A DNA stretch of 64,000 bases from Monocercomonoides exilis PA203 (GCA_001643675.2 LSRY02000002.1:124001-188000); one strand, 5' to 3'. Positions 1-64,000 are shown, counted from the first letter of the stretch. Notes: generated from the letters alone by a model not told the origin. A program made the numbers and translations.

Positions 1-3000
1 GCGAGTGTTGGGGCAAAGAACGTCAGCGTGGAAGGAAAGACTCGGAAGAGCGGAAATGGAGGTGTGTTTGCAGGGAAAGTGGGAGAAGGGCAGAAAGTGG
101 AGGTGAAGGAGAGCACATTTGTGCAGGATGTGTGCATGGGGAATCCGTCATGTGGAGGATGTGTGTTTGTGAGTGTTGCCGGGAAGGGGGAGTTTGTGTT
201 TGACTCGAACAGGGTGGAGAGGTGTGCAGTGGTGGGAACAGCAGGATATGGAGGAGGAGTGTTTGTGGAGCTGGAGGACAGGGATGCGAAGTACTCGCTT
301 CGAGAGGATGTGTTTGAGGGGAACGCTGCAGCAAAGGGACTGGATGTGTTTGTTGTGTGTGGGGAGCCAGAGGTGATGCTGCGGGAGGATCTGTGGATGG
401 GGACAGTGGATGAGGAGAGCACGCCAGAGGTGAATGTGTGGGTGATGGACTCTGTGACAGACACAGTGATCGACTTGTCAGTGAAGAAGTATCTGTTTCC
501 TGCGGAAGGGGCGATTGTGTATGTGGAGGCAGGGAGAAGCACAGCCGCCGATTCGTGTGGAAGCGAGATCTCGCCCTGTGACAGGTTCATTGATGGGTTC
601 ACGAACATGGGAGAGGAGAAGACGACGATCCAGATGAACAACGGGAACTGGATGGATTATGTGATTGATCGGAAAGGGAAATCGCTGGCAGTGCGGGGGA
701 AAAGTGCTGGATGCAGCTTGGAGGTCAGAGAACATGGGTGCTTCAGGCAGAGCATTGGAGACTCACAGACAACACTGACGCTCAGCCGCCTGGATTTCAG
801 ACTGCCAGAGGTGGCATCAGAGGAAGTGGACGGGCTGATCAGTGTGAGTGTGGGTGTGGTGCTGGTGATGAACTGTGTATTTGGGGCAGGTTCAGGAACA
901 GATGCTGGGGAAGAGGAAGCAGGAGCTGATGTGAGGTGGGAGACAGGGATGAGAATAGTGAGGGAAACCGGAGGAGAGGTCCGGATGAATCAAGTGGCAG
1001 TGGAAGGTGTGAGTTTTGGAGTGGATGGAGGCTTTGTGAAAATGGAGGGAGGAATGCTCATCATGAACAACACGAACATATCGAATGTTGGAGGAACAGG
1101 GAAGGGGTTGATTGAAGGGAGCGGAGAGGCTGAGTTTGGGATGCACAAGGGATGTGTGGAGGAAGTGGATGTGGCAGATGGGGGAGTGGTGTGGATGGAG
1201 AATGTGAGAAGTTTGGAAATAACAGAAGGCAGCACATTCAATGGATGCCGATCTGCTCATGGAGATGGAGGAGGAGTGCGCTGCGAAGTGAGTGAAGGAA
1301 GCAGTTTGTGCATCACAGATGGAGTGTTTACGAGGTGTTGTGTGAATGGTGAAAGCGGAAGAGGGGGAGGAATATATTTGAATGTTGCAAGCACAAAAAT
1401 GGGGGAAATGAATTTTGATGGGCTTGAGTTTTCAGAGAATGCAGGAACATGGGGGAGAGATGTGTTTGTGGAGTGTGAGGATCTGAACAAGACAGTAACT
1501 CGATCTCGATTCCGGTTTGCAGTGAAAAATGAAGAAGGTGAAGTGATTGTTGATATGAAAGGAGTGGATCGGGTGCGATTTGTTGAAGAGGCAGTGGATC
1601 TTGCAGTGTTTCTGGTGGAACATAAGTGGGGAGAAGTGCATGTGAGAGAAGGAGGGTGCGACATGATAGGATGTGGGAGTGAGAAAATGCCATGTGAGAC
1701 ATATTGGAGAGGGGTGAAGAATGCAGATCGTGAAACAGTTGGGGGAGCTAAGATCTTGGTGAAAGGGAAGATGAGAGTTGCCGATTGGTTTGATGTGTCA
1801 GGGATAAGAACGGTGTGCAATGGGGCAGGAGCAGGAGCAGTCACGAGGTGTGTGATGGAGGTTGGGGAGGAGATCAGTGGAGGAGATGGGAAGTGTGTAT
1901 TTGAGAACAGCAGGAGAGCAGGGTTTGAAGGAGTTGAGTTTGTTCTACCAGGGATGTTTGCAAGTGGGCAGGAAGTGGTGCTGCTTTCGGAGACAGATGA
2001 AGGTGCATTGAGCATGACAGATTGCATATTCCAGTTTGGGAGTGGAAGTGTGATGGGATATGGAGTGATGAAGGCAATAGGCGGAAGGGTGGAGCTCGTT
2101 GGATGTTCGATAGAAAAGGCAACATTCAGTGGGAGTGCCTTTGAGTTCAGATCGAGTGTGATGATTGAAGATTGCACAATGAAGAAGGTGAAAGCTCCAG
2201 AAGGGAAGGAGGGAGGAGGGATGAATATGATTGTGAAGTGTGAACAGACACTGGTTCTGAAGAACACAACAGCAGAAGAATGCGAGTGCTCAGTTGCATT
2301 TGGGAGAGGAGGGTTTTTGTTTGTGGACTGCTCAGGGTCGCTGATTGGTCAGCCGTTTGAGCTGAATGGAGTGACGTTCAAATTGAACAGGGCAAAAGTT
2401 GGTGAGCATATGTTTGTTTTGGCAAGAGATCTGAACAAAACTGTGACAACTACTTCGTTTGGGTTTGACTATCAGGGAATGAAAGAGAACGGGAACGGAC
2501 TTGTTGGGAGCGATGAAAGCAGGAACGAGACAGATCTCCTGCGATATGTTGTGGGATACAAGAGCCGGAAGATATATTTAAGTTCAGAAGGGCAGGATGT
2601 GATGCGGTGTGGAAATGTGGACGATCCGTGTGAGACGCTGTGGAAGGGGATGGAGCAAGTGGAGAGGACGGAGGAGATGAAAGAGATTGTGGTGGGAGGA
2701 GAGGCGAGAGTGGAGGATGACTGGACAATGAAGAATATGGTTGTGAGTGGTGTGGGAGGAGGAGGAGAGGAGGAGGATGTGAAGGATGAACTTGTATTCA
2801 GTGGAAAAGGAGGGGAGAGTGTGTTGAGCGAGGATCCGTTCATCACATACGCTGGGACGCTGTGTATTCGGAGGATGAAGATGGTGGTTGGGGGTTCAGG
2901 TGGAGTGGAGAAGAAAGAGATTTTGAGTGGAGGAGGAACGCTGTTGCAAATGGAAAGATGTGTGGTTGGAGGAGCAGGATCTGACGGAGAGTTGTGTGGA

Positions 3001-6000
3001 TCGGTTGTTGTTGTGAAAGCAGGGGCATTGGTGGTGGAGGATGTGAGATTTGAGCGAATGAAGGTGAAGGGCTGTGTGGTGATGGTGTTTGAAGGGGTGA
3101 GCTGCAATCTGAGGGAAGTGCGGATGAGCTCGCAGGAGTATCACGAGGGGTGTGCAATCAGTATTGTGAGCAGCAGTATGAATGATATCGGTCGATTGGA
3201 AAATGCAGGAGGGATGAGTGGAACGTGTGTGACAGTGAATGGATCAATATTTGTGATGGGGGAGCGGGAGGATGATGGGCCGTGTGTTGTGGAGAGTGTG
3301 TGTGGAGGGAGTGTGAAGGTGGTGGTGAATGAGAGCACATTCGAGTCGTGCAAGGCAGGAGAGAGCAAGAAAGGCGGAGTGGTGGAGTTCCGGCTGAATG
3401 AGGGAGGAGAGTTTCGGATGAAGGGAGGGAAGATTGTGCAAAGCAGCTGCTCGATAACACAAGGGCGGGGAGGTGGAGTGTATTTGGGAACAGAGCTTGG
3501 AGGAGATCTGAACTTTGTGTTTGAGAAGGTATCGTTGAGCGGGAACAACGCGTTTGTGGGGCGGGACATCTTTGTTGAGTGTGTGAACATCAGCCGGCAG
3601 ATCAATGAGAGCCAGTTCAAGATGGATCTGCGGCAGGAGGTGTATATCCAAGGGAATGCAATCTATGGGGTGGACAAGCGGAGCGAGACGCCAGTGAACC
3701 TGATGGATCTGATCACAGTATATCAGGCAGCGACGATTGTGGTGTCGAGTGTACTTGGGAAAGGCGGCAGGAACTGGCGGAAGTGCGGGACAGTGGAGCA
3801 GCCATGTCTGACATTGGGATATGGACTGGACCATGTGGTGGCAGAGTTCAACTCGATGCTGGCGGTGGATGGGGAGAGCGAGGTGGAGATGGAGATAGAT
3901 ATTTTGAGCATGGTGGTGAGGTCGAAGAGCTGGGAGATGGCGAGTGTGAAGATTGGGTCGGGCATATCCTGCACAAGGGAACATATGATTTGTGTGGGAG
4001 GGAGCACTGCTGTGGAGCTGGTGGAGTTCAAGATGCCGCGAGTCTTCCCCACATCACACACAAGTCTATTCTGGATGGAGGAAGGAAATGTGATGTTTGA
4101 TCGAGTGAGGTTTTGCTCAATGGAAGGAGACGGACACAAGGCATCTGTTCCTATTCTCATGGAGTGTGCAAGTGGGAAACTGGAGATGAGGGGGTGTGAA
4201 ATGGAGGATGTGTGTGGTGAGTGCTTGCTGAGGTGTGGAGGAGCTGTGACTGTGAGACAGCTGAGGATCGGGAATGTTGAGTGCCGAGGAGGGGGGATAG
4301 TGGTGAGAGAAGGGAGCATGGTGATTGACGAGTTGAAGGCTGAGGGGATGAGGATGGAGAAGGGGTCAGTGGTGGAGATGGAGGAAGCAGCAGGTGGAGA
4401 TGAAGCGAGCAGTGTGCAAGTGAGTCGTGCTGTGTTTGTGAACATATCGAGTGCTGGAGAGAGAGCAGCAGCAGTGACGAGTCGATGCAAGGGAGCAAAG
4501 TTGGAGCTGTCTAACTGTTCGTTCGAGATGTGTCAGAGCTCAGGAGCAAAGGGAAGTGTGATTGGGGTGTGGAAGAGCAGGGAGGTTGTGCTGGATGGGT
4601 GCAAGATTGATGGGAGTGAGACAGAAAGCACTTCGAATGTGAATGCAGATGCAGCTGAGGAGATCTGCAGGTGGAATGGATCTGTTGCAGACATATCGGA
4701 GACTGAAGGGAAAGTGAGAGACACAACAATATGGAATGCAAAGCATGGAGCACTGTCTGTTTCTGGTGGGGAAGTTTCAATTGAGTCAGGAAACTTCAGC
4801 AATAACAATCCATCGATAACAAAATATCCTTCAGTGAGAAGGAACATTATATGCTCTGGTTCAGGCACACTGAATGTGAAGAGCCTGAAAGGTGGAGACG
4901 GGATAAAAGATGGTTCTTCTCTATGGATTCTGAATGATGGATGTGTGATGAGTGGGATTGGATCAGAACGAGAATCAGTGTTGTTCATCCCCACACTTCG
5001 ATCAGTTGAAACAGAGGAGAAAGAAGGAACATTGAATATTGTGTTCAGAGGCACTCTTCTTCTGCCATGCAACTTGTCATTCATGGTTGTGAAGCGCGTT
5101 AGGGATGAGAAAGAGATTGTGAAGTATTCATTTCTGGAGGAAGGGTATGTATCAGAGACTGAAGTGAAAGGGATTGTGGAGAAAGAGCTGATCAGCAACT
5201 GTGGAGAAGAGACCGAAGTGAGTGTGAGCATTCTGTTTGGAGATACCAATAATCCATCTTCAACTGATTCTTTCATTCTGAAAAACAGAAGTGAGCCCAA
5301 AACAAATGGAGATGAAAGGATTGTCGAAGGAGAAAAAGAAGGGAAATTTTCATGGACTTTGATTATTTGCATTGCGATCGTGGCAATACTGTTAATTGTA
5401 TCCATCATATTCATTGTTCGGTGGAAGAAGGTGAAGAATGAAGCAGAAGATCTGAGAGAGATTGTGAATGATAACATCAGAAAGGATCCAAAGGCATTTG
5501 AGATGGTGACGATGGAGATGTCACCTGAGGAGCAGTGGCGAAGAGCAGAGAAGGAAGCAGAAAAGAAGAATGAAGAGAGGATAAAGAAGAGGGTGTATGA
5601 TAAAAGCTTGGGACATTCGGAGTCGTCTGAGCATCTTCTGTCTGAGAGTGGCTCCACTGAATACATTTTGGGGAAAGATTCAGACAAGATACCAGAATGG
5701 GCATTGGAAAAAGTGGAAGAAGAAGAGATTAGAAAGCGAACTCCTTCACCATCAATTTCATCCACTTCTACCACAGATACTTCAGACACAGACACAACAT
5801 TTGTTAGAACGGAGAGTCTGTGTCCAACCACCTCATCGATGTCGAACTTGGTGGATGCGATGGCCTGCTCATCACCTCATGAGAAGCTGATTGTGGATCT
5901 GAGAGATTCGCTGTTCATGCTGCTTCATGGGAGGAATAAAACAAAGGAGATGGCGATTGGGACGCTGGAAGAAAGGGTGATAACTGCTGCACAGATCCTG

Positions 6001-6690
6001 TTCTGGGTGGCTAATCTTGCTCTTCATTCATTTGATGAAATGGAAAATCCTCTTCAATCATTATCCAATTTGAGTCCCCACATTGTATTATTCTCTGAGC
6101 ACATGGTGATCTGCATAGTGATGCATTCTGTTTTATTGTCAGATGATGATTCAGATTCATCATCCATCTCCTCGTCAACAGTTGTGACTTCTGCAAGTGA
6201 TGATGATGATAGTAACTCTCTTCCCTCATCCGCCTTTGAGGATGAAGATGACTTCAAAAAAGAGTGCATGAGGTGGAAGGCGCCTGAGCTGCTGATCAAC
6301 AAGAAGATGGAGGCGACAAAGGAATCAGTGGCATTCTCTATTGGGATGATGCTGTGGGAGTGCCTGACGCTGGAGATTCCGTTTGGGGATTATGAAGCAG
6401 AAGTGGCAGGGCAGAAGATTGTGAATGGAGAGAGACCGAGACTGGAGATGATTAAAGGCACACGCTTGTTTGGGGTTGCGAAGAGGAGCTTGTCAGCGGT
6501 GATGGAAGAGCGGCCAGGATTGGTTGGGATGAAGCGGGAATTCCTTGGATGCTTTCCACCAGGCACTTTTGTGATGACGATGTCGGATGCGGTTGGGTAT
6601 GATGCAGAATCAGACAGAGGCAGAGAGAGCGGGAGAAGAGGTTCTGGCGAATCAAAAGAGGGGCTGGAGGAAGATAACAACAAAAGCTGA
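1..6690 (+). CDS. Giant single-pass receptor-like protein (beta-helix/GGG-repeat ectodomain, TM helix, degenerate TKL-type kinase-like tail); 5' end lies outside the window
   Basis: The frame is open from base 1 to TGA at 6688-6690. The ectodomain has four repeats of 'hyV...G.D...CG....PC' and many GGGVFV/GGGIYL/GxDVFV motifs. A TM segment (WTLIICIAIVAILLIVSIIFIV) is followed by RWKK. The C-terminus keeps kinase subdomain VIII-IX/XI motifs (RWKAPE, FSIGMMLWECLTLEIPF, EERP). Confidence 0.85.
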   Translation, partial: ASVGAKNVSVEGKTRKSGNGGVFAGKVGEGQKVEVKESTFVQDVCMGNPSCGGCVFVSVAGKGEFVFDSNRVERCAVVGTAGYGGGVFVELEDRDAKYSLREDVFEGNAAAKGLDVFVVCGEPEVMLREDLWMGTVDEESTPEVNVWVMDSVTDTVIDLSVKKYLFPAEGAIVYVEAGRSTAADSCGSEISPCDRFIDGFTNMGEEKTTIQMNNGNWMDYVIDRKGKSLAVRGKSAGCSLEVREHGCFRQSIGDSQTTLTLSRLDFRLPEVASEEVDGLISVSVGVVLVMNCVFGAGSGTDAGEEEAGADVRWETGMRIVRETGGEVRMNQVAVEGVSFGVDGGFVKMEGGMLIMNNTNISNVGGTGKGLIEGSGEAEFGMHKGCVEEVDVADGGVVWMENVRSLEITEGSTFNGCRSAHGDGGGVRCEVSEGSSLCITDGVFTRCCVNGESGRGGGIYLNVASTKMGEMNFDGLEFSENAGTWGRDVFVECEDLNKTVTRSRFRFAVKNEEGEVIVDMKGVDRVRFVEEAVDLAVFLVEHKWGEVHVREGGCDMIGCGSEKMPCETYWRGVKNADRETVGGAKILVKGKMRVADWFDVSGIRTVCNGAGAGAVTRCVMEVGEEISGGDGKCVFENSRRAGFEGVEFVLPGMFASGQEVVLLSETDEGALSMTDCIFQFGSGSVMGYGVMKAIGGRVELVGCSIEKATFSGSAFEFRSSVMIEDCTMKKVKAPEGKEGGGMNMIVKCEQTLVLKNTTAEECECSVAFGRGGFLFVDCSGSLIGQPFELNGVTFKLNRAKVGEHMFVLARDLNKTVTTTSFGFDYQGMKENGNGLVGSDESRNETDLLRYVVGYKSRKIYLSSEGQDVMRCGNVDDPCETLWKGMEQVERTEEMKEIVVGGEARVEDDWTMKNMVVSGVGGGGEEEDVKDELVFSGKGGESVLSEDPFITYAGTLCIRRMKMVVGGSGGVEKKEILSGGGTLLQMERCVVGGAGSDGELCGSVVVVKAGALVVEDVRFERMKVKGCVVMVFEGVSCNLREVRMSSQEYHEGCAISIVSSSMNDIGRLENAGGMSGTCVTVNGSIFVMGEREDDGPCVVESVCGGSVKVVVNESTFESCKAGESKKGGVVEFRLNEGGEFRMKGGKIVQSSCSITQGRGGGVYLGTELGGDLNFVFEKVSLSGNNAFVGRDIFVECVNISRQINESQFKMDLRQEVYIQGNAIYGVDKRSETPVNLMDLITVYQAATIVVSSVLGKGGRNWRKCGTVEQPCLTLGYGLDHVVAEFNSMLAVDGESEVEMEIDILSMVVRSKSWEMASVKIGSGISCTREHMICVGGSTAVELVEFKMPRVFPTSHTSLFWMEEGNVMFDRVRFCSMEGDGHKASVPILMECASGKLEMRGCEMEDVCGECLLRCGGAVTVRQLRIGNVECRGGGIVVREGSMVIDELKAEGMRMEKGSVVEMEEAAGGDEASSVQVSRAVFVNISSAGERAAAVTSRCKGAKLELSNCSFEMCQSSGAKGSVIGVWKSREVVLDGCKIDGSETESTSNVNADAAEEICRWNGSVADISETEGKVRDTTIWNAKHGALSVSGGEVSIESGNFSNNNPSITKYPSVRRNIICSGSGTLNVKSLKGGDGIKDGSSLWILNDGCVMSGIGSERESVLFIPTLRSVETEEKEGTLNIVFRGTLLLPCNLSFMVVKRVRDEKEIVKYSFLEEGYVSETEVKGIVEKELISNCGEETEVSVSILFGDTNNPSSTDSFILKNRSEPKTNGDERIVEGEKEGKFSWTLIICIAIVAILLIVSIIFIVRWKKVKNEAEDLREIVNDNIRKDPKAFEMVTMEMSPEEQWRRAEKEAEKKNEERIKKRVYDKSLGHSESSEHLLSESGSTEYILGKDSDKIPEWALEKVEEEEIRKRTPSPSISSTSTTDTSDTDTTFVRTESLCPTTSSMSNLVDAMACSSPHEKLIVDLRDSLFMLLHGRNKTKEMAIGTLEERVITAAQILFWVANLALHSFDEMENPLQSLSNLSPHIVLFSEHMVICIVMHSVLLSDDDSDSSSISSSTVVTSASDDDDSNSLPSSAFEDEDDFKKECMRWKAPELLINKKMEATKESVAFSIGMMLWECLTLEIPFGDYEAEVAGQKIVNGERPRLEMIKGTRLFGVAKRSLSAVMEERPGLVGMKREFLGCFPPGTFVMTMSDAVGYDAESDRGRESGRRGSGESKEGLEEDNNKS

Positions 6691-7933
6691 AACAGGCTCC
6701 ACAAGCACGAAATGTGTTTGGGAAAGCAGAAAAGAATGATGAACCGGAAAATAAAGAAAGCAATATGCTGTCTTTGCTTGAAAATCCCATTTTATTGACA
6801 ACTTTCTTTGTTTCATTGAGATGAGAAGGGATTGTAATTCTTGGAATAACATAACCATTCGCCAATTATAATTGCATTTATTTGTTGTATTCAAAAAAAT
6901 TTTTTTGTTTCTATTTCTCATTTTTTTTAACGTTTTCAGTTTGGAATTTTAAGTATCTTGTTGTTGAAAAGATATTTTTCATTTTTTTTGTTCATGATTT
7001 TTGGTTTTTAAAGAGAAATGCATGCAATCATTCACAGACGGCACATGCATATCTCTGTGTGGAATTTGTAGTTTTGCCTATTCAAGCATTTTTTATTTTT
7101 ATTCAGCACCCATTTTCAATCGAGATTTGTGTTTTGTCGATATGTATTCATCTTGTTTTTATTTCATTTTCATTGCATTCACCTGTTGAGAACGTTAGAA
7201 CATGGAGAGGAATTGCTTCAATTCATTTTTGGAGAAATCTTGAGAGTTTCCGTTTTTGTGAAGTGCTTTTGTCAAAGCAATTACTGTTTGAGTGAATATT
7301 TCGTTTTTCCATTCTTCAAGTGCATTTTTATGAGCAAAAACAAAGAACACCCGCAAATGAAGAACACATTTATATTTTTCAATCTTGATGTTTGTTGAAC
7401 AAAAATCAGAAAAAGCAATCCAGAAAAAATGATTGTGGTATAAACTCCTTTTTCATTCCTTTTTATTTGAATCTTTCAGTTGACAAATAAAAAGTCCAAG
7501 GGCTGCTATCTGCCATTCTCTTTGTAACTCCTCAAAGCCCAATTCTCATTCTCTCGAAAAGACCAGCATTGCATCCATTTCGGTTCCCTCGTCTTCCCCC
7601 TCTTTCCCCCTCAATCCCAGTTCATCTTTGCAATATCAAATTCAACCTGTTGCAATTCCTTTTGCACTTCAAAGGAGAACAACAAACATTCTACATTCTC
7701 CAAACAAAACACGTACAAAAAATAGAGAAAGAGGACTTCGAAGCACAAAATTTGTCAAAAAAGAAAATGAAAAGAAAAACACACATTCATCGTGCTTCAG
7801 CCAAATCACACAGCCCAAGCAGCACAGAAGCCCTCCAAATGCTCGTCTTTCTGTCTCTTCCTTGATGCCTCTGGCCATCTCCTCCTCTGTCTCGGTTGAC
7901 TTTTCTTTCCGCTGTCCGCCCTCCCTCTCCTGC

Positions 7934-10860
7934 TCACCTTCCCGGCTTCTTCTCCTTCCGCCCAAGCCCCAGCACAAGCCGCGCAAGCAGCCGCTTCCCA
8001 AACCCCACAAGCTGCTCCCAGATCGTCATCTTCTCCCTCTGCTTCCTCCTCCTCATTTCCTCTGCCTCTGCCTCTGCCTCTGCCTCTGCCTTCCTCCGCC
8101 TCGCCTCCTCCTCTCTCTTCTGCTCCACCACCAGCTGCTCCACCATCTCCCCTCGTCTCCTCCACACCCCTCCATCTGCCCCACACCTCCACGCTCTCTT
8201 CTCCCCTGCCATCTCCTCTTTCCTTCCTTCTCCCCCTGCTTCGAAGTGGTGTTCTGCTGACTCCTCGTGCTGCACTCCCTTCGGTGTCAGCAGACATGCG
8301 CTCTCCTGCATCCTCTGCTCCACCCTTTCTGGGCTTGGCGCCACCCCCGCAAATCCGTTCGTGCGCTCCAGAAACGGGGTGGTCACGCTCCACTCTCTCT
8401 GCACGCCTTCTCCTGAGTCTCTCCTGTTCCTCTCCTCCCCATCCTTAGATCCCTCCAAGCAGCCTTTCGGTTGTTCTTCTTCCTCGTTCAGCAACAGTGA
8501 ATGTGTCTGAGAATCTGGTTGAAGTGATTTGTGTGAATTCGGTGCAGTGGCTGGTGAAATGTCTGGTGAAATGTCTGGCGAGGTGAATGGTGAAGTGTGT
8601 TGATGCCCAGCTGCATCCTGACCGATTCCACCACTTGTGCTCCCCTGTTCTATTTTGTCGGTTGCACCCATATCCTCCTGCCAAGCATGAAGTGTTGTTG
8701 GAGCTGCTCTCGATCCTGCCCCATCGTCTCTTCTGCAATCCATCCTTCTTTCTTTCTCTTTCCCCTCCTTTTTCTCCAAATTCATTTTCCACACCCCAAC
8801 AAATATTTCCTCTGCTCTCCCAACCAGCCTCTCCAGACTGCGCTGCTTCCTCTTGCTCACAAAAATCTCTTTTCCACCCTCTCTTCTCTCCTTCTCCTCC
8901 TCCCCAACACAGACTGACACCCCTGCCAATCCTGCTGCATCTGCTGAAGGCCTCGCAGAAGTGGACGATGAAGAAGCAGATGAAGTTGAAGAAGGCGATA
9001 CAAAAGAAAACGGAGAAGGGAAAGTCACATACGATGTCGAAGAGGATGATGAAGAAGATGAAGTTGATGAAGATGGCAAAGGAGAAACGGATGAAATGGG
9101 TGAAAACAAAGAAGAGAGTGATGATGATGGTGATGACGATGCCTGAGGCATTGGTGTGTCTGCCTCTGCTTCTTTCTCCAGTGACACGTTCTTTGCCAGC
9201 GTCTTCAGCCGGAGCAGGTCTCGCGTGCTCAGCATCTTCGCTCGCATCCCCTGCTGCCCAAGCAGCGCCACCCCAATGCACATCTCAAACGGCGTCCCAA
9301 TCGCAACAACCCGATCCAGCAGCCACACACGCTCACCACAAAAATCAGTTCCCAAACAGCACAAGCAAGAAATAAAGAAAAGAGAAAAAAAAATAAATTG
9401 AAGAAAAATAATTGTTGAAACAAATATTTGTGACAATGCAAAGAAGAAGAGCATTGCCCCTTCCCTCAAAAATACCAACCCACCTGCACCTCCAAAATCA
9501 GCTCTCCAAATGCCCAACCCTCGCAAACCTCGTCCAGCTCCAGCGACCGATAGAACGTCCCCAGCCACTCCCCCGCATACAGCATCCCCGAGAACCCGCA
9601 TTCCCTCAGATGCGCTGCCAGCTCCGGCTCTCCAACACCCAGCACTTCCTCAAACATCTCCACCGCCTTCCCCAGCTCTGCCCCGTCTGCGTGGAAGCAC
9701 CCCCCAAAATAGCCCCGCAGCACATCCCCCAGCACCCGCCCTCCCCGCATCCATCTCGTTCCTGCCTCCAGCTCCTGCTTCCTCACCTTCTCCTTCTCTT
9801 CTTCATTCGACAAGCCACACGCCCCTCTGCCCCGAAGCCCTGCCCACACCACCGCCCCGATCTCCACCATCCCCTGCACATACCCCGGCACCGGCCGCTC
9901 CTCCACCACCCGCCCCACCATCTCCCGCACTGCCTCCACCCCTTCCCCATTCTCTCCTGCAGCCTCCTTCCACCCCACACCCCCAATCCGCCCCAAGTCC
10001 TTCTCCAGCCGCTCCCTGTTCGTTCCGGCTCCCTCTGCCCTCTCTGCCCCTTCCGCCTCTGCCCCCGTGCAGCACAAAGCAGCAAAGAAAGGAACATCAA
10101 AATGCACAAAATAAAGCAAAACAGATTCAAGCCAGTTGTCCACCACATCAAATGCCTCAAAAAAGAAAAAAAAAAAACTAATAATCATTCGAGCACACCT
10201 CCAACCCCAGGCGTCCCATTGTCTGCCCCAAACCGGTCCAGCTGCGCCTCTGCTGCTGCCAGCGCTCCCCACACTTCTCCCCGCAACCCTCCTGGCACTC
10301 CATGCCTCGCCACAGCCACCTTCCGCACCAGGCAAAAACCCACAAAGCATTGCACAACGATGCAGGAGCGGAGGAAAAGGAAGTGAGGCAACGCATCCGA
10401 GATTAAAAAAATGAAAACAAAAAAATTTTTTGAAAGTGAAAGTGAAAGTGAAAACGAAAACGAAAACGAAAAAGGATTTCAGACTCGAAGCTCCTCCAGC
10501 GTGGCTGGAAGCCCCCTCAGCAGTCGTGCAACGGGGTTTTCTTCTAATCTGCCCGACTGCTCAGCTGCAGTTCCCAACGTTGTTGTGTTGCTCGTCCTGC
10601 CCTGTCTTCGCCGAAGTCGATGTGGAGTTTTGTCTCGAAAATCAAACACCCAAAAATTCTCTGTTTTTATGCCGTGATGGCCCACTCTCGTAAAAATATC
10701 GGTTCTTTGTGTTGCGGTGTGCCGCTGCGGTTTCTTCCGCCCCAGAAAGCAGAAAAAGCGGATCTGCGAATTTTGTGTTGATCCTGCCCACACTCGCCTC
10801 CACCCCTCCAAACACAGAAATCTCTCCACATCTGGTGGAGCACCGCAAAAATAAAACATG
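7934..10860 (-). CDS. TBC-domain Rab GTPase-activating protein, multi-exon, with a Ser-rich and coiled-coil C-terminal tail; start codon uncertain
   Basis: TBC motifs are spread across ORF fragments: ELR|VAVARHGVPGGLRGEVW, LEKDLGR (Arg finger), PGYVQGM (Gln finger), EPELAAHLRECG...YAGEWLGTFYRSL, then DE|RVWLLDRVV (intron ~9332-9528). T-rich GT-AG introns separate the fragments. Confidence 0.75.
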
Positions 10861-11082
10861 GAAAAAAAAGCAGGACTTCTGAAGTGGACACTCTGATTCT
10901 TGCCCGAGCACACAGCCAGAAAATTAACAGATAAAAAAAAACAAAAAAACAAAAAATACAAAAAATTCAAAAAACAGAAAAAGAGCAATGACACAAAAAG
11001 CTGTGTGAAAAGGCTGCCGAGCAAATAGAACAGAAAATGAAAAACGAGGAAATTAATAGAATATCTTGCAGCACTCGCCACA

Positions 11083-14000
11083 TCAAACAGGATGTTGGGC
11101 CAGAGGCAAGCAAACAAGCAAATGCATTTTGTCAGAAACAAAAAATAAAAAAATAAACTGCTTCTCTTTTCTTTCCTTCATCCAAGGCGTCTGCTGGCCT
11201 GTCAGGAAGCGCCCCCGAACGAGTTCCACCGCGCCCAGAAGGCGTCTCCAGACTCCACATCCACCATCCGCACTGCCTCCCGGAACTCCCCCCACCGACA
11301 CCGCCGCCACCCCCTGCTTGATCCCCAGCAGCTGCCCCCGCACTGCATCCACCGCCTCCCCGCGCCGCTCTCCCCGCACCCGCCACGCCGCCTCCTTCCC
11401 CTCCGGAAACAGCACCACCAGCAGCCCTAGCGCTGCCCGGAACAGGAACGACGGGTCTCCCCACCGCACCTCCTCCACCACCGCCGACGCAATCTCCACG
11501 CTGAACCGCTTCGCAAACAGCGAAATAAACCACATCCGCACAAAGTCAAACATCAGCTCCTTCCGCTCATACAGCTCCCCAAAGAACCGCAGCGCTGGCT
11601 GCTCACACAGCACAATCACCATCCCCACCACAAAAAAAGAAAGGAAAACAAAAATCAAAATTAAAATTAAAAAAAAAGAGAAAACAAAAGCAGCACACCA
11701 ATTTCGACTTCTTCAGCAGGTAATGCAAGAACCCGTTCATCTGCTGCATAAACGCAGGCGTCAGGCGATACAGCTGAGTGAAGAATGGAGACAGCACAAT
11801 GTTTGTGAACAGTTCATATGCACCAAATTTGTCTCCGAAAAGCGTAACAAGCGCAGCTGGATATGACATACCCTGCAAAAATCCTATTTCTGGGCAACGA
11901 ACAACAAACCTCATTAGCAGCTCTCGAACGTCATCCTTTGAAAAGTCAACTGTATGTCCTCCATCTGCACTTGACACCAAAGTTGTCCGTTTCACATCCA
12001 GCTCAATAGTACGGAATGGCAGTCGAAACATTGAAAGCTCATCGTCACCAATCAATCTTTCATGAAATTTTCTTTCCCCATAATATCTAATATTCTCAGA
12101 TTTTCTCTCCTGCTCAATTCCTTTTTCGCACGATAATCCCATCATGCGCACAGAAGGAAATGCTTTCACAAACGGTTGTAATGGAAGTTCTGCTCTTGTT
12201 ATGTCAAAATCTGGCAGTTGGTTTGCTTTACCGCTTGAATGCATGGAAACTGACAGAATTTCATCATTCCAAGCTTCCCTTGATCCACAAAAATTGTCAT
12301 GAGGTGTTTTCAGTGCAGTTGAAATGGGAGTCAATGCTTTCGCTTCATCTGAATCGCTTTCGTTCAACCATCCAAAAAGTGGAAGCGCTTGACTTTCACT
12401 TTCATTGGTCATATTTAAATTCAATGACTTTGAGTTGAGCGTATCTGTACTTTTGTTCTCTTCAGAGATCTTATCAAGAGATGCTGATGATTGAGTCGAG
12501 TGCTGAAAGTGTCCTTGAATTTTTTCCTCGGATTTAATTTGTCCTTGCGATGTTTGAGCTTCTGCTTCCAATCTTGTTGAATCTTCAAATTCTTCTCGTG
12601 CAAGTATTGATCGGATTTCCCTTGCTTTAGCAAAATCTTCTTCATAATCCTGCCATGTAATTAACATATTCCTTGTCATCTGACGCACCCATCCTGCGAA
12701 TCTCAGCTGAGTCGCAACAAATTTATTCTCTGCAAGCTGTCCTGATGCCCTTCCCTTCCCTCTAAATTGTTTCTCAACATACATATAAGGAATGCTCATT
12801 TCTTCCTCATTCAATAATTCGCATTCTCCGAAGAATTCTTCAGAAGAGCTCTCTCCTCCTCGAGTCGGTGAGATGGAGTGAAGTATTGTCGATGAAGACG
12901 AATTTGAAGGAGAAGAAAGAGTAGCAAATATCGCAGAAGATAAAGATAGATGAACGGGAGAAGCAGAGGCTGAAGCTGATGCTGGATGCATGCTCGATTT
13001 TACTTGTTTGGTGGCTTGAGGCAAAAATGAATTAAATCCAAATGAAAATGAATTGTTTTGTTTGGAATTCGACCCATTACCAGTTTTTTGTGTGAAGGCA
13101 CTTGATGTTTTATTGCAAGTATTGAAAAAAGGAATTATCGAATTAAGCGAATCTGTTTCTGTTTGAGAAGGAGGAGCATCAATCAAATGCGAAGGACTGA
13201 AATATGTGAAAGAGGGTGCTGAAAGAAGGATGGGTGATGTTTTGGCTGAATCTGAGAGGATGAATGGTAGATAAGAAGGGGATTCTCTCAAAGAATCATG
13301 TAAAATTGAGCGGATATCAAACGGAAGGCAAAAATGTGGATAAACACTCAACTGAATCTGAAGAAAATGTGAAAAAACTGGCCAAGTCAAATTCGGAGCC
13401 ACTTTCAACGATCGAATCAATATCCGAGTTGCATTAATGATTGATATTGGTGTTGAAGCATTTGATGGGATATTAACAAGTGGCGGAGTTTGTGTAAAAT
13501 CCGATACTGAGCGAAAAGCAAATGGAGAAGAAATAATATCCTCAATCAGCAATAGTAGTGCTTTGACCATCGAGTAATTCGAGCCATATTGGATCAAAAG
13601 TGACACAAGTCCATTTAAAATCGAAAGTTGGTCAAACATTTGATCCTCAACGGACGAACATGAAATTTTGCCTTTGTTTGATGATATCGTCAGATAGTGA
13701 ATCAAATCAAATGGATGAAGAAGATGAAGAGAAAGCGCAACATCTTCTTGAGTTTCTTCTGTAAAATATCTGAAAAAGAACGATAAAATAACTGTCAACA
13801 AAAAATGAGCGTTTGTGATTGAAGAAAGCGCACAAAGAACAGAAACAGCAGATGATACAACAGATGTCACTTGGCAGCCTAAAAAAGGTAATATAGTTGA
13901 CAGAAATTTTGCTAAGAGATTTGGTGATGGTAGTTCCAGAACAGAAAAATATTCCGATTTTAAGTAGTTGATTCCCTGAGGATTGTTGCAATTTTGTATA

Positions 14001-17000
14001 GCAAGTGCTTTTTGTTCATTGTGCAACTGGATTAACGCAACAATTCGCTCTGCAATCGAAGAAACAGAACTTTTCCGTCTAAATGAAGTAGGTTTTTCGA
14101 AAGAATTTCCCCCTTTTTTGATGCCAAGAATAAAGAGAAAGCTGTCAGAATTGATAACCCCGCACATCAGGATGAAAGCTGTTTCGATTGTCACACTTAG
14201 CAAAGACTGCCATTGCTCAAGTATCATTTGCGTGCATTCTTCTTTCGCAAATCCTTTGATATTTTCGCTATCTGAAGCTGATGAATTTGATGGTATTTTT
14301 TCGGAACTGTTATGAATCGATGAACTTAGTCGCTTGAATTCAGAAAGATGTGGATCAAAAGTCGGATATTCGCTCATAATCGAGAGCAGACGGAGCAAGG
14401 CATCTGCGCAGTTTCTGCTATGCAAAGTTAAAGAGCTTGATGTAATGCTATCTTCAAAGACATCTTCCCTAAATGGAATGAAATTGTGATTTTCCTGGTG
14501 AGATGAACTAACAAGGCAGCAATATGGAATCATCTTCACATATTCGCCAGCCATTAGCAGTGTGTGTTCTTCGAGGCAACAGCGAAGGGAAGCAAAGCAA
14601 TCAGAAAGCGTAAAAAAGCAATCAGAGCAAAATGGACTCTGATTGGAAAGAACAGAAAGCAAAGATAGAGATCGAAGGCAACGAACAGACGCAAACTGAA
14701 TAGCTGGAGAATCAATTCTTTGAAAGTCGAGAAAAAGGTTGCTCTGGTTTGCCAATATAGATTCATTTGTTGAGACGCTTAATGTGTCCTGCTCTTCTTC
14801 TTTTGTGGACTTGCTCAAACATTCAGAACAATCGTGCACAGTACTTATAACCTCTTTGGTTTTACCATCCCTCATATCCTTCACTGTTCCCGTTACAATA
14901 TATAAGCACGCTTTCATTGCTTCGATAGCTATTTCCTCTGCTGTATTGATGATCGCGGGTGAAGTACATGGAGAATGTTCGCATTTAATCCACTTGCATT
15001 GCATTTCTGAACTGAGATCATCAATGACTTCCACTTTTCTGCTTTGATAACTTTGAATCGAATTTAAAAATTCTGAATGATGAAAAGAAGAAGCAGAAAA
15101 GCTTACAACCGGACTTGAAAGAAGAGGGAAGGTTGAAGATTCAATAAAAGCGGATAATCTGCGGAAAATGTTTGGAGAAGAAGAATTCAAAACTTTCATC
15201 GAAAAAGGCGAAGATGAACGCTTTGGAGACATGGAAGAAGGAAGAGGAGATCCACAAAACGACGAAGGAATAGGTGAAAAAGAGCGAAAAGAAGAAGGAG
15301 ACATTGAGGTTACTGGAGAATCTGCCGAATAATCGAAGAAAGAAGGAAGATGATTAATATGTGATGTAGATTTTTGAATGTAGGATATTTTCTGAGAGAG
15401 AGACGGCTTGAGTTGTGCATCTGAATTGTTGGAAATGCTTGCTTCTTTGCATCTGTTCAAAAACGAATGGTGGAAATAAGGGCGTTTTAGTCCATCAAAT
15501 TCCAGCTGAGATGGCTTTATGCAAAATTGATAGCAATCTGATGATTCATTATTCACAAAATACTGTTCGAATTCTTCATTTTCCAGTAAACAACGAGAGC
15601 ATCCTCTACACAGATTGTTGATGTTTGCATTTTCAACATCTTTAAGGTGATGTTCCTTGTTCAGACCAGAAATATATAAATAATCATTGGCAGCGCATTT
15701 TTTCAGCTTATTCCGAATTGCCTCCGCTTGAGACACACGCTTCAAATCTGAGTCACTCAGCCCCAAAATTCCAGTGAGATTTGTATACTCATTGACAGAA
15801 GAAGATGCTGTCTTTGGTGTCTTCAGCTGTTCGCAACGGATTATTGGAGACTTTTCCGGAAGTGGCGTCGATGGCGATGAATGAGCCGACTGGATGTGTG
15901 TGGTTGGGCTTGCTGAATGTGCTGCCCTCGACAGAAAAGAAGTGCTTGAAAATGGCGACAGCGGAGGAGAGGCTGACGAAGCTGGTGCTGGAGAGGTCAT
16001 CTTGGACGGAGAAAGAGGACGTACTGATGGAGAGGAAAGGGGAGTAATGACTGGAGATGGAGACGAATGCAAGGAACCAGAAGAAAGAGAGCTTTGCTGC
16101 GAGGGAGTGCTTGAAATTGGAGAAGACACATGGTACGTTCCCAAATGTGGGGTGTGTGTTTGACTTGATGTCGAAGGCGATGAATGCAGCGAATGTTCGC
16201 TCTGATAGAAAGACATTTGCTGAGCTGTCAGATGGAGAGGTACCAAAGAACTGTGCTCGAATGGGGAAGAGCATTGCCTTTGAACAAAAGACAGAATGTC
16301 ACTCAGAACATTTTCTGTTTGGCTGTTGAGAACACCTGTCTGGCCAAGCAATCTGAGGTACTGTCTTATCAGTCGACTAATTGCAACATTCAACTGAGAG
16401 CTGCTTAAAGATGTGAACTGGCGCAATTGTTCTGAAGAAGCATCGTTTATTTCATCTGAAAGTTGAATCAGCGCAGCTATGGATGCGCAAAGATGACTGG
16501 AGTATTGCTCAACTAGGAAATCGCAGTGAAACGCCTTTAAAACAGAAAGAGCAGAAGATGCAAGCTGTTCGGGTGAGTTTGTGTCTGAAAGCGCAGAAAG
16601 AGCAATAAAGACAACACATGAAGCCAAATGTTGAGCATCCTCTGCTGTTGGCAACACATTTTGTTCTTCAAATAAATTATCATTTGAATGTGCTGAGAAC
16701 AAAGAATTGCTCGCTTGTTCGTGTGGCAGTTGATCGTCATTAGAAGATATTGAAACAGTAGAAACTGAATGAATGGAATCAGAGCTTGCTTGGACTGAAT
16801 CAGAAGATGATGAAGAAGCAGAATACGACTCTGATTTTCCGAGATGATTTTTTGTTGCTTGTGCAGAGTTTGTATCTGATTGAGTCGTTTGCTGGACAGA
16901 AATAGGCATAAACAGATAAGAAGGATTTGGCGTTGAATGAATCAGAGAACGAACTCTCGAAAAGCGAAGCCGAGAAGAAAAGGCAGATTTGAGTTGTGAA

Positions 17001-20000
17001 TGTCCACAAGATGCAATGCACCTGCAAATTAAGTTGTGTGAGAGCAAGAATGCAACCGGGAAAAAAATGGAGTCGTGTGCTTCAGACAGTTCATCAGCAC
17101 GCAATTTAGTAGTCGTTGTGCAGATGTGTTTCTGGATGGAAGGAATATGAATGGAGAATGCAGGATTGTTGAAGAGCAAGGATGTCAATGCGATTAAGGC
17201 CTCATTGGCAGTTTTGTGGCAGATAACAACAGTTGGAACAAAATGATGAAAATGAGCATGCGCTGTATTGTTTGTTGCAGTTGCAGATGATGTTTGGAAT
17301 GAAGATTGAGATTGTGTTTGTTGAAACAAAAGATCGCTTTTTGAAAGAATAAGCGGTAATGTTAATTCCTCAGAAAATTTAGTATTTGTAGATTGAGTTT
17401 GTTGCTGAGCGTCAACTGGAAGAGGTTGTGAAGGAGAATGAGTAATGGTGGAAAGTGCAAGATTAAAAGGCCCTGCTTTAGCTGTCCATTGGTCTGCTGA
17501 GTCTGGAAGAGGAGGTGTTGCAAGAGAAAAGAGAAGTGTGACAAGAGGTGCAATGAACTGTGACTGGATAAACGGAGAAAGAAGTGTCACCGCTCTGCAA
17601 GCTCTCCACATCAAAAGATGATTTCCAGAAAGAAGAATCTTCAGACACAAAGTTATGAAACTTGTAAGAAATAGAGAAGATCGCTCTGAGCTTTGAATGC
17701 TTTGTTTGACTTCATTGCACTTATTCTCTTTCGGACTTTGTTGCTGTTCAAACGGAGTCGAATTCAAAAGAGATTCAAATGGTGGCTTTCCAAATGGTTC
17801 ATCCAGCTCGCGGAAAACAAAAGATGCAAGTGATTGTTTGTTTGTCCCGTTCGTCAACGGAATTAGCACAGAAGACGAAAGGAAAGGGAACTCGTCAGGA
17901 AGATCAGCTAAGTTGGAGGGAGGTGGTGCTGTGGGTGGTGCTGTGGGTGGTGTAGTGTCACTCAAAATGTGGTCGAGGACTATCTTTGTAAGCGAAGTGA
18001 AGGCGATAACCTGCGACGAAATTTGGCAGAAGGCATCAGAATTGTGTGGAGGCATTTCCAACGGAAATGGAGTAGATTTGCCTTCGAAGGGAACTTTTAG
18101 TGCGATTCTCTCAAAAAATGAAGTGCACTCAAAAGAAGAGGCCATATCTTCACAGAAAAAAAATAAGGCCGAAGAAGAATCTGGTTGAGACTGTGATTTG
18201 TTAGGAAGTTGAAGCGAATCATCAGAAAGTGGGATAGATTGTTCAGAAGAAAAAACAGATAATTTGAAGTGTGTGATGCGATGGAGTGAATTTGGCAGTT
18301 GTGAAGCAGTGTTGTTTGAAACGGGCTGATACGAGCTTATTTCATTTTCCGAAGAATGCAAGAACTTTGAAGTCTCTTTTCCAATAACATTTTGTTTCGC
18401 AGCTGGTGCGTGGAATTGGGGGTTTTCAGTTGGATTTTCGTTTTGTGCCTTTTCCTTTACTTTTCTCCTTAGAAATCTGCTCTTTTCGTTCTTGTCTTTT
18501 TTTGGCATGGATGTGCGAGTGCTGGATGTGATGTACAAGCAATCGCTTGTCCCAAAACTTTGAGAAGAAAAGGCCCCAACAGCAGAGGAATCGCCAATCG
18601 GAAGAGAAGACACGCGATCTTTTTCCAGCGGCTGAAAAAGAACCACTCGAGAAAGCGAGCGGAAGAGCTCTGTTTTGATTGAGATATGCTCCTTTCCACA
18701 AAGTGAGGCGAGCAAAGAGAGAGAAAAAGGAGAAGGTTTCGAAGGTAGTAAAGTGCGAAGAAGCGAATCTGTTTGCTGAGAAATTGCGGGCAAAGAAATA
18801 AGCCTGCTGAAAACAGAAGATGCGACTGTTGAGAGCAAAGGATGATGGCCAATTAGAAGAATCAGAAATATGACCAACAGCGGAGAAGAAGACGAAAGTT
18901 CAATCAGCGATGAAAAGAAAGTGATTATGACAGGAAAATGCTCGTTGCTGTTCCACTTGTCTCTTATGGATGCTATTTTTGAGTCGAACAATGCGATGGG
19001 AGAGAAATCTGGCGAAGACATGCTAAAAACTGGTGTCACACCAAAATTCCCTTCTCCAAAAGTTTCTGTTTTCTGCCTTGCTGATGGCGACGAAGGATGA
19101 GAAGAATGAGGCTCCTTGTCGTTCTTTCCAAATGTTGAAAACGAATGTTCCTGGCTTTGTCTCATGGTCTGCATTCGAAGTGCCTGCGATTTATCAGAAG
19201 TCTGTTGCGCTGCTCTTTGAGATGACTTGGTATTTTTTGAGGCATCTGCTTCACTCAGAAAGCGAGCATAGTGCCCAAACAGCAAAAGCTGCTCGCTCAC
19301 ATCTAGTTTGTCTGTCCGAAATTCTTCGTCGTCTTCATCGAACGATGAAGGATCCTCTTTGGGCTTCTCTTTTGAGCTGCTTTTGGCAGATCTGATCCAA
19401 TTCATCAGCGAGCTCGACTTCTTTTCGTGCTGTGCAGATTTGTTTGATTCGCTCGACGAAAAAACGCAATCAAAAGTTGTTGACTGAGCAAAAGGATACA
19501 TCTGTGCTAAGTCCAACGCTGTTGGTGTTAATAATTCTTGATTGAAAAAGTCTGGCTCAAAATATCTTTGTGTTAGTGAGCTTGGAACAGATGAATTTGC
19601 CTCTGGAACTTTGTTGTGTTTCGAAGAAGTTGAGCGTCGCTTTTTCTTCTCATTTAAATATTCGCAGTAACTTTTCATCTTCATTTTCAGTGAATGTATC
19701 TGGCTGATCCGATTGAGATGCTCGTTTTGCAGTTCTTTCAGCAGAACATCCAACGCTGCCTTCATCACAGAGGCGCTCCAGCGAGGCAGGATGTTGTCAA
19801 TCACACTGTTTTCGCTCCATTCTGTCAGCCGTCTGAAATCGCTCAAAACAGCTCGACGCAAATCAGATATTGGATGGAGCATTGTTTCAATTATCCCAAA
19901 TTTGTTGATTCTGTTCTGAATGCGCTCAGCCAGCTCTTCAAATGGATTGCGAGCAACCTGCCTGGCAGATGCGATGTCCAAACACAAAGAGAACAAAGAC

Positions 20001-23000
20001 GATGGAGAATGTGTTGATAGTGCATTGCTTTGTTGAGCCTGGATTGGTTGTTTTGCTAAGTTTCCTGAAGAAGAGTAATTTTTCCTGCGATTTTCATTGT
20101 TGTGCAAATTTTGCTCACGAGTCTGCAGCTTGGACAAAGATTGGGATTCAGATATCGTCGAATTCGGCTGATTTTGTGAAAAAACTGTTGGAAGAATAGT
20201 TTCTGTGTGGATAGATCGTTTGATAAACATTGTAGTGAATCTGACAATAGAGTCAGAAGGCAGCAGATAAAGAGAGTGAATAAGAGAAGGAGAAACGAAT
20301 GGATTGCACCACTGATTGAATGACTTGAAATAAGAAGTGAAAAGAAAAGCATGATTGAAAGCAGAAAGGAGCTGCGATTTCTGTTGGGACAAGTCAGGTT
20401 TGTTGAAGTTTAGTGAATGCAGCTGATTCGATGCATCAGAAGAAGACACTGCAGAAGACTGATTTTTGGAAGAGCGAGTGGTTTTTGCTATGAATTGGAG
20501 AGCGTGCCTGTAGAACTGTCTGGCTTCATAAATTGCATTGAAAAATTCTTGAAAGGCAAAATGAGCAAAGCGATATAAGATCGGAGGATGGAGTGTTTGA
20601 TAAAGAAGATCAAAGAAAGACGGTACATGCAACTCCTGGTCAGACGAAGATGAATCCAAAAACGAATGTTCAGCAAAATTCTGAGGAGCATCCTGGAGTG
20701 ATGGCTCGTGTGTTGAGGAATGAGACGAGGCTGATTCGTTTGAATGGGCAGATGGCACATGAAAACTGCGAGTGAACTGCGGAGTAGCAGAAGAGATTGG
20801 TTCACTCAATTGAAAATCGAGAGAGTGGGGAGATGACTGAAGAGCAGCTGGAGCAAGTGGAGGAAGTATGCACAACTGCTTTGTGAACGTTTCCAGAAAG
20901 GGAACAGGAATGGCGAATGCTTCTTCGTCTGTTGTTTGCGACACCTGTGAGAGCGGAGTGCCCATCGAAAAATGAATAGGATCTTGTTGCATCGGCTCGG
21001 CTTGCTTTGCATCGCAATCTTTCTCGCCTGATATTTGTGTGATTGTGTTCCGAAGTGGGGAAGGTATTGTTTCTTCTGCTCCAATTGAATAATGTTTTGT
21101 TCTTTCAGTAGGCATTCTGATGTTCTGCTCTGAGAAATATGAAGTAGGTGCTGATGACCCACATCTGCACTTCTGTGCCTCTTCATCATCTTCGTGAGAT
21201 GTTTGCACTTCATCTGAAATGTGTGTTGAGGACTCTGAAAAGAATGTTGCTGATTTGCTTGATTGTGTTTGTGGCTGAACGACAGAATCTTCTGTTTCTG
21301 TGTTTCCTTTCTGTGTAGCCGTTCCTTCATCTGATGTGTCGTCAGAATCAATCCCCAAAAGATTTCTCAATGCTTTTTCTTCAGCACTTTCAAGTGTATC
21401 TGGTGACGAAGCAGTCTTCAACATTTGCTGTTTGGAGGATAAAAGCATTTCATTTTGCGATCTTGTTTTCTTCAAATGATGCTTTTTCTTGGTGATTTTT
21501 CTGAAAGACCTTTTCTTCAAGCCATGTTCTAAGCTGTCTCGAACGTTCGCCTCATTTGCGAGGATGTCCAGCAATTCTGAAAAGGTACCTTCTTCGCTGC
21601 TGCAGCTGCTGTCGTTTTCAATGCTTTCTGTTGCCTTCTCTTCGACACACTCGCTGCGATAGAAGACTTCAATCGGAGAAGGAGGATCAGATGCTGCCTC
21701 GAAATAAGTCACAGCTGGCATGTAAAAAGTATCTGAAATTGAGCGAAGTTGATCAAATAGAGCAAAATTGTAATTTTTTGTAATTTCAGTATCTTCCTCT
21801 CTCACACATCCGTACGTGAAATCCTGCTTTTTTTGAGTGTTGCCATCTTTTCCAAATTCCTCACTTTTCTTTTGCTTGTCTTTCATCTCTTGCTCTAATA
21901 TCTTCATATCTTTTTCTATTTCAATTTTTTTATTGTCTTCCTTTTCTTTATCGCATTTGCAGACATTGTCTTTCCCTTCCTTTTCTTTTGTTTGTTCTTT
22001 GATGTTGTCTGCATCGCCGTTTTCAGTCTTTTCAAAATGGTTTTTAACTTCATCTTCGTTTTCAGAATTGACAGTTAATTTCTTTTTCGTTTTGTTCCTA
22101 TTGCTTGTTGAAATGGCCTCTTTTTGTTCGGAGCATGAATACGAAGAAAACTGTTCTTTGTAGTACTTCACTATTGCCAGCTCTCCTGCTTCAGCCTCAG
22201 ATTTGTCTGTAAACGATGCAAATGTCACTGCTGAAACTGGAGGAATCATCAGAGAAATATTCAGCGGAAGATACTTTCTCTTCCACCATTTGCTGTCCAG
22301 CTGTTCCAGTGTTTGTGCTTCTGGTGGAACAAAAGAAAGCAGAGAAGGAGATTTAAAGTGGTTGCTTATCAGCTCTTTTGCAGTCAGCGGTAAAGGAGAA
22401 GACGCTGCCTCAGCCACAAACGAGGAAATAGACGAACTCAGCTCGATTGTTGGCTTCGCCTTTCCTTCATTTGAAAAGCTAAATGTTGATCCAATCGGAG
22501 ATTTCAGTGCTTCTCCGTTGCTTTTTTCAGAATCCAGCTGCTTTGGCAGTGGGATGCCGCTCAAATCGGGTGAATGTGGAGAAGTTTCGCTTGCTGCAAC
22601 AGAAACATCCAGCGACGGAGAGAGCAGAGGCGAATGCATCGGAGTCGAAGGAGATGTTGCTGTCTGGCTGCAGCTGGAATGAGTCCGAGAAAAATCTGTA
22701 GAAGGAAGCACTTCGACTGGAACCCATCTGACAAGGAGAGAAAATGGCGTGTCCATCTGCCCATTCAGCTGGCACCACGCTCTCATCAGATAAAGCGAGG
22801 AGCAGCACTCAGACACAACCATCTCGGCGTCGATGTCGATTCTGTTTGCTTCCATCAGGCGATGCGCCAAGCGGCAGAGAAGCTCTACTTTGGGGTCGTT
22901 TGACAGAATGAGAGCGAAAAAGATGCGGCTGAAGAGCGAAGATGCAAAGGAAGACAAAGAGAAGGCTGAAGAAGGGTGTGGAAGAGCAGACAAAGAAGGC

Positions 23001-26000
23001 ATATCGCTGCTGCCTTCGTCATTGGCATCGATTTCGTTGGATTTGTGTTCTGTGGTTGAAGTGGATGATGAAGTGGCATCTTGAGATGAATGTCGCTCGT
23101 GAAATGAAGATGGCTGAGGTGGAGATGAAGGAAGTTGCGAAGTGTCAGCAATTATTGTGGAAGAAGAAGATGATGATGATGAAGCAGAAGCGGAAGTGGA
23201 AGAATGTTGCATATCATTTGCAGCACTTGTGATTGCATTTCCAGATCCAAAAGAAGGCAAAAGAGAAGAACTCGACTTGGAATGTGTAAAAGCAGCAAGC
23301 ACATGTGATTTTTTAGAATGGGCACATGATTTGTTGAGATGTGATTGAGAAAAAGACGCAAAGGGAATTTTGATGTTTGGAAGAAGAACAGAAAGAGATG
23401 ACATGTCACTCTGAGGAAAGAATATGGTGTGTCCTGCTTTGAAATGAGGAAAGCGGTCAGAAGATGTGTCTGTGGGTGGGAGCGTAGTGAAATGTTGTGA
23501 AGTGAGCTGAGCTGTTGGTGTGATGCCATAGAGACAGGAATGAAGTGCGATAAGGAAAAGAAGACGAGAGCTGAATCGGAGCGGCAAATGGTGCCAGTTC
23601 AGAGGCGGCTTGGAAAGCGCATTGGCAACTTCAAACAGAGCAGCAGACACTAATGAAGAGGAAGGAAGAAGATTGGCAGAAGCAACAGAAGAATCTGGTG
23701 TGTCTGACGAGAACGGTTGAGGCATCACTGAAATGTTTGGCGCAAACGACTCAGACAAAACAGGCAGGCGGAAACGAGAGAAAGATTGGGCAAGCGAACA
23801 CAGAAAAAGAGGATAGCGCGAAAATGAGGAAACAAATGGATCTTTCAGAAGCGTGTCGGTGAGATAAAGAGCTCCTGGATCGCAATCAGAAACATCGCAG
23901 CTGTTTGAATTGCTGTCAAATGACTCGTTTTCCATTTCGCTCATCGCTTTTTCCAAACTCCACCGAAAATCCTTCAGCCCAGCCGCCATTTCGATGCGAG
24001 TGGCAAGCAGAGCCCTGGATTGGCACGATGTAAGTGGGGAAAGCGTAGCAGTTGAATAGAGCGGAACGATCGAATGAGAAAAAAACAGAAAAAGCGAGAC
24101 AGGAAGGATGCCTTGGGCAGGCTGTGAGTTGCTCTCTTCGGTCACACTGGTCTCGTCTGAGGCTGTTTTCTCAGACATTCCCTGTTCTGAAAAGGCCTCA
24201 TTTTCTGTGTGAAGAGAAGGCACAGAACTTTCGTGTTGTGATTGCTCATCTTGAATAGCTTGCTGTTGAATGTGTTTGAGAACACTTTGAGGTCGTTGGA
24301 TGGAAAGAGTGTTCGCAAAGCTTGGCTTATCGAAAATGTGGAAAGGAAGAGGCGACGGGTGGAAATGTGCAAAAGAGGAGTTGTTCTCAAAAGAGCCTGC
24401 TGAATTGCTTTTCTTCTGGTCTGCTTCTTCCTGTGATTTTGTCAGCGTGTGTCGAATTTCATCAATCAGAGTGTCTTCCTCGGCATTCGCCAATTTAGCG
24501 TTTTTGCTCTTCCGAGACTGCGTTTTCGAATAAGCAAAAGAATCAAGATGTTGACTCCAGGATGTATGCCTCCTTCTTCTTTTTCCATCTTTCTTTCGAA
24601 AATGATGCGGGTCAAGTTGAACTTCTTTTTTAGCGCTTGAGACATTCGATGCTGTATTGCCTTTTTGAGAGTCGGAAAAATTGTTGTCAGTCGAATCACC
24701 GTTTTCGCTTGAGACGAAATGAGCAGCTGTTGCTTCTCTCTGTTTCTCAATCCATCTGCCTTCTCCTCTCTCTCCTTTGGTAAACTGTGACGAGCGCAGC
24801 AAAGACGTCATGTCTGAGGAGCGAATGGCAACAATACATCGAGTTTGAAGCAGAAGAAGCGGAGAAGATAAAAAACGGCACATAAAGAGAAGATTTGAAA
24901 GGGATGGAAATGAAGGTGGGGGCAACGAAGAAAACTGAGAATATAACTGCTCTGATATAATTGAATGTTGCAGATGTGCATCGTTTTCTTGAGAAGATTC
25001 TTCATATGAATGTTCTGTCATGTCAGTAGAGTCAACTGTTTGGCTTTCTTCGCTGGACGTTTCAGAAAAAAAGTCATCAAGTGGCTTATCGCCTTCGTCT
25101 TTGGATTGTACGCTTTCATCGTCATTTGAAAAGGATTGTAAACTTGGATAATTGCGAGGTATTGAGCTGAGCAAAGAAAACATTGAAAAGACAGAAGGAC
25201 ATAAATCAATAAACAACAAGCATCGTCCAGCATATAGCTGCGAAAGAAGATATGTTTTCTGTTCTTTAATTGATTGTGTAGATGATCGCTTTGACGGAGA
25301 TGTATCTATTAATTCAGGCAGAGCAGCATTGCTAGATAAAATAAGCTGCTCCAATCCAACCATATTAGAAAGCAAAAGCTTTGCAGAATTATGATTAATT
25401 GATAAATAAATCGGAGTGAGATCCCATCTTTTATCTATATTTTGAGATTTATTGTGATTTTTTGTGAGGTTATACAAGTATTGAGCTGCATTCCAACATA
25501 ATCGTCGAAGTGCCCATGTTTTCCCTGATGATTCGTTTCCGCATACAATTAATCGTTGAGGAAAATTGGGATTTGAAAGTTCTTCATAATTAAAAAAAAT
25601 CTGCTTTCTATGAAAAGATTAAAATTTTAAACTATTAAAAATACCAGTATTCAAACTTTTCAAAGTGTTGCTGATGCTTAATATCATATCTACACGAATT
25701 TGCACTGAATTTTCGTTTGCTCAAGAAATTATGCAACGAAAGAAAAGATGATGGTGATTCGAATTGGGCCTGTTTTAGAGCATCAGTTGCTTGCGTCATT
25801 TCTGGACCTATACATATTGAATCTCCAAAAATAATCGGTGGAATCATTAAACATTTAGTGTTTGATATTTCCGCATGGAATAAACTATCATATTGATGGC
25901 TATATGTCAAAATGCATTTTTTTAGATAAATCAAATGATGTTCTTTGAAATTTTCTTGATTCCATTAGACAGTTTCAATACACAAAGAAAAAATAATACA

Positions 26001-26098
26001 TAAATAAAATATATAATTATCAAGCATTTTATAACTGTACAACATGAAAAAAACATACGACAATAATTCATATGAACAAATGAAGGGAGGCCCAACAT
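11083..26098 (-). CDS. Giant (~4,900 aa) NACHT/STAND NTPase - helical repeat - TBC Rab-GAP fusion protein
   Basis: Exons 26098-26059, 25954-25657, 25607-11699 and 11598-11083 join in frame across GT-AG introns. NACHT motifs: Walker A RLIVCGNESSGKT (GNESSGKT at 25517-25540), PIYLSI, Walker B GRCLLFID (~25205-25230), sensor-1-like CIVAIRS, YPLFL, and winged-helix YRFAHFAFQEFFNA (~20530-20578). TBC motifs: IELDVKRT, GFLQGM, KL|PALRFF, MWFISLFAKRF, FLFRAALGLL. The extreme 5' and 3' exons are less certain. Confidence 0.8.
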
Positions 26099-27306
26099 AA
26101 TTTTAATATTCTTCAAAATGTGTGAAATTTGTAAATTTTCTTCAATTATTGTTGTGGTTATTTTATCAGTTTGTCTTTTAGTCAGTTGATTAAATCTTTA
26201 TTCATATTCATTGAAACAACAACTTTTTTTAAACTAGTTTTGGTGTGATAGCAAGCTGAAAATATCAAAAATTCCTTTTTTAATCATGAAAAAAAAAATA
26301 TGTAATGCATCTCAATGCTTTTTTTGCATCTGCACAATAATGAATTATGATGAACATTTTTTTTTTTTTTTTTGTTAATTTTTTATTTATTTATTAACAT
26401 ATTTAAGTTTTTTTTTTTATTTAACATTCAATAGAATTTTTATTTTGGAAGAAATATTTTGCTTTTTGAATATTGTTCCACTCAATAATATTTCATATTA
26501 TTTCTCAATTTTTATTTATTTTTTTTATTATTAGGCATGGGAAAGTTAGACTTATTTTGATAAGGTTGAAGAAAAAGTTTTGAATAAATCGTTATTTTTT
26601 TCTTAAATGCAAGAATTTTGCATCATTTGACAAATTAAAAATTAATTCAATTTCTTTTTATTACCATACAAATATAGATGTTTGATTGAATGCTAATTTT
26701 ATTTTCCATATTTGCATACCAAACTAATTACAAACAGTTGTTGAACAAATCACTTTAAAAACAACGTTAACTTCTTTTTCGTTGAATTTCAACTGAAAGG
26801 AAATATTTGAAGTTTTGAAACGTTTTCCAAATATTATCATTTAGAATGATTTTTTTTTTTCAATACAAATAATTTAGAACTTGTGTTTCAAAAATTTTGA
26901 TATTTCAAGAAAATTCAATTTTCAAAAAAATTTGAACTTGCATCAAAAACGAAATTTCTTTCAAAGGTGTGCAATCGTTCTGTTTTTAAGTATAAGCCAA
27001 TTACATAAAGTCATGAAAAAATGAACGAAATTCAAATTTTCTTATTTCCATTAAGTCACTCAAACTCTTTCATTAATCGCAAACAAAGCAAAAACACCTC
27101 CCTCTTTTGTAAAGAATCAAAATAAAAATGAAATAAGCTTTGATACATATCAATAAATATCACAGAAATAGTAAAACGCAAGAAAAAATTGCGCACCGAA
27201 ATTAACAATATAACAACTAAATTGAGAGATAGATAAATAAAAAGTTAACAGGTGCACATTCTTTTTGAAATGAAGACAAAAAATAACATAATGATCGCGA
27301 AAATGC

Positions 27307-30300
27307 TCACTGGTCAAAATCAATATTGTAGTAACCATTTATAGATAAAAGAGGTAAAAATGGCTTCTTTCTCTTTTTCTCAACAAAACGAGAAATTAAT
27401 GAAAGAGTACCAACTAAAACTAAAAATATAATCACAAAAGACAATAAAATTCCAATAGATATCCAACCCCATTCTTTCTTCTCTTTTTCTGAAAGGATAT
27501 TTAGTAAATCAATGCGGATAGCGTTTGACCAGTGAATTCCATCTCCAGTGACATAGCAATACACACTATCAGGTGGCAATTTTGGAAACTCGCTCAAAAT
27601 AATTTCTTTTCCAATAGAATATACAAACGCTTCTTCTGGTTCAAGTTCTGCAGATCTTTTTGCTTCACATTCGACAAATTGTATTGCTTCGCTGAGTTTT
27701 TCGCCTACGCTGCTAGAGTTATTGCCACTTTGCTTTTGATAATAAATCTGAGATGGGCAAGTATCTTTGTTATGAAATTGAGGGGTAGAATGATATTTCC
27801 GAAAATTACTTTGCATGATGAGCTCGAGCGAATCAGGATCAGTCGGAAGAATTTGTGTGGATGAAGTGGAAAAAGCAAAAAGCGGTCGTGTGATTTGCAA
27901 CGTTTCTATTTGAAACTTTAAGCTTGATATATGTGGATAATTGTTAATATTTGCTGCAATTGAGCCACTAGCCAAAATAGGAGTTTTGTTTGGTTTAAAG
28001 CATTCGACAGAAGTTCCTTTAAAAGATTCACATTGCTGATCGCATGAATAATACGAAACATGCGTTCCTTCATTACTTTTGTCGTCAATAAATCTATTAT
28101 TTTTTGAAAGAGATAGATTTGACTTAAAGCATTCGATATTTAGCGGCGATGAAAATGAATCATCAAGTTCAATGACATTCTGATTGAACATGTTGTGTGA
28201 AAGACTGGCAGACACTCCTCTCAATGCTGAAAATCCCCCTCCGATATTCATCTTGAATGTTGATTCTTCTATTACTGTGTTGCTTGGATTATCTCCATCC
28301 AAAGACGATGGTGATCTTAAGTCGAGTGATTCAGTAAACCCTCCACCACCAGCTAATCCATGAATTGTGTCATGCATTGACCCGAAACATTTATTGTTCA
28401 AAAATTCGCATCGATATATTAAAATAGAAGGATTATCTTTTTCATTATTTTCTCGAGTTAATTGTTTTGCTGAACTCGCATGAACGTACATTCCACCACC
28501 AATTCCAAATGCTTGATTATCTTTAAATGAGCAATGCTGCATTTGGAGATAAAAACCTTCTTGATAATTTGAAATATTTCCACTAACTATTTTTTCGTTA
28601 ATTCCTGAAAAGAAAATGCCTCCGCCAGTAAAATGTGAAACGCATTCAGAAACAGTCAGGTTCAGCGCATGTAGAGCCGTGATATATTGTTGTGAACACA
28701 AATATAAACCTCCTCCATAAAAAGCACCGCATTGAGAAATTTTTACATCCGTCAAATTCACAGCAAGCATTGAATATGTACTTGGTTCATTTACAAACCA
28801 AATAGTTTTATCCGAAATTTTTTCCTTTTGCAAAATATTAATTGCTCCTCCACTTCCAGCAGTGCATCTCTCAAATACGCAATTTTGTGTAATATTGATA
28901 GATGTTACTTTTTTATCAACTTTGTCATTCAGATTTATTGAAATAGCTCCTCCATTTATCCCAGCAAAACAATCAGAAAAAGAGCACGAAAAAAATAGCG
29001 CTGAATCCAATTCAGAACCTGTTAATAAGAACACGCCACCTGAGCCTTCGCAAGAACAATCATTTGCAGTCAGTTGTGCAACGTTCACTTTCTGCGCACC
29101 AAAAATCGCAAAAGCACCTCCATTGCCGTTTGATCTCGTTTTTGAAATTAATACATTTCGGAAGAGTGCTTCACGCATTCCCACAATTGTAAACAAGCCT
29201 CCTGATGTTCCCCCTCCACTTGGTGAAACTAACTGTGGCTGCTGATGATGATGTCCAAGCTCTTCGGAGTCGAAATACCAGCCATTGTCGTAAGAAATAG
29301 AAGTCGAACCTGAGGCTGTATGAAATTGGGCAGGATGAATATTTTCTCCTGTGCTTTCAGTAAGCATAAATGTTAGTTCTTTGTTACGATCACCTTGTAC
29401 GAAAAGAGCTGATTCGCAAAAAGAGTTTGGTTGAATTGTAACATTGAAAAAATTCATATTTGTTAGAAATACTGACTGCATGCTAAGAAATAGTGCGACA
29501 ATGCCTTCGATATTTGAAGCTTCAAAATAATCGATATTTAATTTCCCATTTATATCTGCTGCAAAGAAGTTTGCTGTTTCTCTTGAATCCAATTCGTGTT
29601 GAAGGTTAATTTTTGCAGGTGCAAAAGATGAATATTTCGGAACAATAAAATGTTTGTCCTTTTCATCTTCAGAAACAATGTGTTCAAACAGCATTTGATT
29701 GTCCATAAAAGAAATCTCTGAAAATGCAGCATCGCCACCAACATGAGAAATCCATAAATCTGCAAATATTCTTCTGTCTTTCAGCAGTGAATCTGAATTT
29801 ATGGAACTGTTTAACATCTTTTCCTGCTTAATTTCACCTTTTTTCTTGCTTTTATCTGACAAACAGCAATTATGTTCAAATTCATCATTTAAATTGTAAA
29901 ATGCGCAATCAACAAATTTATTCTTTTTGAAAGTCAATTTTGCTCCAATTAATTTCTGAATAATATTTGTAATTGTAACAGAGCAACCGCATCCGCGAGT
30001 ACCTTCTCCAGAATTTTGATCTGGATGGATATTTGCATTACTTGCGAAGCAATCTGCTAAAATATTATTCTCGAATGAGCAACCTGAAATAGAACAAAGT
30101 TTCACGCTATCGATATTAACTGCCATCGAATATAGTTGATTAAACGTGCAAGTATCGATATTGCAAGTCGAGGAACCATAAATGTTGATAGCACTTGAAT
30201 GATAAGCAATTTCGTCTTCAATCAATCTTTCGCGAATCTCTGTCGAAGTTAACTTCAGTTTGGCTTTGTTTTTTTCTTTGTGAATAAATGTATCAGAGCG

Positions 30301-33300
30301 ATCTTTCTCTAAATATAGTTCTTCTTTTTGAGAAAATTGAAGGATGTGCGAATGAGTTGTCTTGGGATTGAACGAAATTCCACTTATAGTGATTGACTTT
30401 CCTCCTAAAAGATAAATCTTATTTCCAGAATGGGAAAAGAAATTTACAGTAGATATGTTAACTTCGTCGCAGTTAATGCCATACAAAAGGCCAATCCCCT
30501 TATGAGAAAACCCAAATGTGTCAGTTTCTGAAATTCTGCCACAAACAACCAAAGAAGCAACATTGTTCGCTTTAATAACATAAGGAATTGATGAAGTTGA
30601 CTACAAGTTTGATGAAAATAATAAAGCGTTGTATTAGAAATACGTGTTTTTCAAAAAGAATAAATAAACAACAGAAATATTTACAGGAAAAAAATAATTG
30701 AAATAAGCATTTTAAAAAGTTAAATACCTTTGGATACTCAAAATGTGATGGCTTCACAAAAGTGATGGTCACGAGCGAAGAATCAGTAACTGAAATAGGC
30801 AAAAACCATTCAGCTACATTTTGATCGGCATTTGTAAACATTATGTTTGTTAGGAAAATGGAGCAACATTTTTCTTTAATAACAATTGCATTATGTTCAT
30901 ATGTCTGAACACATAAGTCTGAAATAGTCACTCTGAAAAGATAAAAACCACAAATTAGGAGGTGAAATAGAAGATAATGAATAAAGATTATAAAATACTG
31001 AAAGAAAATATCATTTCAAACATTTCAGATTCCTTAACAACAAAAATGGCATCTCTCTTTGCTTTTGTGCCTCCAATCACGCTTTCTGAATCAGATCCAA
31101 ATATTCGCAATGAATGTGCTTTTGAAATGCACAGGACATCATCTTCCAGAAAGATACCTTTATCAACTTTTATATCCACATACTGCTGTGGCGATGAAAT
31201 TGCATAAAAAATCGTCCTGCAAGCAGCGTCATTCCCCTTCAAGCATTCTGCTGAATCAGCTCCGTTCATTTTTACAGTTATAAGTTTCTGATCTTCATTC
31301 ACTGCCACTTCTACAGAGTTTGTCCATTTGACGCAAGTGCCTGTAACATAAAAATACAGAACAGACGGAGGAACAAGCGGAAAACCAATTAAAGTTGTTG
31401 GCGTTAATGTTTCTATTTGAAGATATGTTTCACCATCATTCCTTGTTCGTGTTCCAACTGCTTCTATAAATTGAGAAGGATCCAAATTTGAATACTGAAA
31501 TCTCTTTAACTCAGATGCAGAAGTGCATTTAATGACTGGTGGATTATCAATCCTAGACAGAGAGACATAAATTGCTGGATGTGTAAGTATTGTGGTTGAT
31601 ATGTGAAACTTTAATGGAGGAAGCACTGGCCATTGGTGCGTGGAAATAGATTGCGTCTCTGAGATGAGCAATTCAGGATAGCCCGTATTCATGCAGAAAA
31701 TCTCTGTCAAGTCATTGGCGTTACAAATGACATCGCAATAGTAATAGTTGTAATTTTTTTGACTTTGTTTCATTTCATTCAAAAACAAATTTGAAAAAAG
31801 CACTTTCAGCATTGAATCTTGACATTCAATGTTTGAGTTAGCAGCTTCTGAAGCTTTTTGTATGTTTTCATGATTGTCATAAAATGTGTCGTTGTCAATG
31901 ACTCCATTTATTCCCTCCATTACGGAAATACCTCCTCCAATATTTGAAGCAAATATGGAAAAGTTGATGCACAAAAATGGTTTTTTGCTTGCTAAAAACG
32001 GAGAATGAAAATCCGAATATGGCTGAAATGTTGAAGATACGTCAGAAGAAAGTTCCAAATTCTTTGCCATCAGCGCTATTCCTCCTCCACCAGAAACACT
32101 CGGAGCGATATCGTAAAACGCCCCATAACAAGTATTTCTTTGAAAACAATTATTAAAAAAGTATATCTGGAACGAGTCTTTGTCTTCCTTTGTTATACTT
32201 GAAAAAAATAAATCTGGACAAAAAAAAGCTGCGACCATTGCTCCGCCAATTCCTTCTGCAAAATTATTTTTCAGTTCTGAATTTTCCATACAAAACGCAT
32301 AGTTTTGTTCATTGAAAGCATCTGATTTATTAGCAGGAAATAAAAAGGTTGAAACAAGAATGCCCCCTCCGGCAATGCAAGCAGAACAATAGGAAATGTT
32401 TAAATTAAATATTGTTATGAAAGATGCACATTTGTGAGAACCAATAACCATTCCCCCCCCATATATCGCTGTGCATTTTGAACATTTTAGTGAATAGATA
32501 ATTATGTTAAAGCAACACTGTTTCTCTTTAAATTCTCTCGAATCAGATGAAGATTTACCAAACATCGCATTGCGTGAACCTAAGTACAGGCCACCGCCTT
32601 CTGTGGCACTGCATTTGTCGAGCGTTACATTGTCTTTTAAGTTTACATTGCACTTTGATGCATTTGAGTTTGAGTCAAGAGGAAAATAGATTCCTCCACC
32701 ACGCATTTGTGACACACATTTCGTCAGAGATACGCTTTCAAACTCGATCGAGTTAGCTGTTGAAGACATAAGAACTATTCCTCCTCCGCAACCTTTGCTT
32801 TTGCACAGACTCATGCTTAATTTAGTAATGATAACTGAATTAAATCCTATCAATGCAATTGCTCCTCCATGGCCATTTGTCTGTGAATCTGTAATACTTC
32901 CTTCTTTTAATATAATTTCGGATACGCTATCAACCGTCAAAAACCCTCCTGACGCACAAATATCTGCAGCTTCTCGATTTGTCAATGATGATTCATGCGT
33001 CCCATCCTGCTTTCCATCAAAAGACCAGAAATCGCCATTAAAAGCGTATAATGCCTTAGAAGTCTTTGAGAACATAGATGATTTGACAGAATTAGCTTTG
33101 AAATTAGAAATTACAAGATTTGTTGGAATTTCTTCAACTGGAAATCCTTTTATGAAGATTGAAGATTCACAGAATGTGTTTGATTGTGTCGTGATGGAAG
33201 TGAAATCAATGGAATCAAGCTCTAAGCGCGCGCATTCCACAAATGCAATGACTGTTCCTTCGCAAGAAGTGGCATTAAAATCAGAAACAAATGAAGGACA

Positions 33301-35055
33301 TTTTATGTCTGCCCCAAAAAAGCAGGCTGAAGGACGGACAATCTTCGTGTGCTTCATGTTCACAGCTAAAGGTGCGACAGTTGCAAAGGCAGGAACAATA
33401 AAATGATCCTTTTTGAATGCTTCATCGTTCAAAAATGCATCGCAGCTCATTTGGTCGTGTTCAAAGGTGATGCGTTGAACTTTAAAAGTTGCTGCTTTGG
33501 CGATGTGCCCAACCCACACATCTGCAGCTACATTTTTTGTGGCATGTCCTTTTCCTTCACTTGGAGAAATGAGGGTGTGAAACGAAGAAGTTTGTAAAGA
33601 TGAAAATGGCTGAAATGTATTTGTTAATGGAAATGATGTGATTGAAGATGGTTGTGAAGTGGTAGGTGTATGATATCTTTCATTTTGAGATCTCTCTTTT
33701 TTCAATAATTCAAAACATTTTTCTGTTATTCCATTATGAGAAAATTTGAGATTATTTAATTCTAATGAATGTTCAACATTGGTAACTGTAATTGAACTTC
33801 CACATCCCCCGTATATTGCATTTGCCCCAAAGTATTCGTTCTGTACTGGTGGTATCGAAGGGATTATACAGAGTTTGTTATCGGAGAATGTTGAATCTCT
33901 TATTGTACAGTCTTTTACCGTATCAATAAAAATGCATGTTGAAAACAATTTTCGAAATGAACATGTATTTATTTCAATATCGTCGATGCAAGTAGCAAAT
34001 ATGGTAATTGGTGATTCCAATACTCTGTGAATTGCATTATTGTCGACTGGAAACATATTTACCTTTCCAACTTCATATTGATAGTGAATATCATAATAGT
34101 GTTTACTAGATATGTTAGCAACTGCACCTATAAGTTTTGATGGGATAAAGTTATAAAATAATTTGCTGAAAGTGTAATGTTTTCCTCCATTAGCATATAT
34201 TTTGTTTCCTTCGCTTTCGCGAAACAACAGATTGCAAAGATTAACATTTTCGCATCCAATAAGTGAAGCTAAACCAACGCCTTTGCAATTAAATTCACCA
34301 AATTCATTTTGATCTTTCAAGCCAAAAATATCTAAATTAGTTGAATTATTCGCTTCAATGAAATATGGAAATGATACACATAACTAAAGCAATGGTGAAA
34401 TATTTCAAAAATAAACAAGAATAAATAACTTTAAATATTTAATTGCATACAGTAGGTACGATTAATGAAGAAGCAGATTCAATTTCTACTTTCACATGTG
34501 AAGAAAATGAAACTTTAATTGGAATTTTCCAAGTATCCGCCTGCTCAACAGTATTTATAAATTGCACATCCGCTATTCTAACATTATTAGTGTTTGATTC
34601 AATAATTATTCCTCCATGTATAGACGTATCAATTGAAAAAGAATGCAGAGAAACACTAAAATAATATGATAAAAACAAATATGTTTTAAAGCATAAATAT
34701 TGTAAGGTCGTAAATAAATATATTCATACTCTTCAGATTTTTTTATAACAAATAGCGCATTTCGTTCGTGTACGTCTCCTGAAAGAAATGTTGATGTTTT
34801 CTTTCCTTGAATCATTAAATTTTTAGCACTTGTAATTTCTACTCCATTTATTTCACAAAATGTACCAGAATTAATTGTAAGAATGACATTTTCGACAGTT
34901 GCTGATAAAGCATAAGAAATTGTTTTACAATATTTTTCACCGCCATTCAAGCAACCTTGGATGTCTTTACCATTAAGATCAACGACAATATGTATTTCAT
35001 TAGATGGCAAGCTTAGGACCCAACAAAAGCTTGCCAATAATAACTCTAACAACAT
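27307..35055 (-). CDS. Type I membrane surface protein with GGA(I/F/M) beta-helix (pectin-lyase/Pmp-like) repeats, built from two tandem ~1,200-aa modules
   Basis: Signal peptide MLLELLLASFCWVLS. GT-AG introns at 34656-34729, 34384-34450, 30933-31021 and 30601-30727 join five ORF pieces in frame. There are many GGAI/GGGI/FxxN motifs, a C-terminal TM (WISIGILLSFVIIFLVLVGTLSLI) and a short tail ending GYYNIDFDQ. Confidence 0.85.
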
Positions 35056-35584
35056 AAAAATTAGAATTTTTCAGAATGTGGATTTTGATTATCAATTATG
35101 GTTTGATGAAATTTTTAAAAATATCTGCGTTCTTTTTTTCCCTTTCCACTCTTCAAGCAATAATTGATGTGTATTTGATAAAATTATGCAAAACTGATTT
35201 ATTTTGTTGATTTGTCAGATGAACTTGTTTATAAATAAAATAAAAGTTCAGTTTTTGCTGAATTTGTTCATGTTTCAACTTGTGAAAAATATTAAAAAGT
35301 TATCGTTCAAAAGTCAAAGAAAATTTTTTGTTCATGCAGTTTTATTTGAATATTTCTTTCAATAGAAAAAAAATTTTATTTTTCATATCTTTTTACAAAA
35401 AAAACTGATAAAATCAGAAACTGCTCTTAATATGGGTAAATAATATTGAATGAGATGGTAATATAAACTTTCTTTTTATTTTTCGCAAAAAGAAAGAAAT
35501 TATTATTTTTTTCATAACTTTATTTACCTTTTTAAAATGTATAAATGAGTAAGTTTTTTTTTTCTGCTCACAGTCACAATTTAT

Positions 35585-35850
35585 ACGTGTGATTATTTTT
35601 GAAACCAAATCTTCTTTATCATAAATTTCGGTTTGAAAATTCACATTTAATGCGAATAAATGAATACTGAAAAATCATAACTTCAATCAAAGACACTTTT
35701 TTCATAAATCATGTCTCGAACATCGTTATTTGAAGGAATTATCGTTTATTTTTCTTTTGAACAACAAACTCCTCTTCAAAGAAATACAACCTTTGAAGAA
35801 TTAACACTCAGAAAAAGGTTCTGATATGAAATATTATCACTCATATGGAA
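35585..35850. repeat. MITE-like dispersed repeat, copy 1
   Basis: Bounded by an inverted pair of the motif (T)GGGTGATTATTTTTGAAATC (35589-35606 minus, 35823-35846 plus). Collinear with 42088-42350 (shared aaatttcggt, aattatc, tcttttgaa, atacaa.ctttgaa.aattaacac). Confidence 0.6.
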
Positions 35851-36014
35851 ATAACAACATTGTCAAGTGTTTATTTCATTTTATTTAGATTTCTGTTTGG
35901 AAAAACATTATTGAACTATTTTTTCTTTTTTTGAAATATGTCGGCACAATATAAAAAAAACTATCAAAAAAACTTTGACAAATTTTTTCGTGAAAAATGT
36001 GCAGTTTGTGCAAT

Positions 36015-36348
36015 AAATACCGGACAAGATCGATTTCTCTATAACTGCAAGAGGAATTCTTCTGACAATTTTCCTCTTAATATATCTCATCGATGCAAAT
36101 TCGTTTACTACACAAAACAAACATTTTCATGCCGACTGAATTTGATATAAAGATATTTTTGAAATCTTGGAGAAACAAGACTTTTTGTTTCTCCGAGATA
36201 AAAATCATTTATTTTTTCTGAGCACAAATGAAGCTTCTTTGAAAGTCTCGTTTATCAAATGAGTTTGAGTTAATGAGATATATTTTGAGGAAAATTGTCA
36301 GAATTATTCCTCTTGCAGTTGTTGTGAAATCGATCTTGTCCGGTATTT
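36015..36348. repeat. 334-bp imperfect palindrome (foldback)
   Basis: 36015-aaataccggacaagatcgatttc...ctgcaagaggaat...ctgacaattttcctc pairs with its reverse complement ending at 36348. The inner hairpin atcttggagaaacaa/ttgtttctccgagat (36164-36199) shares the same centre (36181.5). Confidence 0.9.
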
Positions 36349-36812
36349 TGTGCGATGTCCGGTATTTTATGAGATATCTGAAATTAATTTTCATTTTTTC
36401 TGTGTTAAGTCACATCGCTTATAATCACAATCGGATATAGTCACAAAATGTCGTGCAAAAACCGATGTGATTATATCCGGTTTTGACTGTATTTATGTTT
36501 TTGATGATTTTAAAGAACTTAATTTTTTTCTATTTAAATATGATGAAAGGAACATTTTTGTCAGTTAGTCACACTATATAATGATGCATAATTTGTAAAG
36601 TTTTCTTCCGTATTTGTGATTACAACAACAACAATTTTAATAACAAAAATTAAATAGAAAAAGAACAAAAATTTTTTTATTCATTTTTTGTTTAAATTGA
36701 AAATTTTCCAGACTCTTCAAATTTTGCAATGAATACAAAAATATATGGGTCGTTATTTTTGAAATCATAACTTTTTTCGGGGTATTGGTTTTTCAAAAAT
36801 TAATTGAATTTT

Positions 36813-36922
36813 GAATAGATTTTTTTAATTTAAATAAACCAGGTTTATTCAAAAGAACTCATGTTTATTCGAATAGATCTGGTTTATTTGAATAAACTGA
36901 GTTCATTGAAGATAGACTGAGT
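36813..36922. repeat. Tandem array of ~19-bp palindromic units (consensus GAATAAAC-NNN-GTTTATTC), interrupted by the Merlin insertion
   Basis: Units at 36832-36850, 36851-36870, 36871-36889 and 36890-36908. The last unit is split at the TSD and continues at 38586. Confidence 0.7.
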
Positions 36923-38577
36923 GGTAATAGTCGATTAGATCGACACCCTAGAAAATCGATAAGTCAACATAATTTTTGCATCAAATGAAATCCATTATTA
37001 ATATGAACAATGAAACAACGTGAAAATCAAGGATCTATTTCTATTTTTTTTTTCAATAATTAACAGAAAAAATTTTAATAAAAGGGATAATGATCATTAA
37101 AAACAATTGTTAAATGGAGGAAAAGAGGGAGATCTCATCTTTTTTTCAATGTTTCATAACGAGGAAAATTGCTGGGATTGGTTTAGGTTACAAATTTTAT
37201 CGGACAAAAAGATGGAGTGCGAGAAGTGTGGATGAATAATGTGCTTTACAAAGGATTCTGTTCAAAGACAGAATTTTTAGGTGTCCGAATTGCAAAACCA
37301 GAAAAACTGTGTTCGCAGATACACTTATGAGGCAAAATATTTCACTTCGGGCATTTTCATTGAAAAATAATACACTTTTCATTGACTTTTTTTCTTCAAA
37401 AAACACAACAAAAATGTATCCATTTTTTGACATTCGTGAAATGCTGGAAAACCATATGTTTTGATTTCAACGATGCCTGCAAACGGATCTGATTATATGA
37501 CTTTTTTTGAAATCTGAAAAAGTGAAACAAAGTTTTGAGCGAATTAATTTTTTTGTGCTTTGTGCAAAAAAAGCTTGAAAGTCCGAATTTTCCCCCATAT
37601 GAAAATTTTCAGATTGGGAATTTCAAAATTATTGCTTTTGCTGCTCTTCATATTCATTCGATTAAAAAATTAGCATATTTGAATGTTGCTTAATGTCAAT
37701 AAAAACACAGTTTTATATTACATGAATTTATCACGACAAGAACGAGTTACAAACCTGTGTCAAAATTTTGAACAGTTGGGAAAAGATGGACAGATCGTCG
37801 AAATCGATGAAATGCTGCTCAGACGAAGAAAATATTACCGTGGAAGAAGAAAAAAGCAAATTTGGCTATTTGGCATGGTCGAAAAAAATACTGGAGGAGG
37901 ACAAGGAAATTTCATCATCATTAGAGTTATGAATAGAAAAAAAGAACAATTATGACCATTAATAATGACAAACGTTACCCCAGGTTCTACAATCTACTCC
38001 GACGAATGGAAGGCTTATGCATCATTGAAATCATTGGGATTCGATCATAACACGGAATGCCATAAATGAAGATACAAAACTGAAAAAAATTTGTGCACGA
38101 ATACAATTGAAGCTGTTTAGAGTGAATTTCAAATATTTCTCGCTTCGTGTGGAATTCAAAATAGATATATAGACGAAATAATTGCTGAATTGATATCAAC
38201 AAATGGAAAATCAATAAAATTTTCAGAATTTGCGGAGGGCATGTTTTTTATAAAGAAGTGGAAAATAAAAAAATGGGAACTCCGATCGAATTTAGCTACG
38301 AAGAATCCATAGAATCTGACGGAGATGATGATTCTTCTTTAACAGCAACAGAAGAAATGTCATCTGACAGATCTTTTGATTGCGATCATATTGATGAAAA
38401 AGATAAGGAATAAATCCCCTGAACAGTTTTTTTTATTACTCCTTTTCACACTTCAAACCCTAATTTCAAAATTCAAATGCCTTAAAACGCATTTATAATT
38501 ACTTATTTGTCATTTCTATCAAAAAGAAATCCAAAATTTTGATAATTTAAGGGTGTCGATCTATCCCGACTAATGCC
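36923..38577 (+). mobile_element. Merlin (IS1016/IS1595-ISXO2-like) DNA transposon, non-functional
   Basis: ~28-bp imperfect TIRs start with GG (left ggtaatagtcgattagatcgacaccct; right end reverse complement ggcattagtcgggatagatcgacaccct). Perfect 8-bp TSD GACTGAGT at 36915-36922 and 38578-38585. Confidence 0.92.
37100..38412 (+). pseudogene. Disrupted Merlin/ISXO2-like DDE transposase
   Basis: Zn-ribbon remnants (CEKCG, FRCPNC), VEIDE...RRKYYRGR...WLFGMVE, then an in-frame TGA at 37953-37955, followed by PGSTIYSDEWKAY and HxNTIE-like remnants with frameshifts, and an acidic tail. Confidence 0.85.
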
Positions 38578-39499
38578 GACTGAGTTTATTTGAGTTACGA
38601 AATTTCAGATATTAAACAAGTATTTTATATGTGTTCATAAATGATTACAAAAACATGCACATAATATTTGAAGATTAATGATGTTGTTTTGTTTTGTTTT
38701 TTATTGTTTTCGAAAAATTCTTTCAAAGATCAAAAGGATCAAATAGTTAATAAAGCTGACAAAATTCTTTTGAGCCAATACATGATTCAAAACATAAAAG
38801 TTTCACGTTTTTCATATTGCTTCACTTTTCTTTGCACACGATTTTGATCATGCTCTTTGTGAAAAATGCAGGAATCTTAATTGCTGAGGATTTACAATTG
38901 ATTTATATTGACTTTGAACTTGTTGAACAAGTGAAAACGTGCAAAAACGAATAATTTCATTGAAATGATAATATACATAATAAGGTTGCAAATGTTTTTG
39001 TATTCATCAAATATAATGAACTGGATGATTCAAAAAACAGTAAGTTTGATGTTTGAAAGAAGAGATAAATTAAAAAGATTAGCTTCACCGCATTCAATAA
39101 CATTTCACAGATGTGCACCGAGGAGCATACTTGAGAGCTGAATAGAGTGAATCTGTCCAGATTGAACGATTTTTGAACAGCTACACACGATTTCATCCAA
39201 GGAGAAAACAGAAAACCCTCAAGTAGTTGATGCACGCAAAATGTGAAGTTTGATGTTTTGTTCTGGTTTATCGCCTTTCCTTTTTTGAGGTGAGCCTCTT
39301 TTGTTTTCACCATGAAACCTCAAGAAGATGCATTTATGTAAATTGCGAAGGCATTAATCGAGCGCATAGCTAATCTCCTCCACTTTTTGTGTTAAGTGAT
39401 AACTGAACTCCAAAGATCGTGTAGGTGGAGAGTCCATTTATTTTACTATGTTGATTTGATTCGATTTTTGTATTCATTACATTTGGGAAGAATATCATG

Positions 39500-41780
39500 C
39501 TGGATCCATGAAATGTTAGCTTATTCAATGTAATTTTAATTTCGTTATTCAACATGTCCAACTGCCCCATCGTCGAAGAAGCAAGCAGTGCCAGCCACTC
39601 TCCAAATACCACTTCCTAATTATTCATCTTCATATCGATGTTGAAGGATGTCGCAGAAACAGAAAAGAATCCATCAGTTCCTTAAAATTTGGACGACATC
39701 TCAGGGAGATTATTGCAAACGATTCAAGCGCGAAATGCTTCCATTCGAGCAGCATGAAAATATGATGGAAATGATAAATCACTTGAGAAGCTGAGAGTTG
39801 CAGGTTTTTTTTATCAACTTTTAAAAGATAGCGTGACGGGGTTAAGTGGAGAAGAGAAAGTTGCAAAATGAATTTGGATCCGACTGTGAACAGCAAGCCA
39901 GAGTTTATGTTCCAGAACATATTATGAATCAATAACACAGGAAGCCATGTGCGAGATATCTTTGTTGTGTGCAGGAATATTTCAGGGCAGATGAAGAAAA
40001 TGAAATTCCTGATAAAAAATGTGAAAAGGAGTGTTCAACTGGACTAATGCGATCTTCGGGTTCGACAATTTGACTGAAGAAGCGTTCGGCTTGATCTCAT
40101 TCATCATCACACATCAGTCAACTGTTGTGCCTGCGTTGTCGACTGGTTTCGAGCCTGGAGGCTGAAATAACAATTCGCATTACGTATTAGCAAAGGAAAT
40201 GTGTGCCACAAACGAGCATGGACTGGGATATATTGCGTCGAGTAAGTGGGTGCTGTTGTTGTTGAGGGTGCTGAGAGATTTGATGGCATAGGTTTTTATT
40301 TGTTGAAGGAAACCACATCTTGTTAAAGAATGGACTTAGAGCGTTATAAGTTAAAACTGGTTTGGATAGTTCGATCTTTGGGATGGACCATGAGGATTTG
40401 AAACGCATGAGGACTCTAACGAGAAGAACAGGGCTGCGAACACTTTTGATGCTGTTTAAAAGAAGATGGAGTTGTGTTGCATGCTATGAAAGAAGAAAAG
40501 AGAAGACGGTTTCGATGATGCAGTTCAACAACTTTTCTGTTTTGTCAGATGAACCGGCTTCTGTTTCGATGATCTTTCTGCAGACTTCGATTGTCAAGCT
40601 AAACTGCTAATTTGTAGTCCGCAGGCCACATGCCGAAAGAGGAAGAACAAAGTCGATATTGCTCCGGTTAGCTGCTCGAGTACGTGCATGATTGTTTGAT
40701 GGCTTCGCTGATGGATCCTCTTCATTTGCCAACTCAGACACTGATAATAGAGTGGAACAGAAGAGCAGCTTGAATGGATCTGCAGCAAATTCAGAACAGA
40801 GCGAAGTGGGGATGATTGATGCCACAATTGCAAGCTACACCGAAGTTGGATTGAACGTGTTGAGAGTGGGAAGGTGGAAGAGGAGGTTGAGCGAGTGCAA
40901 CAGCTTCCAATTTCACAAGTCATGAACAATTGAACCCCAATTGCCAGATGCCCAGAAGAAATATACTGTGCAACGCTAATTGGAAGTTGAAACAAGTGAG
41001 CGTGAAAGAAGGAAATGGAAAGTCGATAGGCTCATATCTGTAGATTGTAAAACGAAGAATGCGAACTTTTCGATTTTGACAAGTAACCAGGAATCTTCTC
41101 AATTCATCTCACTGCTGACAAATATGACTATCTTGCAGTAAGACACAACCGTACAACTTATATTTCGTTTAGCGTTTCTGCTTCGATGAAAACTCCCACT
41201 AAATGTTAATGCATTGCTTTGCTGTGTGAGGGCAGTCGAGAAAAACGAATTCCACGAGATCTTGTTTGTCTTATAAGCAGAAGCTCAAAGTGTCATTCTC
41301 TCGTCAATACTCGAAGGCTTGCCAGATGAGGCAGAAGTCACTGTTTGGATTCTGTTTGGACCGATATGTTCGGCATCCACTTCTTCTGCGATGTTGAAGA
41401 ACAGAAGAATAACTCTGACAAGCAAAGAAGGAAATCTTGCAGAAGGAACAAATGAAGGGAATACACTTTGGGAACTGGCTGTGATCATTATAGCTGTTGC
41501 TATTGTTGATTATTCTGTTAACAGCTTTGATTATGTTTGCTGTTTAACGAAGGAAAGCAAATTGACGAGCAGAAGACTTTGTCGAAATTATGTTAGATAC
41601 AGTGAAGAAGGATCAGAAAGCGTATGAGGTTGTTGCGAAGAAGTGTCACAAGAGGAGCAATAGGGAAGAACAGAGAAGGAGGAAGAAAAGAAGAATATTT
41701 AAAATCTTTAAGAAATTAATTGAAAAAAGAAAATACAATTTTAGCTGTCAACGGAGAATGTGGAGAAAGAGATAACACAC
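39500..41780 (+). pseudogene. Heavily decayed paralog of the receptor-like family at 1-6690
   Basis: Fragments EAEVTVWILFG...LKNR...EGTNEGNTLWELAVIIIAVAI and DTVKKDQKAYEVV match ETEVSVSILFG...LKNR...EGEKEGKFSWTLIICIAIVAI and DNIRKDPKAFEMV. There are many stops and frameshifts. The 5' boundary is approximate. Confidence 0.75.
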
Positions 41781-42087
41781 CAATCTGTGAATTTAGGTGT
41801 GCGCTTCGGGGATATAGGCTTTACTGTCCGAAGACCTCTCCACAAACATCAATAGGAGCAAATATTTGTGATAAATATTTTATTACACAGTGATCAAATT
41901 AGAAATAAAAATTCAAAAATTTTATAGAATAACAAGAATAAATTATGAATTTTCTATGTTTTGCACTCTTTTTGTCAAATAAAATATTCTTTGAACACAT
42001 ATCAATTTTTGTTAAAGAATAATGAAAAATCTCTGTTTTTAAGAATTTTTCAATTTTTTGTTGATGAAATGAAAAATAAAACGTGAA

Positions 42088-42350
42088 AATGGGCGATTAT
42101 TTTTGAAAACATTTTGTTTCATACAAAAATTTCGGTGCAAAAATATTTCGTGAATATCAATAAACAAAAATTGAAAAGTGAAAAGACTAATTGAATGCAT
42201 TTTAATCTTTGATTCGGAAAAACCATTTGTTTTTAAAAACAATTATCATGTTTTTCTCTTTTGAATTAATATTTTCTTTCAAAAAACATACAATCTTTGA
42301 AAATTAACACACCGAAAAAAGATATGATTTCAAAAATAATCACCCAAATA
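42088..42350. repeat. MITE-like dispersed repeat, copy 2
   Basis: Inverted motif pair tgggcgattatttttgaaa (42090) and gatttcaaaaataatcaccca (42326-42346), with nearly the same ~235-bp spacing as copy 1. Confidence 0.6.
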
Positions 42351-42917
42351 TTATCATTTGTGTTCATTTCTTTTTCATATGGGTAATAATTTATGAAAAG
42401 TCGCTACGGATCAAAAATTCATCCCATGAAAGTTAACAAAATACACTCCATTACCATAATACAAATGAAAATATTATACTTTCACAGTAATGTTTGAAGG
42501 CTCATAACAAACTTCTTCATGAAAAGATATATCCTTTTTCAAATAATTATGTATCAAATTTTTTGATCAAAATTTGAATTTTGGTTTTTCTATGTGAAAA
42601 GGGTTTTATTGCTTGAACTATTTTGCACTTGTTGATTCATAAAATGCACAAGGTTTTTATCGATTTTATTTCATCAAAAATTAGAGATTCGTTAATTAAT
42701 CAAATTCTTATTTGATTAAAAATTTTCATTACACAGAATGTGCCTGGAATTTTAATAAATGCGTAGATTACTCCCACAAGTTTGATAAATATGAAAAACA
42801 TACATATCAAAAGGTTTTCGTTCAGCTTTTATTTATATGTTTTTATTTAATAATTCAAATAAAATTATTCATTTTTTTAAGCTTAACAAATTCGTAGCTA
42901 ATGATAGAGAGCCTAAC

Positions 42918-43409
42918 ATGATAGAAATGGCGATGTGGGGCTGCACTTCAGACTCGTTTGTGGGAAAAGAAGATCTGTTATTTAAGGTTATGAAATACCT
43001 GAGCGAGACGATATTTGTATCTTCTGTTGTAAAAAACCACGAAGATAGCAAGCAACGTGGAGAGTTCAGCATGCCTTGCGTATAATTGAATGTTGGAGTG
43101 AATCACATTATTCCATCACGCTATTCGCAGCTGTTGATATCGGAGCAAACAATCATCAACGGAGAATGCTGTGTGCAGAATGTTAGCATTCACTCATTGG
43201 AATCTACTTCAGCTGCTTTGGTGTATCTGAACTCAACAATTGTTGGGGATGTGGGAAGTCTTATCACAACTGCAGGGAGAATTCGTATAGAGAGAGCAAA
43301 GTTCACCTTTGGCCAGTCGTATGCGCACTCTAGCTGCGCTGCTGTTAACGGCACTAATGGAGAGCACTCGTTCTCCTTTGAAAATATTGCATCGTCTTCT
43401 GCCTTATAG
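42918..43409 (+). pseudogene. Ectodomain fragment of the receptor-like family
   Basis: DLL...YLSETIFVSSV...DSKQRGEFSMPCV* parallels the DL...Y...IvVSS...CG....PC repeat of gene 1. In-frame TAA at 43083-43085; truncated at both ends. Confidence 0.6.
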
Positions 43410-43519
43410 GTCGTCCTGACATCCTCGTTTCCTTCCGAGCACCATTTTCTTCAGAAGTCCCTCTTTCCGTGCAATTCAACCATCCTTTCTCTTCTTCTCC
43501 TTCTCCTCCTTTTTATTCA

Positions 43520-43680
<161 letters not shown>

Positions 43681-43756
43681 CATTCATTCACCATCACACA
43701 AATCATAAAACTCATTTTATTCTTCTCATTCTTCTCATTCTCATCGCACTACAAGA

Positions 43757-45528
43757 ATATTAATCGAACCTTCTTCTTCTTCTTCTTCAAATTCTTCTTC
43801 TTCTCCTCGTTCTCCTTCTCCTCCTCCATTACCACCGCCGCCGCAGCCGCCGCCACCATCACCACCACCACCTCCTCCTTCTTCTTCTTCAACTAAAAAC
43901 CTGAATGAGTTTCAGAAACCTCCATCGCGTGTGTCCCCTCGCCACATTCACCGTCGCTCCTCTTCTGTGAACTTCTCCTCTCATTCTCCTCTCCTCAGCT
44001 CTGATCATATCTCTCTACTTCTTCCACTACAGTTACTCCATTTGTGCCATCTTCTTCTTTGAAATCTTCAACAGTTTCTACCACAATTCCTTCTCGTCTA
44101 TCAAAACCATCAGCTTCTGCTGCACCTTCTGCTTTCTCCTCTCCCTTAGTCACACTCTCTCAAGTGCCTGTATCATCCAGCAAGAAAACACCTCTTTCTC
44201 CTTCTCTTTCTCTTTCTCCTTTTCTCTCTCTTTCTCCTTCTGCTGCAAAAAGGAGATCCACAACCCCTCCTCCCACATCATCAGCAAACACTTATCGCCC
44301 TGTGCCTCAGACTGTTCCTGTTGCTTCAACTTCACCTCGTCCTGTGTTCTCTTCTACTGTTTCCTCTTCTTCTTCCTCTTCTTCTCTTTCTTCTGTTCCG
44401 TCAACCTCTTTCTTTTCCCAAGAACATTCGGTCTTTTCTCCACAAACAGCTGAAATTGATGAGCTTCACAACTCGTCAAAGCCTGCAGCATTTTCAATTG
44501 TTCATTCGGATGACTCTTCGAAAGGACAAACTCTTCAGCAATCCTCGTCTCCTTCTCCTTCTTCCTCTTCCTCTTCCTCTTCTCTTCCATCCTCAACCTC
44601 TCTCTCTCTCAATCAACCCCCTCATTAAATAGCTCTTCTCGCAGTGTTCTCCGTCAAACCGCTCCGCTTCGCCCGCTCATCAGCCATAATTCAGCACAAT
44701 ATTCTTCTCTTCCTTCATCTCAAGCAACTTCACTTCAACCTCTGCGCATCTTAACTCCTCCAATGCCTCCTTCTCAGCCTCCTCCTTCTCATCCTCCGCC
44801 TCATCCGCCTCCACCTCCTTCCAACCCTTCTCCTCCTCCTCATTCTCTTCCTCCACACACGCTTCCTCCTCCTTCGAAGTCTCCTCCACCTGTTCCTCTT
44901 TCTCCTTCTGCAAGCAAACTGCCTGCTTCATTTGTGTCTTTCTTTGGTACCACACAAACAAATGCTCCTTCTTCTTCGACTTCGTTGTCGTCTTCTTCTT
45001 CTTCAGTTGGATCAACAGATGATGCAAAGATGAATTCTCTTAAGACAGGCTCTGGTTCTTACACTCCAACACCAATGTGCTCAAATGCTGATGTTCCAGC
45101 TTCTTTCTCTTCCTTCTCGTCAATTTCTTCTTCTTCTTCCAACCAGCACCCAATCTTCTCTTTCGACTCGTTCTGTTTCGATGAATGAGTAGCCAACAGC
45201 AGCCACAACTCCGTTTTCAATGGTATCTACTGAATTTTCGATGTCCCCTTCGCTCAAAAGACAAAGCAACGGAACCCCACAAAGATCTGCTTATACTCCT
45301 CCTTCTTTCTCAGCAAGAAATATGCCTGCTGATTTTGCGTCTGATTTTGCTCCTTCTTCTTCTTCCACTTCTTCCTCTTCTTCTTCCTCTTCTCCTTCTC
45401 CTTCTGATGCATTAAACATTCCAATTTCACAACATTTCATATCAATTTGTTCAAAGCAACATTTATCTTCTTCTTCTTCACCCTCTTCACCTTCTTCACC
45501 TTATTTACTATTATTTGCTCAGAAATAA
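43757..45528 (+). pseudogene. Fragmented Ser/Pro-rich low-complexity coding remnant
   Basis: Successive TCT/CCT-rich ORFs (44044-44628, 44763-45188, 45220-45528) in shifting frames, with no clean introns between them. Confidence 0.4.
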
Positions 45529-45999
45529 GCAAAAAGAAAACAAAACATTCTCAATGTTGACTCCATATTTGTTTCTTTCAAAGAATTTTTTGAAAGAAAT
45601 TGATTGTAAAAAGAAACAGGAAATAGATGGAAAATGAGGTTAGTTGATGAAGAAAAATTGAGAATACAAAAATCGATAAATAAAGAATAAAAGAGAAAGA
45701 AGAGAAATAGGGGTTAGAGGAAGAAGAAGAATAGGAGAAGAAGAATACGATAAGGATAATGCAAATATCAATGAAGAACATGGAAAGGCTTCGCTATCAA
45801 CTCCCTCAGCTACGCCATCGTCTGCAGAAACTGCACCACTCATTGCCCATCCTCAAGAGAAAGACCAAAGAAGGTTGCTTTTTTGAGTTGCTCCTTCACA
45901 GCTTCAGCCCCAACAGCACTCCCGGAAGCCGCACAATGTGGAACAAATTCAACCGCCCTTCTTTCTTCTCTTTCACCAACTGTACAATCTAAACATGCA

Positions 46000-48060
46000 G
46001 CTTAAGCACAAACTATTCCCACGTCACCTTCGATGCTGTGTAAAACTCATACTCCAAGTTGACCGATGCCATCTTGCCGCCTTCACAATCACATAATTCA
46101 AAGACTGCAGAGCAGGATTTTGCAGGTTAGCTTCATCACAAACATCCGGAAGCTGCTTCTCTGAAGTTATTCAGCAGAAACCACAGAAACACATACGCTT
46201 CCGCATCCCTTTTCTCCTGCTGCATCTCCTCAAACAACCAAAAGACACTTATATCTCTTCTCCGACACCTCTTCTACCACAATTCAATTATCAGGAAAAC
46301 TCCAATTCTCCTCCGGTTTACTCATTCTGCACGAATTCCCCAAACAGTTCCATCTCTGCAAAGTCCAAACGGCACAGTTCTTCCCCATACATCCTTGCTC
46401 ACAGCACAGCATCGCTCTTCTTCTGCACAGCTTGCTTCTCCCCCAGCCATATGTACACAAAGTACCCAAACCCCTGCCTCTGAACGCCCACCCCCATTCA
46501 AAGATCTTCTGAAATAATGTCTCCGCATCACCCCCGGATCCTCGACAGCTTCCACATTAGCTACGACTGCAGACCTATCTTCAGCAACTTCAACAAACGT
46601 TTCATCTACACAGACGACCGCCGCGAGTGTGGCACCCAAAGCACATGTGCTGATTTTCACGTTTCTTGTTCCAGCGACACAGACGCTGCACTCATCTGTC
46701 ACTCCCACGCCATCGACACAGCCTGCAAAAACACCCTTCCTGCCCAGACACCCCTACCCTCAATCCACCAGGAGATGTAACAGATCACTCCGATTCTTCC
46801 CTGTCTCTGCTTTCTGTCGTCTGCTCAAGAAGCATGAACGAACACAACACAACATTCGCACTCCATTTACCTTTCTTTACCACTGTTGGAACCACAGTTT
46901 TCATCCAATCATCCCGCTCCCTCTCTTCGGATCGTTGTGCTGAAACAGCGGAATCTTATTCACTGCGCTTACATCTCTTTCTTCTGCCTTTTCCACCTCC
47001 TCTGCCTCCTCGTATTCTCAGCCTTAACTTCTGTTCCTCATCCTCCTCCTTTCTCCATCCATCTCTCTCGTCCCTTTCTCCTCTGCCCTTCCTTCCCTGC
47101 TCCCTCCATAGTCCACTTGCACCTCACACTCTTCCAGCTCCCGAGCCTGAACAACCAGCCGCTCCACCTTCTCTTCATACGACACCTTCATTTTCTTCTG
47201 CTCCTGCTTCTTTTGCGCAAGCGCCGTCTGCTGCTTCTCAATCACCTCCTTGAACAGCGCCTTCTGCTCGCATATAGTCTTAATGTGCACTTTCAACAGC
47301 GCCATCAGCATCTTCATTTTCCTTCTCCGTATCGTTCGTCTTCTGCTGCACCGTTGCATCTACTCTTCCACCACCTCCTCCACCTCCGCTGTTTGCTTCT
47401 CCCACAACACTCACCCCGCTCCCCACTTTTGCAACAACCCCATTCCCATTCAGGTCTGGCCCAAGAATCACAGCACATCCATTTTTGTTGATCTCTGTTA
47501 GCTTCTCCTTGCACTTTTCGCACAGCCCCAACGGCAGAATCAAGGAAATCAAAGATGGAACTACCCCATTATACGCACAAATTAATGAAGAAGATATGGC
47601 AATTGTAACCACCGACCAGCCAGTTTCCACTTGCCAACCACGCTCACCACTCCTCATTGCTGAGCCCAGCACTTCTTCTCCTTCACCTGCTTCACCTGCT
47701 TCACCTGCTTCACCTGCTTCACATCTGCATTGTACTTCTCGCTCAGCTCCAGAATCTTCCTCTGCTGCATCCAGATGATCTTGTCCTTCTCCTGCAGCTG
47801 CTCTGCCAGCCCGCTCATCCGCTTCGCCTCCTTTTCCTTTCCAACTTCTTCTTCTTTTCTTTCTTCCAGCAAATGCAGCACAATCGCTACAGGCGACAGA
47901 ACCACATCTTCTATCATCAGCCCCTCTGCCGCACCGCCTCCAGCGCCTTCTCCGCAAACTCTTCCACTTCATTCACTGCAACCATCCCCCTCCTCATTTT
48001 GTTGTCCAGCTTCATCACTCCTCATTCCTCGACCACTTCTATCGGTTCTCCAACCATTCA
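46000..48060 (-). pseudogene. Fragmented coiled-coil protein remnant
   Basis: Heptad-like E/K/Q-rich pieces (LAEQLQEKDKIIWMQQRKILELSEK; FKEVIEKQQTALAQKKQEQ) separated by stops and frameshifts. Includes a 9-bp repeat (CTTCACCTG)x4 at 47681-47720. Confidence 0.4.
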
Positions 48061-49902
48061 ATGGCCAATGAAGCCAGCGATGGATTAGGCGAATTGTAGA
48101 TTGGCAGGAACGCATCCACATCAACCGCTGTTAATAACAGCTTCTTCGACGACTTCTTTCTCAGCAAGTTCTCAAGAAATGGGAGCAAAGCAACAAGAAG
48201 AATGAAAAGTATTATTCATTGAATTGACACAGCACGTTCTGTTCAGCAGAGCGCAGCAAGTCAACATTGAAACCTCGCAGCGTGTGCAACATCCGCAGCG
48301 ACAGGAGCAGTGACAGCTTCATAACCATGCAGCTTTTGCAGCTCAGCTGCTTTCTTCACAACTATCCTCAGCCGCCTAACGATTTCATTCAACCATGCCA
48401 CTTCAAGCGTTTATGAATCCTCCATCTTCGAGGCATCCGAAGGGTAAAATGCACGTTCAGACGAAGATGCTAATAACTGTCCATTCCCTGTCACCTTCTT
48501 CTCTTCTCTTATTGGACCCAGGAATGATAAAGAAGATCTGCGTGCTGCTCCACTCGAAGAAGACGAAAAAGACAAAGGTGCTGAGCAAAGAGACAACTGA
48601 ATCGCTTCCGCTCCCGCAAGAAGCTTTTTGATACAACTCATCACACAAAATTGCAGCTGCTTTCGAGTCACAAACACAAAGTCCATGTTCAAATTATAAA
48701 CGCCAATCATCACCGAAATCTTATCTTTTTTGATTTGATGGAAAAGAAGGAACAGAGTTTTTTTTGGAAGGGAATTGAAATGAGAAGAGAAAGATGAGCA
48801 AAAAAGAAAATAAAAAGTTGAAAGCTATTTAAGATATGATTCATGATTATATTCAGACCATGAGATGCAATATCTTTTATTGTTTTTTTAAAATTCATTT
48901 AATTTTATATATTACGTGTTATTCTTCATTTATTTGTTATAACATTAATAACTGCTCAATATTAACAACTTTTTGAAATTCTTTTAATTTCTTTGAGGAC
49001 AGTATCGATGAAAATTTCCTGTTTAATAATTTTTGACAAAAAATACTCAAATTAAAGCAAGTGAAAATCTATTTGTCTTTCTGCATAGGAACATTTTAAA
49101 AAGAAGTCTATATTCGAAAAATTAAAACGTTTTATACGAACAATTGAAATGAAAACATGTATATAAAAATAAATTACTCAGTAGCTTCAGAAAACAAGAA
49201 AAACAATATTTTATAACATAAATATGATTTGACAGCGAAAATAATATATGAAATCTGTTTTATTGAAACGCAATATTCGGAGATAGGGTGGCAAAACTGA
49301 AAAGAATAATACTCAGCAATATATGATGGTAACGGAATGATCAACATTTTTTGATCATTTTTGATCCTCTTTTCGGATCAGTTAAACATTTGCGACTTTT
49401 CAAAAAGAATGACCCATATATGATTTATTTAAGTGTTTCGTACTTTATTCTAAGCCTGGGTGATGTACTGACTTTTGACGTAAACCTTTCGATTCCTGAC
49501 TGACGTGACAAATATTTTCACGTCAGTCAAAAATTTTTGTGAAATTTAATTTTAATTTTGAAATAAAAAACATTAAAAATAAAAAATCCATTTTTTTTAT
49601 TAACTTGTTCAATTTTTTTTTAAATTTCATTATTTTCTCAAATCATTTATACCATAACATGATTTTCACTGACGAAATGGTCAAAATCGGAATTTTGAAA
49701 CTTCTTTAACGTCAGTGACGTCACGTCAGGTAACTCAAAATGTTAGAGTTGGAAGAAGAGCTGGAAAATGAAAACTTACCAAAGGAATTACAAGAATGTT
49801 TAAGTAACGTTTTAATTGTTTGCTCAAATCTCACAACAATTCTCACAATAGGGTTAACATTTTATTTGTTAGAAAGATATTTACGAAAAGACAAAATAGA
49901 AA

Positions 49903-52729
49903 ATGCATGACACAGGATGTCAATTTGTGAAATTACAAAAACAGTGCGAAACGAAATACGGACCAGGTTTATGAACTTTTTTTCGATTTTTTTATTTTTT
50001 AATTTCTTGTTGTTTTTCTTTGTGAAAAGTGTATGATCATCCTCGAAAAAAAAATGAATTTCTTTCTCGAATTTCATTTGAAGTTATCGGAGAATCATTA
50101 TGGATATCTTACACTCTCGTTGATGTAAGTGGAACATCAAAAAAAGATTGCCATAAGTATTATTTGTGCCCTATTTCGAAAGAAGGATTTCCCTGCGGTG
50201 TATCAGGTCGAAGAAGTTATTCTGTGGTTGTTAATCATAAATGTGAACTATTGAAACACAAAAATATTGTTCTATTCAAAAAAGCATATGATCCCATATC
50301 AATTTGCCAAGATCCAATGTCTCTTTCAATGTCAGATGGCCCAACAAGTGTTTCAGAATTACAAAAGCAATTTATTTCCTTGATTTGCCGATGCAATTCT
50401 TCGTTTTTGGCATCATCATCAAAAGAAATGAATTCGTTTATTTTTTCGTTGATCAAAGCTGGACAAAGTAACCCTTCGCTATCATCAACATTAATTTTCC
50501 CATATTTAACACGCAAAAAAATCGCCCACATGGTTCTAAAAGAAAAATCTAGAGTGGTGAAGGAAAAGGAGTCAACAATTAGAAACAATGGAGTGAGCAT
50601 AATGTTGGATGGAGCATCAGTGGTGAATCGAAAGATCATTGTTGTTACAGTATCAAAATTGTCATTTGACAGCAAACCATTATTTTGGGGATTATATCCA
50701 CCATGCGGAACTACCAAAGAGTTCAATATCCTTGTTAACAATCTAATATATGAATTCAGTCAATATAACACAATTGTGAGAAGTTTTTGTACAGATGGGT
50801 TTTCTTCTCAAATCAGAGCAATAGAGAATTTCACAAGTCAGGAAAGCAATGCAGATTCAGTTGAAGAAAAGCATCAGAGATTTATTCCTTTTCATATTTA
50901 CTGCTGTAATCACTTGACAAATTTGGTTATCACAAATTTATTCACAAAAGTTCCATTTCTTTGTGATCTCAAATTAAAAATGCTAAATTTTTCTCAAAAA
51001 GCCCATACTCTGCCATTGAAAAACCTTCTGAAGAAGCGTGCACCGACTTTTGTCTCAACAAGATGGAATTCATTGTACGAAATAGCTTCGTTCATCAGGA
51101 AAAAGAATCAAATCATTCAAAAGGAAAATTTATTAGACACGGAAAGCCTTGTGGATATCATCAAAGCAGAAGTGTTCTTATTCCCTTTTCATTTGCTTCA
51201 TATGAATTTCGAAAATGATAGTATCAAGTTGAGTCAAGTTTTCCCAATTTTATTAAGATCTTTTGAGTTTTTTTTCTATATTTTGAAGCTGGTTCAGTTC
51301 AAAGAAGAAAAATGGAGAAACTCTATTGCGAACTCGCTTATATTGATGCATAATTATTTTTTTGTGGGAAGGCGCGGTGAATATATAGCGCTTTCGTATG
51401 CTCTGACCCCAATTGGCATTCAGTTGGTTCGAAAACTATGCTTTCCTCTCAGAAACTTTTCAACACCATCTTTCTTTGTGAAAGAAGCTGAAACCTCTAG
51501 TCAATCCTCCTCAACAAAATCTTCAGACTTCATACACATAGCTTCATCATTATTTCATCCTTTACCTTATCCTGTTGACTTTAATGCAAATGAGTTTTTT
51601 TTATTTTTTATTTAAATTTCTTTAACTTTTGTTTTTGATATTTATTGTGCATTTTTTGAAACATAGGATGGATTATGAACCCCAGTCCCCAGCTGCATTT
51701 CAAGATAAATCAAAAAGTCAATCAGGTTTGAAACTATTCATATTAATTTATTTGCTGCATTTAATGCTTATACACATTTATATGTCTCTTGAAGAAAAAA
51801 ATGAATTGAATGGCATTCTTTTGTTGATACAGCAACTAGAAGAAACTGATCAAGAAACGTTTGGGAAGAGAAACGAAAAGAAACTTGTCATTGGAGAAGA
51901 GGATGAAGAAAGCGACGAATTTGGATTATTAGAAGCGGAAGAAAATTCAGTTGACGATATGTACGATTTTTTATTTGAACAAAAAAACCCAAGTCAAACT
52001 CAAATCGGGAAAGATAATGAAATATTCACAACATCTGTCGTTTCTTCAACTTCAAGCAATTCCAACTCTTCAACACCTTCATTTGTAAATCTTAATTGTT
52101 ATTCTTCGGCTAGTGTTTGTTCACAGGAAACAATGAATAAAACTCAAGAGGAACAGACGGATGTTGATAGAGTCCTTGAAGATAATCAGATGGATGAAAC
52201 AATATGTTTGGAAGATGACATTCACTGTCACTATCGTTGTTCTTTTGATGGACATCAGTCAGAATTAGATGAAGATATAGATTTTGATATTGAAGAATTA
52301 TTTTCGACTGGCAAATTTCCTGTTATTACAGAATTCAATGAAGAAAAAGAAAGACAAAGCATGAAACAGATAGAGAACACGTTATTTGTTGATTGGTTTC
52401 CAAGGCTTGATGCATATTTTTCGAAATATGCAAAAAAAGTTTTGGTAGGCATGGAAAAGGAATACTCAGAAGGTTGCAAGCTGCTGTTTGAAAGGCAGAT
52501 GAGATCAAAGCCGGATGATTTATATGAAAATAACCCAGAAATTTATTACCAAGTGCTGGCAGCATATGGAAATATTCAAACCGTTTATTCTGGATTGTGC
52601 CTTTCGTTAATTGTTTCCCCCTGTAGTGAAGCCAGCTGTGAACGAGTTATTTCCAGAATTAAAAACATCATTGGAGATCAAAGATATTCTTTAAACATGC
52701 AAACACTTGAAGCAATCCTTCACATTTGA
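49903..52729 (+). CDS. hAT transposase (spliced, apparently intact)
   Basis: SIMLDG (D1), FCTDG (D2), CCNH (CxxH), STRWNS, and SPCSEASCERVISRIKNIIGDQRYSL (catalytic E and dimerization domain). Putative introns 49967-50029, 51594-51666 and 51726-51794 give a continuous frame. The start codon is uncertain. Confidence 0.85.
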
Positions 52730-53939
52730 ATTATTTTTGTTTTTGTATCATTTTTTTCTCCATTTCAATTCTGTTTTCACTTCGAACAAAGCCTTTCTAA
52801 AAATCACACTTGTTCATTGTACCAAATAAATATTTCAATTGAAACATTTCAATTAATTTCAATTTTGAATCATCCACAGGAAACAAAAGAATGACGAACA
52901 AAACTTAAATTTGAAAATGGAATGAAAAGAAAAACGTTAGCTTTTTCCGTTGTTGGTTGACGATGAAATTTCAAGTTGGAAACGACTCTGAACAAGTGAA
53001 AAAATGAGCAATTGTGATTCTTCCTAAGAAAAAAAATAAAGAAAAAATGAGAAAAAGAATGATTGATTAAAATTCTTTCGTATTTTGTTCAGCCCTTGGA
53101 ATCCATAAGTATGATTTCTTCTTTGCAGTGCATTGATATGGATGTTGTGCGATTTTTCTTTGGAAACTGTTTCATTTCGAAAGTCTGTCCACATGATGAT
53201 CATTTCATTTCATTTACTGAGTGCGTTCAAGAAAGGAATTCTCATTGAAAAAAGAAAGGAGGGAAAAAGGTGGACTCCGAGCGGAGTTAAAAAAATAGAA
53301 ATGAAAAGAGATTTTTGTAGTCGAATTGTTTGAAGTGAAGAAAGAGAAAAATAAAAAAGAAAATAATGATGAAAAATTCAATAAAGTTATCTGTTGTTTC
53401 ATATAGATAATTGACTTGCCAAAAGTCAAAAAAAACGTTCTTAATTGATTTCAACATTTATTTCTCTTGCTCTGTTTTTTCTCTCACGATAATATTTTTA
53501 TTTATTACTAGAACTGAAATCTCAGAATATTTTGACAAACTGGTGAGGAAACTTGAGGAACGCCAGATATTTGAAAAGTCCATTAAAGACACTGTTCTTT
53601 ACGATATATTAACAAACAATCATTTGTATTTTCATGAAAGTGATTTGCAGAAATATGATTGATGAAAGACTTTGAGTTGATAAAAAATGAGAATGATAAA
53701 AATCTTTCCATTTATCTTTTATTTGAAATTTATTTTTCATTTCAACAAAATGAAGAAAAATAAATATCACTTTTTTTTGATAAAGAGACACAAACATAAA
53801 TTGAATTTTGACATGATTTTCAAATGAAAAAAAAAGAATGTCAGAAAACATAGCTTTTGATAATCAATATTTAACATTTCTCATTTACAAAAGCATTCAT
53901 TGAATAATTTCCGAAACAATCTGAAAGTTAATTATCAAA

Positions 53940-55200
53940 AAGAAATTGTCTAAATCGAAGTTTTATGAAACCTTGTGAAAGAATGATCGAATCCTTCCAA
54001 CACCATTTTTTTCAATCACTTTCCTTTTCAACTCTTTTTTTTTAGACTTCTATTTCATCTTTCCCCTCTTCCTTCTATTGTCTTGAAGAATTTATAAGGA
54101 ATTTCAAGCTTCGAAATATCAGCCCATTTTTCAATATTGATTGTTGAATCTCCTCCTAAATAATATCGACGGACGCACTTTCCAGCAATTCTTCAATTTT
54201 CACCGCTCTTCTGTATGTTTTTTTTTAATGCATGAATACAATTATCGCTGAATTCTTTGTGGTTATCCCTCGATGCTCGAAACACATTTGAAATAAAGCC
54301 AAAATGCCTAACAAATAATTCTTTCCACGAATTGCAATGGATTAAGTGCAAAAGCAACATATTTTTCCATCTCTTCAAAAAAATTTCCTCATCAGTTTTT
54401 CGTTTCTTTCCTCTTCAATCTCTCTCTTTCCTTCTATATTTCTATTCAGCTCATCCAATTCTCTTTCCGATTCTCTCGCAAAATGCAGCTCGTTCACGAT
54501 GCCTTTTTCCAAGCCGTATGTTATATTAAAGCAGTTCATCGTAAAACTCCTAGCAGAATGATGAATTAGTCTTGTCAAATTGATGAGTTCATGATAATGT
54601 TGGATAATTTCTTTGAATTCATTCAATAACAGTTCCTCTGACATTTTCTAATGAAAAAAAGAAATAATAGTCAGTTTATAAAAAAATGGCACAAAAATAT
54701 TTCAAAATTGATATTCAAAGTTGTTAATGAAAGCAATACCATTACTCCTTCTTCGTTTGTTTTTTCACTTTCCGCTATCTTTAAGGAAGCTTTCGTAAAG
54801 AAAGGCACACTTATTGATATCAATTTCGAATTGAACCTGTTGTGAAGCAAACGACAGCATTCGCACAGATCAACAAGCCACTTTTCATTCTTTTCTTTCT
54901 TTTTTTGTCTTCACCAATGATCATGTCCTCAAATTTTGCTTTCGTAATAAAAAAATCATTTCATTCATTCCATAACTTTTTCAACATTCTGCAATATCCC
55001 TTTGGCTTTAACAGCCAAGTTGAATTTCTCAATGAAAATTTCTCTTCTTCCATAATTCAATTCAAATTGAAGAACAGATCGATAGAATAAATTGATTCCA
55101 ATTCTTTTTAATTATTTCTCAATTATTTCATTTATTTCTTAAGTTTTCTGTTTATGATCTTCATCATCGAAATCTTCCAGTCCAAAAAGCATTTCTGCAA
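53940..55200 (-). pseudogene. Decayed copy of an oxymonad multicopy helical protein family, inside the hAT element
   Basis: Frameshifted fragments EKNEKWLVDLCEC, LNEFKEIIQHYHELINLTRL, IVNELHFARESERELDEL, VFRASRDNH, VKIEELLES and ELKRKVIEK resemble a Monocercomonoides expanded family (recognition from memory). Confidence 0.65.
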
Positions 55201-56561
55201 AAAAAAATAAATAAAATAAAATAAAAATGGAGATTTCAATAAATAAAAATTCAAAAAGATCAACAACTTCACATAGCAAAATAATCATGTTTTGTTCAAT
55301 TTTCGTGCTTTCACGATGAAATATCAAATTGAAGACAACTCAACTATCATTAATTTTGTTGAACAAAAATAAGTTGAAAGATATGTTTTGAAACAACACA
55401 ATCAATAATTATCGATGATCATACCAATGTTCATTCATTCCATTGAGCTTTTGAGCCTTTTCTTTGAATGGAACAAAAGAATGATTTGATTTGTTTAAAA
55501 ATTCATATAATTGTGGGACATTTTGATCAAATGGCAATTTTCAAAAACATGTCAAATGAATCCTCATATATATATATATATATATATTTCTTTTGCTTTT
55601 GAAATAATTTTTTTTTTTTTTTTTTTTTTTTTGTGAGGTGGAAAACTGGTGACGGACGTGACAAACTTTTTTTTTCACGTCACCCAGGCTTACTTTATTC
55701 AAGTGTCACTTCACTCATTGAAAATAACATGACTTCATTTTTGATAAACCCAGTTCATTCAAAAAAGTTGAATTTATTCAAACTGAAAAATTCTATTTGT
55801 AATGTCTAAATTTTTTGTTATGTTCCTTTTGTTCAATTTTCGAATAGAACAAAAATCACAAATTTCGATCAAATTTCTGTTCCCAATCATGAAAATTCAC
55901 AAAAATGGAAATAATAACATTGTCAAGATTTCATTTTCATTTCAGCAAAATTTGGTGGTGGAAACAGAAATTTGATCGAAATATGAAATTTTTATTCTAT
56001 TTGAAAATTAAACAAAAGGAACTGAACAAAAAATAAAGACAAATTCATCTATTGTTTGCCTTTGGGAAGAGAATATGTATTCAAATGCTAAAATTATCAC
56101 AACTGTTTCAAAAACAGATGCATAATCTGAAATAAATATTAAGATGTCATCAATATATCTTTTCACTTTTTTGTGTTCAATTAATAATATTCAAGGGAAA
56201 TAATTGAACCGAAAATTATGAATGAAAAAATATGATTCCAAAAATTATCACCCACATCTCCATATAAACACATGAATTTCATCAATATAAATGAAAACAT
56301 TTTTTTATCAGAAAAATCTTGAACAAAAATATTTTCACTGTTATTTTTTAAAAAAAAAAAATTAAAAATTCTTTTCCAAGCAACAGAAATAAAAAAATTC
56401 TTATTTTTTTTTGATGAAAATGAGTGATTCCAATGAAAATTTAAGATATGAACAATCTTACAATTCGTGAAATGATTGCAAGACAGAACATTTTATAATT
56501 TTCAAGAAATGAAACAAATTAAAGTTCATTAAATTTTCTGAGTTAACAAGATATCAATGTC

Positions 56562-57424
56562 TTACATATACTCAACACATTCTTCATCTTCATTCTCTTT
56601 CATGTTCTCTTCACCTTTGCTTTCATTTGAAGATTTATCCTTTGAAAATGTTGTTGGGGGATGCGTTTCTTTCACTTCAGACCCTGATGATCCGGTTAAA
56701 GAATCGTCATTGAAATCTGTTTCTCCTATTATTTTTATAAAAGAAAAATTTAAATCAATCAACATTATATAAAGAAAAACAACACCATATTTTTTAACTA
56801 ACGCTTGAAGATCTGGAATTGCTTTTGCAGATAAAATTGGATATGGATAAGTTATCAAAGCATAAAGTTGCTGATCCCGAGAATTTTTCCACTTTATAAA
56901 TGAAAAATTTCAAAATTTGTCTTTTTTTCAAATACAATTCACACTTTAATCAAACAAAATCCTTCACCTTGAAGCGCATTTCCGAATCTTCCATAAATCA
57001 TTTCTGGGAACCATCTTCAAAAATGATAATTAAAAACAGATAGAAAGTTTTATACAACAAATCACTAGAAAAGAAAGCTAATACCTGTGGACATCAAAAA
57101 CATTTGAATCAATCGTAACCCCATGAGAAAATGATTGCATTTCATTTGAATGATATTGCAAAATTGTCCTAAAATGAACATATTTTTAACAATAGAAATT
57201 TACTAATCAATATTATACTTAAGTTCTGCTTCCTTTGCGGGATATGTGGAAAATAATATTTGTGCTTCATCATTAAACAAGACAAAACGAGACCATTCTG
57301 TGCAAGGATCGCTTTTAATTGCTGTAATAAACTCAGATTTGGATGTAATGTTCATTTCAGATAATTTAATACCACTTCCCTCTCCTTTATTACCTTCTGG
57401 CAAGCTGGATGACGAATCAGACAT
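56562..57424 (-). CDS. Profilin-like small protein (5 exons) with an acidic tail
   Basis: Hand-spliced product: ...WSRFVLFNDEAQILFST...AELK|TILQY...SFSHGVTIDSNVFDVHR|WFPEMIYGRFGNALQGEGFCLIK|WKNS...YALITYPYPILSAKAIPDLQALVKKYG|. The GxTh...F / IYGR..G.G pattern resembles the profilin fold. All introns are GT-AG. Confidence 0.6.
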
Positions 57425-57644
57425 TTCACTTAGTAATCAATAACTAATTGGGTTGTTAGATCTTTGTTAAAAATAATATGGCAACACTTTTTTATCATTC
57501 AAAATAATTGAGAAGAAACCAGATAATTGAAGAAGCTTATTGTATCAAAATACAATACTTAGCTTTTTCATTAAATAAACACAAGATCTTATCATTTTTC
57601 ATCTTTTCCAATTAAAAAATTTCGAAAAAACTTGTAAATCAAAA

Positions 57645-58247
57645 ATGTCAAAAGTTACATATCTCCAGTTATTTCGCAAAAAGTATTGCAAAGACAACAA
57701 ATTGAAGGATATGCATGAAGAATTTCCACAAAAAATTCCTCAAATTAAAAATGGATTTCTAAAAGATAAAAAACTTTGGAAATCTTCTCATTGCTTTGTT
57801 TGCTCAGAAGAAGAATACTTAATCGAATTTTTTAAGGACAATCCCGGAGTTCCAGTTGCTCTCAACTGTTTGACTTTTGGAGTGAAGCACACTAAAACTT
57901 GCAATTCAGCATCTTTACCTTCTTACACAATTCCAGAATCTCAACACATTACAAATTTATCAAAAGTTCAGTCGCCAAAATGTTGCACATATGATGAAAT
58001 AACTAAAACAAAATACTTTACTACTTCAGATACATTGGAAGAAGATAGAAAATATTATAAAAACGAAGCTCTAAGAGCTGGAAGAAGCCAAAAACGAACG
58101 AATCACAAAGATTATCAAATCAAAAAGAATAATGAGAAATTGTTATACCAACCAACAAATTTAATACAAAATGACATTGATTCTTCTTCAATAAAGACAT
58201 TTTCTTCACATGAATATTATTCGCCATCTGATAATTACAAAACATGA
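57645..58247 (+). CDS. Hypothetical protein (200 aa), possibly with a Cys/His metal-binding motif
   Basis: ATG-initiated 200-codon ORF in AT-rich DNA, with CFVC...C...H...C spacing. Divergent from the profilin-like gene across 220 bp. Confidence 0.55.
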   Translation: MSKVTYLQLFRKKYCKDNKLKDMHEEFPQKIPQIKNGFLKDKKLWKSSHCFVCSEEEYLIEFFKDNPGVPVALNCLTFGVKHTKTCNSASLPSYTIPESQHITNLSKVQSPKCCTYDEITKTKYFTTSDTLEEDRKYYKNEALRAGRSQKRTNHKDYQIKKNNEKLLYQPTNLIQNDIDSSSIKTFSSHEYYSPSDNYKT

Positions 58248-58622
58248 ATACTGGTCTTCAGAAATCATTAACGCTATGCTTTATTCGTTCCAGAGGCAAT
58301 TTTTAATCCCATATACACTAAGAAGTCAATAAAGAATTTCATATAAAAATTTTTAGGAGTAATTTGCCTTCAATACAGTAAAATCTCACTTATTGAAGTT
58401 TCTATTCTTTTATTTTAACTCTTTTGTGAAGTATTACAATACAAGTATAACAAAGTTATTCAAGGTCAATCAGCTACAAAAAATATTTTTTTACAGAGAT
58501 GTGAAATTAACTTTGAAAGCAAAAACAATTTGTCCTGTTACCATAAACTTAAAAATTGGCCAAAAATGTTTTATTAAAAATATTAAATATGTCTTTTTCT
58601 TAAATACATCTTCAAGAATTAA

Positions 58623-59399
58623 TTATGCAATTGTTGTACCATGAAATCCTTCACCCAAAATGCATTTTTCCATATTATCAAGGTTTGAACCATCCAGCAC
58701 ATAGCAAGTGATGGCATCCTCTTTCAGAATTTGCGCAGCAATAGGATCAATTACTGTGCACATTCCAGGAGTAAAAGTTGTTCCAACAATTCCAATCAAT
58801 TGATCGTGACTTATTTTTTCAAGCATTGGAAGGCCTGGATTTTTTCTTGGATCTTTTTCATAAACTCCAGGAACATTTGTTGCATTGATCACATTTTTGC
58901 ATTGAATAGCTCTTGCAAGCTTAACAGAAACAGCATCTGTTGATTGGCCAGGAATTGTTCCCCCCATTACAGTTATTAATCCAGGAGAAACTGCATCTGG
59001 AGTTGTGTCAGTTGGAATTGATTGCCTTGCATGTTTGCCCAATGCTGCAAGAAGCAAATGAGCATTCATACGCGTTGCAAGAATACCACATTCATCACAC
59101 TAAACATAAATGAATTGTTAAAAAAAAAAATAATAAAATTTATATTTCAAATTAACATTTTCAAATTAAAAAATATGCACCTCTGCATTTGTCAGATCTG
59201 GATTCAACCCTTCTGCACATGCACGCTTCGCTGCAATGTAATCTCGCGCAGGTCTTCCACCCCCAATAACAACATGACATAAAATTCCTTTTTCTTTCAA
59301 TCTAATAAGCATTTCTGCGACTTTTTTCACAAATTCCACTTGAGGTCCTGGAGTTGCGACAAGAGATCCTCCAACAGATAGGACAAATGTCTTATTCAT
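58623..59399 (-). CDS. pyrH: Uridylate (UMP) kinase, archaeal-type amino-acid-kinase family, 231 aa, one intron
   Basis: VLSVGGS, VVIGGGRPARDYI, D.CGILATRMNA, VMGGTIPGQSTDAV, NATNVPGVYEKDP, IDPIAA and FHGTTI. The phase-0 intron at 59100-59180 (GT-AG) joins the two ORFs. Confidence 0.92.
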
Positions 59400-59787
59400 C
59401 TTTTATTAAAGACGCATTAATACCTATAAAACTATAAAAAAAAGATGAAATGAATACCTTTTCAGAAAATTGATATATAATGAACTATGGTCATGATCAA
59501 TGAAAATAACGAATTTACATTAAATGAGTAATTTTTCTTGAAAAATATATTCATAATAATGAAATAAAACTTTTACGTCATTTTTGTATTGTTTCTTTTG
59601 ATTTCATCAGTAATTGATAAAAACTGTAAAATGAGAAATATCAATATGTCTCTTTGTAAAAAAGCGAAAAGATAAAACTCGAATATTGCAATAGATTTTA
59701 TATCAAAATATATTGAACTGTATCTTAACGTTTAAGATAATTCATTCCCTTAATCTTTTATATGATATTGCTATTTGTTTCTTTAAC

Positions 59788-62729
59788 ATGTTACAATTTG
59801 ACGTTGCGGAAAGACAACGCAATAGACGGAAAACATTTTCATGTGGTTTATTTATATATATCTTCTGTTTGAAATTTGTGTTTTTTAATTGACTCGTTAA
59901 TAGAGGAAACAATAATTAATGATCAATTGTTAAAAAATGATGAACATATAAGCTTAAGAGATTCATCTCGGGGAGAAAATCTCACATACATACGGAAGCT
60001 TCCATCCAAAAAAAACGTAAAAGGCTTTGAGGGGAAAATTAATGAATTTGTATGAAAAATTGAACTTTTTTAAAGTATAATTCTGCTGACTCATTACAGA
60101 GTAAGCTACTTCCTGACTTAACTGAAAAGCTTCTTTCTTCGCCAGAAAGCGCTTTAGCTGCTTTGAGGGTTATCAATTCATATTTAGAATTAGGTTTGAA
60201 TCAAGCATTTCTTTTGTTGTGTTGAGAATTACTCAACAGATAATGTCGTTATTTTTTGGAAGCTTTGCCAGTCTTATGCGATACAACCTATTCTTCAATG
60301 TCTTGAAAAAGAAAGTTCGATAAACATTATAATTGCAACGTTACAGATACTAACAAAATTAACATCTGGATTAAAAGAAATTACAATGATTGTTGCAACG
60401 CCAACAACAATTCATTACCTGATCAAATTGTTAACTTCGCCGTCACTTGAAATTGTTGAACTTGTGCTATCAATTTTGGGCAATATTGTTGCTGATCAAA
60501 ATGACCTTATTAAATGTGTTATTAGTGAAGGAATTGTTGTCGAAATAAGCCCTATTATCATTCGCATAATTTATATATTTCCTTCTGAATGGTTTGAGCA
60601 AAATATGAGGAAATCTTTAAAGCAAATGGAAGTCAATGAAATTGCCAACATATTGTCACCACATTCATTTTTCACATCAACAACTAGCTTATCATCAGAG
60701 ATGACATCGCCATCGCAGCAAACGTGCATAAGCCCACCGGCAACACCAAATCGACTCCAATCTCTACCAAAAACGTCTTCAATTTTCCAATTTGAAGTCT
60801 CGTCATCAATTCCTTATTCTCCGTCCATCACTCTTATAAGCAATCTGACGTGGCTGCTGTCTCAGCTGTTGAAAGCCCCTGTCAGCAAAGCTTTTGGGCG
60901 ACTGGTAATTCTTCTGCTGAAAGTCTTGCTGTACAGCACCATTCAGCAGATGAGGGAACTAAAATCGAGAAAAGCCAAAGCAGAAAGCAAAAGTGGCATC
61001 GAAAAAGGAGAAATGAGCAGCAAAGAGGAAGAGTCGATGATGGACGAGGAGCAGCTGCAGGAGGAAATGGCATACGACGAGCGGTTGTCGCACGCAGAAG
61101 TGATCCAATCCGACTCGCTGTGGATTCTGTCGCACATTTTTCGGGATGACTTTTTTGTTTCTGTTGCATTTTGCGACGATGATGTTGAATGGCTCGTCAA
61201 ACACAAGCTGAAGGAGAACGACGATTGCTTCGCCGAAGACAATTCTTTGCTGAACTGCCACAGCGGCGAAGAAAAGACACCAGCTATTGAACTTCCATTT
61301 GCGAAACAGATTTCTGAATGCTGCAACAATACGATGGGTGATTTTATTGTGAAGTGCTTGTGGTTTGCTGTTTATTTATTGCTTTTATTGCTTTCTTCTA
61401 ACAGGAATATTCCGCTAATGATACTCTCTTTCATTCAAATGCTTCAATCATCATCACCTTTTCCTAAACAAACACACCAAAAGCAACAAAGAAGCTGGGC
61501 TCTTTCTGCCAGCGCTGCATGCGTGCCAGTCAGTCTGCAGCACATACGCCTCTCATTCGCCTTCCTGCTCGATCGGCGTCGACTCTCTTGTCTGCTCTCA
61601 TTTTGTGCCTGTTTTGGCGTCGAGGCTGAAGTCGCTGGTGGTCGTCTCTCATATTTCTCTCTGGGAGAGCCAGCACCAAATCAAATCAACCAAGTTCTTC
61701 CATTCATTCATGTATGTCTCGAAAGTGTGGAGATTCGGGTGCGAAATCCTTCAGATCTTCTGCGACCTGACGAAGAGGATTAAGCCAGATGCGACTGTGC
61801 TGCTGGAGATACCAGAGGTTGTTGTTGACAACGATGGCGATTATCACTGGAGACAAATGAGAGCAAACACAAGTGAATCATTGGACGATGAAGAACAGTC
61901 ATTTCACCCTTCCACATCATCCTCTTTCACAACACCAGCATCTTCTACCATTTCAATCGTTGCTCTTCTCATTGGCATTCTCACATCAGACGCCAAAGAC
62001 GATGAAATCACCACAAAGTCCTTGAAGCTGCTGTATTGCCTGTTCCAATGCAGCTCTCCTGATCAGCGGAGGACGATGTGGCACGACGTGCTTTGGAGTA
62101 CAGAAGTTGTGCCAACATGGGCTGAATATGCAGTTGAGGTTGAATGGAAGGGAAAACACGGAATTGACCTGTCTCTTCTGACGAAAGCACTCAGCGCAAA
62201 GGAAGAGAAGGGCAGCCAAGGGAGGCAGTGGGCGAGTCTGATTGATGCCATTTCGCATCTTCTTTCTTCGCAGTCAGGAGCCATCGAACAAGTCCTGAAC
62301 TTGCTCGATCTGATGCTCCAGTGCGACAGACGCGACCGGAAAGGGCAAGCTCTTTCTGATCTTTCTGCCTCGCTGCTGCCTTCGCTCAGCGACGAGCTGA
62401 CACAAAGGGGAGTGCACCAAACACTCACCTGGCTGACCACATCACCTCAGCAGTGCGTGCGGGCAGAGGCACAGCGCATCCTCGCTGTGTTCTTTCCTTC
62501 AATGGACTCACCTTCAGAAGAGGCACTTGAGTCAGACGCTGACCAGAGCTGGCCAATAAGCGAAGCAAACACATCACACACATTTCAATCTTTGCCATCA
62601 CCTGGATGCCTTCCGAGTGTTCGAGATAGAGCTCTTGCAAAAGCAGCTGAAAGGCAACAACACCACTTGTCAATCGAACGTGCCCAAAAAGTTGAGAATT
62701 TGATTCCTTCTTTTCAAATTCCACCATGA
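59788..62729 (+). CDS. Armadillo-repeat protein, importin-alpha-like (divergent), multi-exon
   Basis: ARM motifs LIKLLTSPSLEIVELVLSILGNIVAD, NLTWLLSQL and DSLWILSHI, and a C-terminal AEAQRILAVFF. Short 5' exons start at ATG 59788 with a basic RQRNRRK stretch. Several internal introns are only approximately placed. Confidence 0.7.
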
Positions 62730-62963
62730 ATTTCAAAAATTTGTTTTTTGTTTCATTTCTGAATTATAAAGTCATTTCACGAATTTATTTGGTAGTGATT
62801 CAATTGAACACAATCACTAATTCCACTTCAACGCGAGAGTTCATTTCTTTGTGCATTTCAGTTATTTAATTATCATTTATTATTTTCGATTGACTAAGAT
62901 TAAAATTTTGAACCATAACTGAAATTAATGTAAATTTTCTATTTTTTAAATTCACAAAGTATA

Positions 62964-64000
62964 ATGATATGTGTATTTTACACATTATTATTTTGTAAAA
63001 TTTTTTGTGGTGAATTTTTTGGAAATACTTTGAAGAAGCATAATAGTCCCTATAACAATAATTTTTGTTTATGTAGTTCTTCAAAAGTTTTCTTTTTACA
63101 AAAGAAAAATCCTTCACAATCGCCTCTATGTAGCACTTCACATAACATACACTATTCATTAATAAACTCATCAACCATATATAACTGTTTATGTTTCCGG
63201 AAATATTCTCTTTTTAATTTGTTCACGATTTTTCGTCATTCCGAACTATCTTTGATTCATTGTACACTTTTTATAAAACACCATATTAACTCAAACACTT
63301 TTTATAATTTTGGTGTGGTATATATGTATAATATTTCATCAATTGCCGATTGTACAACAGTTAATTATCTTTCATCATTTTTTAAGGATGAAAGGGCTTC
63401 AGGGGACATTTTTGCGAGTAATTCGAAATTCACATCAGGAGAATTACATAATAAGTATTATAGACCATTATTTGGGGACGCGTTTGGCACCAGGCAAGTT
63501 ATAAAAGATTGTTATTTTGCTAATGTAACACAAAAAGTTTCATATCGCTCTTCGGAACCTTTTCTTTTCTCAAAATTTATGATGCCATTTTCACAAATTT
63601 TAGTTGTTTCATCTTTCTTCAATAAAGTCGACAGCCCATTTTCAGGGGGAATTGTTAATGGACTGAACGTTAGAGGAATATTTTATTCTACAAATAACAC
63701 TTTCAACGACTGCAAAACAATTTCACCAAATGCCGTAAATAGCAAATATGAAAAGCAACAAATTCTATTTTCTTCTGCAAGTTTTTCAATGGATTCATTT
63801 CAAAAATGCAGCTCTTCAGGAAGTGGAGATCCAACAGATGCATCTTCTTCAAATTCCGGAGGAGCAATTTATATATCAGGAACGAAAACAGCAAGAATTT
63901 CCATTTTTAAATGCGATTTTAGTGATTGTTGTACAGCTAAAACCCAATATGGAAGTGGAGGATCCATATATGCAAATAATATTTATTCTGTAAATATCAA
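62964..64000 (+). CDS. Secreted/surface GGA-repeat protein, 3'-truncated by the window end (absent from the ORF track)
   Basis: ATG 62964 MICVFYTLLFCKIFCG (signal-like). The frame is open to 64000 and contains SPFSGGIV, FQKCSS...SGGAIYI and FSDCCT...GGSIYA. Confidence 0.75.
   Translation, partial: MICVFYTLLFCKIFCGEFFGNTLKKHNSPYNNNFCLCSSSKVFFLQKKNPSQSPLCSTSHNIHYSLINSSTIYNCLCFRKYSLFNLFTIFRHSELSLIHCTLFIKHHINSNTFYNFGVVYMYNISSIADCTTVNYLSSFFKDERASGDIFASNSKFTSGELHNKYYRPLFGDAFGTRQVIKDCYFANVTQKVSYRSSEPFLFSKFMMPFSQILVVSSFFNKVDSPFSGGIVNGLNVRGIFYSTNNTFNDCKTISPNAVNSKYEKQQILFSSASFSMDSFQKCSSSGSGDPTDASSSNSGGAIYISGTKTARISIFKCDFSDCCTAKTQYGSGGSIYANNIYSVNI

Follow-up and report, generated by a model that had tools for sequence, protein, structure and literature searches.

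Does the gut flagellate Monocercomonoides exilis, which lacks mitochondria, encode an NLR-like nucleotide switch and a Rab-inactivating domain in one protein? A preliminary description of a 64,000-nucleotide stretch of its genome (hereafter the window; all positions are window coordinates) had proposed a NACHT-type NTPase fused to a C-terminal TBC Rab-GAP domain. Our analysis supports one expressed M. exilis gene whose product has a P-loop NTPase at its N-terminus and, at its C-terminus, a TBC domain carrying both catalytic fingers. The explanation that we consider probable is that the product consists of a divergent, insert-ridden, oxymonad-restricted NACHT-like STAND P-loop NTPase, a probable solenoid, and a TBC domain with intact Arg and Gln fingers, which together would form a switch coupled to a RabGAP.

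The eight motif strings quoted in the preliminary description each occur once, in the order given there, within a single stop-free minus-strand frame (11606-25618, 4,671 codons). We assign the NTPase and the TBC domain to one gene because of this ~14 kb continuous frame, the RNA contigs, and a collinear paralog. In the three-exon model (Table 1), which predicts a product of ~4,871 residues, the RNA contigs X1 and X3 span 25657-25852 and are joined to 25607. The joint from 25607 to 25657 is present in two RNA runs, the intron ends read CT..AC on the plus strand, and removal of the intron restores the frame ...HFEK/KQIFF. RNA contigs tile 21619-25852, and this is the sole joint there (RNA compared over 21500-27300). 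As had been claimed, the long frame has its first in-frame ATG downstream of the Walker A sequence, yet this sequence is transcribed and spliced in frame to the upstream ATG exon. The ATG of this exon is the first in its frame, and a similar peptide is found upstream of the paralog. The span originally proposed, 11083-26098, holds at its 3′ end, where 11083 belongs to the stop codon of the putative last exon. Its 5′ end is replaced: the gene starts at the ATG at 25847 rather than at 26098, because RNA contig coverage ends at 25852 and stops in that frame occur within 25619-26098. A second intron is predicted near the 3′ end, where the TBC profile runs on across it and the corresponding position in the paralog also carries an intron. 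The genome contains two copies of the gene. The paralog (C13:244147-259107; 4,987 codons) has the same layout over its whole length, is collinear from the P-loop to the TBC domain, and shares the TBC intron and the last exon.

Table 1. Features of the NTPase-TBC gene, in order of window coordinates.
Feature	Position	Strand	Remark
Exon 3	11083..11598	-	171 codons + stop; second half of TBC, G/R/A-rich tail
RabGAP-TBC domain	11416..12016	-	Pfam PF00566; split by intron 2
Intron 2	11599..11698	-	100 nt, GT..AG, phase 0; predicted from sequence
Exon 2	11699..25607	-	13,909 nt, no stop; NTPase, inserts, helical region, first half of TBC
Gln finger FLQGM	11867-11881	-	motif string
Arg finger IELDVKRT	11984-12007	-	motif string
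Long region with four paralog-conserved blocks	13280..19996	-	collinear BLAST blocks; predicted all-alpha, HEAT/ARM-like lead
Island with YRFAHFAFQEFF, candidate winged-helix His/QE motif	20501..20620	-	50% identity to paralog over 40 residues
Winged-helix string YRFAHFAFQEFF	20540-20575	-	candidate His/QE motif
Island ELLCRLAHRLME..., candidate first winged-helix-domain helices	22724..22942	-	hhalign NACHT columns 261-285, score 18.8
Island with L-x-P-L-T and “NPL” (YPLFL), candidate HD1	23771..24106	-	paralog conservation E 3e-11, also L007
YPLFL	23801-23815	-	NACHT-like “NPL” motif
Candidate sensor-1 strand CIVAIRS (IVAIRS)	24818-24838	-	kept in paralog and two metagenome homologues
Walker B GRCLLFID (LLFID)	25205-25228	-	no second acidic residue; Asp pairs with NACHT Walker B Asp (hhalign)
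PIYLSI	25397-25414	-	motif string
Walker A / P-loop RLIVCGNESSGKT	25517-25555	-	G-N-E-S-S-G-K-T; sub-threshold P-loop matches; hhalign pairs with NACHT P-loop
Intron 1	25608..25656	-	49 nt, GT..AG; RNA-supported
Exon 1	25657..25847	-	ATG 25845-25847; 63 codons + 2 nt

How closely does the C-terminal domain resemble known Rab-GAPs? The Pfam profile PF00566 matches exon 2 with 31.9 bits, over the cut-off of 25.2 (profile positions 47-147), and continues in exon 3 with 15.8-16.1 bits (positions 163-209). The closest solved chain is TBC1D14 (2qq8), with which the domain shares the I-x-x-D-x-x-R and x-x-Q-G-M fingers: I-E-L-D-V-K-R and F-L-Q-G-M pair with I-K-L-D-I-S-R and Y-V-Q-G-M, respectively. 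Thus, the claim of a TBC domain with both fingers is borne out. In contrast to other TBC Rab-GAPs, the M. exilis domain is highly divergent (E 0.005 against TBC1D14), leaves the first 46 profile positions unmatched, has Phe for the Tyr of Y-x-Q, and forms the end of a protein of 4,871 residues. It is 44% identical to the paralog TBC domain, which keeps both fingers and scores 32.1 bits. Among the ~20 TBC loci of the genome, only these two lie in open frames of more than 4,600 codons. The far C-terminal position is as first described, and no effector domain is present at the N-terminus, where ~80 residues precede the P-loop.

At the N-terminal end, the Walker A pattern G-x4-G-K-[ST] is present in the window protein and in its homologues (G-M-D-G-V-G-K-T and G-G-E-G-M-G-K-T). 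The Walker B signature of NACHT domains, D-[GAS]-x-D-E, is absent; bacterial NACHT references have D-G-[ILV]-D-E at this position, whereas the family consensus is F-[IV]-D-[IL]-x-P-S-[FV]-F-S. The candidate sensor-1 strand varies as I-V-A-I-R-S, I-V-T-A-R-S, or [LI]-[VI]-S-[LF]-R-[FS], and the AF2 model predicts a beta strand here; searched alone, this island gave no hhalign match to NACHT. Inserts of ~100, ~230, ~230, and ~700 residues separate the NTPase modules, lengths that are unprecedented for NACHT domains.

To which P-loop family is this NTPase closest? In hhalign comparisons with real alignments of five families, the family alignment matched NACHT over 96 columns, from Walker A through Walker B, with a score of 68.7 and a probability of 95.9%; this high probability is partly generic, because dynein P-loop windows score 47-58 against the same NACHT alignment. 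The scores for classical AAA, NB-ARC, DnaA, and AAA_16 were 46.8, 43.5, 35.9, and 35.3, with the P-loop alone aligned in all four. The comparison therefore supports an NTPase that appears nearer to NACHT than to these four families. Among language-model clusters, NACHT and NPHP3_N lie closest. The window protein has no match to NACHT PF05729 (curated threshold 26.7 bits) even with E as high as 10, the paralog reaches 17.3 bits over the P-loop only, and a six-frame scan of the genome found no PF05729 match over the cut-off. For the NTPase module, PADLOC reported nothing, no Pfam or PDB sequence search was significant, and the PDB profile search returned generic P-loops with E above 0.19. The sub-threshold Pfam matches all belong to AAA+/STAND families (ORC-CDC6-like, NACHT, NB-ARC, nSTAND3/5/6, and iSTAND).

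Beyond sensor 1, up to residue 1706, only three islands are conserved in the paralog, and each aligns with NACHT. The “NPL” island, with its Pro kept in the paralog, maps onto columns 195-227 (score 24.2, E 0.014; weak alone). The second island is the candidate first part of the winged-helix domain. The third maps onto columns 336-351 (score 21.7, E 0.015), where Y-R-F-A-H-F-A-F-Q-E-F-F pairs with F-V-H-R-T-F-Q-D-Y-L of the NACHT pattern F-x-H-x-x-F-Q-[DE]-Y-L. The three scores (24.2, 18.8, and 21.7) exceed those of 28 control blocks (mean 12.5, SD 2.1, maximum 17.3); each island match is weak on its own (E 0.003-0.07), and scans of unrelated dyneins (~57 windows each) reach 20-23 about once per scan. 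Moreover, in a blind scan of the whole protein with 100-residue windows, the 13 best windows include 12 that cover these collinear motifs, and the His/QE window is the best non-P-loop window (E 0.003). The separately searched pieces thus map collinearly onto one NACHT alignment, as nucleotide-binding domain, helical domain, and winged helix, which supports the assignment of the three islands as candidate HD1 and winged-helix motifs in the NACHT order. That order, shared with the animal, fungal, and bacterial NLR-type STAND proteins, comprises the P-loop, beta-2 [LI]-T-P-I-Y, the Walker B Asp, the candidate [ST/I]-R strand, L-x-P-L, the “NPL” helix, the winged-helix helix, and F-x-H-x-x-F-Q-E-[FY]. 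Unlike those proteins, the M. exilis protein falls below every curated threshold, lacks D-[GAS]-x-D-E, carries inserts of 100-700 residues between and within modules, ends in a TBC domain, and has oxymonad-like relatives only. The NACHT assignment of the preliminary description therefore stands in part: the profile-profile ranking and the ordered islands speak for it, while no curated NACHT model reaches its threshold, the D-[GAS]-x-D-E signature is missing, and the paralog carries Asn where NACHT has the winged-helix His.

Alternatively, the N-terminal module may lack a STAND switch and be either a generic ATPase of the AAA+/ORC-Cdc6-like type or some other P-loop fold, and its “NPL” and His/QE likeness may be due to chance in a long, low-complexity protein. 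We regard this as unlikely, though it is the strongest competitor. The longest and best single Pfam alignment of the paralog nucleotide-binding domain is to ORC-CDC6-like PF24389 (residues 25-235, E 3.5e-5), at 23.2 against a cut-off of 27, and a winged helix also follows the ATPase of ORC/Cdc6 proteins. With Z values of 5.4-7.0, TnsC, Cdc6/Orc1, and NLRP3/9/2/1/NOD2 match the AF2 core (pLDDT 60-79). In this structure search the NLRs rank level with TnsC, Pex1/6, Cdc6/Orc1, and DnaA, so that the fold indicated is AAA+/STAND in general (Z 5-7). Beyond the core the model is weak (mean pLDDT 45.8, HD1 region below 50). The modest island E-values and the dynein noise of similar size also favor a generic ATPase. 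Against it, NACHT alone among the five compared families (NACHT, classical AAA, NB-ARC, DnaA, and AAA_16) aligns past the P-loop, and the sole conserved islands beat their controls in the correct order on defining NACHT motifs, the “NPL” and His/QE islands being NACHT rather than ORC/Cdc6 features. In addition, the ORC-CDC6-like scan of the whole genome gave only a P-loop-sized match below the cut-off, at an unrelated dynein-like locus.

Is the NTPase still functional? It could be a degenerate pseudo-enzyme, similar to “inactive STAND” modules, serving as a structural piece of a giant scaffold RabGAP. The second acidic Walker B residue is missing in all four homologues, the P-loop G-N-E-S-S-G-K-T of the window protein is atypical, the iSTAND match is weak, and Asn replaces the winged-helix His in the paralog. 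However, the window gene, its paralog, and the homologues from metagenomes all keep G-x4-G-K-T, the Asp of Walker B, and the [ST/I]-R strand. Since these motifs are conserved while the surrounding inserts vary freely, selection on nucleotide binding is the more natural reading, and a pseudo-enzyme seems rather improbable. Judging from the motifs, the NACHT-like module probably binds nucleotide and hydrolyzes it slowly or not at all, because its Walker B lacks the second acidic residue.

The ~2,700 residues after the NTPase are probably an alpha-solenoid scaffold. The language-model neighbors of this region are HEAT-type families, and its AF2 model is all-helical at low confidence (pLDDT 45). 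Pfam found no LRR, WD40, TPR, or other repeats in the protein. In the favored reading, the N-terminal module would be a nucleotide-bound conformational or oligomerization switch, which would position or gate the C-terminal RabGAP, predicted to act on Rabs, at membranes of endolysosomes or phagosomes. ROCO proteins such as LRRK2 likewise combine a huge scaffold, a nucleotide switch, and a Rab-system enzyme in one chain. This is proposed as an analogy, with no homology claimed: the Ras-like ROC-COR switch fold is unrelated, and the output enzyme of ROCO proteins is a kinase, not a GAP.

A bolder version, to which we give little credence, is that oxymonads possess a genuine NLR-type switch (NACHT-clade STAND) that inactivates a Rab GTPase directly as its output. 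Ligand- or nucleotide-triggered conformational change or oligomerization would turn the RabGAP on and thus control phagosome or endosome fate in this bacteria-eating flagellate. If true, Metamonada would have an NLR-like protein, with a previously undescribed STAND output. NLR immune receptors have an N-terminal effector and an LRR-like sensor and form expanded, variable families, features that the M. exilis protein lacks. The same features bear on the proposal of an immune NLR whose TBC domain is an integrated decoy for Rab-targeting microbial effectors. The TBC domain does lie at the C-terminal “sensor” end, and M. exilis inhabits a bacteria-rich gut, but with two gene copies, neither effector domain nor LRR, WD40, or TPR repeats by Pfam, and catalytic fingers kept in both paralogs although a decoy would not need them, this proposal is very improbable.

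Across 1.84 billion proteins, an exhaustive HMMER search retrieved only two oxymonad-like metagenome fragments and no NACHT protein, and the NTPase-TBC family is best read as oxymonad-restricted. In line with the preliminary description, which knew of no such architecture, the literature searched contains no description of a NACHT-like NTPase and a TBC domain in one protein. Finally, it is most improbable that the Walker A region and the TBC domain belong to separate proteins, whether through an internal promoter, introns missed by annotation, or misassembly at a duplication boundary: the RNA comparison covers the 5′ part of the gene, and an inverted duplication of 97% identity has its end at 11821, within the sequence that encodes the TBC domain, but the 14 kb frame has no stop, and the paralog, on another contig, aligns across this breakpoint (44% identity) and shares the last exon. 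MONOS_7912, the public model, is truncated near this boundary and also omits the Walker A sequence.

How is the giant frame translated? In the surveyed genome (82.3 Mb, 101 contigs, with the window at C14:124001-188000), the minus strand carries one stop-free frame of 4,671 codons at 11606-25618, and all eight peptide strings quoted in the preliminary description were found in it, once each and in the order it had given. The first in-frame ATG of this frame sits downstream of Walker A, and the translation of Walker A therefore needed checking. RNA contigs from four libraries of one study tile 21619-25852, and two of them join across 25608-25656 (CT..AC on the plus strand, that is, GT..AG on the gene strand). 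This 5′ splice puts the ATG exon in frame with the Walker A exon (...HFEK joined to KQIFF). No contig from the same four libraries covers 25962-27125. At the 3′ end, the long frame turns into F/C-rich nonsense after ...LLKKSKL, and we infer that a 100-nt GT..AG intron (11599-11698, phase 0) links exon 2 to exon 3. With the exons searched one at a time, the RabGAP-TBC profile resumes across this putative intron, ending at position 147 in exon 2 and continuing with positions 163-209. The paralog is split by an intron at the same codon, and its last exon resembles this one. The modelled coding length is 14,613 bases, corresponding to 4,871 residues.

Modelled structure of the gene encoding the P-loop NTPase-TBC protein (window coordinates)
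Feature	Position	Strand	Status
Exon 1	25847-25657	minus	model
Exon 2	25607-11699	minus	model
Exon 3	11598-11086	minus	model
Stop codon	11085-11083	minus	model

The public gene model, MONOS_7912, has 4,550 residues. At its 5′ end (25380-25520), its ATG lies within the P-loop codons but in another frame, and the Walker A region is removed by splicing; this first intron is unsupported, as the RNA contigs are continuous through it. Its 3′ end falls inside the TBC domain, at 11771, close to the boundary of a segmental duplication. Beyond the TBC domain, exon 3 encodes a G/R/A/V-rich tail (11200-11500) with 67-77% G+C, as compared to a gene average of about 40%, while the last exon of the paralog is AT-rich.

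The C-terminal domain is a RabGAP-TBC domain with both catalytic fingers, as had been proposed. The Pfam scores are 31.9 bits for the window protein and 32.1 bits for the paralog (cut-off 25.2), and I-E-L-D-V-K-R and F-L-Q-G-M line up with the Arg and Gln fingers of TBC1D14, both of which the paralog retains. The domain appears to be competent for catalysis.

The segment 5906-11821 recurs in inverted orientation at C14:193100-199000, on this contig at a distance of about 57 kb, as a segmental duplication of at least 5.9 kb with 97.3% identity. One of its boundaries, 11821, cuts exon 2 within the part that codes for the TBC domain; of exon 2, the far copy thus retains no more than the final 41 codons, followed by the intron, exon 3, and the downstream sequence. 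Since the alignment with the paralog spans this boundary, it is the copy in the window that is intact. The duplication also includes another TBC-like open frame (364 codons; 9469-10560, minus strand), located 520 bp past the stop codon of the gene, with L-E-K-D-L-G-R and Y-V-Q-G-M (RabGAP-TBC, 25.9 bits; cut-off 25.2). This frame is G+C-rich with G/R/E-rich stretches, and its twin lies at C14:194897-195391.

Which proteins are related to the window protein? A genome-wide profile search found exactly one paralog, at C13:244147-259107, with a frame of 4,987 codons. BLASTP aligns the two proteins in eight collinear blocks running from the P-loop to the TBC domain, and the S/K/E-rich sequence between the blocks has no BLASTP match. 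Among the approximately 20 TBC loci of the genome, only these two genes have frames of more than 4,600 codons. Word-indexed searches for homologues of the N-terminal and the C-terminal region returned nothing besides the public model of the gene itself, MONOS_7912 in EukProt, from Monocercomonoides exilis; this is the sole matching database protein. An exhaustive profile search with HMMER, covering 1.84 billion representative proteins, retrieved the gene itself and two short metagenome proteins. These are encoded by two intron-containing contigs of JGI metagenome 3300042605 (L007, 2,625 bp; L008, 1,275 bp; 26.6% G+C), and are homologous to the NTPase module, with inserts rich in N. They carry the motifs G-G-E-G-M-G-K-T, [LI]-T-P-I-Y, L-F-V-D-I-x-P-S-F-F-S, and a [LI]-[VI]-S-[LF]-R-[FS] strand. 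The retention of these NTPase motifs indicates that the family is real and under selection. The contigs probably derive from another oxymonad in the gut sample, and the range of the family, as judged from these sequences, so far appears to comprise only oxymonad-like organisms. When a metagenome was scanned with the alignment of Walker B and sensor 1, 599 sequences matched the pattern, and none of them was confirmed.

Next, we consider the class of the N-terminal module. Pfam searches with the whole frame and with pieces of it never placed NACHT above the threshold, and every best match was sub-threshold: ORC-CDC6-like (0.008), iSTAND (0.04), and nSTAND5 (0.048) for the window protein, and ORC-CDC6-like (3.5e-5), NACHT (0.0045, P-loop only), NB-ARC, and nSTAND3 for the paralog. 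PADLOC found nothing specific for the module, and a profile search of PDB sequences found generic P-loops only. The language-model neighbours were NACHT, NPHP3_N, and nSTAND3 clusters (0.93, 164 shared features), which we take as a lead only. Residues 5-640 were modelled with AlphaFold2 from six alignment rows; the mean pLDDT is 45.8, with 60-79 in the strand-helix core. VIA-align of this core gave tied Z scores of 5.4-7.0 for TnsC, Pex1/6, Cdc6/Orc1, DnaA, NLRP3, NLRP9, NLRP2, NLRP1, NOD2, and Avs5, and Foldseek with the N-terminal model gave no match under E 0.07. These standard tests would place the module as a P-loop of the AAA+/STAND kind, and no further.

We then compared profiles by local hhalign. 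The reference sets were drawn from five bacterial genomes, reached via a 16S pattern search, and comprised 10 NACHT (Pfam E 1e-11 to 1e-31), 12 NB-ARC, 9 AAA_16, 4 classical AAA, and 2 DnaA sequences, with no ORC/Cdc6 set. Each reference alignment started 25 residues ahead of the P-loop and ended about 480 residues past it (300-330 in the AAA and DnaA sets), and a five-row family alignment served as the query for the nucleotide-binding domain. On the scale of these scores, NACHT against NB-ARC gives 83.4.

Profile-profile comparisons of the N-terminal module (islands in frame residues)
Query	Reference	Aligned region	Score	Probability	E
Nucleotide-binding domain	NACHT	96 columns, P-loop via beta-2 to Walker B	68.7	95.9%	
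Nucleotide-binding domain	Classical AAA	28 columns, P-loop only	46.8	86.9%	
Nucleotide-binding domain	NB-ARC	27 columns, P-loop only	43.5	73.0%	
Nucleotide-binding domain	DnaA	19 columns, P-loop only	35.9	46.5%	
Nucleotide-binding domain	AAA_16	25 columns, P-loop only	35.3	30.3%	
Island 505-616	NACHT	columns 195-227, 'L-A-x-N-P-L-M' helix	24.2		0.014
Island 876-980	NACHT	columns 261-285, 'L-L-Q-R-L-A-Y-W-L'	18.8		0.065
Island 1651-1725	NACHT	columns 336-351, 'F-x-H-R-T-F-Q-D-Y-L'	21.7		0.015

Between sensor 1 and residue 1706, only three conserved islands are common to both paralogs. The individual matches of these islands to NACHT, with each island compared on its own, are weak. Against the same profile, 28 control blocks from other conserved parts, forward and reversed, scored a mean of 12.5 (SD 2.1, maximum 17.3). 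The three islands scored at noise level against NB-ARC, classical AAA, and DnaA, and with AAA_16 one of them reached 20.3 at a comparable position. When the whole protein was scanned blindly in windows of 100 residues, the 13 top-scoring windows comprised 12 motif windows, in template order, and a single outlier in the TBC domain. Unrelated dynein heavy chains yield about one score of 20-23 against NACHT per 57 windows, and their P-loops alone score 47-58. Given this noise and the weakness of the single matches, the case for NACHT rests jointly on four features: the alignment goes past the P-loop, the matches are collinear, they coincide with the only conserved islands, and they are specific for NACHT. 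Four other giant frames (C91:81785, C11:40150, C10:191744, and C30:83893; 4,423-9,622 codons) were rejected as STAND proteins, as they have several tandem P-loops of the dynein heavy-chain type and match the NACHT model at the P-loop alone. The single match in a genome scan with PF24389, P-loop-sized and below the cut-off, is at this dynein-like C30 locus.

Three differences argue against strict NACHT membership. First, NACHT has a tiny residue and an acidic pair after Walker B, whereas this family has F-[IV]-D-[IL]-x-P-S-[FV]-F-S, which lacks them. Second, the winged-helix His of NACHT is Asn in the paralog. Finally, the module is split by inserts of about 100, 230, 230, and 700 residues, the last one inside the winged helix; in the numbering of the frame, they occupy approximately 140-240, 275-500, 620-880, and 975-1660. 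The earlier NACHT assignment is favored by the profile-profile test and the ordered islands, but the module stays below the Pfam threshold and lacks the NACHT Walker B. In our reading, it would be a NACHT-like STAND module, and not a demonstrable member of PF05729. The protein illustrates how inserts of hundreds of residues can make a domain invisible to every standard annotation; in the public model, the P-loop is missing entirely.

The central region (residues 1875-4113) has no Pfam match and contains four blocks conserved in the paralog, the best being 3641-4113 (E 9e-43). Its language-model neighbours are HEAT-type solenoids (HEATR5A, listerin, Tra1, and PSME4). The AF2 model of the best-conserved block is all helical, with a pLDDT of 45, a confidence too low for a structure search. 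A solenoid scaffold is plausible for this region.

How might the protein work? The two diverged paralogs share a putative N-terminal switch, a long scaffold, and a C-terminal enzyme with intact catalytic residues, and this conserved layout suggests a RabGAP that is gated or positioned by nucleotide. We propose that the N-terminal switch would gate or position the C-terminal RabGAP depending on the nucleotide. The catalytic acid is missing from Walker B, which suggests a switch driven by nucleotide binding, with slow hydrolysis. The candidate targets are late-endosomal or phagosomal Rabs, a reasonable choice in view of the unusually large set of Rab7 paralogs and the expanded endolysosomal factors reported for M. 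exilis (PMC6759080). If the NACHT assignment is wrong, the protein would be no more than an ordinary RabGAP, though a very large one, that is specific to its lineage and has an unclassified P-loop. The immune or decoy reading of the protein has no support: there are only two gene copies, the protein lacks an effector domain, and the catalytic fingers of its TBC domain are conserved.

STAND/NACHT switches drive outputs such as death domains, nucleases, and proteases, and TBC domains are normally controlled by other, simpler modules. Both NACHT-type switches and RabGAPs are well studied, and we know of no case in which they are joined; to our knowledge, there is hardly any experimental cell biology in Metamonada. 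A NACHT-like switch and a RabGAP in a single chain would connect these two systems, if the assignment is true. Full-text literature searches (NACHT with TBC domain, STAND NTPase with RabGAP, and wider terms; InterPro architectures were outside their scope) found no description of such an architecture, and the M. exilis genome paper mentions TBC solely as a TBC-F expansion (PMC6759080). The new element would be the domain combination, as its components are of known kinds.

The upstream neighbour gene (27310-30552, minus strand, 1,081 codons) has a right-handed beta-helix match (PF13229, 26.4 bits). At one end of the window, positions 1-6000 have a G+C content of about 51% and, on the plus strand, a very strong excess of G over C (skew +0.55), and a 2,220-codon frame in this skewed region has no Pfam match. 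A C-rich stretch at 44000-48000 is its mirror image.
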